Shown: in pieces, positions 1 to 63,225 of the stretch
Layout: each line of letters begins with the position of its first letter
How positions within the stretch are numbered: position 1 is the first letter of the stretch
Source of the DNA: an uncultured virus (IMG/VR IMGVR_UViG_3300005530_000001)
Lineage: Duplodnaviria; Heunggongvirae; Uroviricota; Caudoviricetes
Strand: one strand, 5' to 3'
DNA: 63,225 bases
IMG/VR virus record: IMGVR_UViG_3300005530_000001
Program-made: the position numbers and the translations under genes
The notes under the pieces: model-generated
The model's input: the letters and a program-made list of their open reading frames with translations, nothing else
Told to the model about the DNA's origin: nothing
Databases searched by the model: none

Positions 1-1
1 G

Positions 2-169
2 TGGGTGCCGGGGCCCGAGTTGGCCACGCCCGCGGTCGGCGGCAGTGAAGGCCTGCGCCGCGTCCGCGAGCTACGCGAGCCCCGTTACGGCGGCTACAAG
101 TACGAGCGCCGCCGCATGTCCGGCTCGGACGCCTACGAGTACCGGCTGCCGAAGGACGGGCAGGACTAG
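2..169 (+). CDS. Partial CDS (3' end), small winged-helix-like phage protein
   Basis: Frame-2 translation WVPGPELATPAVGGSEGLRRVRELREPRYGGYKYERRRMSGSDAYEYRL ends at TAG 167-169, overlapping the next GTG. Confidence 0.5.
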   Translation, partial: WVPGPELATPAVGGSEGLRRVRELREPRYGGYKYERRRMSGSDAYEYRLPKDGQD

Positions 170-447
170 TGGCTCGCGCCTGGTCCGACAACGAAGAGGC
201 CTCGCCGCTGGCCCGCGCCCGCGGTGTCGCCCGCGCGCTCTGGCAGCAGTTCCACCGCGCGCTCGACCGGAAGTATTACCTGGTCGCCACGCTCCGGCAT
301 GACCGGCGCCTGACCCCCGAGGATCAGCACCGGATCGGCGGCATCCTGGCTGAGATCAATGAGCACCTGGGGGAGTTGGATGGGCGCCTGGAGGCGGCAG
401 AGCTAGTAATCAAACGGATCTTGACAAGGACGAGCCACGAACAGTAG
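169..447 (+). CDS. Hypothetical protein
   Basis: 92-aa ORF coupled to the upstream stop; helical composition. Confidence 0.55.
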   Translation: MARAWSDNEEASPLARARGVARALWQQFHRALDRKYYLVATLRHDRRLTPEDQHRIGGILAEINEHLGELDGRLEAAELVIKRILTRTSHEQ

Positions 448-450
448 TCT
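421..450 (+). promoter_or_regulatory. Putative sigma70-type promoter for the ParB-like gene
   Basis: TTGACA (421-426), 18-nt spacer, TAGTCT (445-450); GGAGG RBS before ATG 507. Confidence 0.4.
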
Positions 451-506
451 CCCAACCCAGTACCCGCGCACCAATGTGGTGCGCGCAACCCAAAGGGAGG
501 TAGCGC

Positions 507-1865
507 ATGCTTGTCGAACTGAAGTCCCTCAAGCCCAATCCCCTCCGCGACTTCACAGTCGACCCAGTTGACGAAGACCGCGTCAAAGACCTGAAGGGCT
601 CCATCGAAGAAGATGGATTCTGGGGCGGTGTAGTCGGCCGTCGCATCAAGGGGGGCGAGATCGAGGTCGCCGCTGGCTGGCACCGAGTGAAGGCTGCGAT
701 CGCCGCCGGGCTGCGCTCGGCTGACATCTTCATTGCCCCCCAGATGACGGACGGCGACATGGTCCGGATCTACTCCCGGGAGAACGCGACCCAGCGGGGG
801 AACAGCGGCACCGCCCAGGCCGGGAGTATCGCCGCCGCTGTGCGTATCCTGGCGAAGGCTCTGGCGACTGGCAATCTATCCCCAATTGGGGATAGATTCA
901 CCAAGCGCGCCATCGAGGTCGCTGCCGGAACGATGGCTTCCGGGGACGGGATCGGCGCCCCCATCATCGAAGAGCTTCTCGATGGGATTCCTGGCATGTC
1001 GAAGCGGCTCATCTCTGAGCAACTGTCTATCCTTAAGGCCTCGGGACAGTACGACCGGATCATCGCGGAGGTCAAGGAGGAGATCGAGGAAGAGAACCGG
1101 GAGGCCCTCGCCAAGCTCAAAAAGGCCGAGGAGGAGCAGCGCAAGGCTGACGAGCAGGCAGCGAAGGCCGAGGCCGAGCGCAAGGAGGCGGCGGCTAAGG
1201 CCAAGGCCGCCAAGGCGGAGGCAGACAGGAAGCGGGCGGAACTCGCGGAGCGCCGGGCCGAAGAGGAGGCCAAGCTAGCCGCGAAGCGCCAGCAGGAGGC
1301 GAAGGCTGGGCTCAAGCAGTTCGAGGACCTCAAGAAGACCCGCGACGTCCTGGACAAGGCCACCACAGACACAGACACCAAGCGACCGGTCACATTCGAC
1401 CAGGTCGGAGTCTTGAAGCACATCAAGACCTCCGGGCTCGTCAGCGTATTTAAGGACATGGTCACGAGCCCCGGAGTGCGTCCCTACTGTTCCGTCTCGC
1501 AACAGGCCCGAGTGGCTCGGGACCTCGTAGCGGAAGCGGGCCACGACAGCGAGGGCAGGAGCAACCTCACGGCTGCTTTCATTCGCGAGAAGATCATCAC
1601 CATTGCCCGCTATGGCCGGAAGGACAGCGTTGTCCGCTCCAAGGAGGAGCGTGAGGAGCGTGAGCGGGCCGACACGGTTGCTAGGTATCGGCGCCTGGTG
1701 GAAGAGTTCGGCACCGCTCTCCGGGCGATGATCCGGACCGGCAACGACCTCGCGAAGCTAGAAGAGAAGTGGCCACGTGGCGAGAAGAAGCCTATCTCGA
1801 TGGCCCTGCGGCACGACGTGGAACTGGCGAAGAAGATCATCGACCGCATGTACCGTACCTTCTAA
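507..1865 (+). CDS. ParB/Srx N-terminal domain protein with long coiled coil
   Basis: LKPNPLR...DLKGSIEEDGFW...EVAAGWHRVKAA...ENATQR ParB-type motifs; A/E/K-rich coiled coil; GGAGG RBS. Confidence 0.8.
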   Translation: MLVELKSLKPNPLRDFTVDPVDEDRVKDLKGSIEEDGFWGGVVGRRIKGGEIEVAAGWHRVKAAIAAGLRSADIFIAPQMTDGDMVRIYSRENATQRGNSGTAQAGSIAAAVRILAKALATGNLSPIGDRFTKRAIEVAAGTMASGDGIGAPIIEELLDGIPGMSKRLISEQLSILKASGQYDRIIAEVKEEIEEENREALAKLKKAEEEQRKADEQAAKAEAERKEAAAKAKAAKAEADRKRAELAERRAEEEAKLAAKRQQEAKAGLKQFEDLKKTRDVLDKATTDTDTKRPVTFDQVGVLKHIKTSGLVSVFKDMVTSPGVRPYCSVSQQARVARDLVAEAGHDSEGRSNLTAAFIREKIITIARYGRKDSVVRSKEEREERERADTVARYRRLVEEFGTALRAMIRTGNDLAKLEEKWPRGEKKPISMALRHDVELAKKIIDRMYRTF

Positions 1866-1905
1866 CCTGCGCACCGCTGTGGTGCGTGTAAACCAGGAGG
1901 AGACC

Positions 1906-2559
1906 GTGACGGCACTCCCCAAGTACACGCTAGAGCAGGCGGCAAAGCGGTTTCTGGCAGAATATCCTATCGGCGCATTGCTGAAGCCGGAGGAGTTCGA
2001 TGAGTGGGCCCGGAAGCATGGCCTGCTTAACTCGCCGCCGCCAGATGTTCCCAGGAACTCGGACATCTGGCTCGCTCATCTTCAGCGTCGGCATCAGTTC
2101 CGCTATCACTTGAATCGTGTGGCCATGCGTCCACTGGTCGGGAACGAGGAGGACCGAACTCCCTTCGTCATCGAGATGGCTGGCGGAGGCACTGGACTGC
2201 TGGAGGTGCGGACTCCGGCGATGGCTGTCTCGAAGAACCGCATCGCGACCCGCGTCAGTTCCCTCGTTGTGACGAAGCGCCGCCAGCTTCAGCAGCTTCT
2301 CAAGTCGGCGGATTGGACGGCCCTGCCGCCATACGAGAAGATCTTCGCGGAGACTCTCTATCGCAGCATTGACCGCTTCGCCAAGCGGACGCTAGACGAC
2401 TCCAATGAACTGAATGAGCAGTTCCAGGAGCTTGCCGCGAAGCTCCGGGCTGCGATCGAGATTGGCGCGGTGAAGTCGATGAATCACGGCATTGCCGGTA
2501 TCCTCGATGCGCCGCAGACCGACGAGGAGCCGGAGCCGGATGGAGAGCCAGGTGGCTAG
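1906..2559 (+). CDS. Hypothetical protein
   Basis: AGGAGG RBS at 1895-1900 and in-frame GTG at 1906. Confidence 0.7.
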   Translation: MTALPKYTLEQAAKRFLAEYPIGALLKPEEFDEWARKHGLLNSPPPDVPRNSDIWLAHLQRRHQFRYHLNRVAMRPLVGNEEDRTPFVIEMAGGGTGLLEVRTPAMAVSKNRIATRVSSLVVTKRRQLQQLLKSADWTALPPYEKIFAETLYRSIDRFAKRTLDDSNELNEQFQELAAKLRAAIEIGAVKSMNHGIAGILDAPQTDEEPEPDGEPGG

Positions 2560-2884
2560 GGCGAGGGCAGACCACCGGCAAGCCGGACGCTTCGGCCCTC
2601 GCGAAGAGCGCGACAGGGCGCTAGCGCAGGTCGAAGCGAATGCTCTGCCAGAGTGGACCGACCGGGCAAAGTCGATGCTGGTCAAGTTCGCGTCCAGGCG
2701 GAGGCCCTTCACCACCGACGACTTCTGGGATAGCGGCCTCGAAAAGCCACGAGAGCCTCGGGCTATCGGGCCAGTTATCATGTGGGGCCTGCGGAGCGGC
2801 AGGATCAAGTGGACAGGGCGTCTGGTGAAGTGTCGCTATGCCAGCCGTCATCATACAGACATTAAGGAGTGGATCGGTGGATAG
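2552..2884 (+). CDS. Phage winged-helix-like hypothetical protein
   Basis: RDRALAQVEANA...FTTDDFW...PREPRAIGPV pattern; start could be 2540 or 2552. Confidence 0.6.
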   Translation: MARARADHRQAGRFGPREERDRALAQVEANALPEWTDRAKSMLVKFASRRRPFTTDDFWDSGLEKPREPRAIGPVIMWGLRSGRIKWTGRLVKCRYASRHHTDIKEWIGG

Positions 2885-3200
2885 CCCTGACGGCACGCGG
2901 AGGGCTCAGGCCGTGTTCGATTCGCTGGTGCAGCGGGCGCGTGGCACGAATAGGGAGCGCGATTCCAACGACCGTGCCCATGGGCTAGCCGCGCCAGGGG
3001 ATCGCTCGGGACATCTCCTTGGTGATGGTGGCGGCGGGGTGCTCGCTGACTATGCCGCGTTTGTCGTCCTCGCCGATACTGCCCGCATGGCTATCGAGGC
3101 TGGCCTCCGGATGCGGGATTGGGACTGTGTTGCCGAGGGCTACGTCATGCTCCTGGATGACCTGCTGCCGCGTCTCAAGGAACGCTTCCCGGTAAGGTGA
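2877..3200 (+). CDS. Hypothetical protein
   Basis: AAGGAG RBS then GTG; stop overlaps the next gene (GTGA). Confidence 0.55.
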   Translation: MDSPDGTRRAQAVFDSLVQRARGTNRERDSNDRAHGLAAPGDRSGHLLGDGGGGVLADYAAFVVLADTARMAIEAGLRMRDWDCVAEGYVMLLDDLLPRLKERFPVR

Positions 3201-3652
3201 AGCGCTCCCGCCTCCGCCGCGGCCCCTGGCGCCGCAAGAAGAACCGGCCGCCGCGGCCGGGGGAAACGAGCAAGCCGCCCAGCAATCTGGCCTGGCGGAA
3301 GCTCTGCCTGCTCGTGCGGAAGCGGGACCGCGAGCTATGCGTCCGCTGCGGCCGTCCCGCTCTCGGCGCCTCCGGCCACGTCGATCACGTGTGGCCGCGG
3401 CGGCTCTTCGCCCAGGGCGAGCAGGATCTCCGCGATCATCTGAGCAATCTCATGTTGCTGTGCCTCGATCACCACAGCGAGAAAACGCAGCGGATCGAGC
3501 AAGCCTTGTACGCAGGTGATCTCGTCACGTTCCTGGCCTGGCTCGGGCCGAGCCTCGTGAAGCCGGAGCCGCTCATCCGCACGACGGCGATCGACGGCCT
3601 CCTGCGCCTTCTGCGCCGCGCTGGCACCACGCCCGAAGGATTCCCGGCATGA
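3197..3652 (+). CDS. HNH endonuclease
   Basis: RDRELCVRCG...HVDHVWP...NLMLLCLDHHSEKT. Confidence 0.85.
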   Translation: MKRSRLRRGPWRRKKNRPPRPGETSKPPSNLAWRKLCLLVRKRDRELCVRCGRPALGASGHVDHVWPRRLFAQGEQDLRDHLSNLMLLCLDHHSEKTQRIEQALYAGDLVTFLAWLGPSLVKPEPLIRTTAIDGLLRLLRRAGTTPEGFPA

Positions 3653-4242
3653 GCGAGCCAATCCCCGGCAAACTGACGGACACCAGCCTCCACCTGGAGC
3701 CCGGCATCTCGCTCCAGCAGTGGGCGCGGGCGGGCGAGACCATCGGCCTCATGCACCGCGGCAGTCCCTTCTGGCTCGGCGACTGGCTGGTCTACGGGGA
3801 GGATCGGTTCGGCGAGAAGCACGCTCAGTACGTGGAGGAGACCGGCCTCAGCGTGCGGACGCTGCTCGCGCGGGCCCGGATCTCGCGCCTGGTCCCGCCC
3901 GAGCGACGGCGCGACGACCTGAGCCTCACGCACCACGCGATGGTGGCGGGCTTGCTGCCGCACCAGCAGACCGAGTTGCTGGCCCGAGCCTCGCGCGAGG
4001 GGCTCGACACCACCGCGTTCCGCGCGTTGGTGCAGGCCGCCGACACGCGCCCGAAGCCCGCCAACCGGCGGCCCTCGCTGGGGGAGATGGGCGACACCCT
4101 GGCGGATGCCGCCAAGCTGCTCCTCCAGGCGCTCGATGCCCCGGTCGATGCGACGCATCTGCCCAGCACGCGGCGGGATCTGATCGACGCGATCGCGCGC
4201 TGGGAGACGCGGCGCGAAGGCCCGCAAGGAGAGGACCCATGA
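3649..4242 (+). CDS. LmbU-like DNA-binding protein
   Basis: FWLGDWLVYGEDRFGE...GLSVRTL...RRRDDLSLTHHAMVA resembles the LmbU family signature. Confidence 0.7.
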   Translation: MSEPIPGKLTDTSLHLEPGISLQQWARAGETIGLMHRGSPFWLGDWLVYGEDRFGEKHAQYVEETGLSVRTLLARARISRLVPPERRRDDLSLTHHAMVAGLLPHQQTELLARASREGLDTTAFRALVQAADTRPKPANRRPSLGEMGDTLADAAKLLLQALDAPVDATHLPSTRRDLIDAIARWETRREGPQGEDP

Positions 4243-4511
4243 CCCGTCCCCGCGATCCCGTCAAGCGCGCGCTCCAGGTCGAAGCCGTCTATGCGTACCT
4301 CTTCGGCTGGCTGTTCCGTCTGTTCCGGCGCCGGTAAAAACACCAACGGCGCCGGGCCCGAGCAACGTCCCCAGGTCCCGACGCCGCGGTGCGGGATGGT
4401 GCTACATCACAAGGACACCTGCATGCTCCGCTACCCTCGCACAATCTGCGCACGCGAGTCAACGGGAAGGAAGAAATGGCAGGCTTTCCGATGCCTTCGA
4501 GACCAGTCGAG

Positions 4512-4540
4512 TTATCCCCAGCGTTATCCACATATCCACA
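4512..4540 (+). promoter_or_regulatory. Three tandem DnaA boxes (candidate replication origin)
   Basis: TTATCCCCA 4512-4520, perfect TTATCCACA 4524-4532, ATATCCACA 4532-4540, in the intergenic gap upstream of the initiator gene. Confidence 0.7.
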
Positions 4541-4758
4541 ACGCGCTCCACCCGCGGCGGCTGGGGGTAGCTCCATTTCTGCCCCACTACCTGTCGTGCT
4601 TGTGAGTTTTTGCTGGACAGGTCGTGGGCCGCTTCGCTACGTTCCGGTCCGTCCCTCCTTTCGCGCTGATTCAACAATGCTGAGCCCTGCCTGGTCAGCG
4701 CGCGGTGCACCCCCTGCGCAGGAGGGACGATGGTTCTCCGATCCGTCCGGACGTCGGC

Positions 4759-5838
4759 ATGACCTGGGCGAAATTCGATGACAACTTCTGGGACCACCCG
4801 AAGATCCTCGCGGTGGGCCCGATCGGGGAACTCATCCAGCATCGCGCTATCGGCTACTGCGCGCGCTACCTCACGGACGGCTTCCTCCCGACCCCCGCGG
4901 TGAGTAAGTTCACGGCCGACCTCGGGACCCTCTCGATAGCTGGAGTCATGGCATCAGCCATCGACTGGCCGACGCGCATGATCCAGGCGGGCCTCTGGCT
5001 GGCCACGGAAGGAGGCTATCGCGTCAAGAATTTTCTCGACTATAACCGCTCAAAAGAACAGGTGGAACGAGAGCGCGAGGAGAAGCGAGAAGGCGGACGG
5101 AAAGGCGCGCGAAGCCGGTGGACGCAGGGTATAGCTGACACGATGGCTGATGCCATAGTCGATCCCAACCCCCCTTCCGATGCTCCCGACCCGTCCCGTC
5201 CCGTCCTGTCCTGTCCTGTCCTAGACCCGACCACGACAGAACCTTCAGAACCTTCCGGGGCTCGCGCCCCGGCGCGCCGACCGAAGCGGGCCCCGAAGCA
5301 TCCGCCCGGCTGGACCAACCCGACCTGGGAGGCGTATCGCGCCGCCTACGTGGCGCGGTATCCCGGCGCCGACCCGCCGCGCAGCGAGCCGGTAAATCGC
5401 GCGCTCGTGCAGCTTCAGGAACGCATCGGCGTGGACGCGGCGCCCCACGTGGCCGCGCACTACGTGCAAAGCAATTTCCGCTGGTACGTGGCCAAGGGGC
5501 ATGACGTCGAGTGGCTCGTGCGGGATTGCCAGAAGCTCCACACGGAATGGCTGACCGGCCGTCGGATCAGCGAACGGCAAGCGCAGCGCGCGGACGATCG
5601 GCAGGAGCGCGGCAGTGTGGCGGCAGAACTCATCGAGGAAATCCGACAGGAGCGCAACGGCCATGGACGAGGAACTCGTGATGGCGATCACGGTCACGCT
5701 GGAGCTAACGGGTACCAACCTCAGCAAGGACGCCATCCGCGTCATGCTCCAGCACCTGAGCGACTACCCGCGGGCCGCGGTGCTGCAGGCCCTGGTCCGC
5801 TGTCAGATCGAACTCCGCCGCCCGATGTCGATCGCTGA
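4759..5838 (+). CDS. Phage replication initiator (HTH-type)
   Basis: N-terminal WAKFDDNFWDHPKI...YCARYLTDGFLP typical of phage initiators; Pro-rich linker; followed by a loader-like gene. Confidence 0.75.
   Translation: MTWAKFDDNFWDHPKILAVGPIGELIQHRAIGYCARYLTDGFLPTPAVSKFTADLGTLSIAGVMASAIDWPTRMIQAGLWLATEGGYRVKNFLDYNRSKEQVEREREEKREGGRKGARSRWTQGIADTMADAIVDPNPPSDAPDPSRPVLSCPVLDPTTTEPSEPSGARAPARRPKRAPKHPPGWTNPTWEAYRAAYVARYPGADPPRSEPVNRALVQLQERIGVDAAPHVAAHYVQSNFRWYVAKGHDVEWLVRDCQKLHTEWLTGRRISERQAQRADDRQERGSVAAELIEEIRQERNGHGRGTRDGDHGHAGANGYQPQQGRHPRHAPAPERLPAGRGAAGPGPLSDRTPPPDVDR
5186..5220 (+). repeat. 7x pentamer tandem repeat (CCGTC/CTGTC) inside the initiator linker
   Basis: ccgac ccgtc ccgtc ccgtc ctgtc ctgtc ctgtc. 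Confidence 0.85.
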
Positions 5839-6379
5839 TGTGCTGGATCGCCTGGACGACGGCCGCCCCGGGCCGGAGGAGGCCTGGGCGATGATCGCGC
5901 GGGCGACCGAAGACGACACCGTGGTGTGGACGACGGAGATGGCCGAGGCGTGGGCCGCGGCCCGGTTCATCCTGACCGATCAGGTGTCGGCGCGGATGGC
6001 GTTCCTCGAAGTCTATCGCGAGCGGATCGCCATCGGCCGCAGCCATCGGCGCGCCCCGCGCTGGGAAGCCTACCTCGGCCTCAATCCCGCCACCCGCGCC
6101 CCCGCCATCGAAGCGGCGGTGCTGGCCGGACGGCTCACCGTGGCCCAGGCCAAGGGCGCGCTGCCGCCCCACGAGTGGCCAAGGGCCTGGCAGGCCGACC
6201 GCGCGCTGCCCGAGGGCGCGCTGCGACTGGAGGAACTCCAGGCGATGGTCGGGGCCCTCATCGCGCGCTTCCAGGACAAGGCGCGCACGCTCGCGCTCCA
6301 GCCGCGCCCCGAGATCCTGCCGCCCGCGGACGAGGACTCGCTGCGCGGGGCCCTGGAGGCCCGGTGGCGGACACCCTGA
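5663..6379 (+). CDS. Putative helicase loader / replication partner
   Basis: AITVTLELTGTNLS...LDDGRPGPEEAWAM; AGGAG RBS; position directly after the initiator. Confidence 0.6.
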   Translation: MDEELVMAITVTLELTGTNLSKDAIRVMLQHLSDYPRAAVLQALVRCQIELRRPMSIADVLDRLDDGRPGPEEAWAMIARATEDDTVVWTTEMAEAWAAARFILTDQVSARMAFLEVYRERIAIGRSHRRAPRWEAYLGLNPATRAPAIEAAVLAGRLTVAQAKGALPPHEWPRAWQADRALPEGALRLEELQAMVGALIARFQDKARTLALQPRPEILPPADEDSLRGALEARWRTP

Positions 6380-6759
6380 GCCTCTGGATTCCGGTGCCAC
6401 CCCGGAGCCCGAACAACCCGATCCCGACCACCCGCGGGCGGATGGCCCACGTCAAGGCCGAGCGGGAGCGCGCCTACGTGTGCGCGGTCGCCGCCCGCAA
6501 CGGCCCGGGCGGGCGCACCTTCCCGGGCCCGGCCCGGATCGAGGTGACGCTCTACCTCTGCCGGAAGCGGGACCCCTACACCAACCTCACGAGCCTCAAG
6601 GCCACCGTCGACGGCATCTGCAAGGCCCTCCTGCCACAGGGCGACGGGCCCGAGACCACGTACACCTGGGTCCCGCCGATCCAGGTGCAGGTCAAACACA
6701 AGGCGGAGCAGGGGATTCGGATCACCATCACCGATCTTGAAAATTCTTCTGGACAGTGA
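6364..6759 (+). CDS. RusA-like Holliday junction resolvase (divergent)
   Basis: IPVPPRSPN...GPARIEVTLY...RKRDPYTNL...KATVDGI...GIRITITDL layout. Confidence 0.6.
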   Translation: MADTLSLWIPVPPRSPNNPIPTTRGRMAHVKAERERAYVCAVAARNGPGGRTFPGPARIEVTLYLCRKRDPYTNLTSLKATVDGICKALLPQGDGPETTYTWVPPIQVQVKHKAEQGIRITITDLENSSGQ

Positions 6760-6843
6760 CTGTCCGGCCTGCTACAAGGTAGCTGTGAGCAGCGCACCGA
6801 TCCTCGGGTGGCCCGGGATGGCCGCCCCACAAGGAGACCCTCG

Positions 6844-7908
6844 ATGAAGACAGGCCGCGACCTCCCCGCCGTGATCCAGCAAGTCGACCAGGACCGCCAG
6901 AGCCGCAAGGACTATCTGGCCCCGACCTCCAAGCTGCGCGTCGTCGTGGACGACGGCATCAAGCTCGCCGGGCTCAACGGCGACGCCTACGGGTTCACCC
7001 CGTTCGCGCACGGCCAGGTGGCGCAGGACCTGGCGATCCCGAAGGTCTACTACGACCGGATGCGCCAGGCGGCGCCCGGCCTCCTGGCCGAGAACGTCAA
7101 CCACTGGCTCCAGGCCGAAGAGCGCACCCGGCTGGTCCGCACCCTGCGGGGCGACACCCGCGGCTGGCTCTCGGACCGCTACCGGGCGCTCGACAACTGG
7201 GATCTCCTCGGTGCCGCGCTGCCCACGCTCAAGAGCAAGGGCTGCGAGATCGTCTCCGCGGAGATCACCGACACACGCCTCTACATCAAGGCGGTCTACC
7301 CGGGGCTGCAGCGCACGGTGACCAGCAAGCGCGGCGACGTCGTGCAGGCGGGCGTCATCGTCCGCAACAGCGAGATCGGCGACGGCGCGCTCGCCATCGA
7401 CCCCTTCGCCTACATCCTGGCCTGCTTGAACGGGGCGATCTTCGAGGACGCCCGCTTCAAGAAGCACCACATCGGCCGTCGCGCCTCCGCCGAGGCCGAG
7501 ACCTACCAGCTACTCACCAGCGAAGCGAAGGAGGCGGGCGACAAGGCCTTCTGGCTGAGCGTGCGGGACATCGTCGCGGGCGCCTTCGATGAGGCGCGCT
7601 TCGACCGGCTCGTGGGCCGGATGAACGAGGCGACCGAGCAGCCCGCGGTGCCGAAGGGCGTGAAGGTCGAGCAGTTCGTGCAGGACGTGACCGCGCAGTT
7701 CGCGCTGCCGCAGTCGGAGGCCGACGAGATCCTCCGGCACTTCATCGACGGCGGGGACCTCTCGACCTGGGGGCTCAGCAACGCGATCACCGCGCGCAGC
7801 CAGGAGGTGGAGAGCTACGAGACCGCGACTCAGATGGAGAAGGCAGGCGGCGTGGTCATCGAGTTGCCGCGGAGTCAGTGGAGCCGCGAGGAGGCGGTCG
7901 CGGCGTAG
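6844..7908 (+). CDS. DUF932-family protein
   Basis: AAGGAG RBS; RGWLSDRYRALDN...RNSEIGDG...LACLNGAI...WGLSNAIT motifs. Confidence 0.75.
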   Translation: MKTGRDLPAVIQQVDQDRQSRKDYLAPTSKLRVVVDDGIKLAGLNGDAYGFTPFAHGQVAQDLAIPKVYYDRMRQAAPGLLAENVNHWLQAEERTRLVRTLRGDTRGWLSDRYRALDNWDLLGAALPTLKSKGCEIVSAEITDTRLYIKAVYPGLQRTVTSKRGDVVQAGVIVRNSEIGDGALAIDPFAYILACLNGAIFEDARFKKHHIGRRASAEAETYQLLTSEAKEAGDKAFWLSVRDIVAGAFDEARFDRLVGRMNEATEQPAVPKGVKVEQFVQDVTAQFALPQSEADEILRHFIDGGDLSTWGLSNAITARSQEVESYETATQMEKAGGVVIELPRSQWSREEAVAA

Positions 7909-8202
7909 CAGGCGAGGCTCGGCGCGGCGTGCTGCGCGACGGGGCGGCATGCCGAGCCCGGGTGCGGGGGGTGGGGCGCGGAAATGACATGGCAGACGCG
8001 GTGAGGCGAGGCTTGGCACGGTGTGGTGCGGCTTGGCGGGGACAGGCGAGACGCACGTGGCTCGGTGAGGTCGGGTGGCGCACCATCGTGTGATGGCTAG
8101 GCTAGACATGGTGTGGCTTGGCTAGGCCAGGCCGGGCGAGGCTGGGCGCGGCGGTCATGGCCGGGCATGGCGGGGCGCGGCGAGGCGCGGCTGGACAAGG
8201 CT
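7909..8202 (+). repeat. Degenerate GGCNN pentamer array (non-coding)
   Basis: e.g. GGTGA GGCGA GGCTT GGCAC GGTGT GGTGC GGCTT GGCGG and GGCTT GGCTA GGCCA GGCCG GGCGA GGCTG GGCGC; ends at an A-run plus GGAGG RBS. Confidence 0.85.
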
Positions 8203-8215
8203 AAAAAAGGAGGAA

Positions 8216-9031
8216 ATGAAACTGGGGACGTGGCAGACCATCCGCCGCGACGACAACCTGATCGTGATGTCTGATCAGGACGTGCCGTTGCGGGTGGTCT
8301 GCTCGGCCGACGTCGGGGGTGACACCGTCGCCATTCTCCGGCGGGATGCGCACTGGGCCCGGAACCCGAAGTCCTACTACATGCCCGCCACGCTCGTGCT
8401 GGCGCTCTTGCGGAAGGAAGCGGCAGGCTGGAAGCTCCGCTGGCTCGCGGAGGCGCCCGTCCGGATGGCGCACTGAGGAGATCATGCCGAAGATCCATCA
8501 TATTGACATGGACATCGAGATCCCGGATCAGGTGGGCGCGGTGCCCAAGGTCTCGATCCGGTGCGGCACGCTCAAGGGCACCGATCTGCTCTTCCATCTC
8601 AACAACGTGGCCGAGCACATTCGCGTCGGGGTCGCGCAGGCCAACGTGATGGAGGCGCTGGGGCTGAACCTCGACGGCACGCCGAAGGTGGCCCTGGCCC
8701 AGCCCGCGCACCTGCCGCGCATGCGTCCGTGAACGACGACGGCCGGATCGTCAGCGTCGAGAAGCGGGAGGGCCTGCTGCTCTACTCGGACAGCGCCGGA
8801 CACGAGGGGCTGCGCGTGGTGGCGCATCTGTCGGTGACGATGGCGGCGCCCGCGGAGGGCCAGATCCCCGCGCCCGTGCCGGGGGCCGGGCAGGTGGTGT
8901 GGGTGACGCACGGGCCCTTCGGGGCCATTGTGGAAGCGCTGGCGAACTACTACCTTCACAGTCCCGGGGTCAAGGACGCCGTCGACGGCATGTTCGTGAG
9001 CCTCGCGAAGAAACGGGCGAACGTCGTATGA
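8216..9031 (+). CDS. Three small hypothetical proteins (8216-8476, 8484-8732, 8729-9031)
   Basis: RBS-preceded or stop/start-coupled ORFs. Confidence 0.6.
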
Positions 9032-9303
9032 GCTACCGTGCTGCGCTGTTCCTCTCCGCGCTCCTGATCTCGCTGGCGCTGGGCTTCTGCGTGGCTCATG
9101 GCCAGCCGAAGCAGCCGCCCATCCGCATCGACACCTACGACCCGAAGAGCAATCGCACCGGCTACGCGACGGTCGATCCCCAGACTGGGCGGATCGACTT
9201 CTACGATACGAAGTCCAATCGCGTCGGCTCTGGCCACGTCACCGTCCCGCCCCCGCCGCCGACCCCCACGCCGACGGCGCCCCCGAAAGGACCGCGTCCA
9301 TGA
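9028..9303 (+). CDS. Small secreted protein with internal duplication
   Basis: Hydrophobic signal peptide; IDTYDPKSNRTG / IDFYDTKSNRVG repeats; Pro-Thr tail. Confidence 0.7.
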   Translation: MSYRAALFLSALLISLALGFCVAHGQPKQPPIRIDTYDPKSNRTGYATVDPQTGRIDFYDTKSNRVGSGHVTVPPPPPTPTPTAPPKGPRP

Positions 9304-9521
9304 CCCACGCGCTGATCGCCCTCGAACTGGCGGCGCACGATTGCCTGATGGCGGAGTTGGTGACGCGGCGGGCGGCGCTCGTGCAGGCCCAGGCCGCGCT
9401 GAGTCAGGGCGATCCGTTTGCGGAGGTGGAGGCGCTCCTGCGCGCGCAGATGCCGACCCTGCTGGTCGAGGTGCGGTGCGATCGCTGCGAGATGCCCGCC
9501 TTCATCTGCACCTGCACATGA
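9300..9521 (+). CDS. Hypothetical protein with C-terminal Cys cluster
   Basis: CDRCEMPAFICTC; ATGA coupling on both sides. Confidence 0.55.
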   Translation: MTHALIALELAAHDCLMAELVTRRAALVQAQAALSQGDPFAEVEALLRAQMPTLLVEVRCDRCEMPAFICTCT

Positions 9522-10252
9522 AAGATCCCGGGCACACGACGGCCTTCTGCCTGGGCTTCCGCAATTGGCACCTGGCGCATCTGGTCCGGTGCCTGCGGAG
9601 CATCCGGGCGCAGACCCCGTCGCCCATCGTGGTCTGTGACCTGGGCAGTGACGACGCCGTCATGCCCCGGCTGCGGGCGGCGGTGGCGGCGGTCGACGGG
9701 CGGCTGGTCACGGAGATCCAGCCTGAGTGGTCGCGCAGCCGGGCGCTCAATCAGGCCGCGGCGGGGGCGCCGCCCGACGTGCTCCGCTACGTGTTCACGG
9801 ATGCCGACATGCTCTTTCCGCGGGCGTGGTTCCTCGCCGCGGATCGCGTCGACCCCTTGCAGTTCTTCCTCACGCGGGCGCGGGATCTGTCGGAGAGCGC
9901 GACCGAGGCGCTCGACGGGCCGGTGACAGATGAGTGGCTCGCGACGCAGTCGGCGGTGCATCCCCAGGTGGGGCAGGGGGCCGCGATGGTGGTGCCCGCC
10001 GAGTGGTTCTGGAAGGTGGGCGGCTTCGATGAGTTCTACCAGGTGTGGGGCGCGGAGGATCAGGATCTGGTCGACCGCGCGACGTGGGATGGGCTCCCGG
10101 TGCAGTGGTTGCCGGAGGCCTGGGTCGTGCACCAGTGGCATCGGCGCGACTGGCCGACGCCCGCGCAGTTCGACGTGGTGAATCGCAACCGGGTGTACTA
10201 CCGCGCCCGTGGGGTCGCACGCGGCCCCATCGTGCGCAACAAGGAGGCGTGA
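9518..10252 (+). CDS. GT-A glycosyltransferase (GT2 / GT7C-like)
   Basis: VVCDLGSDD, SRSRALN, FTDADM (DxD), VGGFDEFYQVWGAEDQD, HQWH. Confidence 0.9.
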   Translation: MKDPGHTTAFCLGFRNWHLAHLVRCLRSIRAQTPSPIVVCDLGSDDAVMPRLRAAVAAVDGRLVTEIQPEWSRSRALNQAAAGAPPDVLRYVFTDADMLFPRAWFLAADRVDPLQFFLTRARDLSESATEALDGPVTDEWLATQSAVHPQVGQGAAMVVPAEWFWKVGGFDEFYQVWGAEDQDLVDRATWDGLPVQWLPEAWVVHQWHRRDWPTPAQFDVVNRNRVYYRARGVARGPIVRNKEA

Positions 10253-10492
10253 ATGGGCGGCAGCATGGCGGGGGCGGGACTCATGTCGTCGGCGGCGGCC
10301 AAGGAGATCGCGGCGGCGAAGGCGCAGATGCGGGTGTCGGCGGCCATCGCGCGCGGGATGAAGGCCATCGGGCGGGCGCTCGATCGGGAGTCGGCGAAGT
10401 TCCCCGAGCCCTCGCAGCGGGCGCGGTTTCTCAAGGCGGTGGCCGACGCAGCGATCGCGCACGCCGAGGCGACCGAGCCCGTCGGGCCGTGA
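10253..10492 (+). CDS. Hypothetical protein
   Basis: AAGGAGG RBS; coupled to the next gene. Confidence 0.55.
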   Translation: MGGSMAGAGLMSSAAAKEIAAAKAQMRVSAAIARGMKAIGRALDRESAKFPEPSQRARFLKAVADAAIAHAEATEPVGP

Positions 10493-10929
10493 AGGAAGTG
10501 ACGGGCGACCTCTGGGCCTATCATGCCCAGGGGGCGTGGGTGGTGATCACCACCAACGGCATCGTCGCGGCGCGGGGCACGGCGGTCATGGGGCGCGGGG
10601 TGGCGCAGCAGGCGGCGCAGCGGTTTCCGCTCCTGCCGCGCGCCTTGGCGATGAACCTCACGCAGAGCGGCAATCACGTCTATGCGTTTCCGTTCTGCCG
10701 CGTGATCACGTTCCCGGTGAAGGCACACTGGCGGGATCGCGCCGCGCCGGGGCTCATCCGGCAGAGCGTGAAGGAGTTGGTCGACCTGGTCGACGCGGGC
10801 GGCGGCGTCCCGCTGCCGGTCTATCTGGTCCGGCCGGGCTGCGGCAACGGCGGGCTCCGGTGGGCGGCGGTCAAGCCCCTGCTGGCGCCGCTCGATGACC
10901 GCTTCGTTGTGGTGGAGGAGACGCCATGA
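10489..10929 (+). CDS. Macrodomain (ADP-ribose binding/hydrolase) protein
   Basis: GDLW...ITTNG...VMGRGVAQQ...ITFPVKAHW...PGCGNGGLRW. Confidence 0.85.
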   Translation: MKEVTGDLWAYHAQGAWVVITTNGIVAARGTAVMGRGVAQQAAQRFPLLPRALAMNLTQSGNHVYAFPFCRVITFPVKAHWRDRAAPGLIRQSVKELVDLVDAGGGVPLPVYLVRPGCGNGGLRWAAVKPLLAPLDDRFVVVEETP

Positions 10930-13654
10930 AGCGTGCCCCCTTTCGGTTGCCCGATCCGTTGACGGCGCAGATCCAGGCCGGACTCACCGCGACCGGCCTC
11001 CCCGCGCTCGGGTACGGGCGGCTGTCGGAGATCTGCGAGGAGTGGTGGAACTGGGAGCCGCCCGACGGGCCCGCGTCGGCCTACGTCTACGGCGTGCTCG
11101 ATGCGCTCGACAAACTTCCGCCTGGACATTGACAATTCTCGTGCGGTCGACTACGCTCGGACGGACATGAGCGTCCGAGCCCTCTCGAAGCTGGCGCGGC
11201 GGGCCCGCGGCCGGTGGCGACGCGCGGAGATCGCCGAGATCGCGACCGCGGCCATCCTGGCGCGGCGTCCTCCGGCCTTGCACGATGGGCCGCGCAACGG
11301 GGCGGGGTGGGTGTCGCCGTCGCGGCGGCGGGCGATTGCGAGCCTGCTGCGGAAGGCGACCGCTGGGCTGGATGCGGGGCAGCCGCTCTACGACGTCAAG
11401 GCGCTCCTGGCCCGGGCGATCCGCGCACTGGAGGGGGCGTGATCACGTTCGCGGTGCGGCCGGGCACGTGTCAGTCCTGTGCCACGACGCACCTGTCGTG
11501 CACGCACTTCGGGGTCGGCCCGGCCTCGGGGCCGCGGGCGGCGCAGGTGGCGCTCTGCCCCGACTGCGTGACGGACCTCGGGCTGGCGATTGTCCACGGC
11601 ACGGTCTTCCGGCCGATCGGCGATGCGAAAAAGCGGGCGTGACGGGCGACGGCGCCCGCTCGTCTCTGCGCGGCCGAGCTTGCGGATGGAGCGGCTCTAC
11701 GCCCTCATCGTGACGGATGCCCGCGGCAAGGAGGGTGTGCTCCGCCGCGTGACGCCCTACGGGACGATGCCCTGGATCACGGATGACCGGACGCTGGTGC
11801 CGTCCATGGTGGCCGCGGCCCGGGAGAGCGACGCGGAGGCGCGGTTCGGTCCGATCCGGGTGGCGACCTTTCAGCGCAAGGAGATCTGATGGACGGCCTG
11901 TGGATGGATGAGCAGTCGGCGACGTGGCGCGCGGTGGTGGGGGTGGCGGGCTTGATCGTCCTGCTGCTGGTCGTGGGCGGGCTCGGCTCGCTCGTGCTGA
12001 CGGTTTGGTGATGCGCGCGCGGGTGACCTTTCTTGATACCTACGAGGGGCCGGGCTGTGGCACCAAGCGCGACGTGGAGGTGGAGGTGCCGCATCTGTCC
12101 CGGGCCCCGTTCGTGGCGCGGGCGGTGACCTCCGAGGTGGCGGACTCGCGGCGCTGGCACGTGCTGGCGGTGGCGGAACTGCGGGAGGAGACGGCATGAC
12201 CGGGGGGCGGACGCTGACGCCGCTGGGCTGGGTGGTGGTGGGGACGCTGGCGCTGGTGGGCGGCGTCGCGGGCTACTGGTTCGGGCTGCACTACCCGCGG
12301 CCGACCGCGGTGGTGACCGTCGTGGCGGGCTGCGGGTTCGGCCTGGCCCTGGTGCGCCGCGCGCGGTGATCGCCATCGCCGCGCTCCGGCTCAAGCCCGG
12401 GGACCCGGTCTGGTGGCGGGCGCGGGGGCAGGAACACACGGGGACGGTGGTGGAGATGCGCTACGTGGCGGGCAAGGTGATCCGGGTGCTGGTCGACGGC
12501 TACCGCGGGCGCGTGGCCATGAGCTACCGGCGCCTGCACCACGTCTCGGTCGCGGTGGCGGCCGAGCAGTTGGAGATGCCCGAGATGCAGCACGCCCCCG
12601 GGCGGCTGCTGAAATTGGAGATGCCGCCGGTCCAGGCGCGGGCCGTCCCGCCCCCGGCGCCGGTCGAACAGGAGGGCCTCTTTCGATGCTGAGGGCGTGT
12701 GCCGCGACCGCCTGTCCGCTGCTCGTCAAGCCCGCGCGGTTCATGTGCCCGCGCCACTGGCGCCTGCTGCCCCCGCCCCTCCAGCAGTGGCTCTGGTCGA
12801 CCTTCCGCCCGGGCCAGCCGCCCAGTCCCGCCTATGGCCGGGCGGCCCTGGAGGCCATTCGGCTCGTGGCCCGGCTGGAGCAGCGGACCCCCGACCCGGC
12901 CCGGTTCGAGCCCGCCCGGCCCCCCGCCCGCCGCATCGCCCGGCGCCGCGTCGTCTGCGGGGCCTGCGGCGAGCAGGGGCACAACCGGCTCCGCCATCGG
13001 ACCGCGGAGGCGTGATGCGCTGGCCCCGCGTCTCCCACAGAATGAACGGTCATTCACCCCTAATGGAGCCCAACATGAAGACAGCGATCTCTTGGGCGGC
13101 GGCGGTCCTGGGTGGGCTCGGCGTGGTGGGCCTGGCCCTGGGCTGCTGGTGGCGGTGGACGGGGCGAGCGCCTTGGAGCCCGCCGGACCGGGGGCGGGAC
13201 TGATGAGTCAGTCCCCCGACTTGATGGGCGTGGCCGACCTCTCGATCGTCTTCGATCTGCTGGAGGATTTGCGCGCGGCGTGGGAGCAGATCCTGAACGA
13301 CTACGCCCGCCAGCATGCCCTGGCCACCGAGCGCGGCGGGGTTCGCTACGTCGACTCCATGATGGCCGTGCACAACTTCCACAAGCTGGCGCTCGACCAC
13401 ATCGTGGCGGAGGCGGCGATGACCGGCGAGCCCGCGGCTCAGTTCTACCTGGGGGCAGGCGAGACCTTCATGATGGCGATGCGGGCTCGGGCCGAAGAGA
13501 TGCGCACGGGGCGGCGGGCGGGGTCGCGCCCGGAGGACCCGTGATGGACGGCCCCCGGGCGCCCATCGCGGACGAGGGCTGGCAGACGCATATCGCCCGG
13601 CTGCGGGCGATCGCTGGGGATGCGGGGCACGATCTCCCGCGGGAGGGGAGCTAA
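10926..13654 (+). CDS. Run of small coupled hypothetical ORFs (10926-11132, 11167-11442, 11439-11642 Zn-finger, ~11623-11889, 11889-12011 membrane, 12011-12199, 12196-12369 membrane, 12366-12692, 12686-13015 Zn-finger, ~13075-13203, 13203-13544, 13544-13654)
   Basis: Consecutive ATGA/GTGA/TGATG overlaps; CxxC pairs; hydrophobic stretches. Confidence 0.55.
11129..11157 (+). promoter_or_regulatory. Putative sigma70-type promoter
   Basis: TTGACA, 17-nt spacer, TACGCT; ATG at 11167. Confidence 0.5.
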
Positions 13655-13666
13655 GGGAGGCGGGCG

Positions 13667-16600
13667 ATGAGTGAGATGAGTGAGCGCGTGGAGGAGATCA
13701 GGCGGAGATGGGAGCGGCTTGACCTACGTAAGCCGAATGGACCAGCGACGGCGCAGACCGACGTGATGTACTTGCTCGCCGCCCTCGCACAGGCCGAGCG
13801 GGAGCGGGATGACTACCATGCGCTCTACATGGAGTACGTCGAGCGCAAGCAGGGGCTTGAGTGCCAACTCGACGCAGCGCGGGCGGAGGTGGAACGGCTG
13901 AAGAACAGCGTGGTGATTCCAGCATCAGCGGAGCAGTTGAACAATCAGCGCGATCAGATTCAGGAGCTAACTCAGCGGGCTACTGACGCCGAAGCCCGCA
14001 CCCGCGCGCTGGAGGCGGCGTTGGCCTTCATCCCTGAACAAGTACGTGTGGCCTTCATTCCGTCAGAGATGCGCGTCGCCCTCCCCGAGCCCCCGCCGCC
14101 AGCGGCAGCATGAACGGGCCAGCGTGGCTCTGCGCGCAGTACGGCCACCAGTGGGAGGACGCGGACGTGCGCATCGCGCTGGCCGGTGTGCGCCTCCTGT
14201 TCATGTACTGCACGCGGTGCCGCGTGCTCGGGCTGCCTGAGGCCGCACCGAGGGAGGCGGGGCATGAGCGATAATGAGCGGCTGCTGCTGGAGAAGTTCA
14301 GTGATCTGCTGACGGGAGGGGACGCTGGGACGTGGGACCAGATCGAGCACGCGATCGCCACCCTCACCGCCGAGGCCGCGTCGCTGCGAGCGGAGAACGA
14401 GCGGCTGCGGGCCCAGTCGGAGCGGCCGAAGTGTATGTACTGCACCTTCGGCGAGGACGCGGACTTCACGGTGGATGATCTCAAGCAGCACATCGAGAAC
14501 GAGTGCGACTTCCACCCGCTCCGCAAGCTGCGGAGGGAGATCCTCGCGGCGCTCCCGAAGTGCAGCACCGACGCCACCGATTTCCAGAGCGCCAAGCTGG
14601 AGGCCGCAGCTTGGCGGCTCCTCGCTCGCGAGGTCTGGAGCGCCCTGCTCGACTTTCGTTCGCAGGTTCTCCGGTACACGGTGCCGCCGGATGCTCGATA
14701 TATCTGGGCCCTGAATCGCATTGACCGCCTGATCCAGGATCACGATGCCGCCCTCACCGAGCCCACGCAAGCCCTGCGCCGCGCCCCGGCGGACGACGCG
14801 GGGCAGGAGAGGGAAGCTCGTGGCACGCATTAACGGACCGAAGATGAAGCGACTGGAAGGCTGGGTGTTCCTCCGCTCTGGTGCTGAGCGGACGAACTAC
14901 GGCGAGATTCGCTATCGCCTTGAGGGTGACACGCCGATGACCGATACGCGGTTCTTTGAGATCGGCTGGACGCGGGCGCCCTGGCTCGATAGCCCCCGCC
15001 AACTCAACTGGCCCGAGCACCCCACGCCGCCAGCGGGAGGGCAGGGATGAAGCGCAAGGCCGACCTCCAGCGAGAATATGAGTATGCCTGTGGAATGGTC
15101 TATCGGTTCCCGCTGGGCGATCTGCAAAACGCGTTCTGGATCGGCTACCGCGATGCACTTCACACGGTGCTCGACTCGCGGCGGCTCATGCTGTGTGATC
15201 GCCCCACACCCCCAGCGCCGGGCGGCGGCAGCGAGGAGGCGAGCAATGAACCGACCTGACTGGGAGACCGTGTGCGATGCGAGCCCGGATCGCAAGCACT
15301 GTGCTCACTGGTACGACGATGGCCCCTGCTGCTACTGCCACGATGAGGGCGGCGGCAGCGAGGAGGGCGGGACGTGAGTGACAAGGAGATGATTGCTGAA
15401 CTCGCTCAGGCTCTTGAGTACCTGAACGACTGGCACGGGCGCAAGTGCGGCAGCGGCAAGGAGTGTAAGGTCTACCGGGATAACGCGGAGCTTGTTATGA
15501 AGGCGCGCAGCCGATGAACAACCCTCGGCCCGAGCTAGAGGCGGAGGCCCGAATTCTACGTGTCAAGGAGTTCGTGGAGCGATTGCCGATGCGTCTGGAA
15601 GGCCGAGGCGAGAACGTCGTGATCGCCATACTCGGGCTGCTTGATCGCGAGACGGCCACCGCCCACGCCCGTGGGCGCGCGGAGGGCCTGGACATGAAGA
15701 ACGCGCTAGAGATGCTCCTGGCCTCCTGTGAACGACTCCAGGCCGACATGGGTGGAACACCGGGGACCACGGATTGCACGGGGCTACTGACGACATGGGA
15801 CCCTCGGGAGCCAACGATCTACTATCTCGAACGCAACATGCAGTGGGCGCGTGAAGCTCTCGCAAAGGTAGACGAGCCCAGGGGCGGAAATGGGTGAGCA
15901 TCGCCATCAGTGGGGGCCTTGGCTTGTCGGGAAATGTGGGACGCGCCCAGGGCTCTGCACGACAAACGCGTGCCGTACCCGCAAGCGACTATGCACGAAT
16001 GGCTGGTGTCCGAAGGGCCAATTCCGCAACGGACGCATCTTCAATGCTCGCCCCGAGAGAACCAGCCGATGACCACCCCTCGGCCCGAGCTAGAGGCGGA
16101 GGCCAAGATGGGAATGACTGAAGAGCAGCGCACGGAACTCTGGTCGATCATGAATCGCTACAACTCGCCGCCGTATGGAGCCGTCCGCGCCATGGTCGAT
16201 CAATGGTTGGCCACCGCCCACGCCCGGGGGCGCGCGGAGGGCTTGGATCAAGCGCAGGACGCAGCGGAATCGTTCATCACCTTCAAGCAACCGGGCGATT
16301 CCGTGGATACGCGAACGATTCACACGAATGCCACAGCATCCGCCATCGCCGCCGCCATCCGCGCCCTCGGCGGCCCGCGGGGGGAAAGGTGAGCGGCATG
16401 CTGGATGTCCAGGATGTCCTGCGGCGCCTGTGTGCGCTCCAGCGTGAGGTCTGCGACGCGATCGGCTATGATGAGCCCGCCGACTGCTTCTGTCGCCAGG
16501 GCGGATTCTGGAAGATGAAAGACTACGGCGACACCTACGCGAAGGGATACCGCAATGCGGGGCGGGCGCTAGCGTTTATCGAAGCCGCTGTGCGGGCGGC

Positions 16601-17984
16601 CTTGCGGCACAATCCGGCGCCCGTCCCGCCTGCCCCGACACCGGGCTGGGCCCAGCGCCAGATTGAGAACTCGAATCGGAATGTGCGGGAGTGGCCGGAG
16701 TGGATGCGTCGCGCCGCGGGCCTCGCCGCGCCCACTGTTCACGCGATGACGTCCGATCCGCCCCACGACAGCATCGTCGCCGACTGGCTGCTGCGCTGGG
16801 GCGGGCGCGTCTCGACGCTGAATCCCGAGGCGTTTCTCGACCTCATGGCCCGCATCGACGCGGCGGTCGCCGCCGCCCGCGCCCAGGGGAAGGCGGAGAT
16901 GGCCACGGCGGCGCTCGCGCTGCCCCGCTATAACTGCGACTGCTTGCCCAGCGGGCCAGACGGGCACCCGAGCGATGAGCCGGACTCGATCTATACGGAA
17001 CGGGACGTCATCTTGCTCGAAGACCTCAAGCATCTCGCGGCGGGGCCCCCATGTGCCTGATTGACCTGGAGCCGTGCGAGGTCTGGGAGGAGCGCCTCTA
17101 CCGGGCCCGGATTCCGCATACCTGTAACTGCTGTCGCCGCGCGATCCGCCCCGGACTGCGCTACATGCAGGTGTTCATGGTGTTCGAGGGCGAGGCGAAT
17201 ACCGAGCGGTGCTGCCTGCCCTGCTGGCGCGCCAACGGGATCTTCGCCGACGCGCACGAGGGCATGCGCTGCACACCGTCCTCGTTCGTGGACGCCCTGC
17301 ACGAGTGCATCGATGAGAACGAGCCCGGCGTGGGCCAGTGGAAGCGGATGCTCCGGCGCATCCGGGCCCGCGCCCCCGAGGTGATGCCATGAGCACGGAG
17401 CGACGCGCGATGACGCGACAAGCGTTCTACGTCAAGTGGGGCATCCCGGCCTCCGTCGAGATGCGCGACGATCTGATCGCGGCCCTGGCTGTCGAGGCGC
17501 CCGGCGGTGATCTGCCTGCTGAGCGACCCGAGGCCTCCCCCAGCGCGGGGGCGTGATCGTGAACGTGAGCCGAAAGACCGAACTCGCAGACCAGATCGGG
17601 CGGTTGCGCGCCGAGCTACAGGCGATCACCGACGCCGAAGAGGAGGTCCGCCAGCGCCAGTTGGTGGGGCGCGCGTTCCGCTACCGCAACTGCTACTCGC
17701 TCCCGGAGAGTGAGTCGGACTACTGGTGGTCCTATCGCCTCGTCCTCTCGACGGACGCGGTCCTGGCGTTCGACGTAGACTGCCACGGCAAGATCTCGGT
17801 CGAACGGGACACGCGCGTGGCGACCCTGCTGATGCTGATGGCCCCGATGCCGGGCCTGGGAGAGGGCTGGCAGGAGATCAGCCGCGCGGATCTGGACCGG
17901 GCCTGGACGAGCCTGATGGAGCGCCTGCGGGCCCTCGCGCCCGTCGTCGGCCACTACCCGTCGGGCCCGCCGACCCGGACGTAG
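13667..17984 (+). CDS. Second run of small accessory ORFs (13667-14113 coiled coil, 14264-14833, 14820-15050, 15047-15259, 15246-15377, 15374-15517, 15514-15897, 15890-16072, 16069-16392, 16389-17060, 17051-17392 Zn-finger, 17389-17556, 17553-17984)
   Basis: Stop/start coupling, RBS motifs, several Cys-rich proteins. Confidence 0.55.
15522..16104 (+). repeat. 28-bp direct repeat at the 5' ends of two accessory genes (15522-15549 and 16077-16104)
   Basis: CCCTCGGCCCGAGCTAGAGGCGGAGGCC in both; both genes also share ATAHARGRAEGLD. Confidence 0.85.
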
Positions 17985-17999
17985 CCAGCCCGCAGTAGA

Positions 18000-18045
18000 T
18001 AGGAAACGATTTTCCTAGGTAGATTCCCGATCCCTCGGCTATGAT
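18000..18045 (+). promoter_or_regulatory. Palindromic operator-like site and -10-like box
   Basis: TAGGAAA-CGAT-TTTCCTA perfect inverted repeat (18000-18017); TATGAT (18040-18045) in an AT-rich gap. Confidence 0.5.
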
Positions 18046-18053
18046 CCGCCGCG

Positions 18054-18646
18054 ATGGCTGGGGAGCCCACCACCGCGACTGCCGCTCGCAAGCCCCTCGG
18101 TGACGCCGCCGTCTCGGCGATCCGCGACCAGATCCTCCTCCTCATCGCGACGGACCCAGAAGTGCGGGAACGCATGGCCGCCGTGCTCGTGGAGGCCCGG
18201 CCGCTGGAACTGGGGGCCGCGGAGGCCGAGCAGATCCTCGACCTGGTGGTGAAGAAGATCGGCCCCCTGCTCGACAAGCAGATCGAGACCATGGTGCGCA
18301 GCCTGGTCCGCCCGGACTACCTGCTGCGCCCGCATCTCCGCCCGGAAGACGTCCAGTCCCCGCGCAAGCCGTGACCCCTGTCGGTCTGCCGAACTGGGTC
18401 CGCAAGCACCTGCACCCCTGCCCGACCCCGGGCTGTGATCGGCAGACGGCGGGCGCGCAGCGGTGCATCCACTGCCAGCGGCGCGGCCGGGCGCTCACCC
18501 GCGCCGAGGCCATCGAGGCCGGGCGCCAGGGCAACGCGGTGCTCGACGCGACGATCAACCGCGGGATCGGCAACCGGGCCCGGGCCCTCAGCGTCATTAG
18601 TCGCGGCATGACCAAGCGCATTCAGCGCCGGAGCGCGCGGCCCTGA
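18054..18646 (+). CDS. Two hypothetical proteins (18054-18374; 18371-18646 Zn-finger)
   Basis: Coupled ORFs; CPTPGC...CIHC. Confidence 0.55.
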
Positions 18647-18657
18647 CGCGCGCCCGG

Positions 18658-19632
18658 GTGCTCGTGCTCGCCGACGAGCCGGGCTGGGCCTGGGAACGCA
18701 AGGCGGCGAGCTATCGGCACTGGTTGAGCGGGTCCTTCGACATCACCGTGGGCTTCCATCTGGCGCCGCCCGACTTCAGCCAGTTCGACCTCGTGCATCT
18801 CTTCGAGGTCACACAGACCGCGTTCCTCGATCGCTATCCCGAGCGGCGGTTCCGCGCCGTGGCCGGGCTCACCGCGCACGTGTGGCAGACGTGGGGCCCG
18901 GAGCGGATGCACGCCTGGGCCCGCAAGGTCGACGCCCTGCACGGCAACAGCCTGCTGCTCTACCACGAACTGCTCCCGTTCCATCCGCACGTCTACTACA
19001 CGCCCAACGGGGTCGACCCCGAGTTCTTCAAGCGCACCTCGCGCATGCCCTCGGACGTGACCTTCGCGCACGTGGGCAAGCCCAACCCGCGCAAGGGCGC
19101 CGAGCAGATCATCCGCGCCGCGCGCCTGGCGGGCGCGCCGCTCAAGCTGATCCAGCGCACGTCCAAGCTCGCCTACTCCGCGCTCGACATGGCCCGCTTC
19201 TACCAGGGTGTGACCGTGATGGTGACGGGCTCGAACATGGACGGCACGCCGAACCCCATGCTGGAGGCCGCGGCCTGCGAGTGTGCGCTCCTCTCCACGC
19301 CGATCGGCAACATGCCGGAAGTCATCCGCTGCGGCTGCTCGGCCTGCAACCGGCCGCACCCGAACGGCTTTCTCACGAAGACGGCGCTGCCCGTGGTCCC
19401 CGGGCCCGCGAAGGCGCCGCTGCCGATGACGCCCGAGTTCGCGGCCGAGGTGCAGCAGGGGCAGGAGCGATTGGTGGAGGAGTTCGCCGAGCGCATGGGC
19501 TGGATGCTCCGCCACAAGGCCGAGGTCCTGGCCATGGGGCAGGAGGCCCGGCGCACGATCCTCGCCGACTGGACGTGGGAGCGGCAGGTCGGGCACGTGG
19601 CCGCGATGTGGCGCGCGGTGCTGGATGGATGA
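18658..19632 (+). CDS. GT-B glycosyltransferase (GT4-like)
   Basis: TPNGVDPEFF, RKGAE, DGTPNPMLEAAAC, STPIGNMPEVI, WTWE. Confidence 0.85.
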   Translation: MLVLADEPGWAWERKAASYRHWLSGSFDITVGFHLAPPDFSQFDLVHLFEVTQTAFLDRYPERRFRAVAGLTAHVWQTWGPERMHAWARKVDALHGNSLLLYHELLPFHPHVYYTPNGVDPEFFKRTSRMPSDVTFAHVGKPNPRKGAEQIIRAARLAGAPLKLIQRTSKLAYSALDMARFYQGVTVMVTGSNMDGTPNPMLEAAACECALLSTPIGNMPEVIRCGCSACNRPHPNGFLTKTALPVVPGPAKAPLPMTPEFAAEVQQGQERLVEEFAERMGWMLRHKAEVLAMGQEARRTILADWTWERQVGHVAAMWRAVLDG

Positions 19633-20300
19633 CCGCCAGGCCCTGCGCGCGCAGCGGGATCTGATCCTGGCCGCGGCCAAGCGGCTGCTGCCGAAGTGCC
19701 AGGCGCTGCGCGTGGTGCGCCACGAAGACGGCCACTCGTGGTTCGTGGAGGACCCGGAGAGCAAGCTCTGGTGGGAGGCGCGGCCGGGCGAGGGGCGGCG
19801 GTTCGAGGCCGTGGTCTTCTTTCCCATCGTGTGGCGACCCGGTGCGACGCCCCGCACGCCGGAGCAGACGCTGACGGATGAAGACGCGGGCGACTTCACG
19901 GAGGGCTGGTGAATGGAGCGGATGCCGGTGCAATGCGGGCACTGCTACGCCATGGTCATGTGCACGGTCCAGGCGGAGCAGATGGGCGAGTGCGACGGCT
20001 GCGAGGCCCTGCACGTCGCGGCGGCGCTGCTCGGCGCCTGTAAGCGGTGCGGCCAGGAGGTCAACAGCGTGATTCAGTTCAGTCTGCACCCAGAACCGGA
20101 GGCCGTCTGTGAATAGCCCAATGCTCCGCGTGCGCGCGACGCAGGCCTATCCTTGTCGGCACGCCTGCCATACGAGCGACGCCCCGTACAGCCATCTCAA
20201 GCCCTGCTGCCACTACTGCGAGATCTGCGACGACCAGGTGGTGCTCTGCCCGCACGACGTCGACCGGCCGCTGCCCCGGATGAGCACGCATGCCGCGTAA
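19625..20300 (+). CDS. Three small ORFs (19625-19912; 19913-20116 and 20109-20300 Cys-rich)
   Basis: Coupled ORFs with CxxC motifs. Confidence 0.5.
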
Positions 20301-21351
20301 GCGCGTTCTGATCACGGGCGGCCTGGGCTTCCAGGGCTTCCATCTCGCGACGAAGCTGCTGGCCACCGACCACGAGGTCACGGTGCTGAACACGCCGAGC
20401 CCCCGGGCCTCGCGGCTGGCGAGCCTGCTGCCGTGGAACGGGGTCCGCGATCCGAACCTCCACGTGGTCTATGGCTCCGTCGCCGACATGGAGATCCTGG
20501 AGAAGACGCTGCCCGAGCAGCACGCCGTCGTGCACATGGCGGCCTGGGCCAGCGTGGACGTGAGTCTCGATCGCCCGTGGCCGCCGTTCGAGATCAACGC
20601 CCAGGGGACCTACGCGCTCCTCGACGGCCTCCGGCGGATGAACCCCGAGGCGCGCGTGGTGGTGGCCAGCAGTTGCGAGGTGTACGGGCCTGCCAACCAG
20701 ACGCGCGAGAGCACGCATGTGCCGCCCGAGGATGGGAGCTACCCAACCGCGGAGAACGTGCGCTTCATTCCGGCAGGCACCCCGATGCCCCAGCACGAGG
20801 AGTGGCCGCTGATGCCGCGCTCGCCCTACGCGGCTACGAAGATCGCCACCGATCGCTTCGCCTACGCCTTCGCCGTCACCTACAACCTGCGGCTGACGAT
20901 CCTCCGGCCCTGCAACGTCTACGGGCCCCATCAGCGGTCCGGGGCCCAGGGCGCGGTGATCCCCACCTTCGTCAAGGCCGCCCTCCGCGGCTATCCGCTC
21001 GTCATCACGGGCGGCGGCCAGCAGTTCCGGGAGTTCCTGCACGTGACGGATCTGGTCGACGCCTACGTCGCCACGCTGGAGACGGAGACGCCGCCGGGCG
21101 AGACGTTCAATGTGGGCAGCGGCGAGACGGCCACGATCCAGAGCTTGGCGGAAGGGATCGCCGCCCGCACGACGTCGGGCCGCCATCCGGTGCAGATCAT
21201 CTACGGCAGCAAGCGCGTGGCCGACGTGTCCGGGTTCCTGCTCGACTCCGCGAAGTTCCGCATGCGGTTCGGCTGGAAGCCGGACACCACGCTGGCGGCC
21301 GGGCTCGATGCCTATGTCACCTGGGCCACGCACCACCTCGATCAGCTATGA
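20290..21351 (+). CDS. NDP-sugar 4,6-dehydratase / epimerase (RmlB-like extended SDR)
   Basis: ITGGLGFQG, HMAA, SSCEVYG, SPYAATK, RPCNVYGP, REFLHVTD, FNVGSG. Confidence 0.9.
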   Translation: MPRKRVLITGGLGFQGFHLATKLLATDHEVTVLNTPSPRASRLASLLPWNGVRDPNLHVVYGSVADMEILEKTLPEQHAVVHMAAWASVDVSLDRPWPPFEINAQGTYALLDGLRRMNPEARVVVASSCEVYGPANQTRESTHVPPEDGSYPTAENVRFIPAGTPMPQHEEWPLMPRSPYAATKIATDRFAYAFAVTYNLRLTILRPCNVYGPHQRSGAQGAVIPTFVKAALRGYPLVITGGGQQFREFLHVTDLVDAYVATLETETPPGETFNVGSGETATIQSLAEGIAARTTSGRHPVQIIYGSKRVADVSGFLLDSAKFRMRFGWKPDTTLAAGLDAYVTWATHHLDQL

Positions 21352-22196
21352 AGCGCGTCTGCATCGTGGGGCACGGGCGGATCGGGCGGGCGCTGGCCCT
21401 GGCCAAGCCGAAGCCGGACAGCGTGAGCGGGCGCGCGCTGGTGGGCGCGGCGGACCGCGACTTCCCGGGGCTCCTGGCCGACGCCGAGGTCGTGGTGCAC
21501 GCCGCCGGGCGCTCGGGCGAAGCCGTCGCGGTCAAGGACCCGGTCGGCGCGTTCGCGCTCCACTTCACCCTGACCGAGCGGCTCGTGCGCTGGACCCTAG
21601 CGCAGCCGTCCCGGCAACTGATCCTGATCGGGACGGTGGCGCCAGATGTGGGCTTCTACGGCCCGCTCAAGCGCGCGGTGGTGCGAACGGCACAGCGGAT
21701 GATGGCGGCGGGCGAGGCGACCGACGGGCAACTGTTCGTGGTCGAAGCCGGGCACGTGATCGGCGAGGGCATGAGCGTGCACGACTCGCCGGGCGTGGTG
21801 GCGCGCTTCATCGCGAGTGCGGTGACGGGCCAGCCGCTCGTGGTGCCGACCCAGCCGGTGACCATCCGCCTCACCCCGCTCGACTCTCTCGTCAAGGCCA
21901 TCATGAACCTGATCCACGTGCCGGACGTGCACCCCACCGTGGTGGCGCCCGTGTCGGAAGCCGAGCGCGTGGTCGACATCGCCAAGCGCGTGGCGACGCT
22001 GGTCGGCAGCATGCGCGACCAGGCCCCCGTGCCGCTGATCGCGGACGCCCGGATGAATCGGCCGTCCTACGCCGAGCCGCTGGGCGCCATCGTCCCCGTC
22101 CGCCCGCTGTCGGACACCCTCTTCCGCTGGCTGCACACCCTGGAAGTGAAGATGCTCTTCAAGGCGCCGAGTGGGCGCGTGCTGCGCGACGGATGA
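21348..22196 (+). CDS. Divergent NAD-dependent epimerase/reductase
   Basis: IVGHGRIG Rossmann motif, VVVHAAG, YGPLK (YxxxK). Confidence 0.7.
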   Translation: MKRVCIVGHGRIGRALALAKPKPDSVSGRALVGAADRDFPGLLADAEVVVHAAGRSGEAVAVKDPVGAFALHFTLTERLVRWTLAQPSRQLILIGTVAPDVGFYGPLKRAVVRTAQRMMAAGEATDGQLFVVEAGHVIGEGMSVHDSPGVVARFIASAVTGQPLVVPTQPVTIRLTPLDSLVKAIMNLIHVPDVHPTVVAPVSEAERVVDIAKRVATLVGSMRDQAPVPLIADARMNRPSYAEPLGAIVPVRPLSDTLFRWLHTLEVKMLFKAPSGRVLRDG

Positions 22197-22366
22197 CGGC
22201 CCGCGCACAGGTCACCGTGGGGCGCCTCGCCTGGAAGCTCGCGCGGGAACTGGCCAAGCTGGGGCTCGCGGTCGCGCTCGTGCTCGCGGCGCTCTTCGTC
22301 TGGTCCTATGGCGCCGGGGTCATCGTCCGCGTGATCCTGGCGGGCTGGCGGATGGCATGGCAGTGA
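22193..22366 (+). CDS. Small membrane protein
   Basis: Hydrophobic LGLAVALVLAALFVWSYG; ATGA coupling. Confidence 0.5.
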   Translation: MTARAQVTVGRLAWKLARELAKLGLAVALVLAALFVWSYGAGVIVRVILAGWRMAWQ

Positions 22367-22692
22367 CCCGCCGGGGGTTCCTCGCCCGCCTGGGGCTGGG
22401 CGCGCTGGCGCTCGGATGGACGCCCGCTGCCCGCGCCACGTCTGCTCCGGCCGTCCGCCCCCGCGTCGGGCCGGAGTCGGCGCCCGACGACGTCGCCGTT
22501 CCGATCTGCGCGGTGGTCCTGAGCGTGACGCCGTCGGTGGACAGCATCGGCCAGGCTCGCCATCTGGTCACGCTCTATCCCGGTCCCGGCCGGGGCTATC
22601 ACCACTTCTACTACATCTCCCGCGGGACGTTGCCCGCGGTCGGCGACCTCATGGTCTACCGCAACTACCGGTGGGAGCCGCTCGCGGCATGA
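22357..22692 (+). CDS. Protein with Tat-like signal peptide
   Basis: TRRGFLARLGLGALALG. Confidence 0.6.
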   Translation: MAVTRRGFLARLGLGALALGWTPAARATSAPAVRPRVGPESAPDDVAVPICAVVLSVTPSVDSIGQARHLVTLYPGPGRGYHHFYYISRGTLPAVGDLMVYRNYRWEPLAA

Positions 22693-23372
22693 AGGTCGCC
22701 ATCCACCAGCCGGAGTACTGGCCGATCCCGCGGCTGCTCGCGAAGTGGCGCGCCGCGGATCTGCTGATCCTCATGGACAACGCCCAGTTCGACCGCGAGA
22801 GCTTCCAGCACCGGGCGAAGATGCGCAAGGCCGCGGGCGGCGGGCGCGCCTTCGACTATCTCACGATCCCGTACCTGCACGTGGGCACGCCGCAGCAGAT
22901 CCGCGTGCTGGAGCCGAGCGAGCCGGGCTGGGCGGACAAGCACTGGCAGCAGGTCAAGAACTGGTACCGCGGCTGCGATGACGCGCGCCTGCGCGAGGTG
23001 AGCTACTGGTTTCGGCGCGTGGCCAGCCAGGACGACAGCATCGGCAACTACGCTTGGGCCTCGATGGCCTGGCTCGCCGGGATGATCCACCTCGATACGC
23101 CGATCGTGCCCGCGAGCGCGCTGGTCGCCCCGCCTGACGGCTGGGGCTCGCGCGGCGCGTGGGTCCTGCGCCTTTGCCAAGCGGTGCGCGCGAAGACCTA
23201 CCTCTCGGGCCGGAGCGGGGCCCAGTACCTCGACTTCCATGCCTTCGAGCGCAGCGGCATCGCCGTCGAAGTGCAGGCTTACAGCCAGGACCGCGAAGAC
23301 CTCTCCGGCCTGCACGAGTACCTCACCGAGGGCCCGGAGCACCTGGCCTACATGACGCGGCGGCAGCCATGA
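22689..23372 (+). CDS. WbqC-family protein
   Basis: MKVAIHQPEY...ADLLILMDNAQF...LTIP...YLSGRSGAQYLD. Confidence 0.9.
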   Translation: MKVAIHQPEYWPIPRLLAKWRAADLLILMDNAQFDRESFQHRAKMRKAAGGGRAFDYLTIPYLHVGTPQQIRVLEPSEPGWADKHWQQVKNWYRGCDDARLREVSYWFRRVASQDDSIGNYAWASMAWLAGMIHLDTPIVPASALVAPPDGWGSRGAWVLRLCQAVRAKTYLSGRSGAQYLDFHAFERSGIAVEVQAYSQDREDLSGLHEYLTEGPEHLAYMTRRQP

Positions 23373-24031
23373 CCACCCTGATCATCGCGGCCCACCCCGA
23401 CGACGAAGTGCTGGGCGCCGGAGGCTACATGGCCAAGCACGCGGGCTGCCGGGTGGCCATCGTCACCGAGGGCACGACGGGGCGCGACGTGCCCCATCAG
23501 GAGGCACTCGCCGCCATCCACGCCAAGCGCGAGGCCACGCGCGCGGCCCTGGAGATCCTGGGGGCGCGGCTGGTCTTCGAGGGCGACTTCCTCGACCAGG
23601 GGCTGACCATCACGGACAAGGGGCTGCACCGGGAGATCACGCATCTGCTCATCGAACACCGGCCGGACGTGGTCCTCACGCATCACCCCCACGAGCAGAA
23701 CGCGGATCATCGGGTCATCGCGGAAGCGGTCGGCGTCGCCTGTCGGGCGTTCCTGCCCCAGGCCCGCCAGATCCAGCGGGTCCTCAGCTTCATCGTGGAT
23801 AGCTGGGCCGTGCCGGGGCAGGCCTCCCCGCCTGCGCACACCGTTCTCGTGTCCCTGACCGAGGTCCAACTCCAGCGGAAGCTCGATGCGCTCCGCTGCT
23901 ACAAGGAGGAACTGCGCCCGTGGCCGCATCCAAGGAACGACGAGGCCATCCTGCATCACGCGAAGTGGCTGGGAGCCCTGAGCGGGACCGACGCGGCGGA
24001 AGCGTACACGCTGCTGTGGGGGCGGATGTGA
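23369..24031 (+). CDS. PIG-L/LmbE-family deacetylase
   Basis: AHPDDEVLG, VLTHHPHEQNADH, KLDALRCY...PHPR...AEAY. Confidence 0.9.
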   Translation: MTTLIIAAHPDDEVLGAGGYMAKHAGCRVAIVTEGTTGRDVPHQEALAAIHAKREATRAALEILGARLVFEGDFLDQGLTITDKGLHREITHLLIEHRPDVVLTHHPHEQNADHRVIAEAVGVACRAFLPQARQIQRVLSFIVDSWAVPGQASPPAHTVLVSLTEVQLQRKLDALRCYKEELRPWPHPRNDEAILHHAKWLGALSGTDAAEAYTLLWGRM

Positions 24032-24199
24032 GCGCCTGCCCGCACCACGCCCTCCGCGCCGTCACGCCAGACGAGGAGCCCGACTTCCAGGAGCGGACGC
24101 GGCGGCCGTTCACCTGCGACGACTGCAACGTGCCCGGCCTGCCCCCGTCCCGCTTCACCCATATCCAGGTCACCAACCTCTTCGTGAAGGAGCGCCGCG

Positions 24200-25405
24200 A
24201 TGCCGCGACCGCCTGAGATGATTCCCTTCCATCGCCCCCACATCACCGGCCCCGACATCGACGGCGTGCGGACCGTCCTCAAGTCCGGCTGGCTGACGAC
24301 GGGCAAGGTGGCCGAGGAGTTCGAGGGCGCCTTCGCCCAGGCCGTCGGCGGCGGCGTCTCGGCGATCGCCGTCTCGTCCTGCACGGCGGCCCTGCACCTC
24401 GCCCTCGAACTGCTCAGCCTGCCGCCCGGAGCGGAAGTGATCGTGCCCACCATGACCTTCACCGCGACCGCGGAGGCGGTGCTGCGGGCCGGGCTCACCC
24501 CGGTGATCGCCGACATCGATCCGCTCACCCTCATGCTCACCCCCGAGACGGCGGGGCCGAAGTGCCGGGCCAAGACGGCGGCGCTCCTGCCCGTGCACTA
24601 CGGCGGCAATCCGACCGGCTTTCTCACGCTGCTGGAGTTCGCCCGCGCCCACAAGTTCCGGGTGGTGGACGACGCCGCCCATGCCTTCCCGGCCCACGTC
24701 ACGCCGCCCGGGGGCCCGCCGCGGCCGATCGGCTCGCAGGGGCTCAGCGACGCGACGGCGTTCAGCTTCTATGCGACCAAGACCATCACCACGGCCGAGG
24801 GCGGGATGCTGACGTTCTCGAAGAACGCGGCCCTGGAGGCGCGGGCCCGGCGGCTCACGCTGCACGGTATCGACGCCGACGCCTTTCAGCGCAGCCGTCA
24901 GGCCGTCTACCACTACGAGGTCACCGAGCGCGGCTACAAGTACAACCTGCCGGATCTGCTGGCCGCGCTGGGCCGGAGCCAGACCGCCAAGGCCGAGTTG
25001 CTCCGCAACCTGCGCGCGACGACGGCGCGGGCCTACCTGGAGTCGCTGCGCCCGCTGGCGGCGCGCGAGTGGCTGACGCTGCCCACGATCCCGATCGACG
25101 CGGAGCCCGCCTGGCACCTGTTCCCGATCCGCCTGAACATCGAGCGCTTCGGCGCGCGCTGGGACCGGGACGCCATCGGGGCGGCGCTCAAGCAGCGCGG
25201 GATCGGGACGTCGATGCACTACCGCCCGCTGCACCGGCATACCTATTGGTCCAAGGAACTGGGGCTCGGCACCGAGAAGTTCCCGGTGGCCGACGCCGCC
25301 TACGCCGAACTGCTCTCGCTGCCGATCTGGCCGGGCATGCAGGCCAAGCACATCCAGCGGGTGGAGGCGGCGCTCTACGACGTGCTGCTGGAGGCCGGAC
25401 GGTGA
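24200..25405 (+). CDS. DegT/DnrJ/EryC1/StrS PLP-dependent sugar aminotransferase
   Basis: SGWLTTG, VSSCTAALHL, PVHYGG, DDAAHA, FSFYATKTITTAEGG, GYKYNL. Confidence 0.95.
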   Translation: MPRPPEMIPFHRPHITGPDIDGVRTVLKSGWLTTGKVAEEFEGAFAQAVGGGVSAIAVSSCTAALHLALELLSLPPGAEVIVPTMTFTATAEAVLRAGLTPVIADIDPLTLMLTPETAGPKCRAKTAALLPVHYGGNPTGFLTLLEFARAHKFRVVDDAAHAFPAHVTPPGGPPRPIGSQGLSDATAFSFYATKTITTAEGGMLTFSKNAALEARARRLTLHGIDADAFQRSRQAVYHYEVTERGYKYNLPDLLAALGRSQTAKAELLRNLRATTARAYLESLRPLAAREWLTLPTIPIDAEPAWHLFPIRLNIERFGARWDRDAIGAALKQRGIGTSMHYRPLHRHTYWSKELGLGTEKFPVADAAYAELLSLPIWPGMQAKHIQRVEAALYDVLLEAGR

Positions 25406-25902
25406 GCGACGACACCTACGCCATCCCGCTGGGCCTGGAGGTCAAGGCCGAGCCGTTCTGGCGGCCCTTCGCCCGCCGCTGGCAGCAGCGGGCCGCCCGC
25501 CGCCATCTCGACTGCGTCCGGCGCCACCAGCGGGTGCTGGAGCAGATGCTGGGCCTACACCGCGATCTGCACCGCATCCGGCTCTCCCACCACGAAGTGG
25601 AGGTGGCCTTGGAGCGCGTCCGGAACTGGAATACGAGCCTCCTGCGGGACAAAGACGCCGACCAGCGAGCGGTGGCCGAGGCCCGGGCGCTCCTCGACGT
25701 CCTGCGCCAGCGCCTGGACGAGGCGGCCAGCGCCTTCGCCCGCAGCCAGGGGGAGGTCCAGCGCCTCTCAAATACGTTGGAGGCAACCGAGGCCTCACGC
25801 GATGATCTGGAGAACGACCTGAAGGCGGCGCTCGATCGCGAGCAGGCCCTCGTCGTCCAGATCAAGGACCTCCGCGCGCAGATGCGGGCCCGACGGCGGT
25901 GA
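25402..25902 (+). CDS. Coiled-coil hypothetical protein
   Basis: Heptad-rich C-terminal half; GTGA coupling. Confidence 0.6.
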   Translation: MSDDTYAIPLGLEVKAEPFWRPFARRWQQRAARRHLDCVRRHQRVLEQMLGLHRDLHRIRLSHHEVEVALERVRNWNTSLLRDKDADQRAVAEARALLDVLRQRLDEAASAFARSQGEVQRLSNTLEATEASRDDLENDLKAALDREQALVVQIKDLRAQMRARRR

Positions 25903-26056
25903 GGGACAAGGAGCCGAAGACGAAGAAAAGTAGCGAGCACGGGCTGTTCTGCCAGTGCATCGTCCACCGGGCCCGGGCCCAGGGGCCGCCCCCGCCGCGG
26001 ACCGGCCCACCCCCACGCGCCCGGCAGGAGCGGGCACGGCTGCCTCGGCGCGGCCG

Positions 26057-26419
26057 ATGACTCTGCCGCCCTTTCCGTGGCAGGTGCTCCAGGACCCCAC
26101 GAGTCCGCGGTGGTACCTGGTGGACGCGAACCGGCAGGCCGTAGTCGATGCACCATTCGCCACCCGCGAGGTGGCCGAGATGCTCTGCACGCTGGCCAAC
26201 GCGGCGCACGCCGACGCGGGCGGGCTCAAGGTGCTCGACTTCAGCATCGGTCAGGCCCTCATGCTCGCGATGGGGCAGTGGTCCGAAGCGCAGGGCATCG
26301 TGGGGACGGAGGAGACGGTCACGTTCCCAGCCGAGGCATGGCGGGATCTGCAGGCGCGGCTCGACGTCGCCGTCCGCACCGCGGTGCACGCGTGGCTGAA
26401 CGACCACCTCGGCGCATGA
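26057..26419 (+). CDS. Hypothetical protein
   Basis: Coupled to the downstream glycosyltransferase. Confidence 0.55.
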   Translation: MTLPPFPWQVLQDPTSPRWYLVDANRQAVVDAPFATREVAEMLCTLANAAHADAGGLKVLDFSIGQALMLAMGQWSEAQGIVGTEETVTFPAEAWRDLQARLDVAVRTAVHAWLNDHLGA

Positions 26420-27237
26420 TCCCCTACACGCTCATCATCCCGTCCGCGTCCCGCCCGCACCTGCTGGAGAAGGTGCTGACGAGCTTCTTTCGTCATGCCG
26501 ATCAGCGGCCCGTCAAGCTCCTGCTCCACGACGACGCCGTCTTCCCGAACAAGCGCGGCCTGGTCGAGGCGGCCCTGCTCTTCGCGGTCCCGGCCGAGGT
26601 TCCCGTCGTCTGGCAGTACGACAGCCCGCCGATCAAGCACGGCCCGGCGCTGCACTGGCTGCTCGACCGGGTGGACACGGAGTATTGCCTCTACACCCAG
26701 GACGACCACGAGATCGTCCGGGATCTGCCGATCGCCGAGGCGCTGGGCCTGCTCGACCGCTACGGCCTCAACCAGATCCGCTTCAACAAGCGCGACACGC
26801 TCGACAAGAAAGGCCGCGAGGGCGAGGAGTTCCACAAGGTCGAGCACACCTTCAACCTGGGCGCGCATACCCTCTGTGCCGCCGACCACTGGTACTTCCA
26901 GTGCGGGGTCTGGCGGGTGGCGGCGATCAAGCCCGTCGTGGACTGGTGGATGTCGCCCGCGGGGTCCGCGCAGGGCGCCTTCGGCGAACACTGCGAGGTC
27001 AAGATCAACCAGGTCATGAACGGGCAGTGGAACCACGTGATCCCGAAGCTCGGGCCGCACGTCCCCTGGATTGACCTGCCGGAGGTGTGGAACCAGCCCG
27101 AGATCCGCGCGCGCATCCACAAGACCTTCATCTGGGGCAAGATCGGCGAGCCGCGGTTTGTGGAGCACATCGGCCATCTCCCCGAGGACTGGGCGCTGGA
27201 GCGGGCCAACCGCGACCCCCAGCAGCGGCAGGTCTGA
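26416..27237 (+). CDS. GT-A glycosyltransferase-like (paralog of 35236-36129)
   Basis: SASRPHLL, HDD, YTQDDH, QIRFNKR, ADHWYFQ, EHIG. Confidence 0.75.
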   Translation: MIPYTLIIPSASRPHLLEKVLTSFFRHADQRPVKLLLHDDAVFPNKRGLVEAALLFAVPAEVPVVWQYDSPPIKHGPALHWLLDRVDTEYCLYTQDDHEIVRDLPIAEALGLLDRYGLNQIRFNKRDTLDKKGREGEEFHKVEHTFNLGAHTLCAADHWYFQCGVWRVAAIKPVVDWWMSPAGSAQGAFGEHCEVKINQVMNGQWNHVIPKLGPHVPWIDLPEVWNQPEIRARIHKTFIWGKIGEPRFVEHIGHLPEDWALERANRDPQQRQV

Positions 27238-27814
27238 TGATCACCCAGGAGTCGCGCTACGGCTGGCTGGAGCACGCCGAGCGCGCGGGCGGCGCGCACG
27301 TGGCCGTCCCGATCGAGGACTACCGCGAGACGCTCGACCGGCTCGACACGCTGGAGGCCTTCGAGGACTTCGGACCGACCAAGCCCTGGTGGCGATACGT
27401 GGAGGCGCTCGTGCTCATCGCGCTGGCGGCGGGCATCGGGTATGGGCTCATGCACACCTTCTGCACGGGAGGCGGATCGTGACCATCAACGAAGCGCGCG
27501 GCCGGGTGACGATGCTGGCGGAGTGCTTTCTGGTGGAGGGCGTGCAGCCGTCGGTCGATCTCCTCACTGTGGCCCTCGCGCAACTGGCCCGGCGCATGGA
27601 GGAGATGGACGGCGCGCTGGCCCAGCGGCTCAACGCGCTGCAGATGGAGATGCAGCAGCAACTCGACGCGATCACGGCGGCGCAGGCCGCCTTGCTTCAT
27701 CGGTTCGAGGTTCTGGCCGAACGCGAACGGCGCGAGCATCAGCCAGTTTCCGGGCGCGTGCGCTTCACGCCCGGGCAAGCGGTGAGGGGCTCCGTGTCCT
27801 TCATCGAATCGTAA
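27237..27814 (+). CDS. Two ORFs (27237-27482 membrane; 27479-27814 coiled coil)
   Basis: Transmembrane segment; heptads; coupling. Confidence 0.55.
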
Positions 27815-27836
27815 CTCTCACAGGAGGACACCAACG

Positions 27837-28172
27837 ATGGGATTCCCGATCAAGGACAACAGCGCGGGCAAGAAGGTCCACATCGACTGGCTGGACGCGG
27901 ATGGTAACCCCGCGGACCTGACCGGCTGCAGCGTCGCGTGGGCCGTCTCCAACCCGGCGGTAGGATCGGTGGCGCCGGATGCGGCCACCCCCCTGACCGA
28001 CGGCGTCTTCGTGCTCAGCGACGGGCCGACCCCCCTGGGCGATGTCTCGCTCTCCGCGGTGCTGACCAAGCCGGACGGCAGCACGGTGGCGACCGATCCC
28101 GCGAGCGGCGTGGCGACGATCGTGGCCGCGGACGCGGTCACGGGTACGGTCTCCTTCCCGCCCGAGCCCTAG
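27837..28172 (+). CDS. Small Ig-like beta protein (possible virion accessory)
   Basis: AGGAGG RBS; DADGNPA...VAWAVSNPAVGSV pattern. Confidence 0.6.
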   Translation: MGFPIKDNSAGKKVHIDWLDADGNPADLTGCSVAWAVSNPAVGSVAPDAATPLTDGVFVLSDGPTPLGDVSLSAVLTKPDGSTVATDPASGVATIVAADAVTGTVSFPPEP

Positions 28173-28299
28173 CGGTTCCGATGCGGTCTCCGAGGGAGGT
28201 GATGTCACGATCGGTCACGCATAATCGCTCTCCGCATGGCGCGATCCGGCTGGCGCTCCCAGTCCCCCTGGGGCGCCAGCCGTCAATTCTGGAGGCCGC

Positions 28300-29148
28300 A
28301 TGAGGATCAAGGGCTTCGGGCGTCGCCGTGACATCGCCGACATCCGGGACTATCCGACCTCGTCACCCAAGCTCCCCGCGGGCTTCACCCAGCAGATGCT
28401 CCAGCCGCTGGTGGACGCGGGCGTCGACCGTATCGAGGTCGACATGCGCGAGCACGTGGCGCGCATCGTGGACCAGGGCGACCTCGGTGCCTGCACCGGG
28501 CACGGGGGCATCGGGCTGCACGAGTTCCTCGACAAGAAGATCAACGGCCGCTTCACGCCGCTGAGCCGCCTCTTTCTCTACAAGGCGACGCGGAACTTCA
28601 TGGGCGTCACGGGCGACACGGGCGCCGAGATCCGCAACATGATGGGCGCCCTCACGCTCTTCGGCTGCCCGCCCGAGGAGTATTACCCCTACGACATCCG
28701 CGCCTTCGATCGCGAGCCGACGGCCTTTCACTACCAGTTGGCGCAGAGCTTCCAGGGGCTGCAGTACGCGCGCCTGGATCTGCACGACATGCGGGGCGAC
28801 GACATCGTGGAGGCCTGCCGCGGGAGTTTGCTGCGCGGCTGGCCCTTCGTCTTCGGGTTCACGTGCTACGACTCGCTGGACGACGCGGCCGACGGTGACA
28901 TCCCCTGGCCCGCGCCGACCGAGCGCGTGACGGGCGGCCACTGCATCTACGCGGTGGGCTTCGCGGATGGCTACGACAAGTGCCCGCGGGCGACGCCGGG
29001 CGCCTTCCTGATCGCCAACTCCTGGGGCAAGACCTGGGGTGCGGGCGGCTTCGGCTGGCTGCCCTTCGACTACTTCCGCCGCGGGCTGGCGCAAGACTGC
29101 TGGATTCTCACCAAGGCGGCCTGGGTCGACGTCGAGGCCTTCAAGTGA
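28300..29148 (+). CDS. Papain-like cysteine peptidase (C1 family)
   Basis: DQGDLGACTG (Gln/Cys), GGHCI (His), ANSWG (Asn). Confidence 0.92.
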   Translation: MRIKGFGRRRDIADIRDYPTSSPKLPAGFTQQMLQPLVDAGVDRIEVDMREHVARIVDQGDLGACTGHGGIGLHEFLDKKINGRFTPLSRLFLYKATRNFMGVTGDTGAEIRNMMGALTLFGCPPEEYYPYDIRAFDREPTAFHYQLAQSFQGLQYARLDLHDMRGDDIVEACRGSLLRGWPFVFGFTCYDSLDDAADGDIPWPAPTERVTGGHCIYAVGFADGYDKCPRATPGAFLIANSWGKTWGAGGFGWLPFDYFRRGLAQDCWILTKAAWVDVEAFK

Positions 29149-29222
29149 GCTTCCAGAATGGGCGGATCACGGTGTCCGGCCTCAGCCACTCCGGCGCCTA
29201 CACCCTGAAAGGGACCGGCCAC

Positions 29223-29474
29223 ATGGCCAAACGCGCCCGCGTGCCCCGCCGCACGATTCTCACCGTCCGCTGGGACCGGACCCGCCACGCCTGGCACTGC
29301 CGGGAGGCGGGCTGGGAGGCCGAGATCAAGGTCTATCTGATCCGGAAGGCCGCCGCGTTCATGCGCGACCTCTGGAAGGACCGCACGCCCGGCCAGTTGC
29401 GGGTGTACGGCAAGAACGGCCGCATTCAGTTCGAGCGGACCTACGGCCGCGATCCGAAACGGTATCCGAGCTAA
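29223..29474 (+). CDS. DUF2188-like protein
   Basis: GQLRVYGKNGRIQFERTYGRDP. Confidence 0.65.
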   Translation: MAKRARVPRRTILTVRWDRTRHAWHCREAGWEAEIKVYLIRKAAAFMRDLWKDRTPGQLRVYGKNGRIQFERTYGRDPKRYPS

Positions 29475-29486
29475 CGGAGGAGACGC

Positions 29487-31595
29487 ATGGCCACGCTCCT
29501 GAACGCCCCCCGCCTGCTCCAGCGGACGCCGAGCCCCGAGGCCACGCTCCCCTCAGGCGGGCGGGTCGTCGCCGTGCACGCGACCGATGACTTGCAGGCG
29601 GCGCTGAATACGGTTCGGCAGGACGACATCTTTGTGCTGGACGATGGCCAGGCCTGGAAGGGGAATTTCAAGCTGCCGCCGCACCCCGGCATGGCCTATC
29701 TCATGTCGCGCGCGGCCTACGACGGACGCCTGCCGCGGGCCCGCGTGATCCCCGGGATGGAGGCCCTCCTCGCGCGGCTGGTGACGCCCAACAGCGGGGC
29801 GGCGCTCTCGGCCGAGGATGGCGCCCCGGGCTGGCAGATCGTCGGACTGGAGTGCGTGATCGACCCGGCCTACACCGGAGTCAACTACAACATCGTCTCC
29901 TTCGGGTGGGGGCACGCCGCGAACGGCTCGGGCCAGCACGCGCCCGGCGAAGTGGGGGCGGCCCACTACTTCCTGGACCGCTGCTTCATCCATCACGGGG
30001 CGCCCGATCCGAGCCGCGACCTCGTGACCCGCGGCGTCATGTGCGACGCCGAGGACGTGACGATCCGCTGGTGCCGGATCACCGACATCCAGCACACGGG
30101 CCAGGACGCCCAAGGGGTCTGGGGCTCGAACGGCAAGGGCAACATCCGGATCGAGGACTGCTTCATCGCGGCCACGGGGCAGTGCGTGTTCTTCGGGGGC
30201 GGCATCGCGCAGGGGGAAGAGTACGTGCCCGCGGACATCACGGTCGAGCGGAACTACCTGACGAAGCTACCGCGGTGGAACGCGGCCCGCTCGGAGTGGG
30301 ACGGCAAGAACTGGGTGGTGAAGCCCACGCTCGAACTGAAGATGGGCCGCCGCGTGCGCATCGTCGGCAACACGTTCGACAGCAGCTTCCGGTGGCCCGC
30401 GCTCGTCCTCGATGCGTTCGACCAGTACCCGCCGTGGAACTCGGGCGACAGCCCCCAGCATCTGGCCACCGCGGAGATCACCGACGTGGAGGCCGCCCAC
30501 AACACCATCCTCGGCGATGCGATGGGCGGAGTGCAGATCTGGGCGGCGATGAACCAGGGGTTCGGCGCGCCGGTCAAGCGCGTGCGGATCTGGAATAACC
30601 TCGCGCTGGGGGTGAAGTACGTCACGCCCGGGTCCGCCGGACCCTCCTACGTGCGCGGCGCCTTCGTCCTGCTCCTGCCCGAGACCACGATGGAGGACAT
30701 CTGGATCGAGCAGAACACCTGCGTCTGTGATCGCGGAGCGGGGACCATCACGCTCGGCGGCACGCAGATCCAGCGCCTGCGTCTGGCCAAGAACATCCTG
30801 GGCTACGGCCACGGCGGGTTCTCGGTCGAGGGGTACTGGACCACGGAGGACTGGGCCCTGCTCATGAAGGTGGTGGGTCTGGAGGTCGAGCAGAACGCGC
30901 TCGTGGACTTCGGCGATGCCGTCGGTGGCGCCCGCAGCCCCTCCTACACGCAGGAGTCGTTCAGCCCGCCCCACAGCGCCGCCGGGGAGTGGATCATCGC
31001 GGGCCTGCCTGCGGTGGCCAAGATCGATCCCGCCACGGGGCGGCTCGCGGTGGGCAGCCCCCTCACGGGGCTCGGGGTTGACTTCGCCGCGCTCACCGCG
31101 GCGCAGAGCGCGCCTGCTCCCACGCCCACGCCCACCCCGACTCCGACCCCGCCACCCCAGGAGGTCCACATGCACGGCAACTTCGACAAGTTCCTCCCGA
31201 ACCAGCCCGAGGTCGCCTACGGCTGGGCCTTCGATGAGGCGGCCCTCGCCACGCGCGTGGCCGTGGCCCTGAGCATTGACGGGGGCGCACCCATCGCGGT
31301 GGTCGCCGACCAGCCGCGCAACGACGTCAAGACCGCCTTCGCGGCTCAGTTCCCCGCGCTCGACGCCAACCACGGTTTCTTCTTCACGATCCCGGCCGCC
31401 TACCGCGATGGCCGGGCCCATACGCTCGTCTGCACGATCCCGGGTCTGCCCGCGTTCGCGCCCGTCTCCTTCACGCTGGCCGCCCCGACCCCGGCTCCGA
31501 CTCCGACCCCGACGCCGACGCCCGTGGCGCCGCTGACCGACGCGGAGATCCGCAAGCTCCGGGCCTTCGCGGCGTCGCTGAAGGACGTCGTGTGA
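29487..31595 (+). CDS. Parallel beta-helix (pectin-lyase-like) protein with Pro-Thr linkers and C-terminal Ig-like domain
   Basis: DLQAALN...DIFVL start; repeated DVTIRWC/NIRIEDC/DITVERN/RVRIVGN rungs; two (PT)n linkers. Confidence 0.8.
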   Translation: MATLLNAPRLLQRTPSPEATLPSGGRVVAVHATDDLQAALNTVRQDDIFVLDDGQAWKGNFKLPPHPGMAYLMSRAAYDGRLPRARVIPGMEALLARLVTPNSGAALSAEDGAPGWQIVGLECVIDPAYTGVNYNIVSFGWGHAANGSGQHAPGEVGAAHYFLDRCFIHHGAPDPSRDLVTRGVMCDAEDVTIRWCRITDIQHTGQDAQGVWGSNGKGNIRIEDCFIAATGQCVFFGGGIAQGEEYVPADITVERNYLTKLPRWNAARSEWDGKNWVVKPTLELKMGRRVRIVGNTFDSSFRWPALVLDAFDQYPPWNSGDSPQHLATAEITDVEAAHNTILGDAMGGVQIWAAMNQGFGAPVKRVRIWNNLALGVKYVTPGSAGPSYVRGAFVLLLPETTMEDIWIEQNTCVCDRGAGTITLGGTQIQRLRLAKNILGYGHGGFSVEGYWTTEDWALLMKVVGLEVEQNALVDFGDAVGGARSPSYTQESFSPPHSAAGEWIIAGLPAVAKIDPATGRLAVGSPLTGLGVDFAALTAAQSAPAPTPTPTPTPTPPPQEVHMHGNFDKFLPNQPEVAYGWAFDEAALATRVAVALSIDGGAPIAVVADQPRNDVKTAFAAQFPALDANHGFFFTIPAAYRDGRAHTLVCTIPGLPAFAPVSFTLAAPTPAPTPTPTPTPVAPLTDAEIRKLRAFAASLKDVV

Positions 31596-31954
31596 CCCAC
31601 GGGCCCGAGCGCTACGTCGAGGACATGAACCTGGTCGCCCTGGTCGCGCGCATGGCGCGCCTGGGGCCGGACCCCGAGCCCATGCTGCGCGCGGTCGAAC
31701 GGGCCGAGAGCGTGGGGCCGCTCCTCGACCCGACGGCCTACCGCAAGAACAGTCACCAGCTTCCGTGGCAGCGTAAACTACTCGAAGCCTACGCCCGGCT
31801 CCGCACCGCGGCCACCGAGGTCGCGGAGGAGATCGAGCGCACGCTCCAGCCGCGCGACGCGGCGCCGCAGCCTGCGGGCTCATCTGAGCGGGACCGGGAC
31901 CCATCGCCCGCCCCCGCCGCGTCGCGATTCCCCACACCGGAGGACACCCCATGA
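31592..31954 (+). CDS. Hypothetical protein
   Basis: Coupled ORF. Confidence 0.55.
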   Translation: MTHGPERYVEDMNLVALVARMARLGPDPEPMLRAVERAESVGPLLDPTAYRKNSHQLPWQRKLLEAYARLRTAATEVAEEIERTLQPRDAAPQPAGSSERDRDPSPAPAASRFPTPEDTP

Positions 31955-32409
31955 GATTCTGGCGCTCCCATCTGTTCGCTCTGACCTTGCTGTTCGCTCT
32001 GACCTTGCCGCTCCTGCTGGCCGCCTGCGCCACGCTGGGCATCGGCAAAGCGGACCAGGCGACGCGCATCTTGGCCGACATCCGTTGTGTCACGGTCGCG
32101 AGCGCCGCCGGGCTCCAGATCGCCGGAGATCCGGTGGTCAACGGCGCCAAGACGGCGCTCGACGTGCTCGCCGCCATCACCGCGGTCGGCACCAGCAACG
32201 TCCCGGCCACCGTGTACGAGGCCTGCAAGGACACGCTGGCCTATGCCTCCGAAGACGCCAAGGGCGCCATCGCGCTCGTGACGGGCTCGACCGGTTCCGC
32301 CTCCAGCACCGTGACGCCGCCCTCCACGACGCCCCAGGCGCGTCGGGCGGCGCCGCCCCAGCCGACGGCGCCTCAGCCCGTCATCATCCCGATCCCGCGG
32401 ACGAAGTAG
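31951..32409 (+). CDS. Putative lipoprotein
   Basis: Signal peptide ending in LAAC lipobox; GGAGG RBS; Pro-rich tail. Confidence 0.7.
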   Translation: MRFWRSHLFALTLLFALTLPLLLAACATLGIGKADQATRILADIRCVTVASAAGLQIAGDPVVNGAKTALDVLAAITAVGTSNVPATVYEACKDTLAYASEDAKGAIALVTGSTGSASSTVTPPSTTPQARRAAPPQPTAPQPVIIPIPRTK

Positions 32410-32518
32410 GCGCTCTCTAGGTGCTCACAGGCATGCTGCGCTCCGCGCTTAGCTCAGGTTACCCAGTGCATCGGGACCGGGGGCCCGTCCCGGGAACATC
32501 TACGGCGCGGGGCGCGGC

Positions 32519-33079
32519 ATGAGTCCCGACGATCAGCAGAAGACGCTCGGCACCTACGACGGCATTCCCATGCACCACTGGCCCGAGGAACTGCCGCTGA
32601 TCACCGAGATCCTGGAGCAGACGCAGCCCCGCCTGGTGGTCGAACTCGGCACCATGTACGGGGGCTTCGCCGCGTTCCTGCAGGACACGATCGGCCGCTG
32701 GGAGGGACGCGTCGTCTCCATCGACTGGGAGATCTATCCGGGCCTGCCCGCGGTGCTCGACCGCAAGGGCTTCGACTTCATCGGCGCCGACATCGACGGC
32801 GACACGGTGGGGCGCCTCCTCCCCGCGCTCACCGAGGGGCGCTACCACGAGGCCATGCTCTACGTCGACAGCGGGCACCAAAGCCGCATGCTCCAGATGC
32901 ACCAGTTCGGCCACTACTTCGACCTGGTGGGCGTCCACGACTTCAACACCGAGGTGACCCCAGAGGCCTGCGCCGAGTGGGCCACGCTCATGCGCATGGC
33001 GCCCGTGCACGCGGCGGCGTTCGAGGCCCTCCAGGCGGAGAAAGGCGGCTACTTCGTGAGCCGGTTCTGGGCCCGATGA
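32519..33079 (+). CDS. Class I SAM-dependent methyltransferase (CmcI-like)
   Basis: PRLVVELGTMYGG, VVSID, LYVDSG, GVHD. Confidence 0.75.
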   Translation: MSPDDQQKTLGTYDGIPMHHWPEELPLITEILEQTQPRLVVELGTMYGGFAAFLQDTIGRWEGRVVSIDWEIYPGLPAVLDRKGFDFIGADIDGDTVGRLLPALTEGRYHEAMLYVDSGHQSRMLQMHQFGHYFDLVGVHDFNTEVTPEACAEWATLMRMAPVHAAAFEALQAEKGGYFVSRFWAR

Positions 33080-33200
33080 TCCCGCTCCCACTCCTCATCG
33101 GCCTGGCCCTGCTGGCCGCGGCCTGGGTCGGCCTGGCGGCCACCTACGAGCCCGCGCCGCCGGAGCCCCCCGCGAAACACGCCCAGCCCCCGCAGACGCC

Positions 33201-33398
33201 ATGAGACCCGTACGTCTCACGCTGCTCGACGGCTCCGCGCTCCTCGTGAATCCCGACACGATCGAGTACGTGCGCCCGCCCGTCGCCCTCACCGAGCCCG
33301 ACCGCCGGGCGGTCGTGCACTTCACCAGCGGCGCCGAGATCGGGGTCCGCGAGACCGTCGCCGATCTGGTGAAGCGCTTCGTCGCGGGGGAGGCCTGA
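33201..33398 (+). CDS. FlbD-like small protein
   Basis: VRLTLLDGSALLVNPDTIEYV...VRETVADL. Confidence 0.6.
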   Translation: MRPVRLTLLDGSALLVNPDTIEYVRPPVALTEPDRRAVVHFTSGAEIGVRETVADLVKRFVAGEA

Positions 33399-33802
33399 TG
33401 CGCCCGCTCATCATGCAGGTCGGCCGTCCCCTCGTGATCGAGGAGGCCTATGGCGCGATGCCGGGTGTCTTCACGGTCACCGCCATCGCCTGGAACCGCG
33501 AGGCCGAGACCCAGTGGCTCAGCATCGAGGCGACGCCCGCGCGCCAGGCGCCGCGCCCGCTGGACCCCGGGCTGGCGCTGGGCCAGGTCTTCTTCTGGGC
33601 GAGCAAAGAGTTCGTCGTGGTGAACATTCACCTGCGCCAGTGGCAGGAGAAGCGCACGCCGCGCCACAGCTTCCTCACGGTCGCGACGATCACGGCCTAC
33701 GACATGCTGACGGTGCAGAGCCGCCGCGACCACGCCCGCCAGCAGAAAGAGACCCAGGATCTGGCCGCGCAGTTCTGGAAGCGGCACACCGACGACTCGT
33801 GA
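33398..33802 (+). CDS. Hypothetical protein
   Basis: Coupled ORF with GGAGG RBS. Confidence 0.55.
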   Translation: MRPLIMQVGRPLVIEEAYGAMPGVFTVTAIAWNREAETQWLSIEATPARQAPRPLDPGLALGQVFFWASKEFVVVNIHLRQWQEKRTPRHSFLTVATITAYDMLTVQSRRDHARQQKETQDLAAQFWKRHTDDS

Positions 33803-34827
33803 ACGTCCTCTTCCTCGTTCCGAAGACAACCTACGACACGAAGATGGCGCGGGAGCGCTTTGCCTGGATGCGCGCCGTCGCCGAGCAGGTGGCCCCGCAC
33901 GGCGTGCACACCACGGGCCCGGGCTGGCCGGACTGGGCGGCCCATGGCTCGACGGTCGACAACGTCACGGCCTACCTCCACGCGCGCAAGCACAATCCCG
34001 AGGAGCAGCCGCACGTGCTCGTGACCTACGAGGTCAACGACCTGGTGGGCTGCCCGGTGCCCGTGGTCCTGATCCTTCAGGAGGCCTACAACCGGCCGAA
34101 GACCTTGAAGCTCCTGCGGGAGACCGACCCGAAGCTCGTCGTGTTCACCTATCCCCAGGAGATGCTCCAGTACGCCGAGGATCTGGCGGGACGCACCGTG
34201 CTCCACATCCCGCACTCGGCCGACGACAGCGTCTTCACGCTCATCGAGGGCACCGAGCCCTGGTCGACGCACGACCGTCCCATCGACGTGCTCATCGTGG
34301 GCAACATGAACCAGACCATCTACCCGTTCCGTAATCGCCTGGCCCGCCTGGCCTGGCGCGAGTTGCGCAAGCGGGGCTACGTCGTCCGCCGTCTGCCGCA
34401 TCCGGGGTACACGATCCCGCCCAAGGCGGGCTATGTGGGCCACGAGTACGCCGCGCTCCTGAACAAGGCCAAGCTCGTGGTGACCTGCACCTCCCGCTAC
34501 CGCTACGCCCTCTGCAAGCTGGCCGAGATCCCGCTCTGCGGGGCGCTGCCCGTCTCGGACCTGCCCTTCGACCGACAGAAGTTCTTCGCGCAGACCATGC
34601 TCCCCGTGGAGGCGTGGATGCTCGACCGTGAGATCCGTCAGGCCATGGAGGACCTCCTTGACGAGCCAGAGGAACTGGCCCGGCGAGTGCGGATCGCGCG
34701 CGACAAGATCGAAGCTCGGCTCCTGCTGAAGTTCTGGGCCGAGAGGTTTATCTACCACTGCCGTCGGTTCCTGGGCGAGGTCGATATGGCCGCGCCCACG
34801 CCGCTGGTCGGGGACGAGGATACGTGA
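33799..34827 (+). CDS. GT-B glycosyltransferase (CgeB-like)
   Basis: IPHSAD, DRPIDVL, YPFRNR, EYAALLNKAK, KLAEIPLCG. Confidence 0.8.
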   Translation: MNVLFLVPKTTYDTKMARERFAWMRAVAEQVAPHGVHTTGPGWPDWAAHGSTVDNVTAYLHARKHNPEEQPHVLVTYEVNDLVGCPVPVVLILQEAYNRPKTLKLLRETDPKLVVFTYPQEMLQYAEDLAGRTVLHIPHSADDSVFTLIEGTEPWSTHDRPIDVLIVGNMNQTIYPFRNRLARLAWRELRKRGYVVRRLPHPGYTIPPKAGYVGHEYAALLNKAKLVVTCTSRYRYALCKLAEIPLCGALPVSDLPFDRQKFFAQTMLPVEAWMLDREIRQAMEDLLDEPEELARRVRIARDKIEARLLLKFWAERFIYHCRRFLGEVDMAAPTPLVGDEDT

Positions 34828-35239
34828 CGTGGCGCGACATCATCTTGACCGAGAAGGGGATGGACTTGATGAGGTTCTACCGCGGCGATCCTGTGCGCCT
34901 CAGCGACGGGCGCGACGGGATCGTCCTGTGGTCGGAGGCCGCCGAGACCGAAATCCTGCTCAGCCCGTGGCGCCGCCAGCGCGCCCCGACCCCGAGCCTG
35001 CGGCATCTGGACCCGCCCGCCAGTTCGTCCACTTCTTCGCCACCACCGCCAGCCATCTCCCCTCCCGGCGCGCCGACACCTACCGCTGCGACTGCGGGGG
35101 GACGGACTGGGGGACGGCGAAAGCCTGGTGGCGCGAGCGCCTGAGCCTCATCGGCGGGCGGCTGCATCTCACGCTGGACAGCGGGCGCCGGGTGCCCACG
35201 GGCTCGATCGACTACGAGCACCGCGTGCGGCAGCCATGA
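34824..35239 (+). pseudogene. Apparently frameshifted hypothetical gene (shift near 35015)
   Basis: Protein-like sequence switches from the 34824 frame (...SLRHLDP) to the 34829 frame (RQFVHFF...RVRQP), whose stop couples to the next ATG. Confidence 0.45.
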
Positions 35240-36129
35240 CCTACGATCTGATCGTCACCAGCGCGGCGCGCCCGCATCTGCTGAAGGCGACGCTGGCGAG
35301 CCTCCTGGCGCAGGTGGACCAGCCGCCCGCGCGCATCCTGATCCATGACGACGCCGCCTTCGACCCGGGGACCGTCATGGCCACGCATCGCTGGATGCAG
35401 ATGAAGGCGATGCTGAGCGAACTCGTCCTGCCCTGCGAGGCGCTGTTGACGCACGCGGACCCGCCCCGGCGGCTCGGGCTGGCGCTGGTCTGGCTCCTGG
35501 CCAACGTGACGAGCGACTACGTGCTCTACTCGCAGGACGACTTCGTCACCGTGCGGGACCTGCCGATCCGGCGGGCCCTGGCGGTGATGGACGAGTACCG
35601 GGCCCACCAGATCCGCTTCAACAAGCGGGCGACCCTCGGCCAGAAGGACACCTGGCAGGGCATCTGGAAGAAGAAGGAGTTTCCCGTCTACACCGACGCG
35701 GGCGCGGCCGAGACGCTCACCGTGGCCGATCACTGGTACTTCCAGACCGGGCTCTGGCGGGTGTCTACGATCCGCGCCGCCCTGGCCTGGCTCACCGCGA
35801 CGTCGGAGCGCACGGCACTTTTCGCCGCCGCGCCCGCCGAGGAGGCGATCAACCGCGTGCTGGACGGCGAGTACGGGCCCATCCCCGGGCTCACGGTGCC
35901 GCACAACCGCTGGCAGGCGCGCGATGCCAACAACCGCGCCCAGGTCCAGCGCACCTTCATCTGGGGCCCGATCGGCACCGACCGCTACATCCGCCACATC
36001 GGCACCGACCCGGCCGACTTCGCAGGCGATCATGCGCGCGAGGACGCCGAGACCGCGCAGGGCCGCGAGAAGACCCAGCAGGCCTGGGACGAGATCGCGA
36101 CCTATCAGCCGAAGCCCCGGGAGGCGTGA
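35236..36129 (+). CDS. GT-A glycosyltransferase-like (paralog of 26416-27237)
   Basis: SAARPHLL, HDD, YSQDDF, QIRFNKR, ADHWYFQ, RHIG. Confidence 0.75.
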   Translation: MTYDLIVTSAARPHLLKATLASLLAQVDQPPARILIHDDAAFDPGTVMATHRWMQMKAMLSELVLPCEALLTHADPPRRLGLALVWLLANVTSDYVLYSQDDFVTVRDLPIRRALAVMDEYRAHQIRFNKRATLGQKDTWQGIWKKKEFPVYTDAGAAETLTVADHWYFQTGLWRVSTIRAALAWLTATSERTALFAAAPAEEAINRVLDGEYGPIPGLTVPHNRWQARDANNRAQVQRTFIWGPIGTDRYIRHIGTDPADFAGDHAREDAETAQGREKTQQAWDEIATYQPKPREA

Positions 36130-36390
36130 ATGCCTGTCGGTCCACGCTACTTCGCATCCAAGCCCACCTGGATTTCCGTCGAGGACGAAGAGCCGCCGCT
36201 CGGCATCAATGTCCTCTGCTACAGCCCGGCGGCGCTCGCTGACTGCGGCCAGGGCCTCGGCATTGGCGCTATCCATGGTGAGTATGGCAAGAGGCGGTGG
36301 AGCATGACGCCGCTGAACCACAAGGATCTCTACTACTACCCCGTGACGCACTGGGTGGCATTGCCAGACGTCCCGCCGAAAGAGGCCTGA
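36130..36390 (+). CDS. DUF551-like protein
   Basis: WISVEDEEP...VTHWVALPDVP. Confidence 0.75.
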   Translation: MPVGPRYFASKPTWISVEDEEPPLGINVLCYSPAALADCGQGLGIGAIHGEYGKRRWSMTPLNHKDLYYYPVTHWVALPDVPPKEA

Positions 36391-37104
36391 GTGGGCATCA
36401 AGAACGGCAAGGCCGCGCAGCACGTACAGTCGACGTTCGGCCCCTACCTCATGGTCCACCGCTACGAGGACCAGGCGCATATCCGCGACGTCATCGCAGC
36501 CTTCCGGCCGATGGTGGCCGTCGAACTGGGCACCGCGCACGGCGGGTTCGCCGCGATGCTGGCCCACACGCTCGGCCAGTGGGGCGGGCGGGTGCTGAGC
36601 CTGGACATCAAGCAGGACGCCGGGATCTGCGCGGCACTCGAACGCGACTACGGCAATCTCACGCTGATCGAGGCCGACGTCCTGACGGAGCCCCACGAGT
36701 TGGTGGTGGCCGCGCTCAGCCAGCCGCGCGCGCTGCTCTACACCGACAACGGCCACAAGCAGCGCGAGTTGGAACTCTACGCCCCCGACCTGCCCGAGCC
36801 CGCGCTGGTCGGCACGCACGACTACGGCACCGAGGTGGACGAGGACTGGGCCGAGCCGTTCATGGCGGCCCACCACTACCGGCCCTACCAGCATGAACGG
36901 TTCGCCGCACTCGCGAGCGACTCGTACTGGGACAGCCTGACGCGCTTCTGGCTCCGGACCCGGAGCCCCGACACGCTCACCTGGTGCATGCAGTGCCAGA
37001 CGGGCGCGCTCGCGGTGGGCCAGCCGCTCTACTGTCAGGGCCAGCACGGCGCCTGCAGCGCCTGCCTCACGCGCCTGGGGCCCGTCTGCGAGGCGTGCCG
37101 ATGA
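36391..37104 (+). CDS. Class I SAM-dependent methyltransferase with C-terminal Cys-rich tail (paralog of 32519-33079)
   Basis: VELGTAHGG, LSLDI, LYTDNG, GTHD, TRFW; CxxC tail. Confidence 0.75.
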   Translation: MGIKNGKAAQHVQSTFGPYLMVHRYEDQAHIRDVIAAFRPMVAVELGTAHGGFAAMLAHTLGQWGGRVLSLDIKQDAGICAALERDYGNLTLIEADVLTEPHELVVAALSQPRALLYTDNGHKQRELELYAPDLPEPALVGTHDYGTEVDEDWAEPFMAAHHYRPYQHERFAALASDSYWDSLTRFWLRTRSPDTLTWCMQCQTGALAVGQPLYCQGQHGACSACLTRLGPVCEACR

Positions 37105-37643
37105 TCGCGCCCATGGAGGTGCCGATCGCGCCGAAGTACGCGGCGCCCACGGCGCGGACGCCCGGGCGCTACGAGGGGCTCGTGCACTTCGCCGCCGCGC
37201 TGACGTGGGAGTTCGGGCCGTCGCTGGCCACCTGGACCGTGCTCGACGTGGGGGGCGCGGATGGCTGGCTCGGCGAGATGCTCCGGACCCGCGGGTATGC
37301 GTGGGTCGATCCGCGGGCGACCGGGCGCGGCCTCGTCGGGCTGGGCGAGGCGCTGCCGATCTCCGACGCGGCGGTCGACCTGGTGGTGAGCAAGCAGACG
37401 CTGCCGCACTTCACCGATCCGGTCCAGGCCTGCCGCGAGATGTGCCGGGTGGCCCGGCACGCCGTGGTCATTCGGCAGGACTGGGGCTATCGCGACACCG
37501 CGGGCGGGTATCTGCCCATCGGCTGGCCCGGACATAGTCGATCCCAGATCGACCGCCCCGCCGATATACTGGACGCACTCAGCGTGCCGGGCTGGGCCGC
37601 GGCGTACGACGATCTCGACTTCATCGCAAGGAGAACGCTGTGA
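37101..37643 (+). CDS. SAM-dependent methyltransferase (type 11-like)
   Basis: VLDVGGADG, GEALPISDAAVDLV, LPHFTDP...REMCRV. Confidence 0.85.
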   Translation: MIAPMEVPIAPKYAAPTARTPGRYEGLVHFAAALTWEFGPSLATWTVLDVGGADGWLGEMLRTRGYAWVDPRATGRGLVGLGEALPISDAAVDLVVSKQTLPHFTDPVQACREMCRVARHAVVIRQDWGYRDTAGGYLPIGWPGHSRSQIDRPADILDALSVPGWAAAYDDLDFIARRTL

Positions 37644-38407
37644 CGACTGACCCGACGCTCCTGGTCGCGATCTACGGCGACTACGGTCCCTGGTTCGGCC
37701 CCTGGTTCGAGAGCGCGCTGGCCACGGGCCACCGCCGGTTCATCATCGTCAGCGATGGCGCCCACGAGGACACCGCGCAGCGGCTGGTCACGGCCGCCTT
37801 CGAGGGCAGCCGCGCGGACCTGAGCCGGGTGGACGACGACGCCGACTACACCGCGATGATCCAGGACCCGCGCCTGAAGCCCTACGCCTATCTGGCCGCC
37901 TGGCGCCGGGCCTTCCGCCTGCTGCCGCCCGGCGCACCGTTCGTGGCCTGCCACGTCGACACGATCCTGCAGCGCAACCTGGCCGCGGCCTGGCTGGAGG
38001 CGCGCCCGAAGCCCTTCGGGCTGGCGCTGCCCGCGGTGCGCCACGGCACCCGCTGGGTCTTCGAGCCGATCTTTCTCTGCGGCACGGCGGCGCCGGTCGT
38101 GCAGGGCGAGTTGTCGAACTTGCTGCGCGAGACCGTGCGGCTGTCCGGCAGCGCCGATCGCGAGCGGATGATGCAGGTGTACGGCTCGTTCACGGCGGGC
38201 GCCGCGGCCCTGCTCGCGAGCCGCATGCAGGAGGGTGGCGGCACCATCGTCGGACAGTTGCCCGCCACCTGGTGTAGCCGCCTCGATCCCCAGGCCGCGG
38301 TGGTCCACTTCGCGGGCCAGCCGCCCGATCCGACGACGGTGCTGGGGCAGCGCTGGGCGACGCTGGGGGACGCCTACCGGGCGCGCACCGAGGTCGTGCG
38401 GGCGTGA
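37640..38407 (+). CDS. GT-A-like nucleotide-sugar transferase (divergent)
   Basis: HVDTILQRNL (DxD variant) and C-terminal VVHFAG. Confidence 0.55.
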   Translation: MTTDPTLLVAIYGDYGPWFGPWFESALATGHRRFIIVSDGAHEDTAQRLVTAAFEGSRADLSRVDDDADYTAMIQDPRLKPYAYLAAWRRAFRLLPPGAPFVACHVDTILQRNLAAAWLEARPKPFGLALPAVRHGTRWVFEPIFLCGTAAPVVQGELSNLLRETVRLSGSADRERMMQVYGSFTAGAAALLASRMQEGGGTIVGQLPATWCSRLDPQAAVVHFAGQPPDPTTVLGQRWATLGDAYRARTEVVRA

Positions 38408-38844
38408 AGGCGCGGCTCCCGCGGCGCCGCAAGAAGTACCGCGTGCCCGGCACGCTGCGTCCGCGCGCGCTGGCCGAGCACATCGAGGAGGTCACGGGCG
38501 GCTTCCGCATCGTCAGCCACCGCACGGGGAAGAGCCTGGGGACCTACAAGACGCGCGGCGAGGCCGCGCGGGCGCTGGCGCGCATGCGGCGCTTCTCGGA
38601 GGCGGGCGTCGAGGCCCACGGCGACTGCCGCTACATCACCATCGGCGGGCGGCGCACCTGCATGACGGGCGGCCACAACCACACCGCGCTCCTCCAGGCT
38701 GGGCAGAAGCGGATGCCCTACTACGGGCTGGCCCGGCCCGGTCGGCGGCGGCGCCGCGCCTTCCCCGCCGACGTGGGGACGGCGGCGATCGGGACCGCGA
38801 CGAACATGGCGAGCGCGACCGCGCAGGCGACCGGCCACACCTGA
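38404..38844 (+). CDS. Small protein carrying one Cys-hairpin tag; in frame with the downstream polyprotein
   Basis: VEAHGDCRYITIGGRRTCM; separated from the 38869 ORF by a single in-frame TGA. Confidence 0.6.
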   Translation: MKARLPRRRKKYRVPGTLRPRALAEHIEEVTGGFRIVSHRTGKSLGTYKTRGEAARALARMRRFSEAGVEAHGDCRYITIGGRRTCMTGGHNHTALLQAGQKRMPYYGLARPGRRRRRAFPADVGTAAIGTATNMASATAQATGHT

Positions 38845-38868
38845 CACCACGCCGCCGAGGCCCAGCAG

Positions 38869-40851
38869 GTGCTGGGCGAGGGCGCGGTGAGCCCGTGTCG
38901 GGCCGTCTCGCTCGGCGGGCGCACGGTCTGCCTCGCGCATCTGCAGGAGTTCGCCTACGAGGCCGACTGCCGGTGGATCACCAAGAACGGCCACCGCATC
39001 TGCATCTCGCCGGGCCACGGCAACCATGCCTCCGCGCTGGGCACGGTCGACCCGGTGAGCGGCAAGCCGATCCTGCAGGTGAGCAACGACAAGGCCGTGC
39101 TCCTGGATCGCGCCCACAAGGCCGAGCCGGTGCTGGCGGGGCTGCTCAAGGAACTGACCCGGGAGAGTGGCGGGCAGGTGGTCGGCGTGCGCTCCAAGGC
39201 CGACGGCCCGCGGCTCGAACGCAAGCTCGCCAATCGCCCGGCCGCCGCGGTCTCCGATTATCTGGGCGGGCGCGTGGCGTTTCAGTCGCCCGAGGAACTG
39301 GAGAAGTTCAAGGCGCTGCTCTCGCCGCCCAAGTACCAGGTGATCGCGGACGAGAACTTCCTGAACGCGCCGAAGATCGGCTACCGCGCCGAGCATCTCC
39401 AGGTGCTGCTCCCGGGCGGGATCTCCGCCGAGATCCAGCTAGTCCCAGCCCCGATCGCGACCGTGCAGGACAAGGCGCACGCCGCCTACGAGGTGCTCGG
39501 GGAGAAGACGGCGAGTGAGGCCGACGTGCGCGCCGCGATTGCGCGCAGCGAGCAGATCTTCAACGAGTCGTGGCAGGCCGATCCGGCCTGGTCGAAGCGA
39601 ACGCTGCGGGAAGCTCAGGAGGCGACGCCGAGCCGCTTCAACGTCTCGGGCCCGGCGGGAGGGGCGACGAACACGTCACGGAGCACGAGGGAGTCGGTCG
39701 GGTCGGGGCCCCAGCCGTCCGGCCCCCACACCTCGATGACCGCGAGCCCGTCACGCGCGACGACGCGCGCTACGGTGCCATCCAGAATGCTGGGCGGGCA
39801 CATGACGTTACCAGGCATGGGGACACCACATACCCCAAGTATAGCAGGCGCGCTGGCCGAGGCGCTCCATCCCGGCGAGGTCTGCCGCTGGGTCACCATC
39901 GGCGGGCGAGCGGTCTGCATCCAGGGCCCCGCGCGCGAGGCGGCCCGGGCCCAGGACGTGGAGATCACGCCCGACAATATCCAGCAGTTCGCCGGGAGCC
40001 TGCGCCTCACGGCGGCCGACGTGCCTGACACCTGGACGATCTTCGACCGAGCCCAGTTCGATGCCTTGGGCGACCGCGGCATGCTCCTCCCCCTGGCCAA
40101 GGTGGTGAGTACCAAGGACGAACTCACCGATCCGAAGTTCCTGGCCGGGCAGAAGCCGGACCCGCGGGCGACGGTCCTGGCGCGCTTTGCGGATGCCGCG
40201 GCGGGCACGCTCGCGAAGCGGGCCCCCATCACCGTGGAGCCGCGCGACGGGCGCTACTACGTCAAGGACGGCAACGCCACCGTGCAGGTGCTCATGCTGG
40301 CGGGGCGGAGGCTCGTGCCTGCGCAGATCTTGCAGCCCGGGACCCAGCAGGAGGCCGCCGACGACTGCCACTGGGTCACCATCGGGGGCCGTCGCATCTG
40401 CATCACGGGCGGGCACAGTCACCCCGGCCGGGCGTCGGCCCCACCCTCCCCGCGGCCGGGCGCGCACGAGTCGACCCTGGTCGACCGCCTCAAGACTCCG
40501 GACGGGGGCTTTACCTACAACGCCACCGACAACAGCGAGCCCAGCCGGGGCTTCGCGGTGAGCCCCTACCCCGACCGCTCCAAGGTGTTCGCTGCCGCCA
40601 GCCTCTCGGAAGACGACCTGACGGGCTACATCGTCAAGAACTGGGACCTGCTGCAGCAGCCGGGGCACCACCTCGGCGCCTGGCACGATCCGAAGACCGG
40701 CAAGATCTTCCTCGACATCTCGGTAGTGAAGAACTCCGCCAAGGCGGCCAAGGCGCTGGCGCTCAAGCGCGACCAGATCGCCTACTTCGACCTGGGCAAG
40801 GGGGTCTCGGTTGACGTGAACCGGCAAGCCAAATCGGGGCAGGCCCCTTGA
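38869..40851 (+). CDS. Multi-effector polyprotein: RelA/SpoT synthetase-like + ParB-like + SAM-lyase-like domains, each preceded by the tag
   Basis: RSK...SDYLGGR...GYRAEH...AEIQ (SAS motifs); PITV...YYVKDGN; GGFT...GAWHD...FLDIS...DQIAYFD; four tags. Confidence 0.75.
   Translation: MLGEGAVSPCRAVSLGGRTVCLAHLQEFAYEADCRWITKNGHRICISPGHGNHASALGTVDPVSGKPILQVSNDKAVLLDRAHKAEPVLAGLLKELTRESGGQVVGVRSKADGPRLERKLANRPAAAVSDYLGGRVAFQSPEELEKFKALLSPPKYQVIADENFLNAPKIGYRAEHLQVLLPGGISAEIQLVPAPIATVQDKAHAAYEVLGEKTASEADVRAAIARSEQIFNESWQADPAWSKRTLREAQEATPSRFNVSGPAGGATNTSRSTRESVGSGPQPSGPHTSMTASPSRATTRATVPSRMLGGHMTLPGMGTPHTPSIAGALAEALHPGEVCRWVTIGGRAVCIQGPAREAARAQDVEITPDNIQQFAGSLRLTAADVPDTWTIFDRAQFDALGDRGMLLPLAKVVSTKDELTDPKFLAGQKPDPRATVLARFADAAAGTLAKRAPITVEPRDGRYYVKDGNATVQVLMLAGRRLVPAQILQPGTQQEAADDCHWVTIGGRRICITGGHSHPGRASAPPSPRPGAHESTLVDRLKTPDGGFTYNATDNSEPSRGFAVSPYPDRSKVFAAASLSEDDLTGYIVKNWDLLQQPGHHLGAWHDPKTGKIFLDISVVKNSAKAAKALALKRDQIAYFDLGKGVSVDVNRQAKSGQAP
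39615..39818 (-). CDS. Nested antisense gene (67 aa), candidate antitoxin of the RelA/SpoT domain
   Basis: MPGNVMCPPSILDGTVARVVARDGLAVIEVWGPDGWGPDPTDSLVLRDVFVAPPAGPETLKRLGVAS is globular-looking while the + frame here is an S/T/P/G-rich shadow; has its own promoter motif. Confidence 0.6.
   Translation of the reverse strand: MPGNVMCPPSILDGTVARVVARDGLAVIEVWGPDGWGPDPTDSLVLRDVFVAPPAGPETLKRLGVAS
39838..39846 (-). promoter_or_regulatory. Extended -10 promoter for the nested antisense gene
   Basis: Reverse complement TGCTATACT (TGnTAtAcT) about 20 nt upstream of ATG 39818. Confidence 0.6.
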
Positions 40852-40860
40852 CATTGACTG

Positions 40861-40874
40861 TGCTATCCTGGAGG
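40861..40874 (+). promoter_or_regulatory. Extended -10 plus RBS for a small downstream gene
   Basis: TGCTATCCT followed immediately by GGAGG. Confidence 0.45.
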
Positions 40875-40878
40875 CACT

Positions 40879-41025
40879 ATGGCCGAGAAGCTGAAGCTCG
40901 TGATCGTGAAGCCGACCGCGGAAGGCGTCGCCACGCTCCTGCGCAAGCTCACCGGCAAGGAGCCGGACCTGGCGAAGATCCGCGAAGGGCTCAAGCCGAT
41001 CGCGGACACGGAGCGGCCCGCCTAG
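40879..41025 (+). CDS. 48-aa protein (not in ORF track), candidate immunity protein
   Basis: MAEKLKLVIVKPTAEGVATLLRKLTGKEPDLAKIREGLKPIADTERPA; GGAGG RBS. Confidence 0.65.
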   Translation: MAEKLKLVIVKPTAEGVATLLRKLTGKEPDLAKIREGLKPIADTERPA

Positions 41026-41053
41026 CTGCCCCACGCGTGGCGCCGGGGGCGGC

Positions 41054-41604
41054 ATGATCAGCCTGCCCGGCGCCATCCCCCTCACGCAGTCGCCCGACCT
41101 GGAGTTCCGTTTCGGGCGGGACGTGATCGCCAAGCTCGACAGCGTCACCCGTCCGGCCACCGGCCGCTCCTGGTGCGGCATTCGTGTGGTGGTCGATGAG
41201 TGCATGCCGCCCGAGGTCTGGCGGCTGTTCGCGGGCACCCGCATGGTCGCGACCAACGAGTGTCGCTCGACGCACGGGGGCGCCGGGTACGCGGCGGGCA
41301 GTGAGATCGAGGTCTACGAAGGCGAGCGGTTCGTGCGCTGCGGGGGCTGCGGCACGCGGGTGCCCTACGTGGCGGGGCGCGGGCTGTGAGCGAGGGAGCG
41401 CCACTGGAGGCGCCGATCCATCTCCGGCGCGAAGACATCGTCACGCTGGAGCAGGTGCACGCCCTCGTGGGCGATGGGCCCCCGGACGACTGGGAGGCGC
41501 GCGTCCTCGGCGCGGCCAGTCTTGATCCGCGGCGGTATCGCCTGGAGCGGCTCCACGCGCTCTGCGCGTTCCGCATCGTGCGGCGCACGGCGACGACCCC
41601 GTGA
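41054..41604 (+). CDS. Two hypothetical proteins (41054-41389; 41386-41604)
   Basis: Coupled ORFs. Confidence 0.5.
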
Positions 41605-42524
41605 GTCGCCCGCTCCGCTCCGTCCTCATCGGCGACGTCGACCACTACCCGAGCGAGTACGCCTTCGGCGTCAACCAGGCCATGACCATGGCCGGGCATT
41701 GGCACACGAGCGTGAACATCCGCCTGGACATGGGGGCGATCGCCAAGCGCGTGCGCGAGATGCAGCCCGACATCATCTGGGGGCACATGCTGCTCTGGGC
41801 CCCGGGCGATCACTACAAGACACCCGATCTCCTCGACCTCTGCGCGGCGTGGCGCAAGCGCGGCACGCGCGTGCTCCTGCACGACGGCGATGCGCGCACG
41901 GACACCCGCTGTCCGATGGACGTCTCTACCGCCATCGACCTGGCCCTCTGCAATCACCGGGCCCCGCGGACGGTCTGGCACATCCCGCAACTGCACTGGC
42001 CCTACTTCTGCTTCTGGCAGGAGGCGCGCGTCGAGCCAGTGCCGGAGTTTCAGTGCGACCTCGCCTTCGCGGGGCGTCTGGATGGCAGCGGGATCTACCA
42101 GCACCGCACCGAGTTGGTGCTGCAGTTGAAGGACAAGCTGGGCGACCGCATGAAGATCTTCCCGGGGGGTGACCAGCACACCGTCTTCCGCACGCCCGAG
42201 GTGGCGGCGAGCGCCAAGGCGGTGCTCGGCTACGGCCGCCCGGGGCGGAACGGCTGGCTCGACGTGCGCGTCTTCCAGTATCCCGGGGCGGGCGCGATCC
42301 TGCTCCACGACGACGTGGGCGAGATGCTCAAGCCCCACGCCCACTACATCCCCTACGAGTCCGGCAGTGTCGACGCGATCCTGGCCGCACTCGATCTGGT
42401 GACGAGCATGTCGGACAAAGCTCAGCACGACTTCCGGTGGCTTGCCTTCAGCTATACCCAAGCGATGCACTCGGCCTCGGCGCGCGTGAAGCAGGCGCTC
42501 GAAGCGGTCGGGCTGCACGCGTAA
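41601..42524 (+). CDS. GT-B glycosyltransferase (CgeB-like)
   Basis: CDLAFAG...YQHRTEL...ASAKAVLG...RVFQYPGAGAILL. Confidence 0.8.
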   Translation: MSRPLRSVLIGDVDHYPSEYAFGVNQAMTMAGHWHTSVNIRLDMGAIAKRVREMQPDIIWGHMLLWAPGDHYKTPDLLDLCAAWRKRGTRVLLHDGDARTDTRCPMDVSTAIDLALCNHRAPRTVWHIPQLHWPYFCFWQEARVEPVPEFQCDLAFAGRLDGSGIYQHRTELVLQLKDKLGDRMKIFPGGDQHTVFRTPEVAASAKAVLGYGRPGRNGWLDVRVFQYPGAGAILLHDDVGEMLKPHAHYIPYESGSVDAILAALDLVTSMSDKAQHDFRWLAFSYTQAMHSASARVKQALEAVGLHA

Positions 42525-42539
42525 AAAGGGAGATTCTCC

Positions 42540-42764
42540 ATGCCGCTCGTCCTCTCGCCCGGGCTGATCGTCCTGGTCGCCCTCGTGGTGCTCATCGTGG
42601 TCCTGGTCGGGCGGCAGGAGCAGCCGCCGATGACGCCGACCCGGACCTTCCTGATCCTGGCCGCGCTCTGCTTCGTCTTCGCCACGCTCGGCCTGCCCTG
42701 GGTCCCATGGCTGCCGCTCGGGCTCTTCTGCCTCGTGGCCGCGCAGTTGGTGAGCCCGCGGTGA
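42540..42764 (+). CDS. Small multi-TM membrane protein (holin-like topology, function unproven)
   Basis: Three hydrophobic segments; GGGAG RBS. Confidence 0.5.
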   Translation: MPLVLSPGLIVLVALVVLIVVLVGRQEQPPMTPTRTFLILAALCFVFATLGLPWVPWLPLGLFCLVAAQLVSPR

Positions 42765-42994
42765 TCCCGCGCAACAAGCGCCTGATCGTCACCCCGGAGC
42801 CGCTGACCCGGATCATCCAGCTACCGGACGGGACGCCCGACGGGGGCACGGTCGGGATCATCCAGGCCGTCGCGCCGGGCTCAGATTTCAAGGTGGGGCA
42901 GCGCATCGCGTACAATCGGGCGGAGACGATTCTGATCGACGGCGAGCCCGTGATCCTGGTGCCGGAGGAAAGTGTCCTGGTGGTGCTCGGATGA
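42761..42994 (+). CDS. groES: GroES/Cpn10-like co-chaperonin
   Basis: IPRNKRLIV...IIQLPD...GIIQAVAPG...KVGQRI...IDGEPVILVPEESVLVVL. Confidence 0.75.
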   Translation: MIPRNKRLIVTPEPLTRIIQLPDGTPDGGTVGIIQAVAPGSDFKVGQRIAYNRAETILIDGEPVILVPEESVLVVLG

Positions 42995-43206
42995 AGGATC
43001 TGCTGCTGAAGCTCTGGGGCTGGGTCCTGGGCGTTCCCACCTACCGCTTCTATCTGACCGAACAGGATCGCGTGGTGCGGCGCCTGGCCGCGCGGCCGTT
43101 CGCCGAGGCCCGGCAGCATGGCCACTGCCCGGTCTGCTTGGGCGAGGCGTCCCACGGCACGCACGGCATGCACTGCCCCACCTGTGGCGTCATGGGCCTG
43201 CCGTGA
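42991..43206 (+). CDS. Small Zn-ribbon protein
   Basis: CPVC...CPTCG. Confidence 0.55.
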   Translation: MKDLLLKLWGWVLGVPTYRFYLTEQDRVVRRLAARPFAEARQHGHCPVCLGEASHGTHGMHCPTCGVMGLP

Positions 43207-44555
43207 CGGGGGCCGCCGTGATGACGGTGCGCTCGGAGTCGCCCTACGCCACCGCCGTCTTCCGCGCCGCGGTGGACTGCGCGCGGCTGCGGCTGCCCGA
43301 CCTGCCGCTGGTGCTGGTCGATGACTGCAGCCCCGAGCCCGGCCTGCGCGCGGCGCTCGCGGACTGGGATCGCCACGGGCCCGACATCCATGTGATCTAC
43401 ATGGGCGCCCCGCGCGCGGTCGGCCTATATCAGCCGCCCCAGGACGTGCAGCCGGGCCCGACCAGCTACGGCCATGCGCCGAGCCTCGACCGCGGGCTCT
43501 GGTACGCCTACCACGTGCTCCACGCGCCGTGGGCCCTGACGCTCGACGGCGACGTCTTCCTCCTGGCGGAGGACATGCCTGCGCGCGTGGCCGCGGCGGC
43601 GGCCCATCTCTCGGACGACTGCGTGGTGGCGGGCGAGTGGGTCGGGACGCCGAGCGACTACCAGGCCGTCCACTGGTGCGATGCCGTCGGGCACAGCACC
43701 AACGGGCACGTCACCCCCAAGGCGCTGGAGCCGGTCGGCAGCGCCATCCGCGCCTACGGCTACATCAACAAGCAGTGCTCGCTCGTGTATCTGCCGCAGT
43801 TCTGGCATCCGCTCGCCGAGCCCTTGCAGAACTCGGGCTGGGTCTCCAACACCTGGTTCTACTCGCAGATGGCGCTCGGGCGGCGGGCGTGGTACGTGCC
43901 CTTCTTTCGCGATGAGACCGCCGTGCACCTGGGCGCCGTCGCGGTGGCGCCCGGCCGCGGCTGGGGCGAGACGGGCAACGTGGAGGGGCGCCGCTACGGC
44001 CAGAAGCACGGCGGCAACTACTACGCCGGATACCTGCAGATCCCGGACCTGCCGAGCTTTCAGCAGAAGCTGGCCGCGCGCTCGCCCGGCGAGCCGGTCC
44101 CGCGCGCCTGGTTTCGCGCGCCCGCGGATCAGAGCCCCGAGTACCCCTGGCGCTATCTCCGCTACGGCACCGCGCCCGCCCAGCCGCTGATCGAGGACCA
44201 GACGCTCACCTTCGAGTGGGTCGACCGGCCCTCGGGCGATACGGTGGTGGCGCACGCCGAGACGGTGCTGGAGGGCGAGGTCTGTCGGATCGTCACCGTC
44301 GACGGGGAGCCCACCGCGGCGCGCGAGTGCTACCAGGAACTCTTCGAGCACACCACGGCGCTGCGCCGCAGTCGCGTGTGGACGCCCACCGCGCTGGCCA
44401 CGCGCCTCACCGTGGACCGGCAGGTGGACGAGCAGGTCGACGGTTACAACGTCTTCTTCTGGCGGCACATCATTCGCAGCGGGCCCCGGTGGCGCTGGGC
44501 CGAGCACTTCGGCTGGGGCAACGCCGGGCGCCGCGTCCTGGAGACGGCGGCATGA
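43203..44555 (+). CDS. GT2-like glycosyltransferase with extra C-terminal domain
   Basis: LVLVDDCSP, HAPSLDRG, LTLDGDVF (DxD), VHLG. Confidence 0.75.
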   Translation: MTGAAVMTVRSESPYATAVFRAAVDCARLRLPDLPLVLVDDCSPEPGLRAALADWDRHGPDIHVIYMGAPRAVGLYQPPQDVQPGPTSYGHAPSLDRGLWYAYHVLHAPWALTLDGDVFLLAEDMPARVAAAAAHLSDDCVVAGEWVGTPSDYQAVHWCDAVGHSTNGHVTPKALEPVGSAIRAYGYINKQCSLVYLPQFWHPLAEPLQNSGWVSNTWFYSQMALGRRAWYVPFFRDETAVHLGAVAVAPGRGWGETGNVEGRRYGQKHGGNYYAGYLQIPDLPSFQQKLAARSPGEPVPRAWFRAPADQSPEYPWRYLRYGTAPAQPLIEDQTLTFEWVDRPSGDTVVAHAETVLEGEVCRIVTVDGEPTAARECYQELFEHTTALRRSRVWTPTALATRLTVDRQVDEQVDGYNVFFWRHIIRSGPRWRWAEHFGWGNAGRRVLETAA

Positions 44556-45697
44556 AGGTCTACGACGAACTGAATCTCCTCGATCCGAAAGTCGTCGTGG
44601 GCCAGCACGGCATCTGGCTGCCCGACCAGCAGATCAAGGTCCCGTTCCAGTGGGGCGGCTCGATCCAGAAGTACCAGAAGATCACCGAGCAGCGCTACGA
44701 CCGGACGCTCATCGGCGAAGAGGTCGCGCTCCTGCGGGCGCTGCACATGATGGGCTGGGCGCCGCGTATCGGGGACTGGGTCTACTTCAAGACCGTGATC
44801 AGCACGCACCCCGGCGGCTGGTGGGCCGATCCCTGCGGGGCCTACGGCTACGAGATGGCGGATGCGCGCCAGGGCCCGGCCGGAAGCTACACGTTCGAGG
44901 CCTTCCGCGACTCGGGCCTGGTGACGGGCACGCCCGGGGCCTGGAACGATCTGAAGAAGCCGGGCAACACCGTCAACGGCTACCTGATCGACGTGCGACG
45001 CAGCGGCTGGGATCGGCTGCGCTGGCGGGCCGAGCCCGAGCCCGTGCCCGTCTACGAAGAGCCGCGCGACACTCTCATCGCCGATCTGATGCGCGAGGGG
45101 CAGTTCCCCTTCCGGGAGCGGAGCCAGGCGTACCAGGAGTTCCTGTTGGGCGGCGAGTGGCACGCGGCGGAGCGCGAGGTGCGCCAGCGCGCGGAGATCC
45201 TCGGCTTCCAGCCCTGGCACGGCGAGACCATCCTCGACATCGGCACGCAGTTGGGGGGCTTTCTCACCTACGCCGCCACGCGCCTGTCGCGCCCCCATCA
45301 CGCCGAGTACGTGGGGCTCGACGTGCAACCCGAGTACGTCGGCCTCGCCCGCCGCCTGGCCCGGGCCAACGGGTTCAACCTCTGCTTCCGGGAGTTGAAC
45401 GCCTTCGTGGAGCCCTACGAAGTGAGCCGCTGGCTGGCGGACCTCTGGCCGGGCGGGGTCGGCCACTGCCTGCTGCTGAGCATGCTGAAACACCTGCCCC
45501 ACGGGGAAGCCGACATCTGGGCCCTCTACCATGCGCTCCGGCCCAAGCACTACTACCTGGAGACCAACGCGGTGAAGGACGGCGCCGAGCCCCCGCTGCA
45601 CCAGGGCGTGAAGCTCCGGGGCGGGGTCCTCACGGGCTGGTCGGCGGATCGCAACCGTCGGGCCTGCTACAAGATCACCCGCCGGGAGGATGCATGA
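44552..45697 (+). CDS. Two-domain protein: kinase-like N-terminus plus class I methyltransferase
   Basis: IKV...EEVALL...YEMAD...NDLKKPGNTVNGYLID; ILDIGTQLGGF...VGLD...LLLSMLKHL...YYLET. Confidence 0.6.
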   Translation: MKVYDELNLLDPKVVVGQHGIWLPDQQIKVPFQWGGSIQKYQKITEQRYDRTLIGEEVALLRALHMMGWAPRIGDWVYFKTVISTHPGGWWADPCGAYGYEMADARQGPAGSYTFEAFRDSGLVTGTPGAWNDLKKPGNTVNGYLIDVRRSGWDRLRWRAEPEPVPVYEEPRDTLIADLMREGQFPFRERSQAYQEFLLGGEWHAAEREVRQRAEILGFQPWHGETILDIGTQLGGFLTYAATRLSRPHHAEYVGLDVQPEYVGLARRLARANGFNLCFRELNAFVEPYEVSRWLADLWPGGVGHCLLLSMLKHLPHGEADIWALYHALRPKHYYLETNAVKDGAEPPLHQGVKLRGGVLTGWSADRNRRACYKITRREDA

Positions 45698-46455
45698 CCG
45701 ACGACGCCGCCACCCCCGAGACGCCGCCCGATCCGCGCGCGGCCCTGCCCGTCCGCCGTCGCACGCGCGTGCGCGGCCGTCGCGTGCGCGCCTTCATGGG
45801 CGTGCCCGGGCTCATGCCGCGGGAGATCGACTTCCTCAAGGCCTTCATCCGCCACTACCAGCGGACCGGGCGCTGGAATGCGTCGCTGGCCGCGATCACC
45901 ATCGGCCTCTCCCCGAACGGGGCCAACACCGAGGGCCATCGCATCCTGCACCTGCCCCACGTCAAGCTCGCGTGGGAGGCCTGGATGCAGAAGGCCGACC
46001 GGGCCGCCGACATCGAGCCCGGCGAGGCCACGATCCGCCATCGCCAGCACCTGGAGGCCCTCGCCCACTCCAACATTCTCGACGGCTCCAGCCTGGTCGC
46101 GGACGAGCAAGGCAACCTGCGCTTTCAGATCCTGCCGAGCGCGCAGTGGTCGACCGCCTTCGCGCGCGCGGTGAAGCGGATCAAGCAGAAGGAGACGATC
46201 CGCACCATCGACGCGGAGCGGAATCTCACCGAGACCACGATCGAGTTGGAGTTCGAGCTACACGACAAGAACGCGGCCCTCCGGCTCGAAGCCCAGGAGC
46301 GCGGGCTCGCGAAGGGCAACAAGGTCCTCCTGCCCGACGGCACGGAGATGGAGACCGAGGGGGGTATTCACGTCTATCAGGTGAACCGCTTCGAGTTGCC
46401 CGACAACGGGCGCGGCCCGAAGCCGGTGGCCGTGGCGAATGGCGCGCCCAGCTAA
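45694..46455 (+). CDS. terS: Terminase small subunit
   Basis: FIRHY...NASLAAITIG...RILHLPHV; RAVKRIKQKE...EFELHDKNAAL; directly upstream of terL. Confidence 0.8.
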   Translation: MTDDAATPETPPDPRAALPVRRRTRVRGRRVRAFMGVPGLMPREIDFLKAFIRHYQRTGRWNASLAAITIGLSPNGANTEGHRILHLPHVKLAWEAWMQKADRAADIEPGEATIRHRQHLEALAHSNILDGSSLVADEQGNLRFQILPSAQWSTAFARAVKRIKQKETIRTIDAERNLTETTIELEFELHDKNAALRLEAQERGLAKGNKVLLPDGTEMETEGGIHVYQVNRFELPDNGRGPKPVAVANGAPS

Positions 46456-48019
46456 CCCCGCGCCACGCTCTACCTCAACTCGTCGCTCCCCACCCAGCCG
46501 CGCCAAGCGCAAGGCCGCGGTCGAAGTCTCGGTCGCGACCTTTGGCCCGCAGTCCGGGCCCCAGGAACTCTTCTTCCAGAGCCCGGCCGACATCGCCATC
46601 TACGGCGGCGCCGCGGGGGGTGGCAAGACGTGGGGCCTGCTCATCGAAGCCGCGCGCTGGCTCCGGGAGGTCTCGGGCTACGGCGCCGTCATCTTCCGGC
46701 GCACGCATCCGGAGATCCGCAATCAGGGCGGCATGTGGGATGAGAGCTTCAATCTCTACCAGGCCGCGCCGCTGTCCGGCATCCCGAACGAGACGCGGCT
46801 GGAATGGACGTTCCCGCCCTACGGCAACACGGTCACGTTCGCCCACATGCAGCACGAGCACGATCGGTTCAAGTGGCAGGGCGCGCAGATCCCGCTCATC
46901 GGCTTCGATGAGTTGACGACCTTCACCCGCGCCCAGTTCTTCTTCATGCTCTCCCGCAACCGCTCGGCCTGCGGCATCCGGCCCTACATCCGGGCCACGA
47001 CGAACCCCGACGCCGATAGCTGGGTCGCGGAGTTCATCGCCTGGTGGATCGACCAGACCACGGGGCTGCCGATCCCCGCGCGCGCGGGCGCCTTGCGCTG
47101 GTTCAAGCAGGACCCCAGCAGCGACAAGGTCATCTGGGCCGACACGGAGGCGGAACTGCTCGATCCCGACGATCCGGACAACCGCCCGTTGTCGGTGACC
47201 TTCATCCCCGCCAACGTTTACGACAACACGGTCCTCCTGGAGCGCGACCCCGAGTATCTCCGCAAGCTCATGCAGTTGCCCTACGTCGAGCGTCAGCGCC
47301 TGCTCGGCGGCAACTGGAAGATCCGGCCCTCGGCCGGACTCATCTTCAACCGCGGCTGGTTCGACATCGTGGACGAAGTGCCGCACAACGTGCTGGCCCG
47401 GGTGCGCTACTGGGACAAGGCCGCGACGCCGCCCGCCCCGCCCCAGCCCGGCAAACCGGCCAAGCGGCCGAGCAGTTCCTGGGCGGTGGGGGCTCGGCTG
47501 GCCGTCACGACCGATGGGCGCTTCTTCGTGGAAGACATCGTCCGGGGGCAGTGGCTGGCCCCGGAACGCAACCGGGTCATGCTCCAGACGGCCGAGCGGG
47601 ACGGGCACATGGTCTTCGTCTGGATCGAGCAGGAGCCGGGCTCCGGGGGCAAGGAGTCTGCCGAAATCTCGCAGGACCAGTTCAGGAAGGCGGGTATCCT
47701 GGCCGAGATCGAACGCGTCACGGGCGAGAAGGTGGTGCGGGCGCAGCCCATGTCCTGGCAAGCCGAGCAGCGCAACGTCAAGCTCGTGCGGGCGGACTGG
47801 AACGAGGCCTACCTGGCGGAGTTGGATCGGTTTCCGGACGGCCTGGCGGATGACCAGGTCGACGCGAGCAGCGGGGCGTTCAACAAGCTCGCGCGGCTGT
47901 ACGAGGAGGTCGTGCAGTACGGCTTCCAGCCGGACGACGTGGGGACCGAGATGCACGAGGCGCCGCCCGTGGTCGAGGTCGGTGATCCCATCATCGAGTC
48001 CGAGATCTTCCAGTCTTGA
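46439..48019 (+). CDS. terL: Terminase large subunit
   Basis: YGGAAGGGKT (Walker A), IGFDELT (Walker B), ATTNP, RYWDKA, EQEPGSGGK, DDQVDA. Confidence 0.97.
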   Translation: MARPANPAPRSTSTRRSPPSRAKRKAAVEVSVATFGPQSGPQELFFQSPADIAIYGGAAGGGKTWGLLIEAARWLREVSGYGAVIFRRTHPEIRNQGGMWDESFNLYQAAPLSGIPNETRLEWTFPPYGNTVTFAHMQHEHDRFKWQGAQIPLIGFDELTTFTRAQFFFMLSRNRSACGIRPYIRATTNPDADSWVAEFIAWWIDQTTGLPIPARAGALRWFKQDPSSDKVIWADTEAELLDPDDPDNRPLSVTFIPANVYDNTVLLERDPEYLRKLMQLPYVERQRLLGGNWKIRPSAGLIFNRGWFDIVDEVPHNVLARVRYWDKAATPPAPPQPGKPAKRPSSSWAVGARLAVTTDGRFFVEDIVRGQWLAPERNRVMLQTAERDGHMVFVWIEQEPGSGGKESAEISQDQFRKAGILAEIERVTGEKVVRAQPMSWQAEQRNVKLVRADWNEAYLAELDRFPDGLADDQVDASSGAFNKLARLYEEVVQYGFQPDDVGTEMHEAPPVVEVGDPIIESEIFQS

Positions 48020-48036
48020 GGGGGTGAACGGAGCCC

Positions 48037-49947
48037 ATGGCCAAGAAGCGGAGCAGTCGAGCGGCGGCCCAGCCCAGCGAGGCGGCCCTCCGCCGGGAAC
48101 TGCAGCGCGCCGAACTGGAGTTGTCGCTCACGGAGGCCAAGTACACCGCGGGCCTCATGCAGCAGTTGATGGGCGCCGAGCAGCGCCTCTCCGAGGCGCA
48201 GATGGTCATGGCCGAGCCCGAGGATCGGGGCTGGGACCCGATCTCTTCCGGCAGCAGCCTGAGCCCGAGCAAGCCCATGCTGGGCGAGAGCCGTGATAGC
48301 CAGACCCTCCGGCGGCAGATGTATCGCTTCTGGCGCTACCACGCCCACGGACGCGGCATCCTGCGCAACTTCGTGCGCTTCATCATCGGCACCGGCTTCA
48401 GCCTCGACTTCGATGACATCGACCGCGGCAACTGGACCGACAGCAAGAAGACCGCGGTCAAGATCACCACCAAGGATGACGATCCGGTCCTGGCCAATCT
48501 GATCTGGAGCGACTTCGTCAAGCGCAACGTCTTCAAGCAGCGAGCGAAGGAGATCATCCTCCGCGTCTTCCGCGACGGCGAGATGTTCCTGCGGAAGTTC
48601 GAGCGCGCGGGGCGGATCACCGTGCGCTTCGTGGAGCCGGAGCGCGTCAGCAACGGCATGCAGACCAACCTCGTGGGTACGGTCCAGGCCGGAGATCTGG
48701 AGGATGACAGCCAGGTCGGCGAACCCACGCGCGTCATGCAGGGGATCGAGTTCCTGCAGGACGACATCGAGACCGTGGTGGCCTACCACACCCAGGTCAT
48801 GGTGCCGGGGCAGGGGACGGTGCTGAAGCAGGAGCGCATCCCCGCCAAGGACATGATCCACGTCAAAGCGCTCTGCGACATGAACGACCTGCGCGGCATC
48901 CCCATGCTGGAGGTCGTGGCCAAGAAGCTCGTGAACTACGACCAGTGGGAAGAGTACCGGCTGATCCTCAACAAGATGCGCACCGCGGTGGCGCTCGTGC
49001 GCAAGGTCACGGGCACCTCCAGTCAGGCCGAGGCCATCATCGCCAACCGCATGAGCCCGCGCCAGCAGCCCCAGCGCCTGGAGCCCGTCACCGGCTCGGG
49101 CCGTCGCGAGGCCATGTTCCGCCCCGGCACCACGCTGACCCCGAGCCCGGGGGTCGAGTACGACTTCATCAGCCCGAACCTCCAGGCCCGCGATGCGGCG
49201 GAGGACGGGCGACGCTTTCTCATGTCCATCGCCGCGGGCGTGGGCCTGCCCGAGATGCTGGTCACGGGGGATTGGTCCAACGGCAACTTCGCCAGCGCGG
49301 TGACCGCCCAGACCCCCGCGGTGCGCGAGTGGGAGGACTGGCAGGAGTTCTTCGAGCCGTGCTTCCAGAAGGTCTACGAGTGGGTGATCGAGGCCGCGGT
49401 GGCGGGCCTGGGCGCGCCCGAGGACATGAGCCGCGAGGTCACCATCCAGTGGCCGCCGCTCATCGCCAAGGACGCCTTCCGCGAGACCGAGCGCCTCATG
49501 AACCTCTGGGCCTCCGGGGTGTTGAGCAAGCAGACGTGGTCGGCGCAGGAGGACCTCAACTTCGATGACGAGCAGGAGAACCTCCACGACGAAGCGGTGA
49601 TGGAGGCCGAGAACCCGGTGCCCGTGCACCAGGTCGACGTGGCGACGCTCCCGACCCGGCCGAAGGAAGGGCAGAACGCGGGGCCGTTGCCTAGCCCGAA
49701 GACCGGCAAGAATCCCTACGTGGCCGACATCCGCAGCACGATCGCTACCGCGACCGAAGCCAAGGACGCCTTCCGCGAGAGCCTGGCCCTGCTGGAGGCC
49801 GATCTGGACGGCGTTGCGGACCCCGCGTTGCGGGGCAGCCTGGAGCGCTACATGGCCACCGCCAACCGGGTGCTCGCCTTCACGGGGCGCCCAGGGAGTA
49901 CGCATGCGCCACGTCCGGCGCACCGTCGGGCGCGCGCGCGACGTTAA
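48037..49947 (+). CDS. Portal protein
   Basis: Follows terL; RDGEMF, VRFVEPE, RGIPML, AGVGLPE...GDWSNGNFASA. Confidence 0.9.
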   Translation: MAKKRSSRAAAQPSEAALRRELQRAELELSLTEAKYTAGLMQQLMGAEQRLSEAQMVMAEPEDRGWDPISSGSSLSPSKPMLGESRDSQTLRRQMYRFWRYHAHGRGILRNFVRFIIGTGFSLDFDDIDRGNWTDSKKTAVKITTKDDDPVLANLIWSDFVKRNVFKQRAKEIILRVFRDGEMFLRKFERAGRITVRFVEPERVSNGMQTNLVGTVQAGDLEDDSQVGEPTRVMQGIEFLQDDIETVVAYHTQVMVPGQGTVLKQERIPAKDMIHVKALCDMNDLRGIPMLEVVAKKLVNYDQWEEYRLILNKMRTAVALVRKVTGTSSQAEAIIANRMSPRQQPQRLEPVTGSGRREAMFRPGTTLTPSPGVEYDFISPNLQARDAAEDGRRFLMSIAAGVGLPEMLVTGDWSNGNFASAVTAQTPAVREWEDWQEFFEPCFQKVYEWVIEAAVAGLGAPEDMSREVTIQWPPLIAKDAFRETERLMNLWASGVLSKQTWSAQEDLNFDDEQENLHDEAVMEAENPVPVHQVDVATLPTRPKEGQNAGPLPSPKTGKNPYVADIRSTIATATEAKDAFRESLALLEADLDGVADPALRGSLERYMATANRVLAFTGRPGSTHAPRPAHRRARARR

Positions 49948-52900
49948 CACCCACCTCCAGGATCACTTCCTGCGCCGCGCGATGCTGCAGCGGCGCTGGG
50001 AGAATGCCGCCTGCCGGGACGTGGACACCGTCCTCAAGCAGACGACCACCGCGATCACGAGCCTCGTGCACAACGCTGGGATCTTCCCCCCGCGCAAGCT
50101 CACGCCCGCAGAGCGGCCGGGCTTCGCCTTCCTCGATCCGGTCCGCCACGACAAGCTCAAGCTCCTGCTGAGCCAGATCGCGATGACGCTGGCGCACTAC
50201 GTGCGCGGCAGCGTGGAATCGCTCCGCGGAGACCTGCGCTCCCTGGCCCAGGTCGAACTGCACCTGGTGCCGAAGGAGATGCAGGACATCCTCGATCACC
50301 ACGTCAAGAAGCACGGGCTCATGGAGGCCGCAGCCGACGACTGTCATTGGATTACCAAGAACGGTCACCGCATCTGTATTTCCGACGGGCATGCTGAGCA
50401 CGGCCACGTCGAGATAGACCCCACGCTCGCCCCGATTGCGGGGCGCATCCAGCGCGTGGTGGGTCGCCTGAACCAGAAGTATGGGCCGCTCGTTACAGCC
50501 GTGAAGTCCAGTGGCCTGACGGGAGACGTCCTCGCCCACAAAAGCAAAGACACCATCTATCTACGCTCCGATAAGGCCCTGGACACGGAGTTCTGGCGGC
50601 AGCACGAAAAGGAGTGGGCCGGACTCCGGATCGATCCCTCGCTGGAGGGTGTTCTCACCCACGAGTACGGACATGTGTTGTTCACGCGTGCCCTGAACAC
50701 TGATCCCGAACGGTACAATCAGGAGATCGCCCCGCTGGCCGCTGACACCGCCGTGGCCACCTCCGCGTATGGCCAGGAGCACTCGGTTGAAAACGAGGCC
50801 GAGGCCTTCGCGGCGATCGAAGCGGGCCGTCACGCATGGGGCCTGGAGACCGAGATGACCGGGCAGGCCATGGCGCGGGCCCGGCAGATGGTGTCGGCGG
50901 CCATGGCTATCCTGAAAGGCCAGACTCAACAGGAGGCCCTGGACGACCCCACGGCCGACGACTTCGACCCCGACCTCTACTTCACGTCCGGCCGCAAGGC
51001 GCTGATCCCGCCCGCCCCCACCCCGCTCCCCAAGATCCTGCGCGGCAGCCCGAACAGCTTCCTGACGGAACTGCTGGGCACCCCGCTCGGCGGGGCCTTC
51101 TACCAGACCTCCTTCGCCGATCTGGGCGCGAGCCTCGTGAGCGGCATCCGCAACATCCTCCTGGGCGGGCTCATGAGCGGCGAGGGCGTCGCCCCCGTGG
51201 CTCGACGGCTCCAGGGCCTGCTCGGGGGCGCCCGCTACAAGTCCGAGCGCATCGTGCGGAGCGAGTTCGGGCGCGTGGCCAACCAGGCCGCGCTCACGTC
51301 CTTCGCCCAGAACAGCGACGTCATCCAGGCCGTGCAGTGGATCTCGACGCTCGATGATGCGACGTGCTTGCAGTGCGGGGAACTGGACGCGCGCACCTGG
51401 GAGAGCTTCGCCGCCGCCCCCGTGCCCGTGGCCGACACGCATCCGAACTGCCGCTGCCGCCTGATCCCGGTGGTCAAGGGCGCCGAGGATCTGGGGCTGC
51501 CCGAGGGCACGCGCGCGAGCTTCAACGGGCAGGTGCCCGCGAGCCTCGACTACGAGACCTGGTTCGATCAGCAGGACGACGCCTTCCAGCGGGAGGTCCT
51601 GGGCCCGACCCGCTATCGGCTCTACGCCTCCGGGCAGGCCGACCTCTCCGACTTCGCCACCGCCAGCGGCGTGCGGCGCGTGCGCGATGTCCTGGCGGAT
51701 CTCGCCGAAGCCAACGTGGGGGAGTGTCACTGGATCACGAAGCACGGGCGGCCCATCTGCATCACCGGCAGCCACCTGCATCCGACCCCGCCACCGAGTG
51801 GCCCGATCCAGGCCACGCTGCCCGGCCTGCGGGACTGGACGCCCCCGACCCCCGAAGATCTGGCGCGCCAGGAATGGCTCGACGCGCAGCGGGCGGCCGA
51901 TCTGGACGCGATGCACGCGCTCTGGGCCACGCTCGACGGCACCGAGGTCGAGGTCCCGGGCCCCGAGACCTGGGCCGCGCTGACCGAGGCCCAGCAGGAG
52001 CAGGTCCAGAACGCGTGGGAAGACGCGCACGTCGAGGACTACATCGACCAGGCCAAGGAGGACTGGATCAACGACACGGGCGCGGCGGACGTCACGCAGG
52101 CGATGAACGACGACACCGATCTGCAGCGCCGCGTCGTGGAGAAGGCGCTCACCAAGGCGCTCGGCCCGGAACGCGCCGCCGCCCTGCTCGACACCGAGGA
52201 CGTCGCGGCGAACCTCCGCAGTCTGGCCGGAGGATCACTCAGCATCCGGTCGGTGGCGGGCAACGACGCGGCGACCCAGGAGGAAGCGCGCGTGATGTAC
52301 CTGGAGGCGGGCCGCCTCTGGGAGGACGAATACAACGAGCGCATCAGCGATCTGGAGGTGCCGGAAGATGTGACCCAGGGTGCCTACGAGGCGGCCTCGG
52401 AGGCCTTCGCGGGGTTGGACGACGAGTCGAAGGACGAACTCGCCAAAGCGATGTTCGGCGGCGCGCAACGGGTCGACCTCACGGCACCGGACCGTTGGCG
52501 GGTGACGCTCGATCCGCACGCGTCCGCCGAGGCGCGCGATGAATACCTTGCGACGGGCCGGATTGCGAACGCGCTGGTCGCGGCCCGAGCCGATCAGTTG
52601 TGGCGCGCCCGCTACCCGGAGGAGTCGACGCCCGATTTCCAGAACCTCGCGTCCGGCTTCTGGCGGGACTGGAAGAAGGACTCCTTCCATGAGGGCACCC
52701 TCGACATGCACCAGGCGCTGGTGCAGGAGTTGAGCGCCAACACGCGTGGGCAGGAATACGCCACCGCGGAGCGCAAGGGCATCGAGACGCTCACGCCCAG
52801 CCACGCCGACCGGGTCTACACGCGCGCCCTCTGGGATACGACCCAGTTCCTGCTCACGAAGGCAGGGGTGACCGAGATGGATCTCTACCGCTCGATCATC

Positions 52901-55900
52901 CTGCCCGCCGAGGTCGCGCACCGCGAGCCCACGCTGCCGATCACGCCTGCGGCAGCCTCCGGGTCGGGCTCGGCGGTGGATCTGCGGATTCCTCCCGGAG
53001 GCTACGTCAAATATCCCTCGCTCGCGCTGCAGCAGAATCCGGCGCAGTCGTTCACCTTCTCTGATCAGGTCGCGAACACCTGGGACGGCGTGGGCTCCTC
53101 GCCGCCGGGTGGCCAGCGGGTCGTGCTCCGCGCCAAGGTGCCGAGCACCGCGATCTGGTCGCTGCCGCTCTACGGCAAGAACATCCAGCACGAGCAGGAG
53201 GCGGTGGTGCTGGGCACGCCGTGGAAGAAGTGGGACGCCTGGATGGGCTTCGCGCCCCCGCCCGCCGTGCTGGCCCTGGAGGCGCTGGTGGAGGCGGGCC
53301 CCATGCAGCAGGACGGCACGCCCGCCCGGCCGGAGCAGTTCGTGATCGACCTGGCCAACCCCGCGTTGACCGGCGGCCAGCACTGGCTCTGGCACGGGCG
53401 GTTCGTAGACACGCAGCAGGAAGCGGGCACCGACTGCCGCTGGATCACCAAACACGGCCGCCGCATCTGCATCGCCCCGGGCCACGCCCACACCGACCCC
53501 GGCGCGACGCAGGCGCTGACGGGCCACCTCCCGGCCGCGGCCCGGTTCCTCACCGATCAGGGCTGGCTGCACGTCTCGGCCTCCCCGACGGAGGAGGGGC
53601 AACACCAGTCCATCGTCTACCGCGAACCGCAGAGCGGCGACCGGATGACCGTCTTCGCCAACGGCGACTGGGTGCACGTGTTCGCCGACGGCACGGCGAC
53701 CGAGGGCCACCGCCTCGCCGGGCTCAAGCTCCACCTCTTCGCGCGGGACTTCCTGGGGCCAACGCTCCGCGATCCCTCCGCCCAACTGGAAGCGGCCGAC
53801 GCCGAGGCCTGTCACTGGATCACCAAGAATGGCCGTCGCATCTGCATCACGGGCGGCCATACCCACGCTGCGCCCGTGCGGTTCGCGGCCTCGCTCGGGA
53901 TCGAGCGCAAGAACATGCCCCAGATCCGGGCGAAGGACATGGGGGAGTTCCTGGCCTGGGTTTCGGAGCAGGGCGTGACGATCACGCGCGAGACCGTCCC
54001 GGCCTCCAGCCTGCGCCCCGCCCAGGCGCACTACAACCCCGAGCAGGTCGCGCAGATGCAGCGCGAGAACATGACCAAGCCGCTCGTGGTCTCCCGCGAT
54101 CACTACATCCTCGACGGCACGCATCGCTGGGTGCGGTTCACCCAGGACGATCCCACGCAGGCCGTCACCGTGCTGCGGATCGATCGGCCCGCGACCGAGG
54201 CCATCGACCTCATGAAGCGGTTCCCGAAAGCGGAGGTGCAGGACATCACCGACATCGGGGCGCCCCGCGGCCGAGCGCTCGCGCCTGCCCTGGCGGAAGC
54301 CGCGGATGCCGACTGCCGGTGGATCACCAAGAACGGCCGCCCGATCTGCATCCGCCAGGGGCACGGCGAGCACGAGCGGATCGGTACCGTCGCGAGTCTG
54401 CCGAAGCGGACCTCCGTTCCCGTCACCGGGCTCGTCCAGATCTCCAAGGGCTCAGAGTCCAAGGTCTACGACGGGCGCGTCAAGGCCGGGCGCCCCGTCA
54501 TCGTCTATCGCGGAGTCGGCACCCTGAAAGAGATTGATGATGCCGTGGCCGCGGGCGCATGGGAATCGCAAGGCGACTGGGTCACCCAGTGGGAGGGCCG
54601 CACCCAGGTCGCGACGGGCCCGCTCGATCTCGCGTTGACGGCGCAGTACCCCTTCCTCGTCCAGGTGGACATCCAGGGCTTGCCGGTCCGAGCCGTGCAT
54701 TTCACCACCGGCCCGAACCGGGTGAACGTGAAGTCCGGAACCGTCTCCGGCCTGGATCACGCGATGGGCCTGGGCGTGACGGCGCCCATCCCGCTCGATC
54801 GCATCAAGAACATCTGGAGCGTCGAACGTCCCTCGCTGAAGCTCACGAGCGTCAAGTCGCTCTTCCCTACGCTCGCGCTCCAGGAGGCGGGCGAGGACTG
54901 CCACTGGATCACGTACCAGGGCCGTCGCATCTGCATCACGGGCGGGCACGCCCATGCGGGGGCGTCGTCCACCGTCGTCACCACCACCGAGGAAGCCGCG
55001 CTCAGCCCGAAGGATCGGGCGAAGTTCGAGAAGGGCCTGGCCGCCTACGGGCTCACGCGCGAGGGCATGCGGGCTGAGATCCTCGCCAAGATCTCGAATG
55101 CCGACGGCACGGTCAACGTGCAACTCCTGGCGGAAGCGCGGCACTGGTATCCCGACGCGCACGCCTTCGCCACCGATCTGATGGGCAAGGCTCCCATCAC
55201 CCTGGAACAGGCGGTGGGCGTGATCGCGGCGCTCTCGCCCCAGAATCCGTGGGAGTACAAGACCCAGTACGGCCTGGCGGGCAACAAGGTGGACGCGGCT
55301 TCCGTCGTCCGCTACTTCGCCGACCACACCGAAGATCACCAGACGCCCGCGGAACTAGCCGCGGGCGTGAAGGCGCTCTACGACCCCAACGGCCACAATG
55401 CCGACCGGCACCTGGGTCCCGGCATGCTCTCGCCCACGTCGAGCGTCGAGAAGGCGTTCTCGATCCTGCGCGACGGTTCGGCCGCCAACCTCGCCGAGCA
55501 ACTGGGCACGCTCAAGACCGCGAGCTTCTACAACAACATCCTCGCGCCCGGCCAGACGCGCGCGGTGACCATCGACGGCCACATGGCCAAGGCCATCGCC
55601 TACGCGGCGCTGGCGCAGGGCCGGGCCATGCCCAAGGACGGCCCGGGCCCGAAGGGCGAGCGCCTGGGCAGCGTCACCTCGATGATGGACGCGAAGGTCT
55701 GGGGCTCCATCGGTCACGTGCTGGTGGCGGATCAGGTCCGGCAGGTCGCCGACACCCTGCACGAGAGCCCCGACACGATTCAGGCCGCCTACTGGCTCGC
55801 CGTCCAGCCGAACAACCCGTTCAAGGGGACGTACGAAGCATGGCGCCCCGGCGCGTTCGGCTGGCGGCGCGACCAGACGGTCAGTGAGGCAGACCAGGAC

Positions 55901-56932
55901 CCGCCGAAGCTGCTGGCGCTGCGTCCCGCCATGCCGTGGGGCGATGGCCTCCCGCTGGAGCCGGAGGCGATCGAGGCGCGGCTGGGTCTCCGGACGCTCG
56001 GGGAGGCTGGCGACGCCTGTCACTGGATCACCTACCGCGGACGGCGCATCTGCATCGGGGACGCGGCGCACCAGCGGCACGGGGACATCGAGCCCAAGAT
56101 CTACATGCGGCCCGACGACCTGGAGCCGGTCGATAGCTGGGGCGGTGAACAGAAGTGGAAGGACAAGAAGCATGGCGATCTGCTGAGCGCTCCCATCTCG
56201 AAGGCTGACCTACCGCCGACCCTGTACCACACCACCGTGGCCGCCCCCGCTATCGAGAAGGCGGGCCTACTGCTCGCGCAATCGGATGGCGGCGGCATGG
56301 GGGGCGGTGCGGGGCGTCCCGGCGTGAGCTTCACCACCAGCCAGGCTGACGCCGAGTTGATGCTGAAGGAACTGGGTCGCGAGATCGACCTGGCTCACCG
56401 CGCGCCCGACATGTCCGGCGCTATCACCCGCGGCCTCCTGGAGACCTGGGCGCGCGAGGATGAGCAGCGCATGGGCCTGCCCGCGGGCACCTTCCAGCGG
56501 GCCGTCGACTATGCCATGGGCAACTACGAGGCGAACGTGAAGCCGGTCACGCACGTCTTCGATATGGAGAAGTACGGCGGCTATGCCGACGACGTGCTGC
56601 GGCCTCAGCCCGAACTGGACAAGGGGCTGCGCAGCCTCGGCCACGACGCCCACAGTGCCTACATGCAGGCGCGCGAGACCGACGCGATCAAGGCGCTCGG
56701 GGCCGACTACCAGGCGTTTCGTGTCGAGGATCGCTATGCGCCCGTCAAGAATCCGCTGATCTTCGGCGACGCGGAAGCCTTCAAGGCGCTCGACAAGCAG
56801 CATCTCGGTATCGTCACGGTTCCGACGGCCGCGATTCCCGATGGGGCCCTGATCCGCAAGGGCAGCGATGATTTCCTCCACGAGGTCCGCGTCCACGCTG
56901 ACGTGCCTCTTCACGTACAGGAGCCCGCATGA
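49904..56932 (+). CDS. Giant MuF (head morphogenesis) polyprotein, about 2342 aa, with seven tagged effector modules
   Basis: GGAG RBS and ATG 49904; MuF motifs RIVRSE...WISTLDDATCLQC...HPNCRC; HEYGH zincin; LYR/QSFT/EQE ART; MPQI..LDGTHRW ParB; WY..AALSPQ..KTASFYNNI..TIDGH; LYHTT..VSFTT..HEVRV. Confidence 0.9.
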   Translation: MRHVRRTVGRARDVNTHLQDHFLRRAMLQRRWENAACRDVDTVLKQTTTAITSLVHNAGIFPPRKLTPAERPGFAFLDPVRHDKLKLLLSQIAMTLAHYVRGSVESLRGDLRSLAQVELHLVPKEMQDILDHHVKKHGLMEAAADDCHWITKNGHRICISDGHAEHGHVEIDPTLAPIAGRIQRVVGRLNQKYGPLVTAVKSSGLTGDVLAHKSKDTIYLRSDKALDTEFWRQHEKEWAGLRIDPSLEGVLTHEYGHVLFTRALNTDPERYNQEIAPLAADTAVATSAYGQEHSVENEAEAFAAIEAGRHAWGLETEMTGQAMARARQMVSAAMAILKGQTQQEALDDPTADDFDPDLYFTSGRKALIPPAPTPLPKILRGSPNSFLTELLGTPLGGAFYQTSFADLGASLVSGIRNILLGGLMSGEGVAPVARRLQGLLGGARYKSERIVRSEFGRVANQAALTSFAQNSDVIQAVQWISTLDDATCLQCGELDARTWESFAAAPVPVADTHPNCRCRLIPVVKGAEDLGLPEGTRASFNGQVPASLDYETWFDQQDDAFQREVLGPTRYRLYASGQADLSDFATASGVRRVRDVLADLAEANVGECHWITKHGRPICITGSHLHPTPPPSGPIQATLPGLRDWTPPTPEDLARQEWLDAQRAADLDAMHALWATLDGTEVEVPGPETWAALTEAQQEQVQNAWEDAHVEDYIDQAKEDWINDTGAADVTQAMNDDTDLQRRVVEKALTKALGPERAAALLDTEDVAANLRSLAGGSLSIRSVAGNDAATQEEARVMYLEAGRLWEDEYNERISDLEVPEDVTQGAYEAASEAFAGLDDESKDELAKAMFGGAQRVDLTAPDRWRVTLDPHASAEARDEYLATGRIANALVAARADQLWRARYPEESTPDFQNLASGFWRDWKKDSFHEGTLDMHQALVQELSANTRGQEYATAERKGIETLTPSHADRVYTRALWDTTQFLLTKAGVTEMDLYRSIILPAEVAHREPTLPITPAAASGSGSAVDLRIPPGGYVKYPSLALQQNPAQSFTFSDQVANTWDGVGSSPPGGQRVVLRAKVPSTAIWSLPLYGKNIQHEQEAVVLGTPWKKWDAWMGFAPPPAVLALEALVEAGPMQQDGTPARPEQFVIDLANPALTGGQHWLWHGRFVDTQQEAGTDCRWITKHGRRICIAPGHAHTDPGATQALTGHLPAAARFLTDQGWLHVSASPTEEGQHQSIVYREPQSGDRMTVFANGDWVHVFADGTATEGHRLAGLKLHLFARDFLGPTLRDPSAQLEAADAEACHWITKNGRRICITGGHTHAAPVRFAASLGIERKNMPQIRAKDMGEFLAWVSEQGVTITRETVPASSLRPAQAHYNPEQVAQMQRENMTKPLVVSRDHYILDGTHRWVRFTQDDPTQAVTVLRIDRPATEAIDLMKRFPKAEVQDITDIGAPRGRALAPALAEAADADCRWITKNGRPICIRQGHGEHERIGTVASLPKRTSVPVTGLVQISKGSESKVYDGRVKAGRPVIVYRGVGTLKEIDDAVAAGAWESQGDWVTQWEGRTQVATGPLDLALTAQYPFLVQVDIQGLPVRAVHFTTGPNRVNVKSGTVSGLDHAMGLGVTAPIPLDRIKNIWSVERPSLKLTSVKSLFPTLALQEAGEDCHWITYQGRRICITGGHAHAGASSTVVTTTEEAALSPKDRAKFEKGLAAYGLTREGMRAEILAKISNADGTVNVQLLAEARHWYPDAHAFATDLMGKAPITLEQAVGVIAALSPQNPWEYKTQYGLAGNKVDAASVVRYFADHTEDHQTPAELAAGVKALYDPNGHNADRHLGPGMLSPTSSVEKAFSILRDGSAANLAEQLGTLKTASFYNNILAPGQTRAVTIDGHMAKAIAYAALAQGRAMPKDGPGPKGERLGSVTSMMDAKVWGSIGHVLVADQVRQVADTLHESPDTIQAAYWLAVQPNNPFKGTYEAWRPGAFGWRRDQTVSEADQDPPKLLALRPAMPWGDGLPLEPEAIEARLGLRTLGEAGDACHWITYRGRRICIGDAAHQRHGDIEPKIYMRPDDLEPVDSWGGEQKWKDKKHGDLLSAPISKADLPPTLYHTTVAAPAIEKAGLLLAQSDGGGMGGGAGRPGVSFTTSQADAELMLKELGREIDLAHRAPDMSGAITRGLLETWAREDEQRMGLPAGTFQRAVDYAMGNYEANVKPVTHVFDMEKYGGYADDVLRPQPELDKGLRSLGHDAHSAYMQARETDAIKALGADYQAFRVEDRYAPVKNPLIFGDAEAFKALDKQHLGIVTVPTAAIPDGALIRKGSDDFLHEVRVHADVPLHVQEPA

Positions 56933-57165
56933 CCCCACCCACCAAGAAGCGCAGCCGTCACATCACGGTCGCGATCCTCGCGCGCTGGCTCGACGTGAAC
57001 GAAGAAACCGTGCTGCGCTGGATTCGCGGACGCAAGCTCCCCGCCCTGAACGTCGGCGGCACCGGCAACGGCGCGCCTCGCTACCGGATCTTCCGCAAGG
57101 ACATCGTGACGTTCCTGCATCGCCGTGGGCTGACCCACGATCACATCTCGGAACTGTTCGTCTGA
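56929..57165 (+). CDS. Excisionase/MerR-like HTH DNA-binding protein
   Basis: TVAILARWLDVNEETVLRWIRGRKLPA...YRI. Confidence 0.8.
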   Translation: MTPPTKKRSRHITVAILARWLDVNEETVLRWIRGRKLPALNVGGTGNGAPRYRIFRKDIVTFLHRRGLTHDHISELFV

Positions 57166-57180
57166 ACCGGAAAAGCACCA

Positions 57181-57210
57181 CCAAGCTCGACTAAGCTCCA
57201 CTAAGCTCTA
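57181..57210 (+). repeat. 3x 10-bp tandem repeat upstream of the protease gene
   Basis: CCAAGCTCGA CTAAGCTCCA CTAAGCTCTA. Confidence 0.85.
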
Positions 57211-57269
57211 CACGTAAGCCAGCGAATCCATAGGCGATTTTCGCCACGCTGCCGTCATCCTAGACGGCA

Positions 57270-59333
57270 ATGGGCAAGAAGACCGAAGGCGGTCAGCAGT
57301 TCAGTAGCGGCGCCTACCTTGTTGTGCCCAACCCGGATGAGCCCTCGACCTGGAAGCTGCGCGTTGAGGAGACCCCGGGGAAAGTGACGACCGCGCAGTT
57401 GGGGCGCGCGGCGGCGGCGCTCGGGCCCGGCTTCCGCGGCAACAAGGTCAGCCTGAGCCCGGCCGAGCGGGCGAGCGCGCTGCGCAAGCTCCGCGGGCTC
57501 TACAAGAGCCAGGGCTCCAGCGGGGACGATCTGCCCGCGGTGCTCCAGCAGGCCGTCTCCCAGGTTGCCGGGCGGCGCCTGCGCACCAACGTGGCGAAGC
57601 TCATGGCGCAGATGGAGGCGGCCCCCGCCACCCTCAAGGCGGAGATCACCGAGGACCTGGAGTGCCTGCAGGAGAGCCTCTACCTCTACGGGCTCGCGGC
57701 CATCCAGGGCGGCACGCTCAGCTTCGAGACCGTGATCGCCGCGGTGCAGGACGCCTGCGACGAGATCGAGGACGGCGAGGACGACGACAGTCACCCCGAG
57801 GTCGCGCCGTCGCGCCACCAGGTCATCGCGACGTTCCCGGGCACCGCGATCTATGCGTGCCAGGAGGGCTCGCTCTACCAGGTCTCCTACCACATCGAAG
57901 GGACGGAGGCCGTCATCGAGGGCGAGCCGGTCGAGGTCACGGCCGAGTTCAGCCCGACCGAGCAGCCCGTCCAGGAAGCCGCCGCGCTCGCTGAGGCGCA
58001 GGCGCTGGTCGAGTCGCGCCCCGCAGGGCCCTGGGGCACGGGCCACATCAATCGCGAGACGAACACGATCGAGGGCACGACGCTCATCACCTCGGCCTCC
58101 TCGAACGGCGTCAACCGCAAGCGCAAGTACAGCGAGAACGCGCTCAAGCAGATCGCCAGCATGGCCGAGGGCATCCCGGCCTACGCCAACCACGTGAGCC
58201 CGGAACTGGCGTTCAAGCCGCGCGACGTCAAGGATCTGATCGGCCGCCACGTCAACGTCCGCTACGACGCCCCGACGGGCAGCGTGAAGAGCGACCTCCA
58301 GTTGCTGGAGCACCACGCGCCGTGGGTCTTCAGCCTGGCCGAGCGCCTGGGCGATCAGGTCGGCAACAGCCTGGTCAGCAAGGGGCTCGTGCGGATGGAG
58401 GGCGACACCGAGGTCGTGGATGAGATCGTCGCGCTGCGCTCGGGCGATCTGGTCAGCGATCCGGCCAGCACCAAGGGCCTCTTCGAGGCGCAGGGGGCGG
58501 ACGAGGACGACAGCCAGGCCTTCCTGCGCGTCGACCGCGCCATCTTCCAGACCATCGCCGAGGCGGGCCCCGAGGCGCAGGTGGCCAGCCTGCTCTTTCC
58601 GAAGGCGACCTGGCAGGCGAGCGCCGCGCAGGCCTGGGCCAAGGCGCACGGCTTCAAGACGCTCGTGGAAGACACCGACACCGCGCACCGGCTGGTCCAG
58701 GCGCCGGAGTCCTTCAAGCGCACGCAGACGATCCGGCTGACCCCCGCGGGCGCGAGCCCCGACGTCGCCGCCGTGATCGGCTTCCCCACCACCACTCAGG
58801 AGGCTATCGACATGGAGATGAACGCGGTCACGATCACCCAGTACCTGAAGGAGCACGCCGACGTTCAGAAGCAGGTCGGTGATCTGCTCGGGTTCGTCCC
58901 GAAGGCGGATGCCTCCAAGCTGCAGGAGTCCATCGACGCCGCGGCCCAGGAGAAGAAGACCCTGACCGAGTCGGTGGCCACCATCACCAAGGAGCGCGAC
59001 GGCCTGAAGGTCGAGGTGGACGCCTTCAAGGCGAAGGAGGCGGTGGCCGCCAAGCGCGTGAAGCTGCAGGAGGCCATCGACAAGCACGACCTCGGCAAGA
59101 AGTTCGGGAAGGTCAAGGAGGTCGTGTCCGAGGTCTTCGTCTCCTCGCTCATGGAGGCCGACGAGGCGAAGTGGGGCGGGTTGCTGGACGACCGCTACAC
59201 CTCGATGACCAAGGCGCAGGGCGGCCAGCGTCCGCGGTCCGAGGGCAAGGCAGGGGTCCTCACCGAGGGGCAGGACGGCGGCGAGGGCAGCGGCGATCTG
59301 CACCAGCGGCTCCGCGAGGCAGTGATCCGCTAG
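57270..59333 (+). CDS. Prohead protease-scaffold fusion
   Basis: Central NRKRKYSENALK...YANH...RDVKDLIG...GNSL...SGDLVSDPA protease-like core; C-terminal coiled coil; between MuF and capsid genes. Confidence 0.8.
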   Translation: MGKKTEGGQQFSSGAYLVVPNPDEPSTWKLRVEETPGKVTTAQLGRAAAALGPGFRGNKVSLSPAERASALRKLRGLYKSQGSSGDDLPAVLQQAVSQVAGRRLRTNVAKLMAQMEAAPATLKAEITEDLECLQESLYLYGLAAIQGGTLSFETVIAAVQDACDEIEDGEDDDSHPEVAPSRHQVIATFPGTAIYACQEGSLYQVSYHIEGTEAVIEGEPVEVTAEFSPTEQPVQEAAALAEAQALVESRPAGPWGTGHINRETNTIEGTTLITSASSNGVNRKRKYSENALKQIASMAEGIPAYANHVSPELAFKPRDVKDLIGRHVNVRYDAPTGSVKSDLQLLEHHAPWVFSLAERLGDQVGNSLVSKGLVRMEGDTEVVDEIVALRSGDLVSDPASTKGLFEAQGADEDDSQAFLRVDRAIFQTIAEAGPEAQVASLLFPKATWQASAAQAWAKAHGFKTLVEDTDTAHRLVQAPESFKRTQTIRLTPAGASPDVAAVIGFPTTTQEAIDMEMNAVTITQYLKEHADVQKQVGDLLGFVPKADASKLQESIDAAAQEKKTLTESVATITKERDGLKVEVDAFKAKEAVAAKRVKLQEAIDKHDLGKKFGKVKEVVSEVFVSSLMEADEAKWGGLLDDRYTSMTKAQGGQRPRSEGKAGVLTEGQDGGEGSGDLHQRLREAVIR

Positions 59334-59367
59334 GCCCACCGGCCCACACCAGGAGGACGAGGAGCCC

Positions 59368-59982
59368 ATGAGCAACTTCCAGAGCTACTACATCAAGGTG
59401 GGCCAGTTGCGCTTCTACAGCGGCAACACGCCCCCCTACTTCTTCGAGGTACCGTTCCGCGGGGCGGTGACGGGGCCCGTGGATCGGGCGCGGGCGGGCG
59501 AGACGCTCGTGCTCGATCGGGGCCGGTTCACCGCGGACAGCCACTACGTGAGCCCGCCGGACGATCCGTTGCTCGCCCCGCTGCCGTTCTCCTGCAACTT
59601 CCGGCTCGCGAACTCGGAGCCGAACTTCTCCAAGATCCTCACCATCATCAAGACGCCCGGTGGGGTGAACTTCAAGAACATCGGCGGACGCTCGTGGCTG
59701 TCGTCCAAGGCCACGACCCAGATCCGGAACAGCGATCCGCTCGGCCAGGTCCTCGCGACCACGCCGCCGTTCTCGGACTCGGAGAAGCACACGGTGACGG
59801 TCGAGGTCCTGTGGACCGATCCGCAGGGCGTCTCGAACCGCGGCATCAAGTGGGGCGAGGTCTACTTTCCGCCCGATCAGAAGATCACCGAGGCCGTGGA
59901 CACGGTGACGGTCGATCTCAACGGCGAAGTGTACGGCGCCATCAGCCTGATCACCGCCTTCGACGCGGGCACCGAGTCGTAA
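59368..59982 (+). CDS. Virion structural protein (unassigned)
   Basis: AGGAG RBS; beta-rich; within the head operon. Confidence 0.55.
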   Translation: MSNFQSYYIKVGQLRFYSGNTPPYFFEVPFRGAVTGPVDRARAGETLVLDRGRFTADSHYVSPPDDPLLAPLPFSCNFRLANSEPNFSKILTIIKTPGGVNFKNIGGRSWLSSKATTQIRNSDPLGQVLATTPPFSDSEKHTVTVEVLWTDPQGVSNRGIKWGEVYFPPDQKITEAVDTVTVDLNGEVYGAISLITAFDAGTES

Positions 59983-60156
59983 CGCGACGTGACCCAGTTC
60001 CTGCCCCGGCCTTCGCGGGTGGCCCAGCATGCGGCGCAAGTCGCAACGGTGGGCTTCGTGTCTCACGACGCGACGGGGCTCCACATTTTCCGGGCGGCAG
60101 TACCGGTGCGCTCTGACCGCTGACCCCGACCCGGTGACAAGGAAAGCAGGTACAAA

Positions 60157-60699
60157 ATGAGCTACCGCGCACGCTGGGATCTCTCGGCCAACCCGAAGTC
60201 GCTGAAGCAGTACCGCTACGCCTCGGGCGACGCGCCCGCCATCGGGGACCTGATGTGGTACGACCGCCGCGGCGTCAGCGGCGTGGCGGGCGGCTGCGCG
60301 CGTCCGTTCTCCAGCACGTCGGCCTGGACCGGCTCGACCGCGGGCAGCCAGGCGAAGGTCGCCGAGGCCTTCCTCGGCGTCTGCCAGTCGGTCGACACGG
60401 TCAACCTGCTCTGCAGCATCACGGGTCGCGGCGTGGTCGGCATGCCCACGGACACGCCCTACACCTTCGACGTCGGGGACCTCATCGTCCCGGTCAAGGA
60501 CCCGTCGGGCAACCTGCTCTACTCCCAGGTCGTGGCGAAGGGCACGGTCACCGGCCCCCAGGACTTCAACAGCCTGTCGCGCGAGATCGCGATCGGCAAG
60601 GCGCACAAGCGGTACGCGGCTGTGAGCGGAGTGGTCGAGTTCGAGATCTGCGGCATCCACGAGTCGGGCGCTGGCCCCCGCCAGTTCCTGACCAGCTAA
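60157..60699 (+). CDS. Head decoration/cement-like protein
   Basis: Immediately upstream of the capsid gene; IGDLM...AFLGV...FDVGDLI...AIGKA. Confidence 0.65.
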   Translation: MSYRARWDLSANPKSLKQYRYASGDAPAIGDLMWYDRRGVSGVAGGCARPFSSTSAWTGSTAGSQAKVAEAFLGVCQSVDTVNLLCSITGRGVVGMPTDTPYTFDVGDLIVPVKDPSGNLLYSQVVAKGTVTGPQDFNSLSREIAIGKAHKRYAAVSGVVEFEICGIHESGAGPRQFLTS

Positions 60700-60719
60700 G
60701 ACGGAGCGACCTGACAACC

Positions 60720-60743
60720 CTGCCGGGGCCCGCGCCCCGGCAG
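60720..60743 (+). other. 10-bp GC stem-loop upstream of the capsid gene
   Basis: CTGCCGGGGC-CCGC-GCCCCGGCAG. Confidence 0.6.
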
Positions 60744-60773
60744 AGAGCACCGCCCTCAAGGAGGCGACGACTC

Positions 60774-61997
60774 ATGCTGAAGACCGAAGACGTCAAGGAC
60801 ATCTACCGCGCCGCCGGTGGTACGCGTGGGTTCGTCGGCCTCATGGCCGACCTGCTGGAGGGCAAGGATCAGACGGGCAAGTCGATCCCGAAGGTGCGGC
60901 CCGACGACTTCTCCCTCCGCGCCCTCTGGGAGGGCCTGGTGGGTCCGGCCGAGGAGACGCTCGCCGGATACGCCCGGGCCGGTCGCTTCAACTACCTGAC
61001 CATGCAGGAGGCGGTGGACAGCACCGCCTTCCCGTCGGCGACGGGCGTGCTCATCGCCGCGAAGGTCATCGAGGCGTACAACGCCGTGCCGATGATCGGC
61101 GACCGTCTCACCCAGGTCATGCAGTCGAAGCTGAAGCAGGAGCGCATCGTCGGGTTCACCTCGCTGGAAGGCCCGACCGAAGTGCCCGAGGGCATGCCGT
61201 ACCAGGAGAGCGGGTTCGCGGAGAAGTACGTCACGACCGACACCGCGAAGAAGGGCCGCATCCTGGAGGTGACCGAGGAGGCGATCTTCTTCGACCAGAC
61301 GGGCCAGGTGCTCATGCGGGCGCAGCGGCTCGGGGAGATGACCGCCGAGGAGAAGGAGTTGGCCATCCTCTCCGGCGTCATCGACGTGGGCTCCGGCGCG
61401 CCGGGCTTCAAGGACGTCTACCGGCCGAGCGGTTCGGTGGCCACGCTGTATGCCACCGGCAACAGCAACTACCAGTCCACCACCACCGCGCTGCAGGACT
61501 GGACCGACATCGATGAGACCCTGCAGTACGCGGCGGCGAACCTCAAGGACGACCGCGCCATCGTGTCGGAGCGGCTGCCGATCACCTTCACTCCGCGGGT
61601 GCTGCTGACTTCGCGGAAGAAGGCGGCGACGGCCGCGCGCATCATCCAGGCGACCACGGTGCGGGTGGGCAACACCGCGACCGCGGGCGGCGTGCAGGAA
61701 GAGGGCGCGGCCATCGTCTCCTCCATCGCGCCGGGGCTGGTGCCGCTGTCCTCGCCCCTGCTCGACTACCTCGCCGGGATCTCCGGCAGCCGGTACAGCC
61801 AGTCGGACGACTGGTTCATCGGCGATCCGCAGAAGCAGTTCATCTGGCAGGAGATCTGGCCGCTGCAGACCCTGCGGGCGCGCCAGGACGACGAGGCGGC
61901 CTTCCGTCGGGACGTGGTGGCGCGGTTCAAGGTGCGCTACTACGGCGGCATCGCCGCGATCGACAACAAGTATTTCATCAAGGTCAAGGGCGCCTAA
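60774..61997 (+). CDS. Major capsid protein (HK97 fold, Mu gpT-like)
   Basis: AAGGAGG RBS; EVPEGMPY...KKGRILEVTEEAIFFDQTG...DWFIGD...RFKVRYYGG. Confidence 0.9.
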   Translation: MLKTEDVKDIYRAAGGTRGFVGLMADLLEGKDQTGKSIPKVRPDDFSLRALWEGLVGPAEETLAGYARAGRFNYLTMQEAVDSTAFPSATGVLIAAKVIEAYNAVPMIGDRLTQVMQSKLKQERIVGFTSLEGPTEVPEGMPYQESGFAEKYVTTDTAKKGRILEVTEEAIFFDQTGQVLMRAQRLGEMTAEEKELAILSGVIDVGSGAPGFKDVYRPSGSVATLYATGNSNYQSTTTALQDWTDIDETLQYAAANLKDDRAIVSERLPITFTPRVLLTSRKKAATAARIIQATTVRVGNTATAGGVQEEGAAIVSSIAPGLVPLSSPLLDYLAGISGSRYSQSDDWFIGDPQKQFIWQEIWPLQTLRARQDDEAAFRRDVVARFKVRYYGGIAAIDNKYFIKVKGA

Positions 61998-62115
61998 CCG
62001 GCGCTCGCGACCTGAGCCGCTTCCGGCGGCGGGAGGGGATGCGGCCCCGCGGGCGGGGCGTCGACACCGCGCTAGTGTCGGCGCCGCCCGCGGTCTCTCT
62101 CGCCGCCGGTTTCCC

Positions 62116-62790
62116 ATGAACGGGATTATCGGCATCCTCACGGGCAAGGGTCCGGCCTGCGATGAGTTGCAGGCCTGGCTCGATACGCTCCAGCCCTATC
62201 AGCCGACCCAGGTGCTGCGCATCCCGGGCAACCAGATCGCGCACCAGCGCAACCTGGTCGCCCAGCAGATGCTGGTGCAGGACCGCCCCTGGGTGCTCTT
62301 CGTGGACAACGACTGCATCCCGCCTCCGGGCGCCATCGAGCGGCTACTGAGCCACGATCTGCCGCTCGTCAGTGGCGCCTGCGTCGAGCGCGTCGCCCCC
62401 TTCGACCTCTGCGCGATCCGGAGCTTCGAGCCGTTCACCCGCTACCGCGCCACGGATCTCAAGGGGCAGACCGAGCCCTTCCCGGTGGTGGCGGCGGGCA
62501 CGGGCTGCCTCCTGGTGCGCCGGGAGGTCTTCCTGGCCCTGGGCGCGCCGTGGTTCCGCTGTGGACAACTCTCGGCCGACCTCCTGGCAGAAGACACGGA
62601 TTTCTGCCTGCGCGCCGCCGAGGCGGGCTTCCCCGTCTACCTCGATCCCCTGGTCAAGGTCGGCCACGACGTGCGCTGTGTGCTCTACCCCGGCGACGAG
62701 GGCCTGTGGGCCCAGTGGTCGGGACCATTCGGGCTGCTGCCCTACCGGGAGCCGCTCGGGGACGAGGTGGCCCGTGTCGTTCACCTATAG
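62116..62790 (+). CDS. GT2-like glycosyltransferase between capsid and adaptor genes
   Basis: QRN...WVLFVDND (DxD), AGTGCLLVRREVF, EDTDFC, VGH. Confidence 0.85.
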   Translation: MNGIIGILTGKGPACDELQAWLDTLQPYQPTQVLRIPGNQIAHQRNLVAQQMLVQDRPWVLFVDNDCIPPPGAIERLLSHDLPLVSGACVERVAPFDLCAIRSFEPFTRYRATDLKGQTEPFPVVAAGTGCLLVRREVFLALGAPWFRCGQLSADLLAEDTDFCLRAAEAGFPVYLDPLVKVGHDVRCVLYPGDEGLWAQWSGPFGLLPYREPLGDEVARVVHL

Positions 62791-63178
62791 TCAGCCCTGG
62801 ACCGGCGCCCGCGACTACGTCCGCTTCCTGATCCCGGACACGGTGGGCGCCACCGCGCTCTTCCAGGATGAGGAACTCGACAGCCTCCTGAGTAACTGGT
62901 CGGGTGACGCCCGCCTGGCCGCGGCCGAGGCGCTGGAGGCGCTGGCCGGGCTCTACGCGCGCAACGCCATCAGCTACTCGGTCACGGGCTTCAGCCTGGA
63001 CCGGAAGTCCGTCTCGCGGGCGCTGCTGGACCGGGCCAAGGCCCTGCGGGAGGCGGCGCTGGCGGTGCCCTTCGAGTTCGAGTCGGTGGCCGACCACATG
63101 ATCGACAGCGCGGGGGTCGATCGCTCGAACTACGACAACACGCCCGCCGACGGCGCCCCGGAGGGCTTCGCGCCGTGA
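62774..63178 (+). CDS. Head-tail adaptor-like protein
   Basis: RDYVRFLIPDT...LFQDEEL...AAAEALEALA; position after the capsid gene. Confidence 0.7.
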   Translation: MSFTYSQPWTGARDYVRFLIPDTVGATALFQDEELDSLLSNWSGDARLAAAEALEALAGLYARNAISYSVTGFSLDRKSVSRALLDRAKALREAALAVPFEFESVADHMIDSAGVDRSNYDNTPADGAPEGFAP

Positions 63179-63225
63179 CCGAGGTCGCCCGCGCGATCCG
63201 GGCCTGGGGGCGCATCATCCTCTGG

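What the first reader, a model, noticed from the sequence alone, without database searches (positions are those of the whole stretch)
38404..40851. Second, MuF-less polyprotein with the same tags: RelA/SpoT synthetase, ParB-like and SAM-lyase-like cargo
Seen: five more tag copies about 10 kb upstream of MuF, outside the head operon, again mostly after Glu-Ala (VEA, YEA, LAEA, QQEA). They precede a domain with small alarmone synthetase motifs (RSK, DYLGGR, GYRAEH, AEIQ), a ParB-like domain (DGN), and a GGFT...GAWHD...LDIS...DQIAYFD domain. Known: toxSAS and MuF-borne (p)ppApp synthetases are toxic, and phage SAM lyases counter SAM-dependent defence systems. Inference: because this locus has no MuF domain, the tag itself may be the capsid-targeting signal, like the T4 internal-protein CTS. 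The segment HLQEFAYEA before the first full tag loosely resembles T4 CTS TYQEFIAE, possibly by chance. The SAM-lyase call is tentative.
Basis: partly seen in the sequence, partly recalled or inferred. Interest (0 to 1): 0.85.

Follow-up and report, generated by a model that had tools for sequence, protein, structure and literature searches.

The report
Tagged phage cargo polyprotein without MuF
An uncultured large phage encodes, away from its head genes, a three-enzyme protein whose modules each begin with the same small two-cysteine hairpin that also punctuates its giant MuF head protein, so it is probably cargo injected with the DNA, though packaging and cutting are unproven.

Summary
Five tag copies lie at 38626, 38896 (degenerate), 38968, 39883 and 40366. 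Seven more lie in the MuF polyprotein. There were 11 core matches in six frames against 0 in 200 codon shuffles.

The region is two ORFs, not one polyprotein. ORF1 has 146 aa and ORF2 has 660 aa. They share a frame and are split by a TGA at 38842-38844.

Domain calls:
- **RelA/SpoT-type synthetase:** supported.
- **ParB/Srx-like fold:** weakly supported.
- **SAM lyase:** not supported. That domain is a widespread phage domain of unknown function with no clear solved relative.

The tag is about 30 residues: L-x-E-A, an acidic run, then C-x-W-[IV]-T-x-x-G-x-x-[IV]-C-I-x-x-G-H-x-H. Only 27 of 1.84 billion representative proteins match it. The carriers include MuF, portal-like, Zeta-toxin, zincin and ART-like proteins. 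A cysteine-free WVTI version is common in viral contigs.

My best reading (0.42) is a junction element of virion cargo: a cleavage site followed by a metal-stapled hairpin cap. Nothing shows packaging or cleavage.

The parts
38404..38844 (+). ORF1: 146-aa, very basic small protein (pI 11.7). It has an N-terminal Arg/Lys stretch, a small conserved domain (GGFRIVSHRTGKSLGTYKTRGEA), one tag and an Arg-rich tail ending ...GHT.
   Evidence: ORF list and translation. GC3 is 0.97. Five stand-alone homologues all end in T before the stop. No Pfam, PHROG, NCBIfam or PDB relative.
38608..38682 (+). Tag in ORF1: VEAHGD-CRYITIGGRRTC-MTGGHNH.
   Evidence: C75, C86, H91 and H93 are invariant in all 6 family members.
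38842..38844 (+). In-frame TGA (followed by C) that separates ORF1 from ORF2.
   Evidence: GC3 stays at 0.93 or more across it. No unusual RNA structure follows it (z -0.32).
38869..40851 (+). ORF2: 660-aa, MuF-less, three-module cargo-type protein.
   Evidence: Orthologues P0002-P0005. P0002 and P0009 start at the same position. No Pfam hit at E <= 1.
38896..38931 (+). Degenerate hairpin in the ORF2 leader: CRAVSLGGRTVC, followed by LAHLQE.
   Evidence: Conserved in P0002 and P0009. Its Cys are lost in P0003.
38941..39027 (+). Tag heading the synthetase module: LQEFAYEAD-CRWITKNGHRIC-ISPGHGNH.
   Evidence: E27, C34, W36, T38, G41, C45, H50 and H53 are invariant in 5 orthologues.
39037..39624 (+). 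RelA/SpoT-homologue (small alarmone synthetase / toxSAS-like) nucleotide pyrophosphokinase domain, residues about 57-252.
   Evidence: Foldseek PDB, PDB profile and Pfam RelA_SpoT sub-threshold hits in P0003 and P0005. R108, K110, D130, R135, G171, Y172, R173, H176, E188 and Q190 are invariant.
39625..39858 (+). Conserved Ser/Thr/Pro/Arg-rich, predicted disordered segment.
   Evidence: pLDDT is below 50. It is conserved in P0002-P0004. In P0005 it sits before the synthetase domain, not after it.
39853..39921 (+). Tag heading the ParB-like module: LAEALHPGEV-CRWVTIGGRAVC-I. This copy has no His pair.
39952..40344 (+). ParB/Srx-like domain with DGNAT in place of the usual DGxHR-type motif.
   Evidence: It is paired with the synthetase domain in L003 too.
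40345..40422 (+). Tag heading the C-terminal module: QQEAADD-CHWVTIGGRRIC-ITGGHSH.
   Evidence: Modelled as a beta-hairpin (strands 6-11 and 14-19, pLDDT 66-72).
40465..40833 (+). C-terminal domain of unknown function (phrog_17808 / phrog_3170 family). Not a demonstrable SAM lyase.
49904..56932 (+). Context: the MuF polyprotein (2342 aa). It has seven tags, an HEYGH zincin-like motif, Phage_Mu_F and DUF7178.

Best explanation
ORF1 and ORF2 are two adjacent genes of an uncultured phage known from a contig of about 125 kb. They encode proteins meant to travel in the capsid and enter the host with the DNA.

ORF2 is a polyvalent effector protein with three modules:
- a RelA/SpoT-type nucleotide pyrophosphokinase;
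- a ParB/Srx-like domain that travels with it in other lineages;
- a widespread phage domain of unknown function.

Each module starts with a junction element of about 30 residues. It has a hydrophobic-x-Glu-Ala/Asp site, an acidic run, and a beta-hairpin closed by two Cys, usually followed by two His (a probable small metal site).

The same element separates the modules of the MuF-zincin polyprotein 10 kb downstream. I infer that one protease cuts both proteins at the L-x-E site. That protease could be a head protease or the zincin in the MuF protein. The hairpin would then stay as the N-terminal cap of each released enzyme.

Shown: the tags, their placement, their distribution, the synthetase fold and the Cys pattern. 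Inferred: packaging, cleavage, metal binding and the enzyme activities.
For: **Placement.** The tag sits at every module boundary, always on the N-terminal side. The last module of ORF2 and of the MuF polyprotein is not followed by a tag.

**Module shuffling.** Modules move together with their tag. P0003 carries an extra tag+domain unit. P0005 has the modules in another arrangement. P0010 and P0013 carry, as separate tagged proteins, modules that in this window are part of the MuF polyprotein.

**Sequence upstream of the tag.** I examined 69 tags in 30 carrier proteins.
- [LIVM]-x-E-[AD] lies within 12 residues upstream in 32 of 69, against 3% of random positions in the same proteins.
- EA occurs in 46 of 69, against 11%.
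- Three or more acidic residues in the last six occur in 39 of 69, against 3%.

**Carriers.** Of 26 carriers scanned with Pfam:
- Phage_Mu_F in 4;
- Zeta_toxin in 3;
- an ATLF-type zincin in 2 (one of them below cut-off);
- RelA_SpoT fused to MuF in 1;
- PI3/PI4-kinase-like in 1;
- sub-threshold DRAT-like in 1;
- sub-threshold portal in 1;
- no family in 13.

**Cys pattern.** All 8 Cys of ORF2 and both Cys of ORF1 lie in hairpins. In the MuF ORF, 14 of 21 Cys are in tags and 4 in the MuF CxxC...CxC motif. Neighbouring non-structural genes have 1.2-3.6 Cys per 100 residues.

**His pair.** A His pair follows the second Cys in 51 of 70 tags. The Cys spacing is 10 residues in 57 tags and 11 in 13.

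**The C-terminal domain elsewhere.** It recurs inside an annotated internal virion protein of Synechococcus phage S-CBP42, weakly (E 6e-4). It also recurs in large phage proteins that carry XkdF or Zeta-toxin domains.

**A candidate protease.** An HExxH string occurs in 8 of 31 proteins examined, including the window's MuF polyprotein. One of the eight (P0009) lies inside the tag's own His pair.
Against: - No virion proteome, no cleavage data and no cultured relative exist. tblastn against 50,697 phage records found nothing for ORF2 residues 1-494.
- No prohead protease could be identified in the window by Pfam, PHROGs or PDB sequence search.
- The HEYGH region matches no peptidase family.
- ORF1/ORF2 lie among glycosyltransferase and methyltransferase genes, about 5.5 kb before the terminase, not in the head module.
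- A structured 25-residue hairpin is more than a cleavage site needs.
- In ORF1 the tag lies mid-protein.
- 19 of 70 tags lack the His pair, so a Cys2His2 site cannot be the universal feature.
- Cys-free relatives of the hairpin exist.
- The 69-70 tags come from related proteins and are not independent events.
Confidence: 0.42

Rival explanations
1. One reading: the tag itself is the capsid-targeting signal. It binds a procapsid component (scaffold, portal, MuF or inner shell), so any protein carrying it is loaded whether or not it is fused to MuF. Cleavage, if any, is secondary.
For: - The tag is the only feature ORF1, ORF2 and the MuF polyprotein share.
- Modules that are MuF-fused here are separate tagged proteins in relatives (P0010, P0013). 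A MuF-independent loading route is therefore needed if those modules are cargo.
- Stand-alone carriers such as P0024 and P0031 have the tag within 25-45 residues of the N-terminus.
Against: - Seven copies in a protein that already contains MuF would be redundant as a targeting signal.
- The tag also joins cargo to MuF, and to a region with a sub-threshold portal match, in P0028 and P0029. There, fusion alone would load the cargo.
- In T4 (recalled), the targeting sequence lies upstream of the L-x-E cut and is removed. Here the conserved hairpin lies downstream of the cut.
- No binding partner is known.
Confidence: 0.22
2. The tag is only a structural, metal- or disulfide-stabilised cap or spacer that helps unrelated domains fold independently. 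ORF2 is an ordinary cytoplasmic multi-domain enzyme made during infection. It is neither packaged nor cut.
For: - ORF2 lies outside the head module, among sugar- and methyl-transferase genes.
- A Cys-free version of the hairpin is common in viral contigs. One strict pattern gave 116 matches. Only 2 of 5 records checked had a MuF match at E <= 0.001, and only one of those was over the family cut-off.
- An earlier scan note (e1-6064301) judged a similar hairpin to be a general structural cap.
Against: - Among 1.84 billion representatives, the 27 matches are, apart from one false positive (P0027, which lacks the core), proteins with phage head, effector or no annotation.
- The strong L-x-E-[AD] and acidic bias upstream of the tag is not explained by a folding cap.
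- The cargo domains are free of Cys, which suits proteins that leave the cell.
Confidence: 0.2
3. The hairpins are small nucleic-acid-binding zinc knuckles. They tether each cargo unit, and the very basic ORF1 protein, to the packaged genome, so the proteins leave with the DNA.
For: - The hairpin tip is basic (K-N-G-R-R, I-G-G-R-R).
- ORF1 has pI 11.7, with 30 Arg+Lys in 146 residues.
- A Cys2His2 ligand set is present in 51 of 70 tags.
Against: - The element is preceded by a strongly acidic run.
- No similarity to any solved zinc finger or DNA-binding fold was found for the tag or for ORF1.
- Cys-free relatives exist.
Confidence: 0.1
4. This adds to the readings above and does not exclude them. 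The TGA-C between ORF1 and ORF2 is leaky, so a minor ORF1-ORF2 fusion is made, as with the read-through coat extension of phage Q-beta (recalled).
For: - The two ORFs share a frame.
- All 8 spacer codons end in G or C, and GC3 stays at 0.93 or more across the stop.
- ORF1 and ORF2 homologues seem to share contigs in two relatives. This is inferred only from equal contig lengths of 17,709 and 4,219.
Against: - All 6 ORF1 family members stop after the same Thr.
- P0002 and P0009 start at the same position as ORF2. A GAGG lies 8 nt before the GTG.
- No stimulatory RNA structure is present (z -0.32).
- No DNA of any relative could be obtained to test frame conservation.
Confidence: 0.08

Closest known systems
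Phage-type polyvalent proteins (Iyer, Burroughs, Anand, de Souza, Aravind 2017, PMC5512222; passages read by term search)
   Same: Several unrelated effector domains sit in one polypeptide of a phage. RelA/SpoT, ParB-like, MuF and zincin (MPTase) domains are among those the paper lists. The paper proposes delivery with the DNA and release of units by proteolysis.
   Different: ORF2 has neither MuF nor a peptidase of its own. Its modules are separated by a conserved Cys hairpin element. In that paper the terms 'linker', 'cysteine' and 'Zn-ribbon' had 0 occurrences, so I found no description of such a junction there. The paper's supplementary alignments were not seen.
T4 internal proteins and Alt, with their capsid targeting sequence cut by the gp21 prohead protease after L/I-x-E (recalled, not read here)
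   Same: A leader or junction containing hydrophobic-x-Glu precedes proteins thought to be packaged and injected. The upstream L-x-E-[AD] enrichment fits this.
   Different: Here the element repeats internally. The conserved structured part lies after the putative cut, not before it. No gp21-like protease was found.
MuF polymorphic toxins with adenosine 3'-pyrophosphokinase (Apk2) domains (PMC12226406; abstract and passages)
   Same: A toxic RelA/SpoT-family pyrophosphokinase is linked to a phage head protein. The tag carrier P0028 is a MuF-RelA_SpoT fusion.
   Different: The window's synthetase is not fused to MuF. It shows no BLASTP similarity to P0028 (E 0.7). No iapK- or aph1-like immunity gene was recognised downstream. 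The substrate is unknown.
Small alarmone synthetases and toxSAS enzymes (RelP, RelQ, CapRel, Tas1, FaRel2)
   Same: Fold match at Foldseek E 9e-6 to 1.7e-3, with TM by target 0.34-0.67. The R-x-K, D-x-x-G-x-R, G-Y-R-x-x-H and E-x-Q positions are conserved.
   Different: Sequence identity is 15-19%. There is no Pfam hit for the window protein. The motif reads EIQLVP instead of the usual EIQIRT (the latter recalled).
Phage SAM lyases (T3 gp0.3, Svi3-3)
   Same: They are of similar size and are phage-encoded. There are weak structural rows only: 6zm9_A at Z 3.0, 7ock_L at Z 2.8, and a BFVD SAM hydrolase at E 0.13.
   Different: There is no sequence relation (hhalign probability 0.3%). The scores lie in the range the tool calls uninformative.

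Membership tests
RelA/SpoT homologue (RSH) synthetase domain | Synthetase fold shared with RelP, RelQ and Rel | tested here: met
   All 35 Foldseek PDB hits at E <= 0.001 are RSH synthetases. The best is 6ewz_A at E 9.2e-6; TM by target reaches 0.67. The model has mean pLDDT 45.8 overall, but blocks of 53-85 over residues 71-200.
RelA/SpoT homologue (RSH) synthetase domain | Catalytic and nucleotide-binding motifs R-x-K, D-x-x-G-x-R, G-Y-R-x-x-H and E-x-Q (the motif list is recalled) | tested here: met
   R108, K110, D130, R135, G171-Y172-R173, H176, E188 and Q190 are invariant in 5 orthologues. The D..G.R and GYR..H stretches align with RelQ.
RelA/SpoT homologue (RSH) synthetase domain | Match to Pfam PF04607 above the gathering score | tested here: not met
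   The window protein has no hit at E <= 1. Orthologues P0003 and P0005 score 19.8 and 17.4 bits against a cut-off of 27.
RelA/SpoT homologue (RSH) synthetase domain | Pyrophosphate transfer from ATP to a nucleotide or tRNA 3'-OH | not testable with these tools
   Needs an enzyme assay.
ParB/Srx (ParB_N) superfamily | Sequence or profile similarity to ParB_N members | tested here: inconclusive
   The A5 profile against PDB gave SbnI at E 0.1-0.24 and Noc at E 0.3-0.37. These are 5 of the 6 best rows, and none is significant. Pfam gave only DUF6551 at E 0.048 in 2 of 6 members.
ParB/Srx (ParB_N) superfamily | ParB_N fold | tested here: inconclusive
   Five Atlas structural neighbour rows are ParB_N clusters, at TM by query 0.46-0.55. 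My own model of this part has pLDDT below 50.
ParB/Srx (ParB_N) superfamily | Conserved basic residues after the DG motif (DGxHR / GxxRxxA type; recalled) | tested here: not met
   The invariant sequence is D-G-N-A-T-x-Q in 6 of 6 members.
Phage SAM lyase | Sequence relation to T3 gp0.3 | tested here: not met
   hhalign of A4 (19 sequences) against T3 gp0.3 gives probability 0.3% and E 0.22 over 15 columns.
Phage SAM lyase | Shared fold | tested here: inconclusive
   The model has pLDDT 84.5. 6zm9_A scores Z 3.0 (rank 22) and 7ock_L Z 2.8 (rank 30) of 48,161 chains; the best row overall is Z 4.2. The best Foldseek PDB hit is E 0.15.
Polyvalent protein (Iyer et al. 2017) | Two or more unrelated effector-type domains in one polypeptide of a phage or conjugative element | tested here: met
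   ORF2 has three unrelated modules. The phage context is shown by terminase, portal, MuF and capsid genes.
Polyvalent protein (Iyer et al. 2017) | Delivery with the DNA (virion packaging) and proteolytic release of units | not testable with these tools
   Needs virion proteomics.
T4-type capsid targeting sequence | N-terminal leader ending in L/I-x-E that is cut by the prohead protease | tested here: inconclusive
   [LIVM]-x-E occurs upstream of 40 of 69 tags, against 14% background. No protease was identified and no cleavage data exist.
Cys2His2 metal-binding knuckle | Four conserved ligands at fixed spacing | tested here: inconclusive
   C-x10/11-C occurs in 70 of 70 tags. A His pair follows within 10 residues in 51 of 70. 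Metal binding was not tested. There is no solved relative.

The most novel reading that the evidence does not exclude
The Cys hairpin is the metal-stapled subtype of a widespread, undescribed 'WVTI hairpin' junction. That junction would act as a portable, MuF-independent handle for loading and cutting apart phage-injected enzymes. If so, any protein carrying it, wherever it is encoded in the genome, is capsid cargo, and the tag gives a sequence rule for reading the injected effector repertoire of uncultured phages.
Probability: 0.25. Interest if true: 0.85.

Novelty: new variant of a known kind. Interest (0 to 1): 0.62.

Why it matters
Phage proteins injected with the DNA act first in an infection. 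Outside a few model phages they are hard to recognise from sequence.

A short junction element shared by MuF-fused, MuF-less and probably portal-fused (sub-threshold match) multi-enzyme proteins would give a practical rule for finding such cargo in metagenomes. It would also make a question testable: how proteins that are not fused to a head protein get into the capsid.

The cargo here includes a divergent RelA/SpoT-type pyrophosphokinase that keeps company with an odd ParB-like domain, and a common phage domain with no known fold relative. Both are good targets for ordinary biochemical work.

Tried and rejected
- **SAM lyase for the C-terminal domain.** Rejected as unsupported.
- **Link between ORF2's ParB-like domain and the ParB-like module of the MuF polyprotein.** None found: hhalign probability 0.4%. 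The MuF module alone has no PDB relative.
- **Similarity of the synthetase domain to other carriers.** BLASTP against P0028 gave E 0.7 and against P0049 gave E 2.3-2.4. Pfam found no family in P0049. My impression that P0049 pairs the ParB-like domain with a synthetase in reverse order is therefore unverified.
- **Complex prediction of the synthetase domain (57-252) with the ParB-like domain (362-492).** No answer: score 0.00, controls not run. This is not evidence either way.
- **DNA of relatives, to test the in-frame stop.**
  - Genome contigs gave nothing.
  - Viral contigs returned only the same phage: L001, L004-L006.
  - Metagenome contigs returned the window's own contig (L002) and one distant, untagged relative (L003).
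- **RNA structure after the TGA.** Ordinary, z -0.32.
- **Promoter and terminator scan of 34500-46500.** No more sites than in shuffles.
- **Protease in 57270-59333.** None detected. My reading of protease-like motifs there is from memory only, so I dropped it.
- **Tag and ORF1 against PDB sequences.** Nothing found.
- **Family libraries for the tag.** Pfam, PHROGs and NCBIfam have no family for it. Nor does Pfam for its Cys-free relatives: 0 of 30 loci scanned, out of 88 distinct, were over cut-off.
- **Cultured phages.** No match for ORF2 residues 1-494 or for P0019.
- **tRNAs.** None in the window.
- **Literature.** Full-text searches for the motif or for a tag on polyvalent proteins found nothing relevant.
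- **Synthetase sub-alignment from typed pieces.** This leaves no synthetase-only profile.

Full report
**Where this is.** The window is part of a 125,294-base metagenome contig (L002, 100% identity). It has 64-73% G+C, and every gene I called reads on the + strand. It carries a terminase (best cultured relatives about 50% identical), a lambda-type portal, a giant MuF protein and a capsid protein. No cultured phage matches ORF2. The window's own assembly is not held.

**Observation.** Four are canonical, with first Cys codons at 38626, 38968, 39883 and 40366. One is a degenerate copy at 38896. Seven more copies lie in the MuF polyprotein. The core pattern occurs 11 times in six frames and 0 times in 200 codon shuffles. 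The DNA copies differ at synonymous sites, so selection acts on the peptide.

**Gene structure.** The span is not one ORF.
- A TGA at 38842-38844 ends ORF1 (146 aa). Its GTG start overlaps the previous gene's stop.
- ORF2 (660 aa) starts at a GTG 24 nt later, in the same frame, with a GAGG 8 nt upstream.
- GC3 stays at 0.93 or more through the stop.

Five homologues of ORF1 are all small proteins that end with the same Thr. P0002 and P0009 begin exactly where ORF2 begins. So I read two genes. Read-through of the TGA-C remains a minor possibility that I could not test, because no DNA of a relative was obtainable.

ORF1 and ORF2 homologues seem to share contigs in two relatives. This rests only on equal contig lengths.

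**The tag.**
- The alignment of 11 copies gives xxEAxxDC[HR]W[IV]TKxGRRICIxGGHxH. C, T, G and C are invariant.
- AlphaFold models it as a two-stranded hairpin, at pLDDT 66-72 in the better model. The same strands appear at lower confidence in the whole-protein model.
- A profile search of 1,835,955,588 representative proteins found only 27 at E <= 0.001, and 13 at E <= 1e-10. One of the 27 (P0027, an Ig-repeat protein) lacks the core and is a false positive.

Pfam results for the 26 carriers scanned:

| Pfam family | Carriers |
|---|---|
| Phage_Mu_F | 4 |
| Zeta_toxin | 3 |
| ATLF-type zincin | 2 (one below cut-off) |
| DUF7178 | 2 |
| RelA_SpoT (fused to MuF) | 1 |
| PI3/PI4-kinase-like | 1 |
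| DRAT-like (sub-threshold) | 1 |
| Portal (sub-threshold) | 1 |
| Intein (sub-threshold) | 1 |
| No family | 13 |

Across 70 tags in 30 proteins:
- The two Cys are 10 residues apart in 57 tags and 11 in 13.
- A His pair follows in 51 tags.
- Six tags have a G-x-I-x-K-G-P tail instead.

Upstream of 69 tags:
- [LIVM]-x-E-[AD] occurs in 32, against 3% background.
- EA occurs in 46, against 11% background.
- An acidic run occurs in 39, against 3% background.

These tags come from related proteins, so the counts are not independent events.

All 8 Cys of ORF2 and both Cys of ORF1 lie in the hairpins. In the MuF ORF, 14 of 21 Cys are in tags and 4 in the MuF CxxC...CxC motif. Neighbouring non-structural genes carry 1.2-3.6 Cys per 100 residues.

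**A wider family.** One strict DNA pattern for a Cys-free version (W-V-T-I-x-G-x-H-V-x-I) matched 116 stretches of IMG/VR contigs.
- My own rough estimate of the chance expectation is a few. It is not a tool result.
- 111 of 116 have no stop within 10 codons on either side.
- Most have acidic residues upstream and a G-x-x-G-x-I-x-x-G-P-like tail.
- Several contigs hold two or three copies.
- None of the 30 scanned, out of 88 distinct, matches a Pfam family above cut-off.
- In 2 of 5 records checked, a MuF match at E <= 0.001 lies in the same record as the tags. One of these is over the cut-off and sits in a 1293-aa frame.

The window's tag is therefore a two-cysteine subtype of a broader hairpin junction. 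In the broader form the Cys positions hold Gly/Asp/Glu and Leu/Phe.

**Cargo domains.**

(1) *Synthetase, residues about 57-252.*
- The PDB profile search puts RelQ/RelP-type enzymes in the top six, at E 0.012-0.38.
- Foldseek of the model gives only RelA/SpoT-family synthetases among its 35 hits at E <= 0.001. They include RelP, RelQ, CapRel and Tas1; FaRel2 follows at E 1.7e-3.
- The catalytic positions are invariant.
- Orthologues P0003 and P0005 give sub-threshold Pfam RelA_SpoT hits.
- The substrate cannot be told.

(2) *ParB-like, residues 362-492.*
- Only seven relatives are known: the five ORF2-family proteins plus P0049, and L003.
- Profile hits to SbnI and Noc are at E 0.1-0.37.
- ParB_N clusters appear among the Atlas structural neighbours.
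- The motif is DGNAT, not the usual basic motif.
- In L003 the same synthetase-ParB-like pair occurs in an 847-aa protein without tags, next to a P-loop protein. The pair therefore looks like a functional unit.

(3) *C-terminal domain, residues 533-655.*
- The model is confident (pLDDT 84.5).
- It has no significant PDB match: Foldseek best E 0.15, VIA best Z 4.2.
- BFVD gives 22 hits at E <= 0.001. None has a functional name beyond the XkdF and Zeta-toxin domains noted next. Most are about 104-270 aa and six are 433-1102 aa, including proteins named for XkdF and Zeta-toxin domains.
- It belongs to phrog_17808 (15 of 19 members) and phrog_3170 (6 of 19).
- It weakly matches part of an internal virion protein of phage S-CBP42.
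- SAM lyase is not supported.

About half of the 17 stand-alone homologues of domain (3) start with a different short leader, of the type H-P-R-x-P-x-G-x-P-x-G-G-x-F. P0005 has such a leader where the window has the Cys tag. So different leaders are interchangeable in front of the same cargo.

**Mechanism.** The data fit a modular grammar: [L-x-E-A + acidic run + hairpin]-domain-linker, repeated. Whole units move between MuF-fused and MuF-less proteins (P0003, P0005, P0010, P0013).
- I favour (0.42) a junction that is cut at the L-x-E site and leaves the hairpin as an N-terminal cap.
- An HEYGH zincin-like motif sits right after the first tag of the MuF polyprotein. Other carriers hold zincin motifs or domains.
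- The protease is unidentified.

**Comparison and novelty.** This is a phage-type polyvalent protein in the sense of Iyer et al. 2017. I found no description of the junction element there by term search or in five other library searches. That paper's supplementary alignments were not seen.

Earlier notes of this scan report similar Cys hairpin tags in other uncultured phages. They agree with this reading but are not independent evidence.

What this locus adds:
- a MuF-less carrier encoded outside the head module;
- evidence that modules are exchanged between MuF-fused and free carriers;
- the Cys-free cargo composition;
- the link to a common Cys-free hairpin.

I rate it a new variant of a known kind.

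Noticed in passing
38842-38868: ORF1 and ORF2 are in the same frame, separated by a single TGA followed by C. All 8 spacer codons end in G or C. Read-through to an ORF1-ORF2 fusion is conceivable but unsupported.
   Followed up: partly
39625-39858: A conserved Ser/Thr/Pro/Arg-rich, predicted disordered segment follows the synthetase domain. In P0005 the homologous segment sits before that domain instead. L003 has a similar low-complexity stretch between its two domains. Its function is unknown.
   Followed up: no
35128-45697: The cargo genes sit inside a run of sugar- and methyl-transferase-like genes. Pfam hits are Glycos_transf_2 (below cut-off), a CmcI/Methyltransf_24-like protein and Glyco_trans_1_2. 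Several ORFs there have no family.
   Followed up: no
40879-41025 and 41054-41389: Two small ORFs with coding-type GC3 (0.96 and 0.92) lie directly downstream of ORF2. The second has 5 Cys in 111 residues. They have no family. They are candidates for an inhibitor of the synthetase, which is speculative.
   Followed up: partly
50660-50674: An HEYGH zincin-like motif lies just after the first tag of the MuF polyprotein. An E-x-E-A-x-F-A stretch lies downstream of it. No peptidase family matches it.
   Followed up: partly
57270-59333: A 687-aa ORF lies between the MuF polyprotein and the capsid gene. It matches only PHROGs of unknown function and has a coiled-coil-like C-terminal third. By position it may be a scaffold or protease, but nothing confirms this.
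   Followed up: partly
49904-56932 and 38869-40851: The cargo modules are almost free of cysteine outside the tags and the MuF CxxC...CxC motif. ORF2 has 0 such Cys. The MuF ORF has 3, two of them before the likely start.
   Followed up: yes
L009-L124 (IMG/VR contigs): A Cys-free hairpin motif, WVTI[ND]GxHV[LF]I, has acidic residues before it and a Gly-rich tail after it. It occurs in at least 116 places in viral contigs, sometimes 2-3 times per contig, and has no Pfam family.
   Followed up: partly
P0007 (relative of the MuF polyprotein): A 2434-aa relative of the MuF polyprotein has a sub-threshold Intein_splicing match (30 bits, cut-off 35.8) just after its MuF domain.
   Followed up: no
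L003:9338-11881: A lower-GC metagenome contig encodes the same synthetase-ParB-like pair without any tag. It lies next to a P-loop (RepA/AAA_25-like by eye) protein, so the pair also occurs outside tagged phage cargo.
   Followed up: partly

Follow-up and report, generated by a model that had tools for sequence, protein, structure and literature searches.

The toxSAS systems (FaRel, FaRel2, PhRel, PhRel2 and CapRel) share with the locus described here a RelA/SpoT-type synthetase with a tightly linked small protein. In toxSAS, the antitoxin gene sits beside the toxin gene in a conserved operon of two or three genes, whereas in our window (the whole 63,225-nucleotide stretch of DNA that was analyzed) the putative partner is nested antisense in the toxin ORF and has promoter elements of its own. 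The window pair also departs from the classical type II toxin–antitoxin operon, in which the two genes are adjacent on one strand. Tas1–Tis1 is reportedly a type VI effector–immunity pair in which an RSH-fold toxin is matched by an immunity protein of about 76 aa. Its likeness to the window pair is at noise level and does not support homology: Tas1 scored weakly in our synthetase profile search (E 0.18), and the Tis1 chain 6ox6_B ranked 28th against the model of the nested protein (Z 2.5, rmsd 5.2 Å). To our knowledge, few long antisense protein-coding overlaps have been reported in prokaryotes and phages; their status is disputed, and most are of recent origin and restricted to particular lineages.

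Known structured toxSAS antitoxins are described as occluding the pyrophosphate donor or acceptor site (PMC11782079), and some toxSAS modules are phage-borne (PMC7229694); neither "antisense" nor "opposite strand" occurs in the main text of the latter report. Structure and PDB profile searches found no sequence or fold likeness between the nested protein and toxSAS antitoxins. The phage MuF toxins with the (p)ppApp synthetase Apk2, iapK and aph1 resemble the window in placing an RSH-type effector in a virion-associated multidomain protein (PMC12226406). IapK is described there as neutralizing Apk2 by occluding its active site; the Apk2 toxin domain is C-terminal with immunity genes downstream (PMC12226406), whereas the window synthetase domain has an internal position or one N-terminal of other modules, and its candidate immunity gene overlaps on the other strand. 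Polyvalent proteins are giant multidomain proteins of phages and conjugative elements, including RelA/SpoT domains and MuF fusions (PMC5512222); the main text of that report contains neither "antisense" nor "opposite strand" and describes no nested partner gene. Bacterial antisense overlaps, represented in the available text of the sources by pop/ompA and laoB in E. coli O157:H7 and by long overlaps in Pseudomonas aeruginosa, share with the window an ORF that is fully embedded antisense and has its own expression signals. According to the same text, they are evolutionarily novel or overprinted, whereas the window gene belongs to a large family found in loci of 38–71% GC; also unlike them, the embedded frame of the window appears to be the better-constrained and folded one and the host frame disordered. 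No nested antisense immunity gene inside a synthetase effector ORF was found in the literature searched.

The window is, judging from its gene content, part of a high-GC tailed phage, with genes for a terminase, a portal and a 2,372-aa MuF polyvalent protein. The ORF under study (38869..40851, + strand) is open end to end and translates into 660 aa. Its modules follow the order tag, synthetase domain, linker, tag, middle domain, tag, C-terminal domain. The tag motif, C-x-W-I-T-x-x-G-x-x-I-C-I ... G-H, occurs at 38968..39006, at 39883..39921 (right behind the overlap cassette) and at 40366..40404, all on the + strand. Altogether, the window contains 11 such motifs, seven of them in the MuF protein, and residues EA plus acidic residues stand ahead of all 11. 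With three modules split by tags, in a phage whose MuF protein carries the same motifs, the 660-aa product is by its sequence a polyvalent-type protein whose effector domain is a small alarmone synthetase (SAS) of the RelA/SpoT type. Related SAS loci likewise resemble polyvalent proteins, the domain residing inside ORFs of up to at least 2,667 aa. Homologues of the 660-aa ORF (P0004–P0007) are 49–81% identical to it, and the whole protein matched nothing in Pfam (E≤0.01) or PHROG. An assembly artefact was rejected: at least 90% of sampled words of 39000–40400 are present in 16 DNA runs from several studies, and relatives with the same arrangement also contradict it.

The divergent SAS domain occupies 39031..39603 on the + strand. 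Compared with solved structures, a profile of six homologues retrieved RelP/RelQ-type GTP pyrophosphokinases and RelA chains (best E 8.7e-9). Five of the six members match Pfam RelA_SpoT (PF04607; best E 4.3e-10); the sole exception is the window copy, which alone gave no match at E≤1. Invariant in all six sequences are R54, K56, K65, S75-D76-Y77, R81, G117-Y118-R119, H122, E134 and Q136, and R54, K56, K65, D76, R81, G117-Y118, H122, E134 and Q136 align to equivalent motifs of chain 6fgk_A. The basic R-x-K, the Asp of D-x-x-G-x-R and E-x-Q are, we take it, the catalytic and substrate motifs of the domain. By profile, the domain thus belongs to the RelA_SpoT family, and it retains these motifs; its toxicity to cells is assumed here. 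A role for the G-loop Tyr in such synthetases is described in PMC7229694.

The first-pass annotation had placed a 67-aa minus-strand ORF entirely inside the + ORF, behind the SAS domain, and had regarded it as a real gene. The ORF is found there (39615..39818, minus strand; ATG at 39818, TGA at 39617–39615), and it belongs to a widespread family of small proteins and is the better conserved of the two frames. Profile, fold model and complex model mark it as a putative SAS immunity or antitoxin gene. A profile built from six such minus-strand ORFs matched 510 proteins at E≤1e-3, 54 of them at E≤1e-10, among 1.84 billion representatives. Family members are mostly 63–100 aa long and match the profile end to end, and the window protein is 25–51% identical to 40 aligned members. 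The six-locus alignment shows no variation at two Trp, one Arg, one Glu and the start Met. Searched against the 13 long + ORFs of the window, the family profile gave a single match, in the overlap (E 7.5e-22).

Neither Pfam nor NCBIfam has a family corresponding to these proteins. The distant BLAST search with the region and the tblastn search with the 67-aa protein found no match in the phage record collection, the ESM Atlas gave no usable match, and five cellular genomes yielded none for the family; in 401 Actinomycetota genomes there were five weak, partial matches inside long frames. A word-index search with the 67-aa protein alone returned no candidates, and one with a 41-sequence family alignment returned nine matches, named at most "hypothetical protein". 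A viral scan with a seven-sequence subset of the family found one locus.

AlphaFold2 predicted a small β-meander with two helices for the 67-aa protein (six sequences; pLDDT 89, pTM 0.74), this model and that of the complex below resting on shallow alignments built in this analysis. Foldseek found nothing at E≤0.001 for the model in PDB or BFVD. With VIA-align the best Z was 3.3, and the top rows were propeller blades (Z 3.0–3.3). In the PDB profile search the family retrieved lectin blades only, and no known RSH inhibitor; set against the single four-stranded blade of propeller or RSL-type fucose lectin repeats, its β part resembles single blades of the propeller lectin 4csd_A (E 3.9e-5), a value summed over six weak stretches. 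Family members also occur fused to DnaJ (one member) or to membrane segments, and tandem copies exist. Together with the propeller-lectin-like β part, these fusions suggest that the family may be a general binding module. A fusion of the member P0109 to HD_4 (E 1e-4; 22.5 bits, below the cutoff of 27.2) is too weak to serve as functional evidence.

On the opposite strand, the + reading of the overlap (39613..39846) is a linker that joins the SAS domain to the following tag. After LREAQEA the translation turns rich in S, T, P and G, as first noticed, and in R, and stays so up to the tag motif. In the model of the + protein, the linker is all coil with a pLDDT of 21–29, its least confident stretch. 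The linker is retained in P0004–P0006, and in P0007 it is located upstream of the SAS domain. The codon third positions of the two frames coincide. Among the 13 long + ORFs of the window, GC at position 1 minus GC at position 2 falls below −0.15 in a single 50-codon stretch, which is the overlap. dN/dS cannot discriminate here: the frames use the same third positions, with positions 1 and 2 of one being positions 2 and 1 of the other, and so have nearly all synonymous and non-synonymous sites in common. We used substitution-score and third-base tests in its place. Over 15 locus pairs, which share phylogeny and are not independent, the minus translation of the overlap scored above the + translation in every pair, whereas in each of two control blocks from the SAS domain the + frame won all 15. 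When third bases changed in split codon boxes of the overlap, the residue was kept in 61–64% of cases in the minus frame and 51–55% in the + frame; the corresponding values in the SAS control were 72% for the + frame and 34% for its non-coding partner.

An alternative is that the + linker alone is coding and the minus ORF is the shadow typical of high-GC DNA. At 70% GC, a frame whose third positions coincide with those of its antisense partner is often free of stops (in true genes of the window, 18% of 68-codon segments), and S/T/P/G-rich linkers also give a GC at position 2 above that at position 1. A shadow would not, however, be the better conserved frame in all 15 pairs with a reversed control, carry invariant Trp, Arg, Glu and Met residues, fold with the confidence seen here and have 510 relatives, and the two-frame arrangement persists in loci of 50% and 38% GC. 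We regard the chance that it is a shadow as slim. Conversely, the minus gene might be the only coding frame, flanked by two separate + genes, with a + frame between them that lacks stops by chance; for any one high-GC locus, such a chance-open partner frame is plausible. This reading is at odds with the lack of any + stop or restart and with the + frame being open at all 14 distinct loci, in ORFs ranging from 396 aa to more than 2,667 aa; that both frames are open, part of the original reading, is a property of every locus. The chance of an open partner frame is 0.12–0.41 per locus (product over six loci, 1.1e-4), and in the 38%-GC locus none of 544 windows is open by chance. In addition, Tyr, His and Gln account for one of 450 residues in the nested proteins and for 8.6% in the + proteins of the same loci, an avoidance tied to the + frame, in which their codons could place stops. 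A chance-open + frame is scarcely credible on these figures. With both frames open beyond chance and both constrained at the protein level, the DNA 3' of the SAS domain is, with high confidence from sequence comparison, dual-coding: a linker on the + strand and a complete small gene on the minus strand. Of the two readings, the folded minus frame probably came first, the + linker being the polyprotein's read across the minus gene. An invertible segment was considered and rejected, as no inverted repeats flank 39615–39846 and the gene points the same way with respect to the SAS domain at every locus.

The two genes had also been proposed to move as one in-frame cassette, with relatives of the 67-aa product expected next to or antisense to SAS domains elsewhere. 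Profile searches bear this out. At 14 of 14 distinct loci, with GC contents of 38–71%, a member of the nested family or a look-alike ORF lies antisense to and adjoining the SAS domain, the tight linkage expected of an RSH antitoxin or immunity protein. The two always adjoin, and in the clade of the window the gene is on the other side of the domain. Of 12 viral loci retrieved with the SAS profile, ten have a family match on the opposite strand adjoining the domain. In the other two (L050 and L051, a single locus in duplicate), this place is taken by a 74-aa antisense ORF that resembles the family, though its assignment is weak (hhalign E 3.3e-4, probability 38%).

Upstream of the nested gene, the predicted extended −10 element is present on the minus strand about 20 nt from the ATG: TGcTATACT (TGCTATACT) at 39846–39838 (39838..39846) ends 19 nt before the start codon, leaving a short leader (39819..39837, minus strand) that in the window copy is without a Shine–Dalgarno sequence. 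On the two strands of the 63 kb, the only instance of TGNTATA[AC]T is the −10 of the nested gene. The + codons beneath it are rare: AGT encodes 5.4% of all Ser, and ATA 0.8% of all Ile. At ten of 14 loci, a TANNNT hexamer ends exactly 19 nt ahead of the start codon; the other four have none at this spacing. The window has kept its −10 at this distance in a wholly different + context. GGAGG or GAGG ends 8 nt ahead of the ATG at nine of 14 loci, the window not being one of them. A −35/17 nt/−10 match of at least 9/12 is found at the nested gene in L028, L029, L031, L032, L039, L040, L041 and L046; in L031 and L028 that strand of the locus has no second match of this quality, and in L029 and L032 it is the better of two. 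The promoter and Shine–Dalgarno sequence overlap conserved SAS residues in the upstream-type loci, so that their conservation there could be due in part to the + protein. The claim that the gene has its own promoter is supported by elements at a fixed distance in most loci, written in rare + codons; against it, the window copy has no recognizable −35 and a two-hexamer sigma-70 scan of 39300–40200 found no promoter. Short, unstranded contigs from four metatranscriptome runs cover 39189–39567, 40195–40345 and 40892–41049, and none lies on 39583–39855.

Promoter elements conserved at a fixed place would also be expected if the antisense promoter and its RNA were the functional entity, acting on the polyprotein gene through transcriptional interference or antisense control, with translation of the ORF incidental; antisense transcription is described as common in bacteria in the available text of the sources. 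Such a role leaves unexplained a frame of 65–100 codons that is open at 14 of 14 loci, the conserved Shine–Dalgarno sequence and ATG, the fact that amino acids are better conserved in the minus frame, its confident fold and its 510 protein relatives, and we consider it very unlikely.

As had been suggested, we modeled the pair as a complex. The 67-aa protein and the SAS domain gave an ipSAE of 0.81 (runs 0.84, 0.63 and 0.81), a mark reached by 116 of 157 solved complexes and two of 215 mismatched pairs; the best of three controls reached 0.03. The runs share at least 83% of contacts, with a partner pLDDT of at least 81. The modeled interface includes the invariant SAS residues K65, S75, D76, A120, H122 and H150, which suggests that the small protein sits over the active-site region of the domain.

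We therefore favor, at a probability of roughly 60%, the reading that the nested product is a separately transcribed cognate immunity protein or antitoxin, that is, an inhibitor, of the SAS effector domain. The small protein would bind over the nucleotide-binding cleft, and host RNA polymerase would transcribe its gene from a sigma-70/sigA-type promoter, apart from the structural-gene transcript. Independent transcription would allow the phage to restrain the SAS domain inside a producing or lysogenic cell, or to shut it off after genome entry. The nested antisense position may have arisen because no intergenic space flanks a domain embedded in a polyprotein, and nesting would keep effector and antidote inseparable during module shuffling.

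Strict linkage and a binding model suit any obligate partner, and the nested product might instead bind the SAS domain without inhibiting it, as a chaperone for folding or packaging, a subunit that activates it or gives it specificity, or a target adaptor. Its β part resembles a propeller or lectin blade, a general interaction module, and one family member is fused to DnaJ. Against a non-inhibitory partner, the modeled interface covers the catalytic-motif residues S75, D76 and H122, as the known inhibitors do in the available text of PMC11782079, and a promoter on the opposite strand better suits an antidote with different timing than a stoichiometric subunit; we judge this role unlikely.

A constitutive-looking sigma-70 promoter, and a family that also occurs in tandem, with membrane anchors or with DnaJ, would fit a gene independent of the neighboring enzymology, one that protects lysogens against SAS effectors injected by kin phages or has an unrelated early function, and whose position is simply wherever an antisense frame and promoter could be accommodated. 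Such independence is hard to reconcile with its location against an SAS domain at 14 of 14 loci, even after relocation to the other side, or with the predicted binding of the cognate pair, and protection from kin effectors would remain immunity to the SAS domain; we consider it quite improbable.

The preferred reading, inhibition by a nested cognate antidote, would suggest a way for a toxic domain embedded in a polyprotein to bring its own antidote along, and it makes the nested family a new candidate family of inhibitors of RelA/SpoT-type effectors. Because of the large family, the confident fold, the gene's own promoter and ribosome-binding site and conservation across 14 diverged phage lineages, the overlap appears to be among the clearest comparative cases of sustained dual coding. 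Gene callers that forbid nested antisense genes will miss such partners.

More tentatively, nested antisense immunity genes could be a general and ancient design of phage polyvalent effectors, a proposal that we hold to be possible but doubtful. A free-standing immunity gene and its promoter would have been captured in a polyprotein ORF, with the reverse complement read as a linker; the pair would then have been kept dual-coding across phages of 38–71% GC, with the cassette hopping around the toxin domain. Under a host-type promoter, the antidote would be produced early or during lysogeny, and it could serve as a timer that turns off the injected SAS effector after genome entry or as protection of lysogens against kin phages. 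Among the 150 matches listed, 39 of the 92 small family members contain no Tyr, His or Gln at all, which hints that a large share of the family is encoded antisense within ORFs and is invisible to standard annotation.

A contig scan and a first viral scan returned relatives of the C-terminal module only. An IMG/VR contig of the same phage begins at window position 40195, 3' of the overlap.

The 660-aa polyvalent-type ORF of the window (38869–40851, + strand) has an uninterrupted reading frame and consists of modules separated by three copies of the tag C-x-W-[IV]-T-x-x-G-x-x-[IV]-C-I...G-H. Its first module (39031–39603, + strand) is a divergent RelA/SpoT-type small alarmone synthetase (SAS) domain. 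The window copy alone matched no Pfam model; a profile of six homologues matched solved RelP/RelQ-type GTP pyrophosphokinases (best E = 8.7e-9), and five of the six profile members matched Pfam RelA_SpoT (best E = 4.3e-10). The SAS alignment is invariant at the basic motif, the D-x-x-G-x-R Asp, the G-Y of the G-loop, and E-x-Q. By its gene content, which includes a large terminase (46439–48019), a lambda-type portal (48037–49947) and a 2,372-aa MuF-domain protein (49814–56932), the window is a tailed phage; RelA/SpoT domains are known in polyvalent and MuF proteins (PMC5512222).

Past LREAQEA, the + translation turns S/T/P/G/R-rich as far as the next tag. The minus strand of this segment contains a 67-aa ORF, from the ATG at 39818 to the TGA at 39617–39615, preceded by an extended −10 element (TGCTATACT, 39846–39838, minus strand) that ends 19 nt before the ATG. 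When the sequence was re-read, this ORF, the S/T/P/G-rich + linker and the −10 element were all found where the first-pass annotation had placed them. The GC content of the window is ~70%, and the genes with the expected codon-position GC pattern are almost all on the + strand. The third codon positions of the + and minus frames coincide, and over 39600–39840 the GC contents of positions 1 and 2 swap, giving the pattern of a minus-strand gene; among the 13 long + ORFs of the window, the overlap is the only 50-codon stretch with GC1−GC2 below −0.15. An S/T-rich linker could by itself produce GC2>GC1, and independent evidence for the minus ORF was therefore sought. A 99.98% identical IMG/VR contig from this phage starts at window position 40195 and does not cover the overlap. 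Sixteen DNA runs, drawn from several studies of soil and rhizosphere, each contain 90% or more of the words sampled from 39000–40400, so the sequence is not a one-off assembly product.

An AlphaFold2 model from a six-sequence alignment of the minus ORFs (mean pLDDT 89, pTM 0.74) has four strands followed by two short helices. The + reading of the overlap (pLDDT 21–29) is without secondary structure and is the lowest-confidence part of a 371-residue model from five sequences that is poor overall (mean pLDDT 42). A profile of the six minus ORFs, run against 1.84 billion representatives, matched 510 proteins at E≤1e-3, of which 54 reached E≤1e-10; the matches are mostly end-to-end and 63–100 aa long. 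This family has no Pfam or NCBIfam model, and its members are annotated at source as 'hypothetical protein' at most. The window protein is 25–51% identical to 40 aligned members. Variants comprise three tandem copies with membrane segments (P0008), two tandem copies (P0012), and the domain placed after DnaJ (P0023) or before a weak HD_4 (P0109); the HD_4 (RelA/SpoT hydrolase-type) match in one family member, E = 1e-4, is under the cutoff. The strand part resembles single blades of the propeller lectin 4csd_A (E = 3.9e-5, summed over weak stretches), and structure searches with the small-protein model returned only blade-like rows (Z≤3.3) and nothing at E≤0.001. Among the 92 members of ≤110 aa in 150 listed profile matches, 39 have no Tyr, His or Gln, and the mean content of these residues is 1.9% against a background of 8.6%. 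Judging from sequence, many family members may be encoded antisense within other ORFs.

The minus ORF is conserved beyond the window. The 660-aa protein has four relatives (49–81% identity), three of which carry the odd linker segment at the same position. In the fourth, P0007, the segment is absent downstream, and a look-alike (44% identity over 59 aa, E = 2e-6) is found upstream of the SAS domain. Scanning metagenomes with the SAS region yielded five further distinct loci, and tblastn with the 67-aa protein, a check proposed in the first-pass annotation, gave matches on the minus strand directly upstream of the SAS domain in all five (E = 8e-11, 3e-6, 4e-6, 1e-4 and 0.18). When the same DNA was compared in both readings, the minus translation outscored the + translation by about 2:1 in all 15 locus pairs, whereas the + frame was better in 15 of 15 for each of two 70-codon SAS control blocks; the pairs are phylogenetically non-independent, so no P values are attached. 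dN/dS is uninformative for the overlap, since third positions are common to both frames and positions 1 and 2 are exchanged between them; residue-keeping third-base differences were instead counted in split codon boxes. Residues were kept in 51–55% (+) and 61–64% (minus) of cases in the overlap, and in 72% (+) and 34% (minus) in the SAS control; both readings of the overlap are thus constrained, the minus reading more strongly.

The five metagenome overlaps lie inside + ORFs of at least 808, 1,312, 2,101, 2,641 and 2,667 aa. A viral scan with the SAS profile added 12 loci, 10 of which have a family match on the opposite strand adjoining the SAS domain (E = 1e-9 to 1e-25). The remaining two are one duplicated 38%-GC locus, where an antisense ORF of 74 aa, matching in position and phase, bears a weak likeness to the family (hhalign E = 3.3e-4, probability 38%). 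With duplicates counted once, there are 14 distinct loci (the window, L028, L029, L030, L031, L032, L039, L040, L041, L043, L044, L045, L046 and L050), and the openness of both frames first noticed in the window extends to all 14. An equally long open partner frame would arise by chance with a probability of 0.12–0.41 per locus in six loci (product 1.1e-4), and in the 38%-GC locus a chance-open partner frame occurred in 0 of 544 windows. The nested proteins contain one Tyr, His or Gln in 450 residues; in the + proteins of these loci the share is 8.6%. In this phase, the codons of these residues are the sole minus codons able to create + stops; the requirement for an open polyprotein frame thus appears to have shaped the small protein. 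Taken at the sequence level, we put the probability of dual coding at about 0.9, with expression of the product being putative.

Start signals are shared by many of the loci. A spacing of exactly 19 nt separates TANNNT from the start codon in 10 of the 14, and four lack the hexamer at that spacing; in nine, 8 nt separate GGAGG or GAGG from the ATG. A −35/17 nt/−10 match of at least 9/12 is present at the nested gene in L028, L029, L031, L032, L039, L040, L041 and L046, and is the only one on its strand in L031 and L028 (5–9 kb loci) and the best of two in L029 and L032. The + codons beneath the −10 are rare in the high-GC loci (ATA, 1.8–3.1% of Ile codons; AGG, 9–10% of Arg codons). Where the gene lies on the upstream side of the SAS domain, conserved SAS residues are encoded by the same DNA as these signals, so promoter conservation carries less weight there. 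The window cassette lies in a different + context, yet its −10 still stands at 19 nt, over the + codons AGT (5.4% of Ser codons) and ATA (0.8% of Ile codons), and is the single copy of TGNTATA[AC]T in 63 kb, both strands counted. Neither a −35 nor a Shine-Dalgarno sequence was found for the window copy, and a two-hexamer scan of 39300–40200 returned no promoter. L045, one of the loci without the 19-nt-spaced −10, has TGcTATAAT on the same strand, some 100 nt ahead of the minus-strand ATG (2457), and its start site may differ. L039, an IMG/VR contig, has ATC in place of the ATG; its nested gene likely starts at the following codon, GTG, and its promoter match (TCGACA, 17 nt, GATAAT) is unmoved.

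The small-protein gene is next to the SAS domain in every locus examined, upstream in 13 loci and P0007 and downstream in the window and P0004–P0006, so that the linkage survives relocation, as expected of the pair moving as a cassette that the first-pass annotation had envisaged. In a complex model, the SAS domain and the small protein scored an ipSAE of 0.81 (runs 0.84, 0.63 and 0.81); the best of three controls scored 0.03. At least 83% of contacts agree between runs, and partner pLDDT is at least 81. Of 157 solved complexes, 116 attain this benchmark mark, as do 2 of 215 mismatched pairs, counts only roughly valid here because custom alignments were fed to the model. The modelled interface takes in K65, S75, D76, A120, H122, H150 and the helix after them, which places it at the nucleotide-binding cleft. 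Known protein inhibitors of RelA/SpoT-homologue (RSH) toxins occlude donor or acceptor sites (PMC11782079, PMC12226406). No likeness of the small protein to them was found (Tis1, Z 2.5, is noise), so recall of solved complexes by the model is an unlikely source of the score. On balance, the small protein is probably the cognate inhibitor of the SAS effector domain, and every available computational test supports the first-pass reading of an antisense antitoxin.

The arrangement differs from toxSAS modules, whose antitoxins are neighbouring genes in conserved two- or three-gene operons (PMC7229694), and from MuF-Apk2 toxins, where iapK and aph1 come after the toxin (PMC12226406). The main texts of PMC7229694 and PMC5512222 contain neither 'antisense' nor 'opposite strand'. 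Bacterial antisense overlapping genes have been described as novel or overprinted, and titles and abstracts on immunity and opposite-strand genes, phage alarmone synthetases and MuF-RelA yielded no nested antisense immunity gene. The small protein would be made from a host-type promoter with timing separate from the polyprotein, and nesting would keep the antidote beside a domain that lacks adjacent intergenic space. Candidate roles are protection of the producer, switch-off after injection, or protection of a lysogen against kin.

The tag recurs in 11 copies on the + strand, four in the 38.4–40.9 kb genes (38626–38664, 38968–39006, 39883–39921 and 40366–40404) and seven between 50342 and 56056 in the 2,372-aa MuF protein, with the consensus C-[HR]-[WY]-[IV]-T-x-x-G-x-x-[IVT]-C-[IM]...G-H. 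It has no Pfam match, each copy is preceded by E-A plus acidic residues, and the tags could be processing or packaging signals common to cargo proteins. An upstream 146-aa ORF (38404–38844, +) is also tagged and shares the frame of the 660-aa ORF; a single TGA (38842–38844) divides the two, which may be separate genes or a read-through pair. Weak glycosyltransferase or methyltransferase matches, mostly below Pfam cutoffs, mark genes flanking the polyvalent ORF (35128–36129, 36391–37104 and 41601–42524, +), whose function is possibly DNA or surface modification. The C-terminal module of the 660-aa protein (40470–40851, +, residues about 535–660), with a W-H-D-P-x-T-G motif, has relatives (28–50% identity; L010–L026) in numerous viral contigs as well as in genomes of Microbacteriaceae and Arthrobacter, a Microbacterium plasmid included, which suggests that the host range of this module is actinobacterial.
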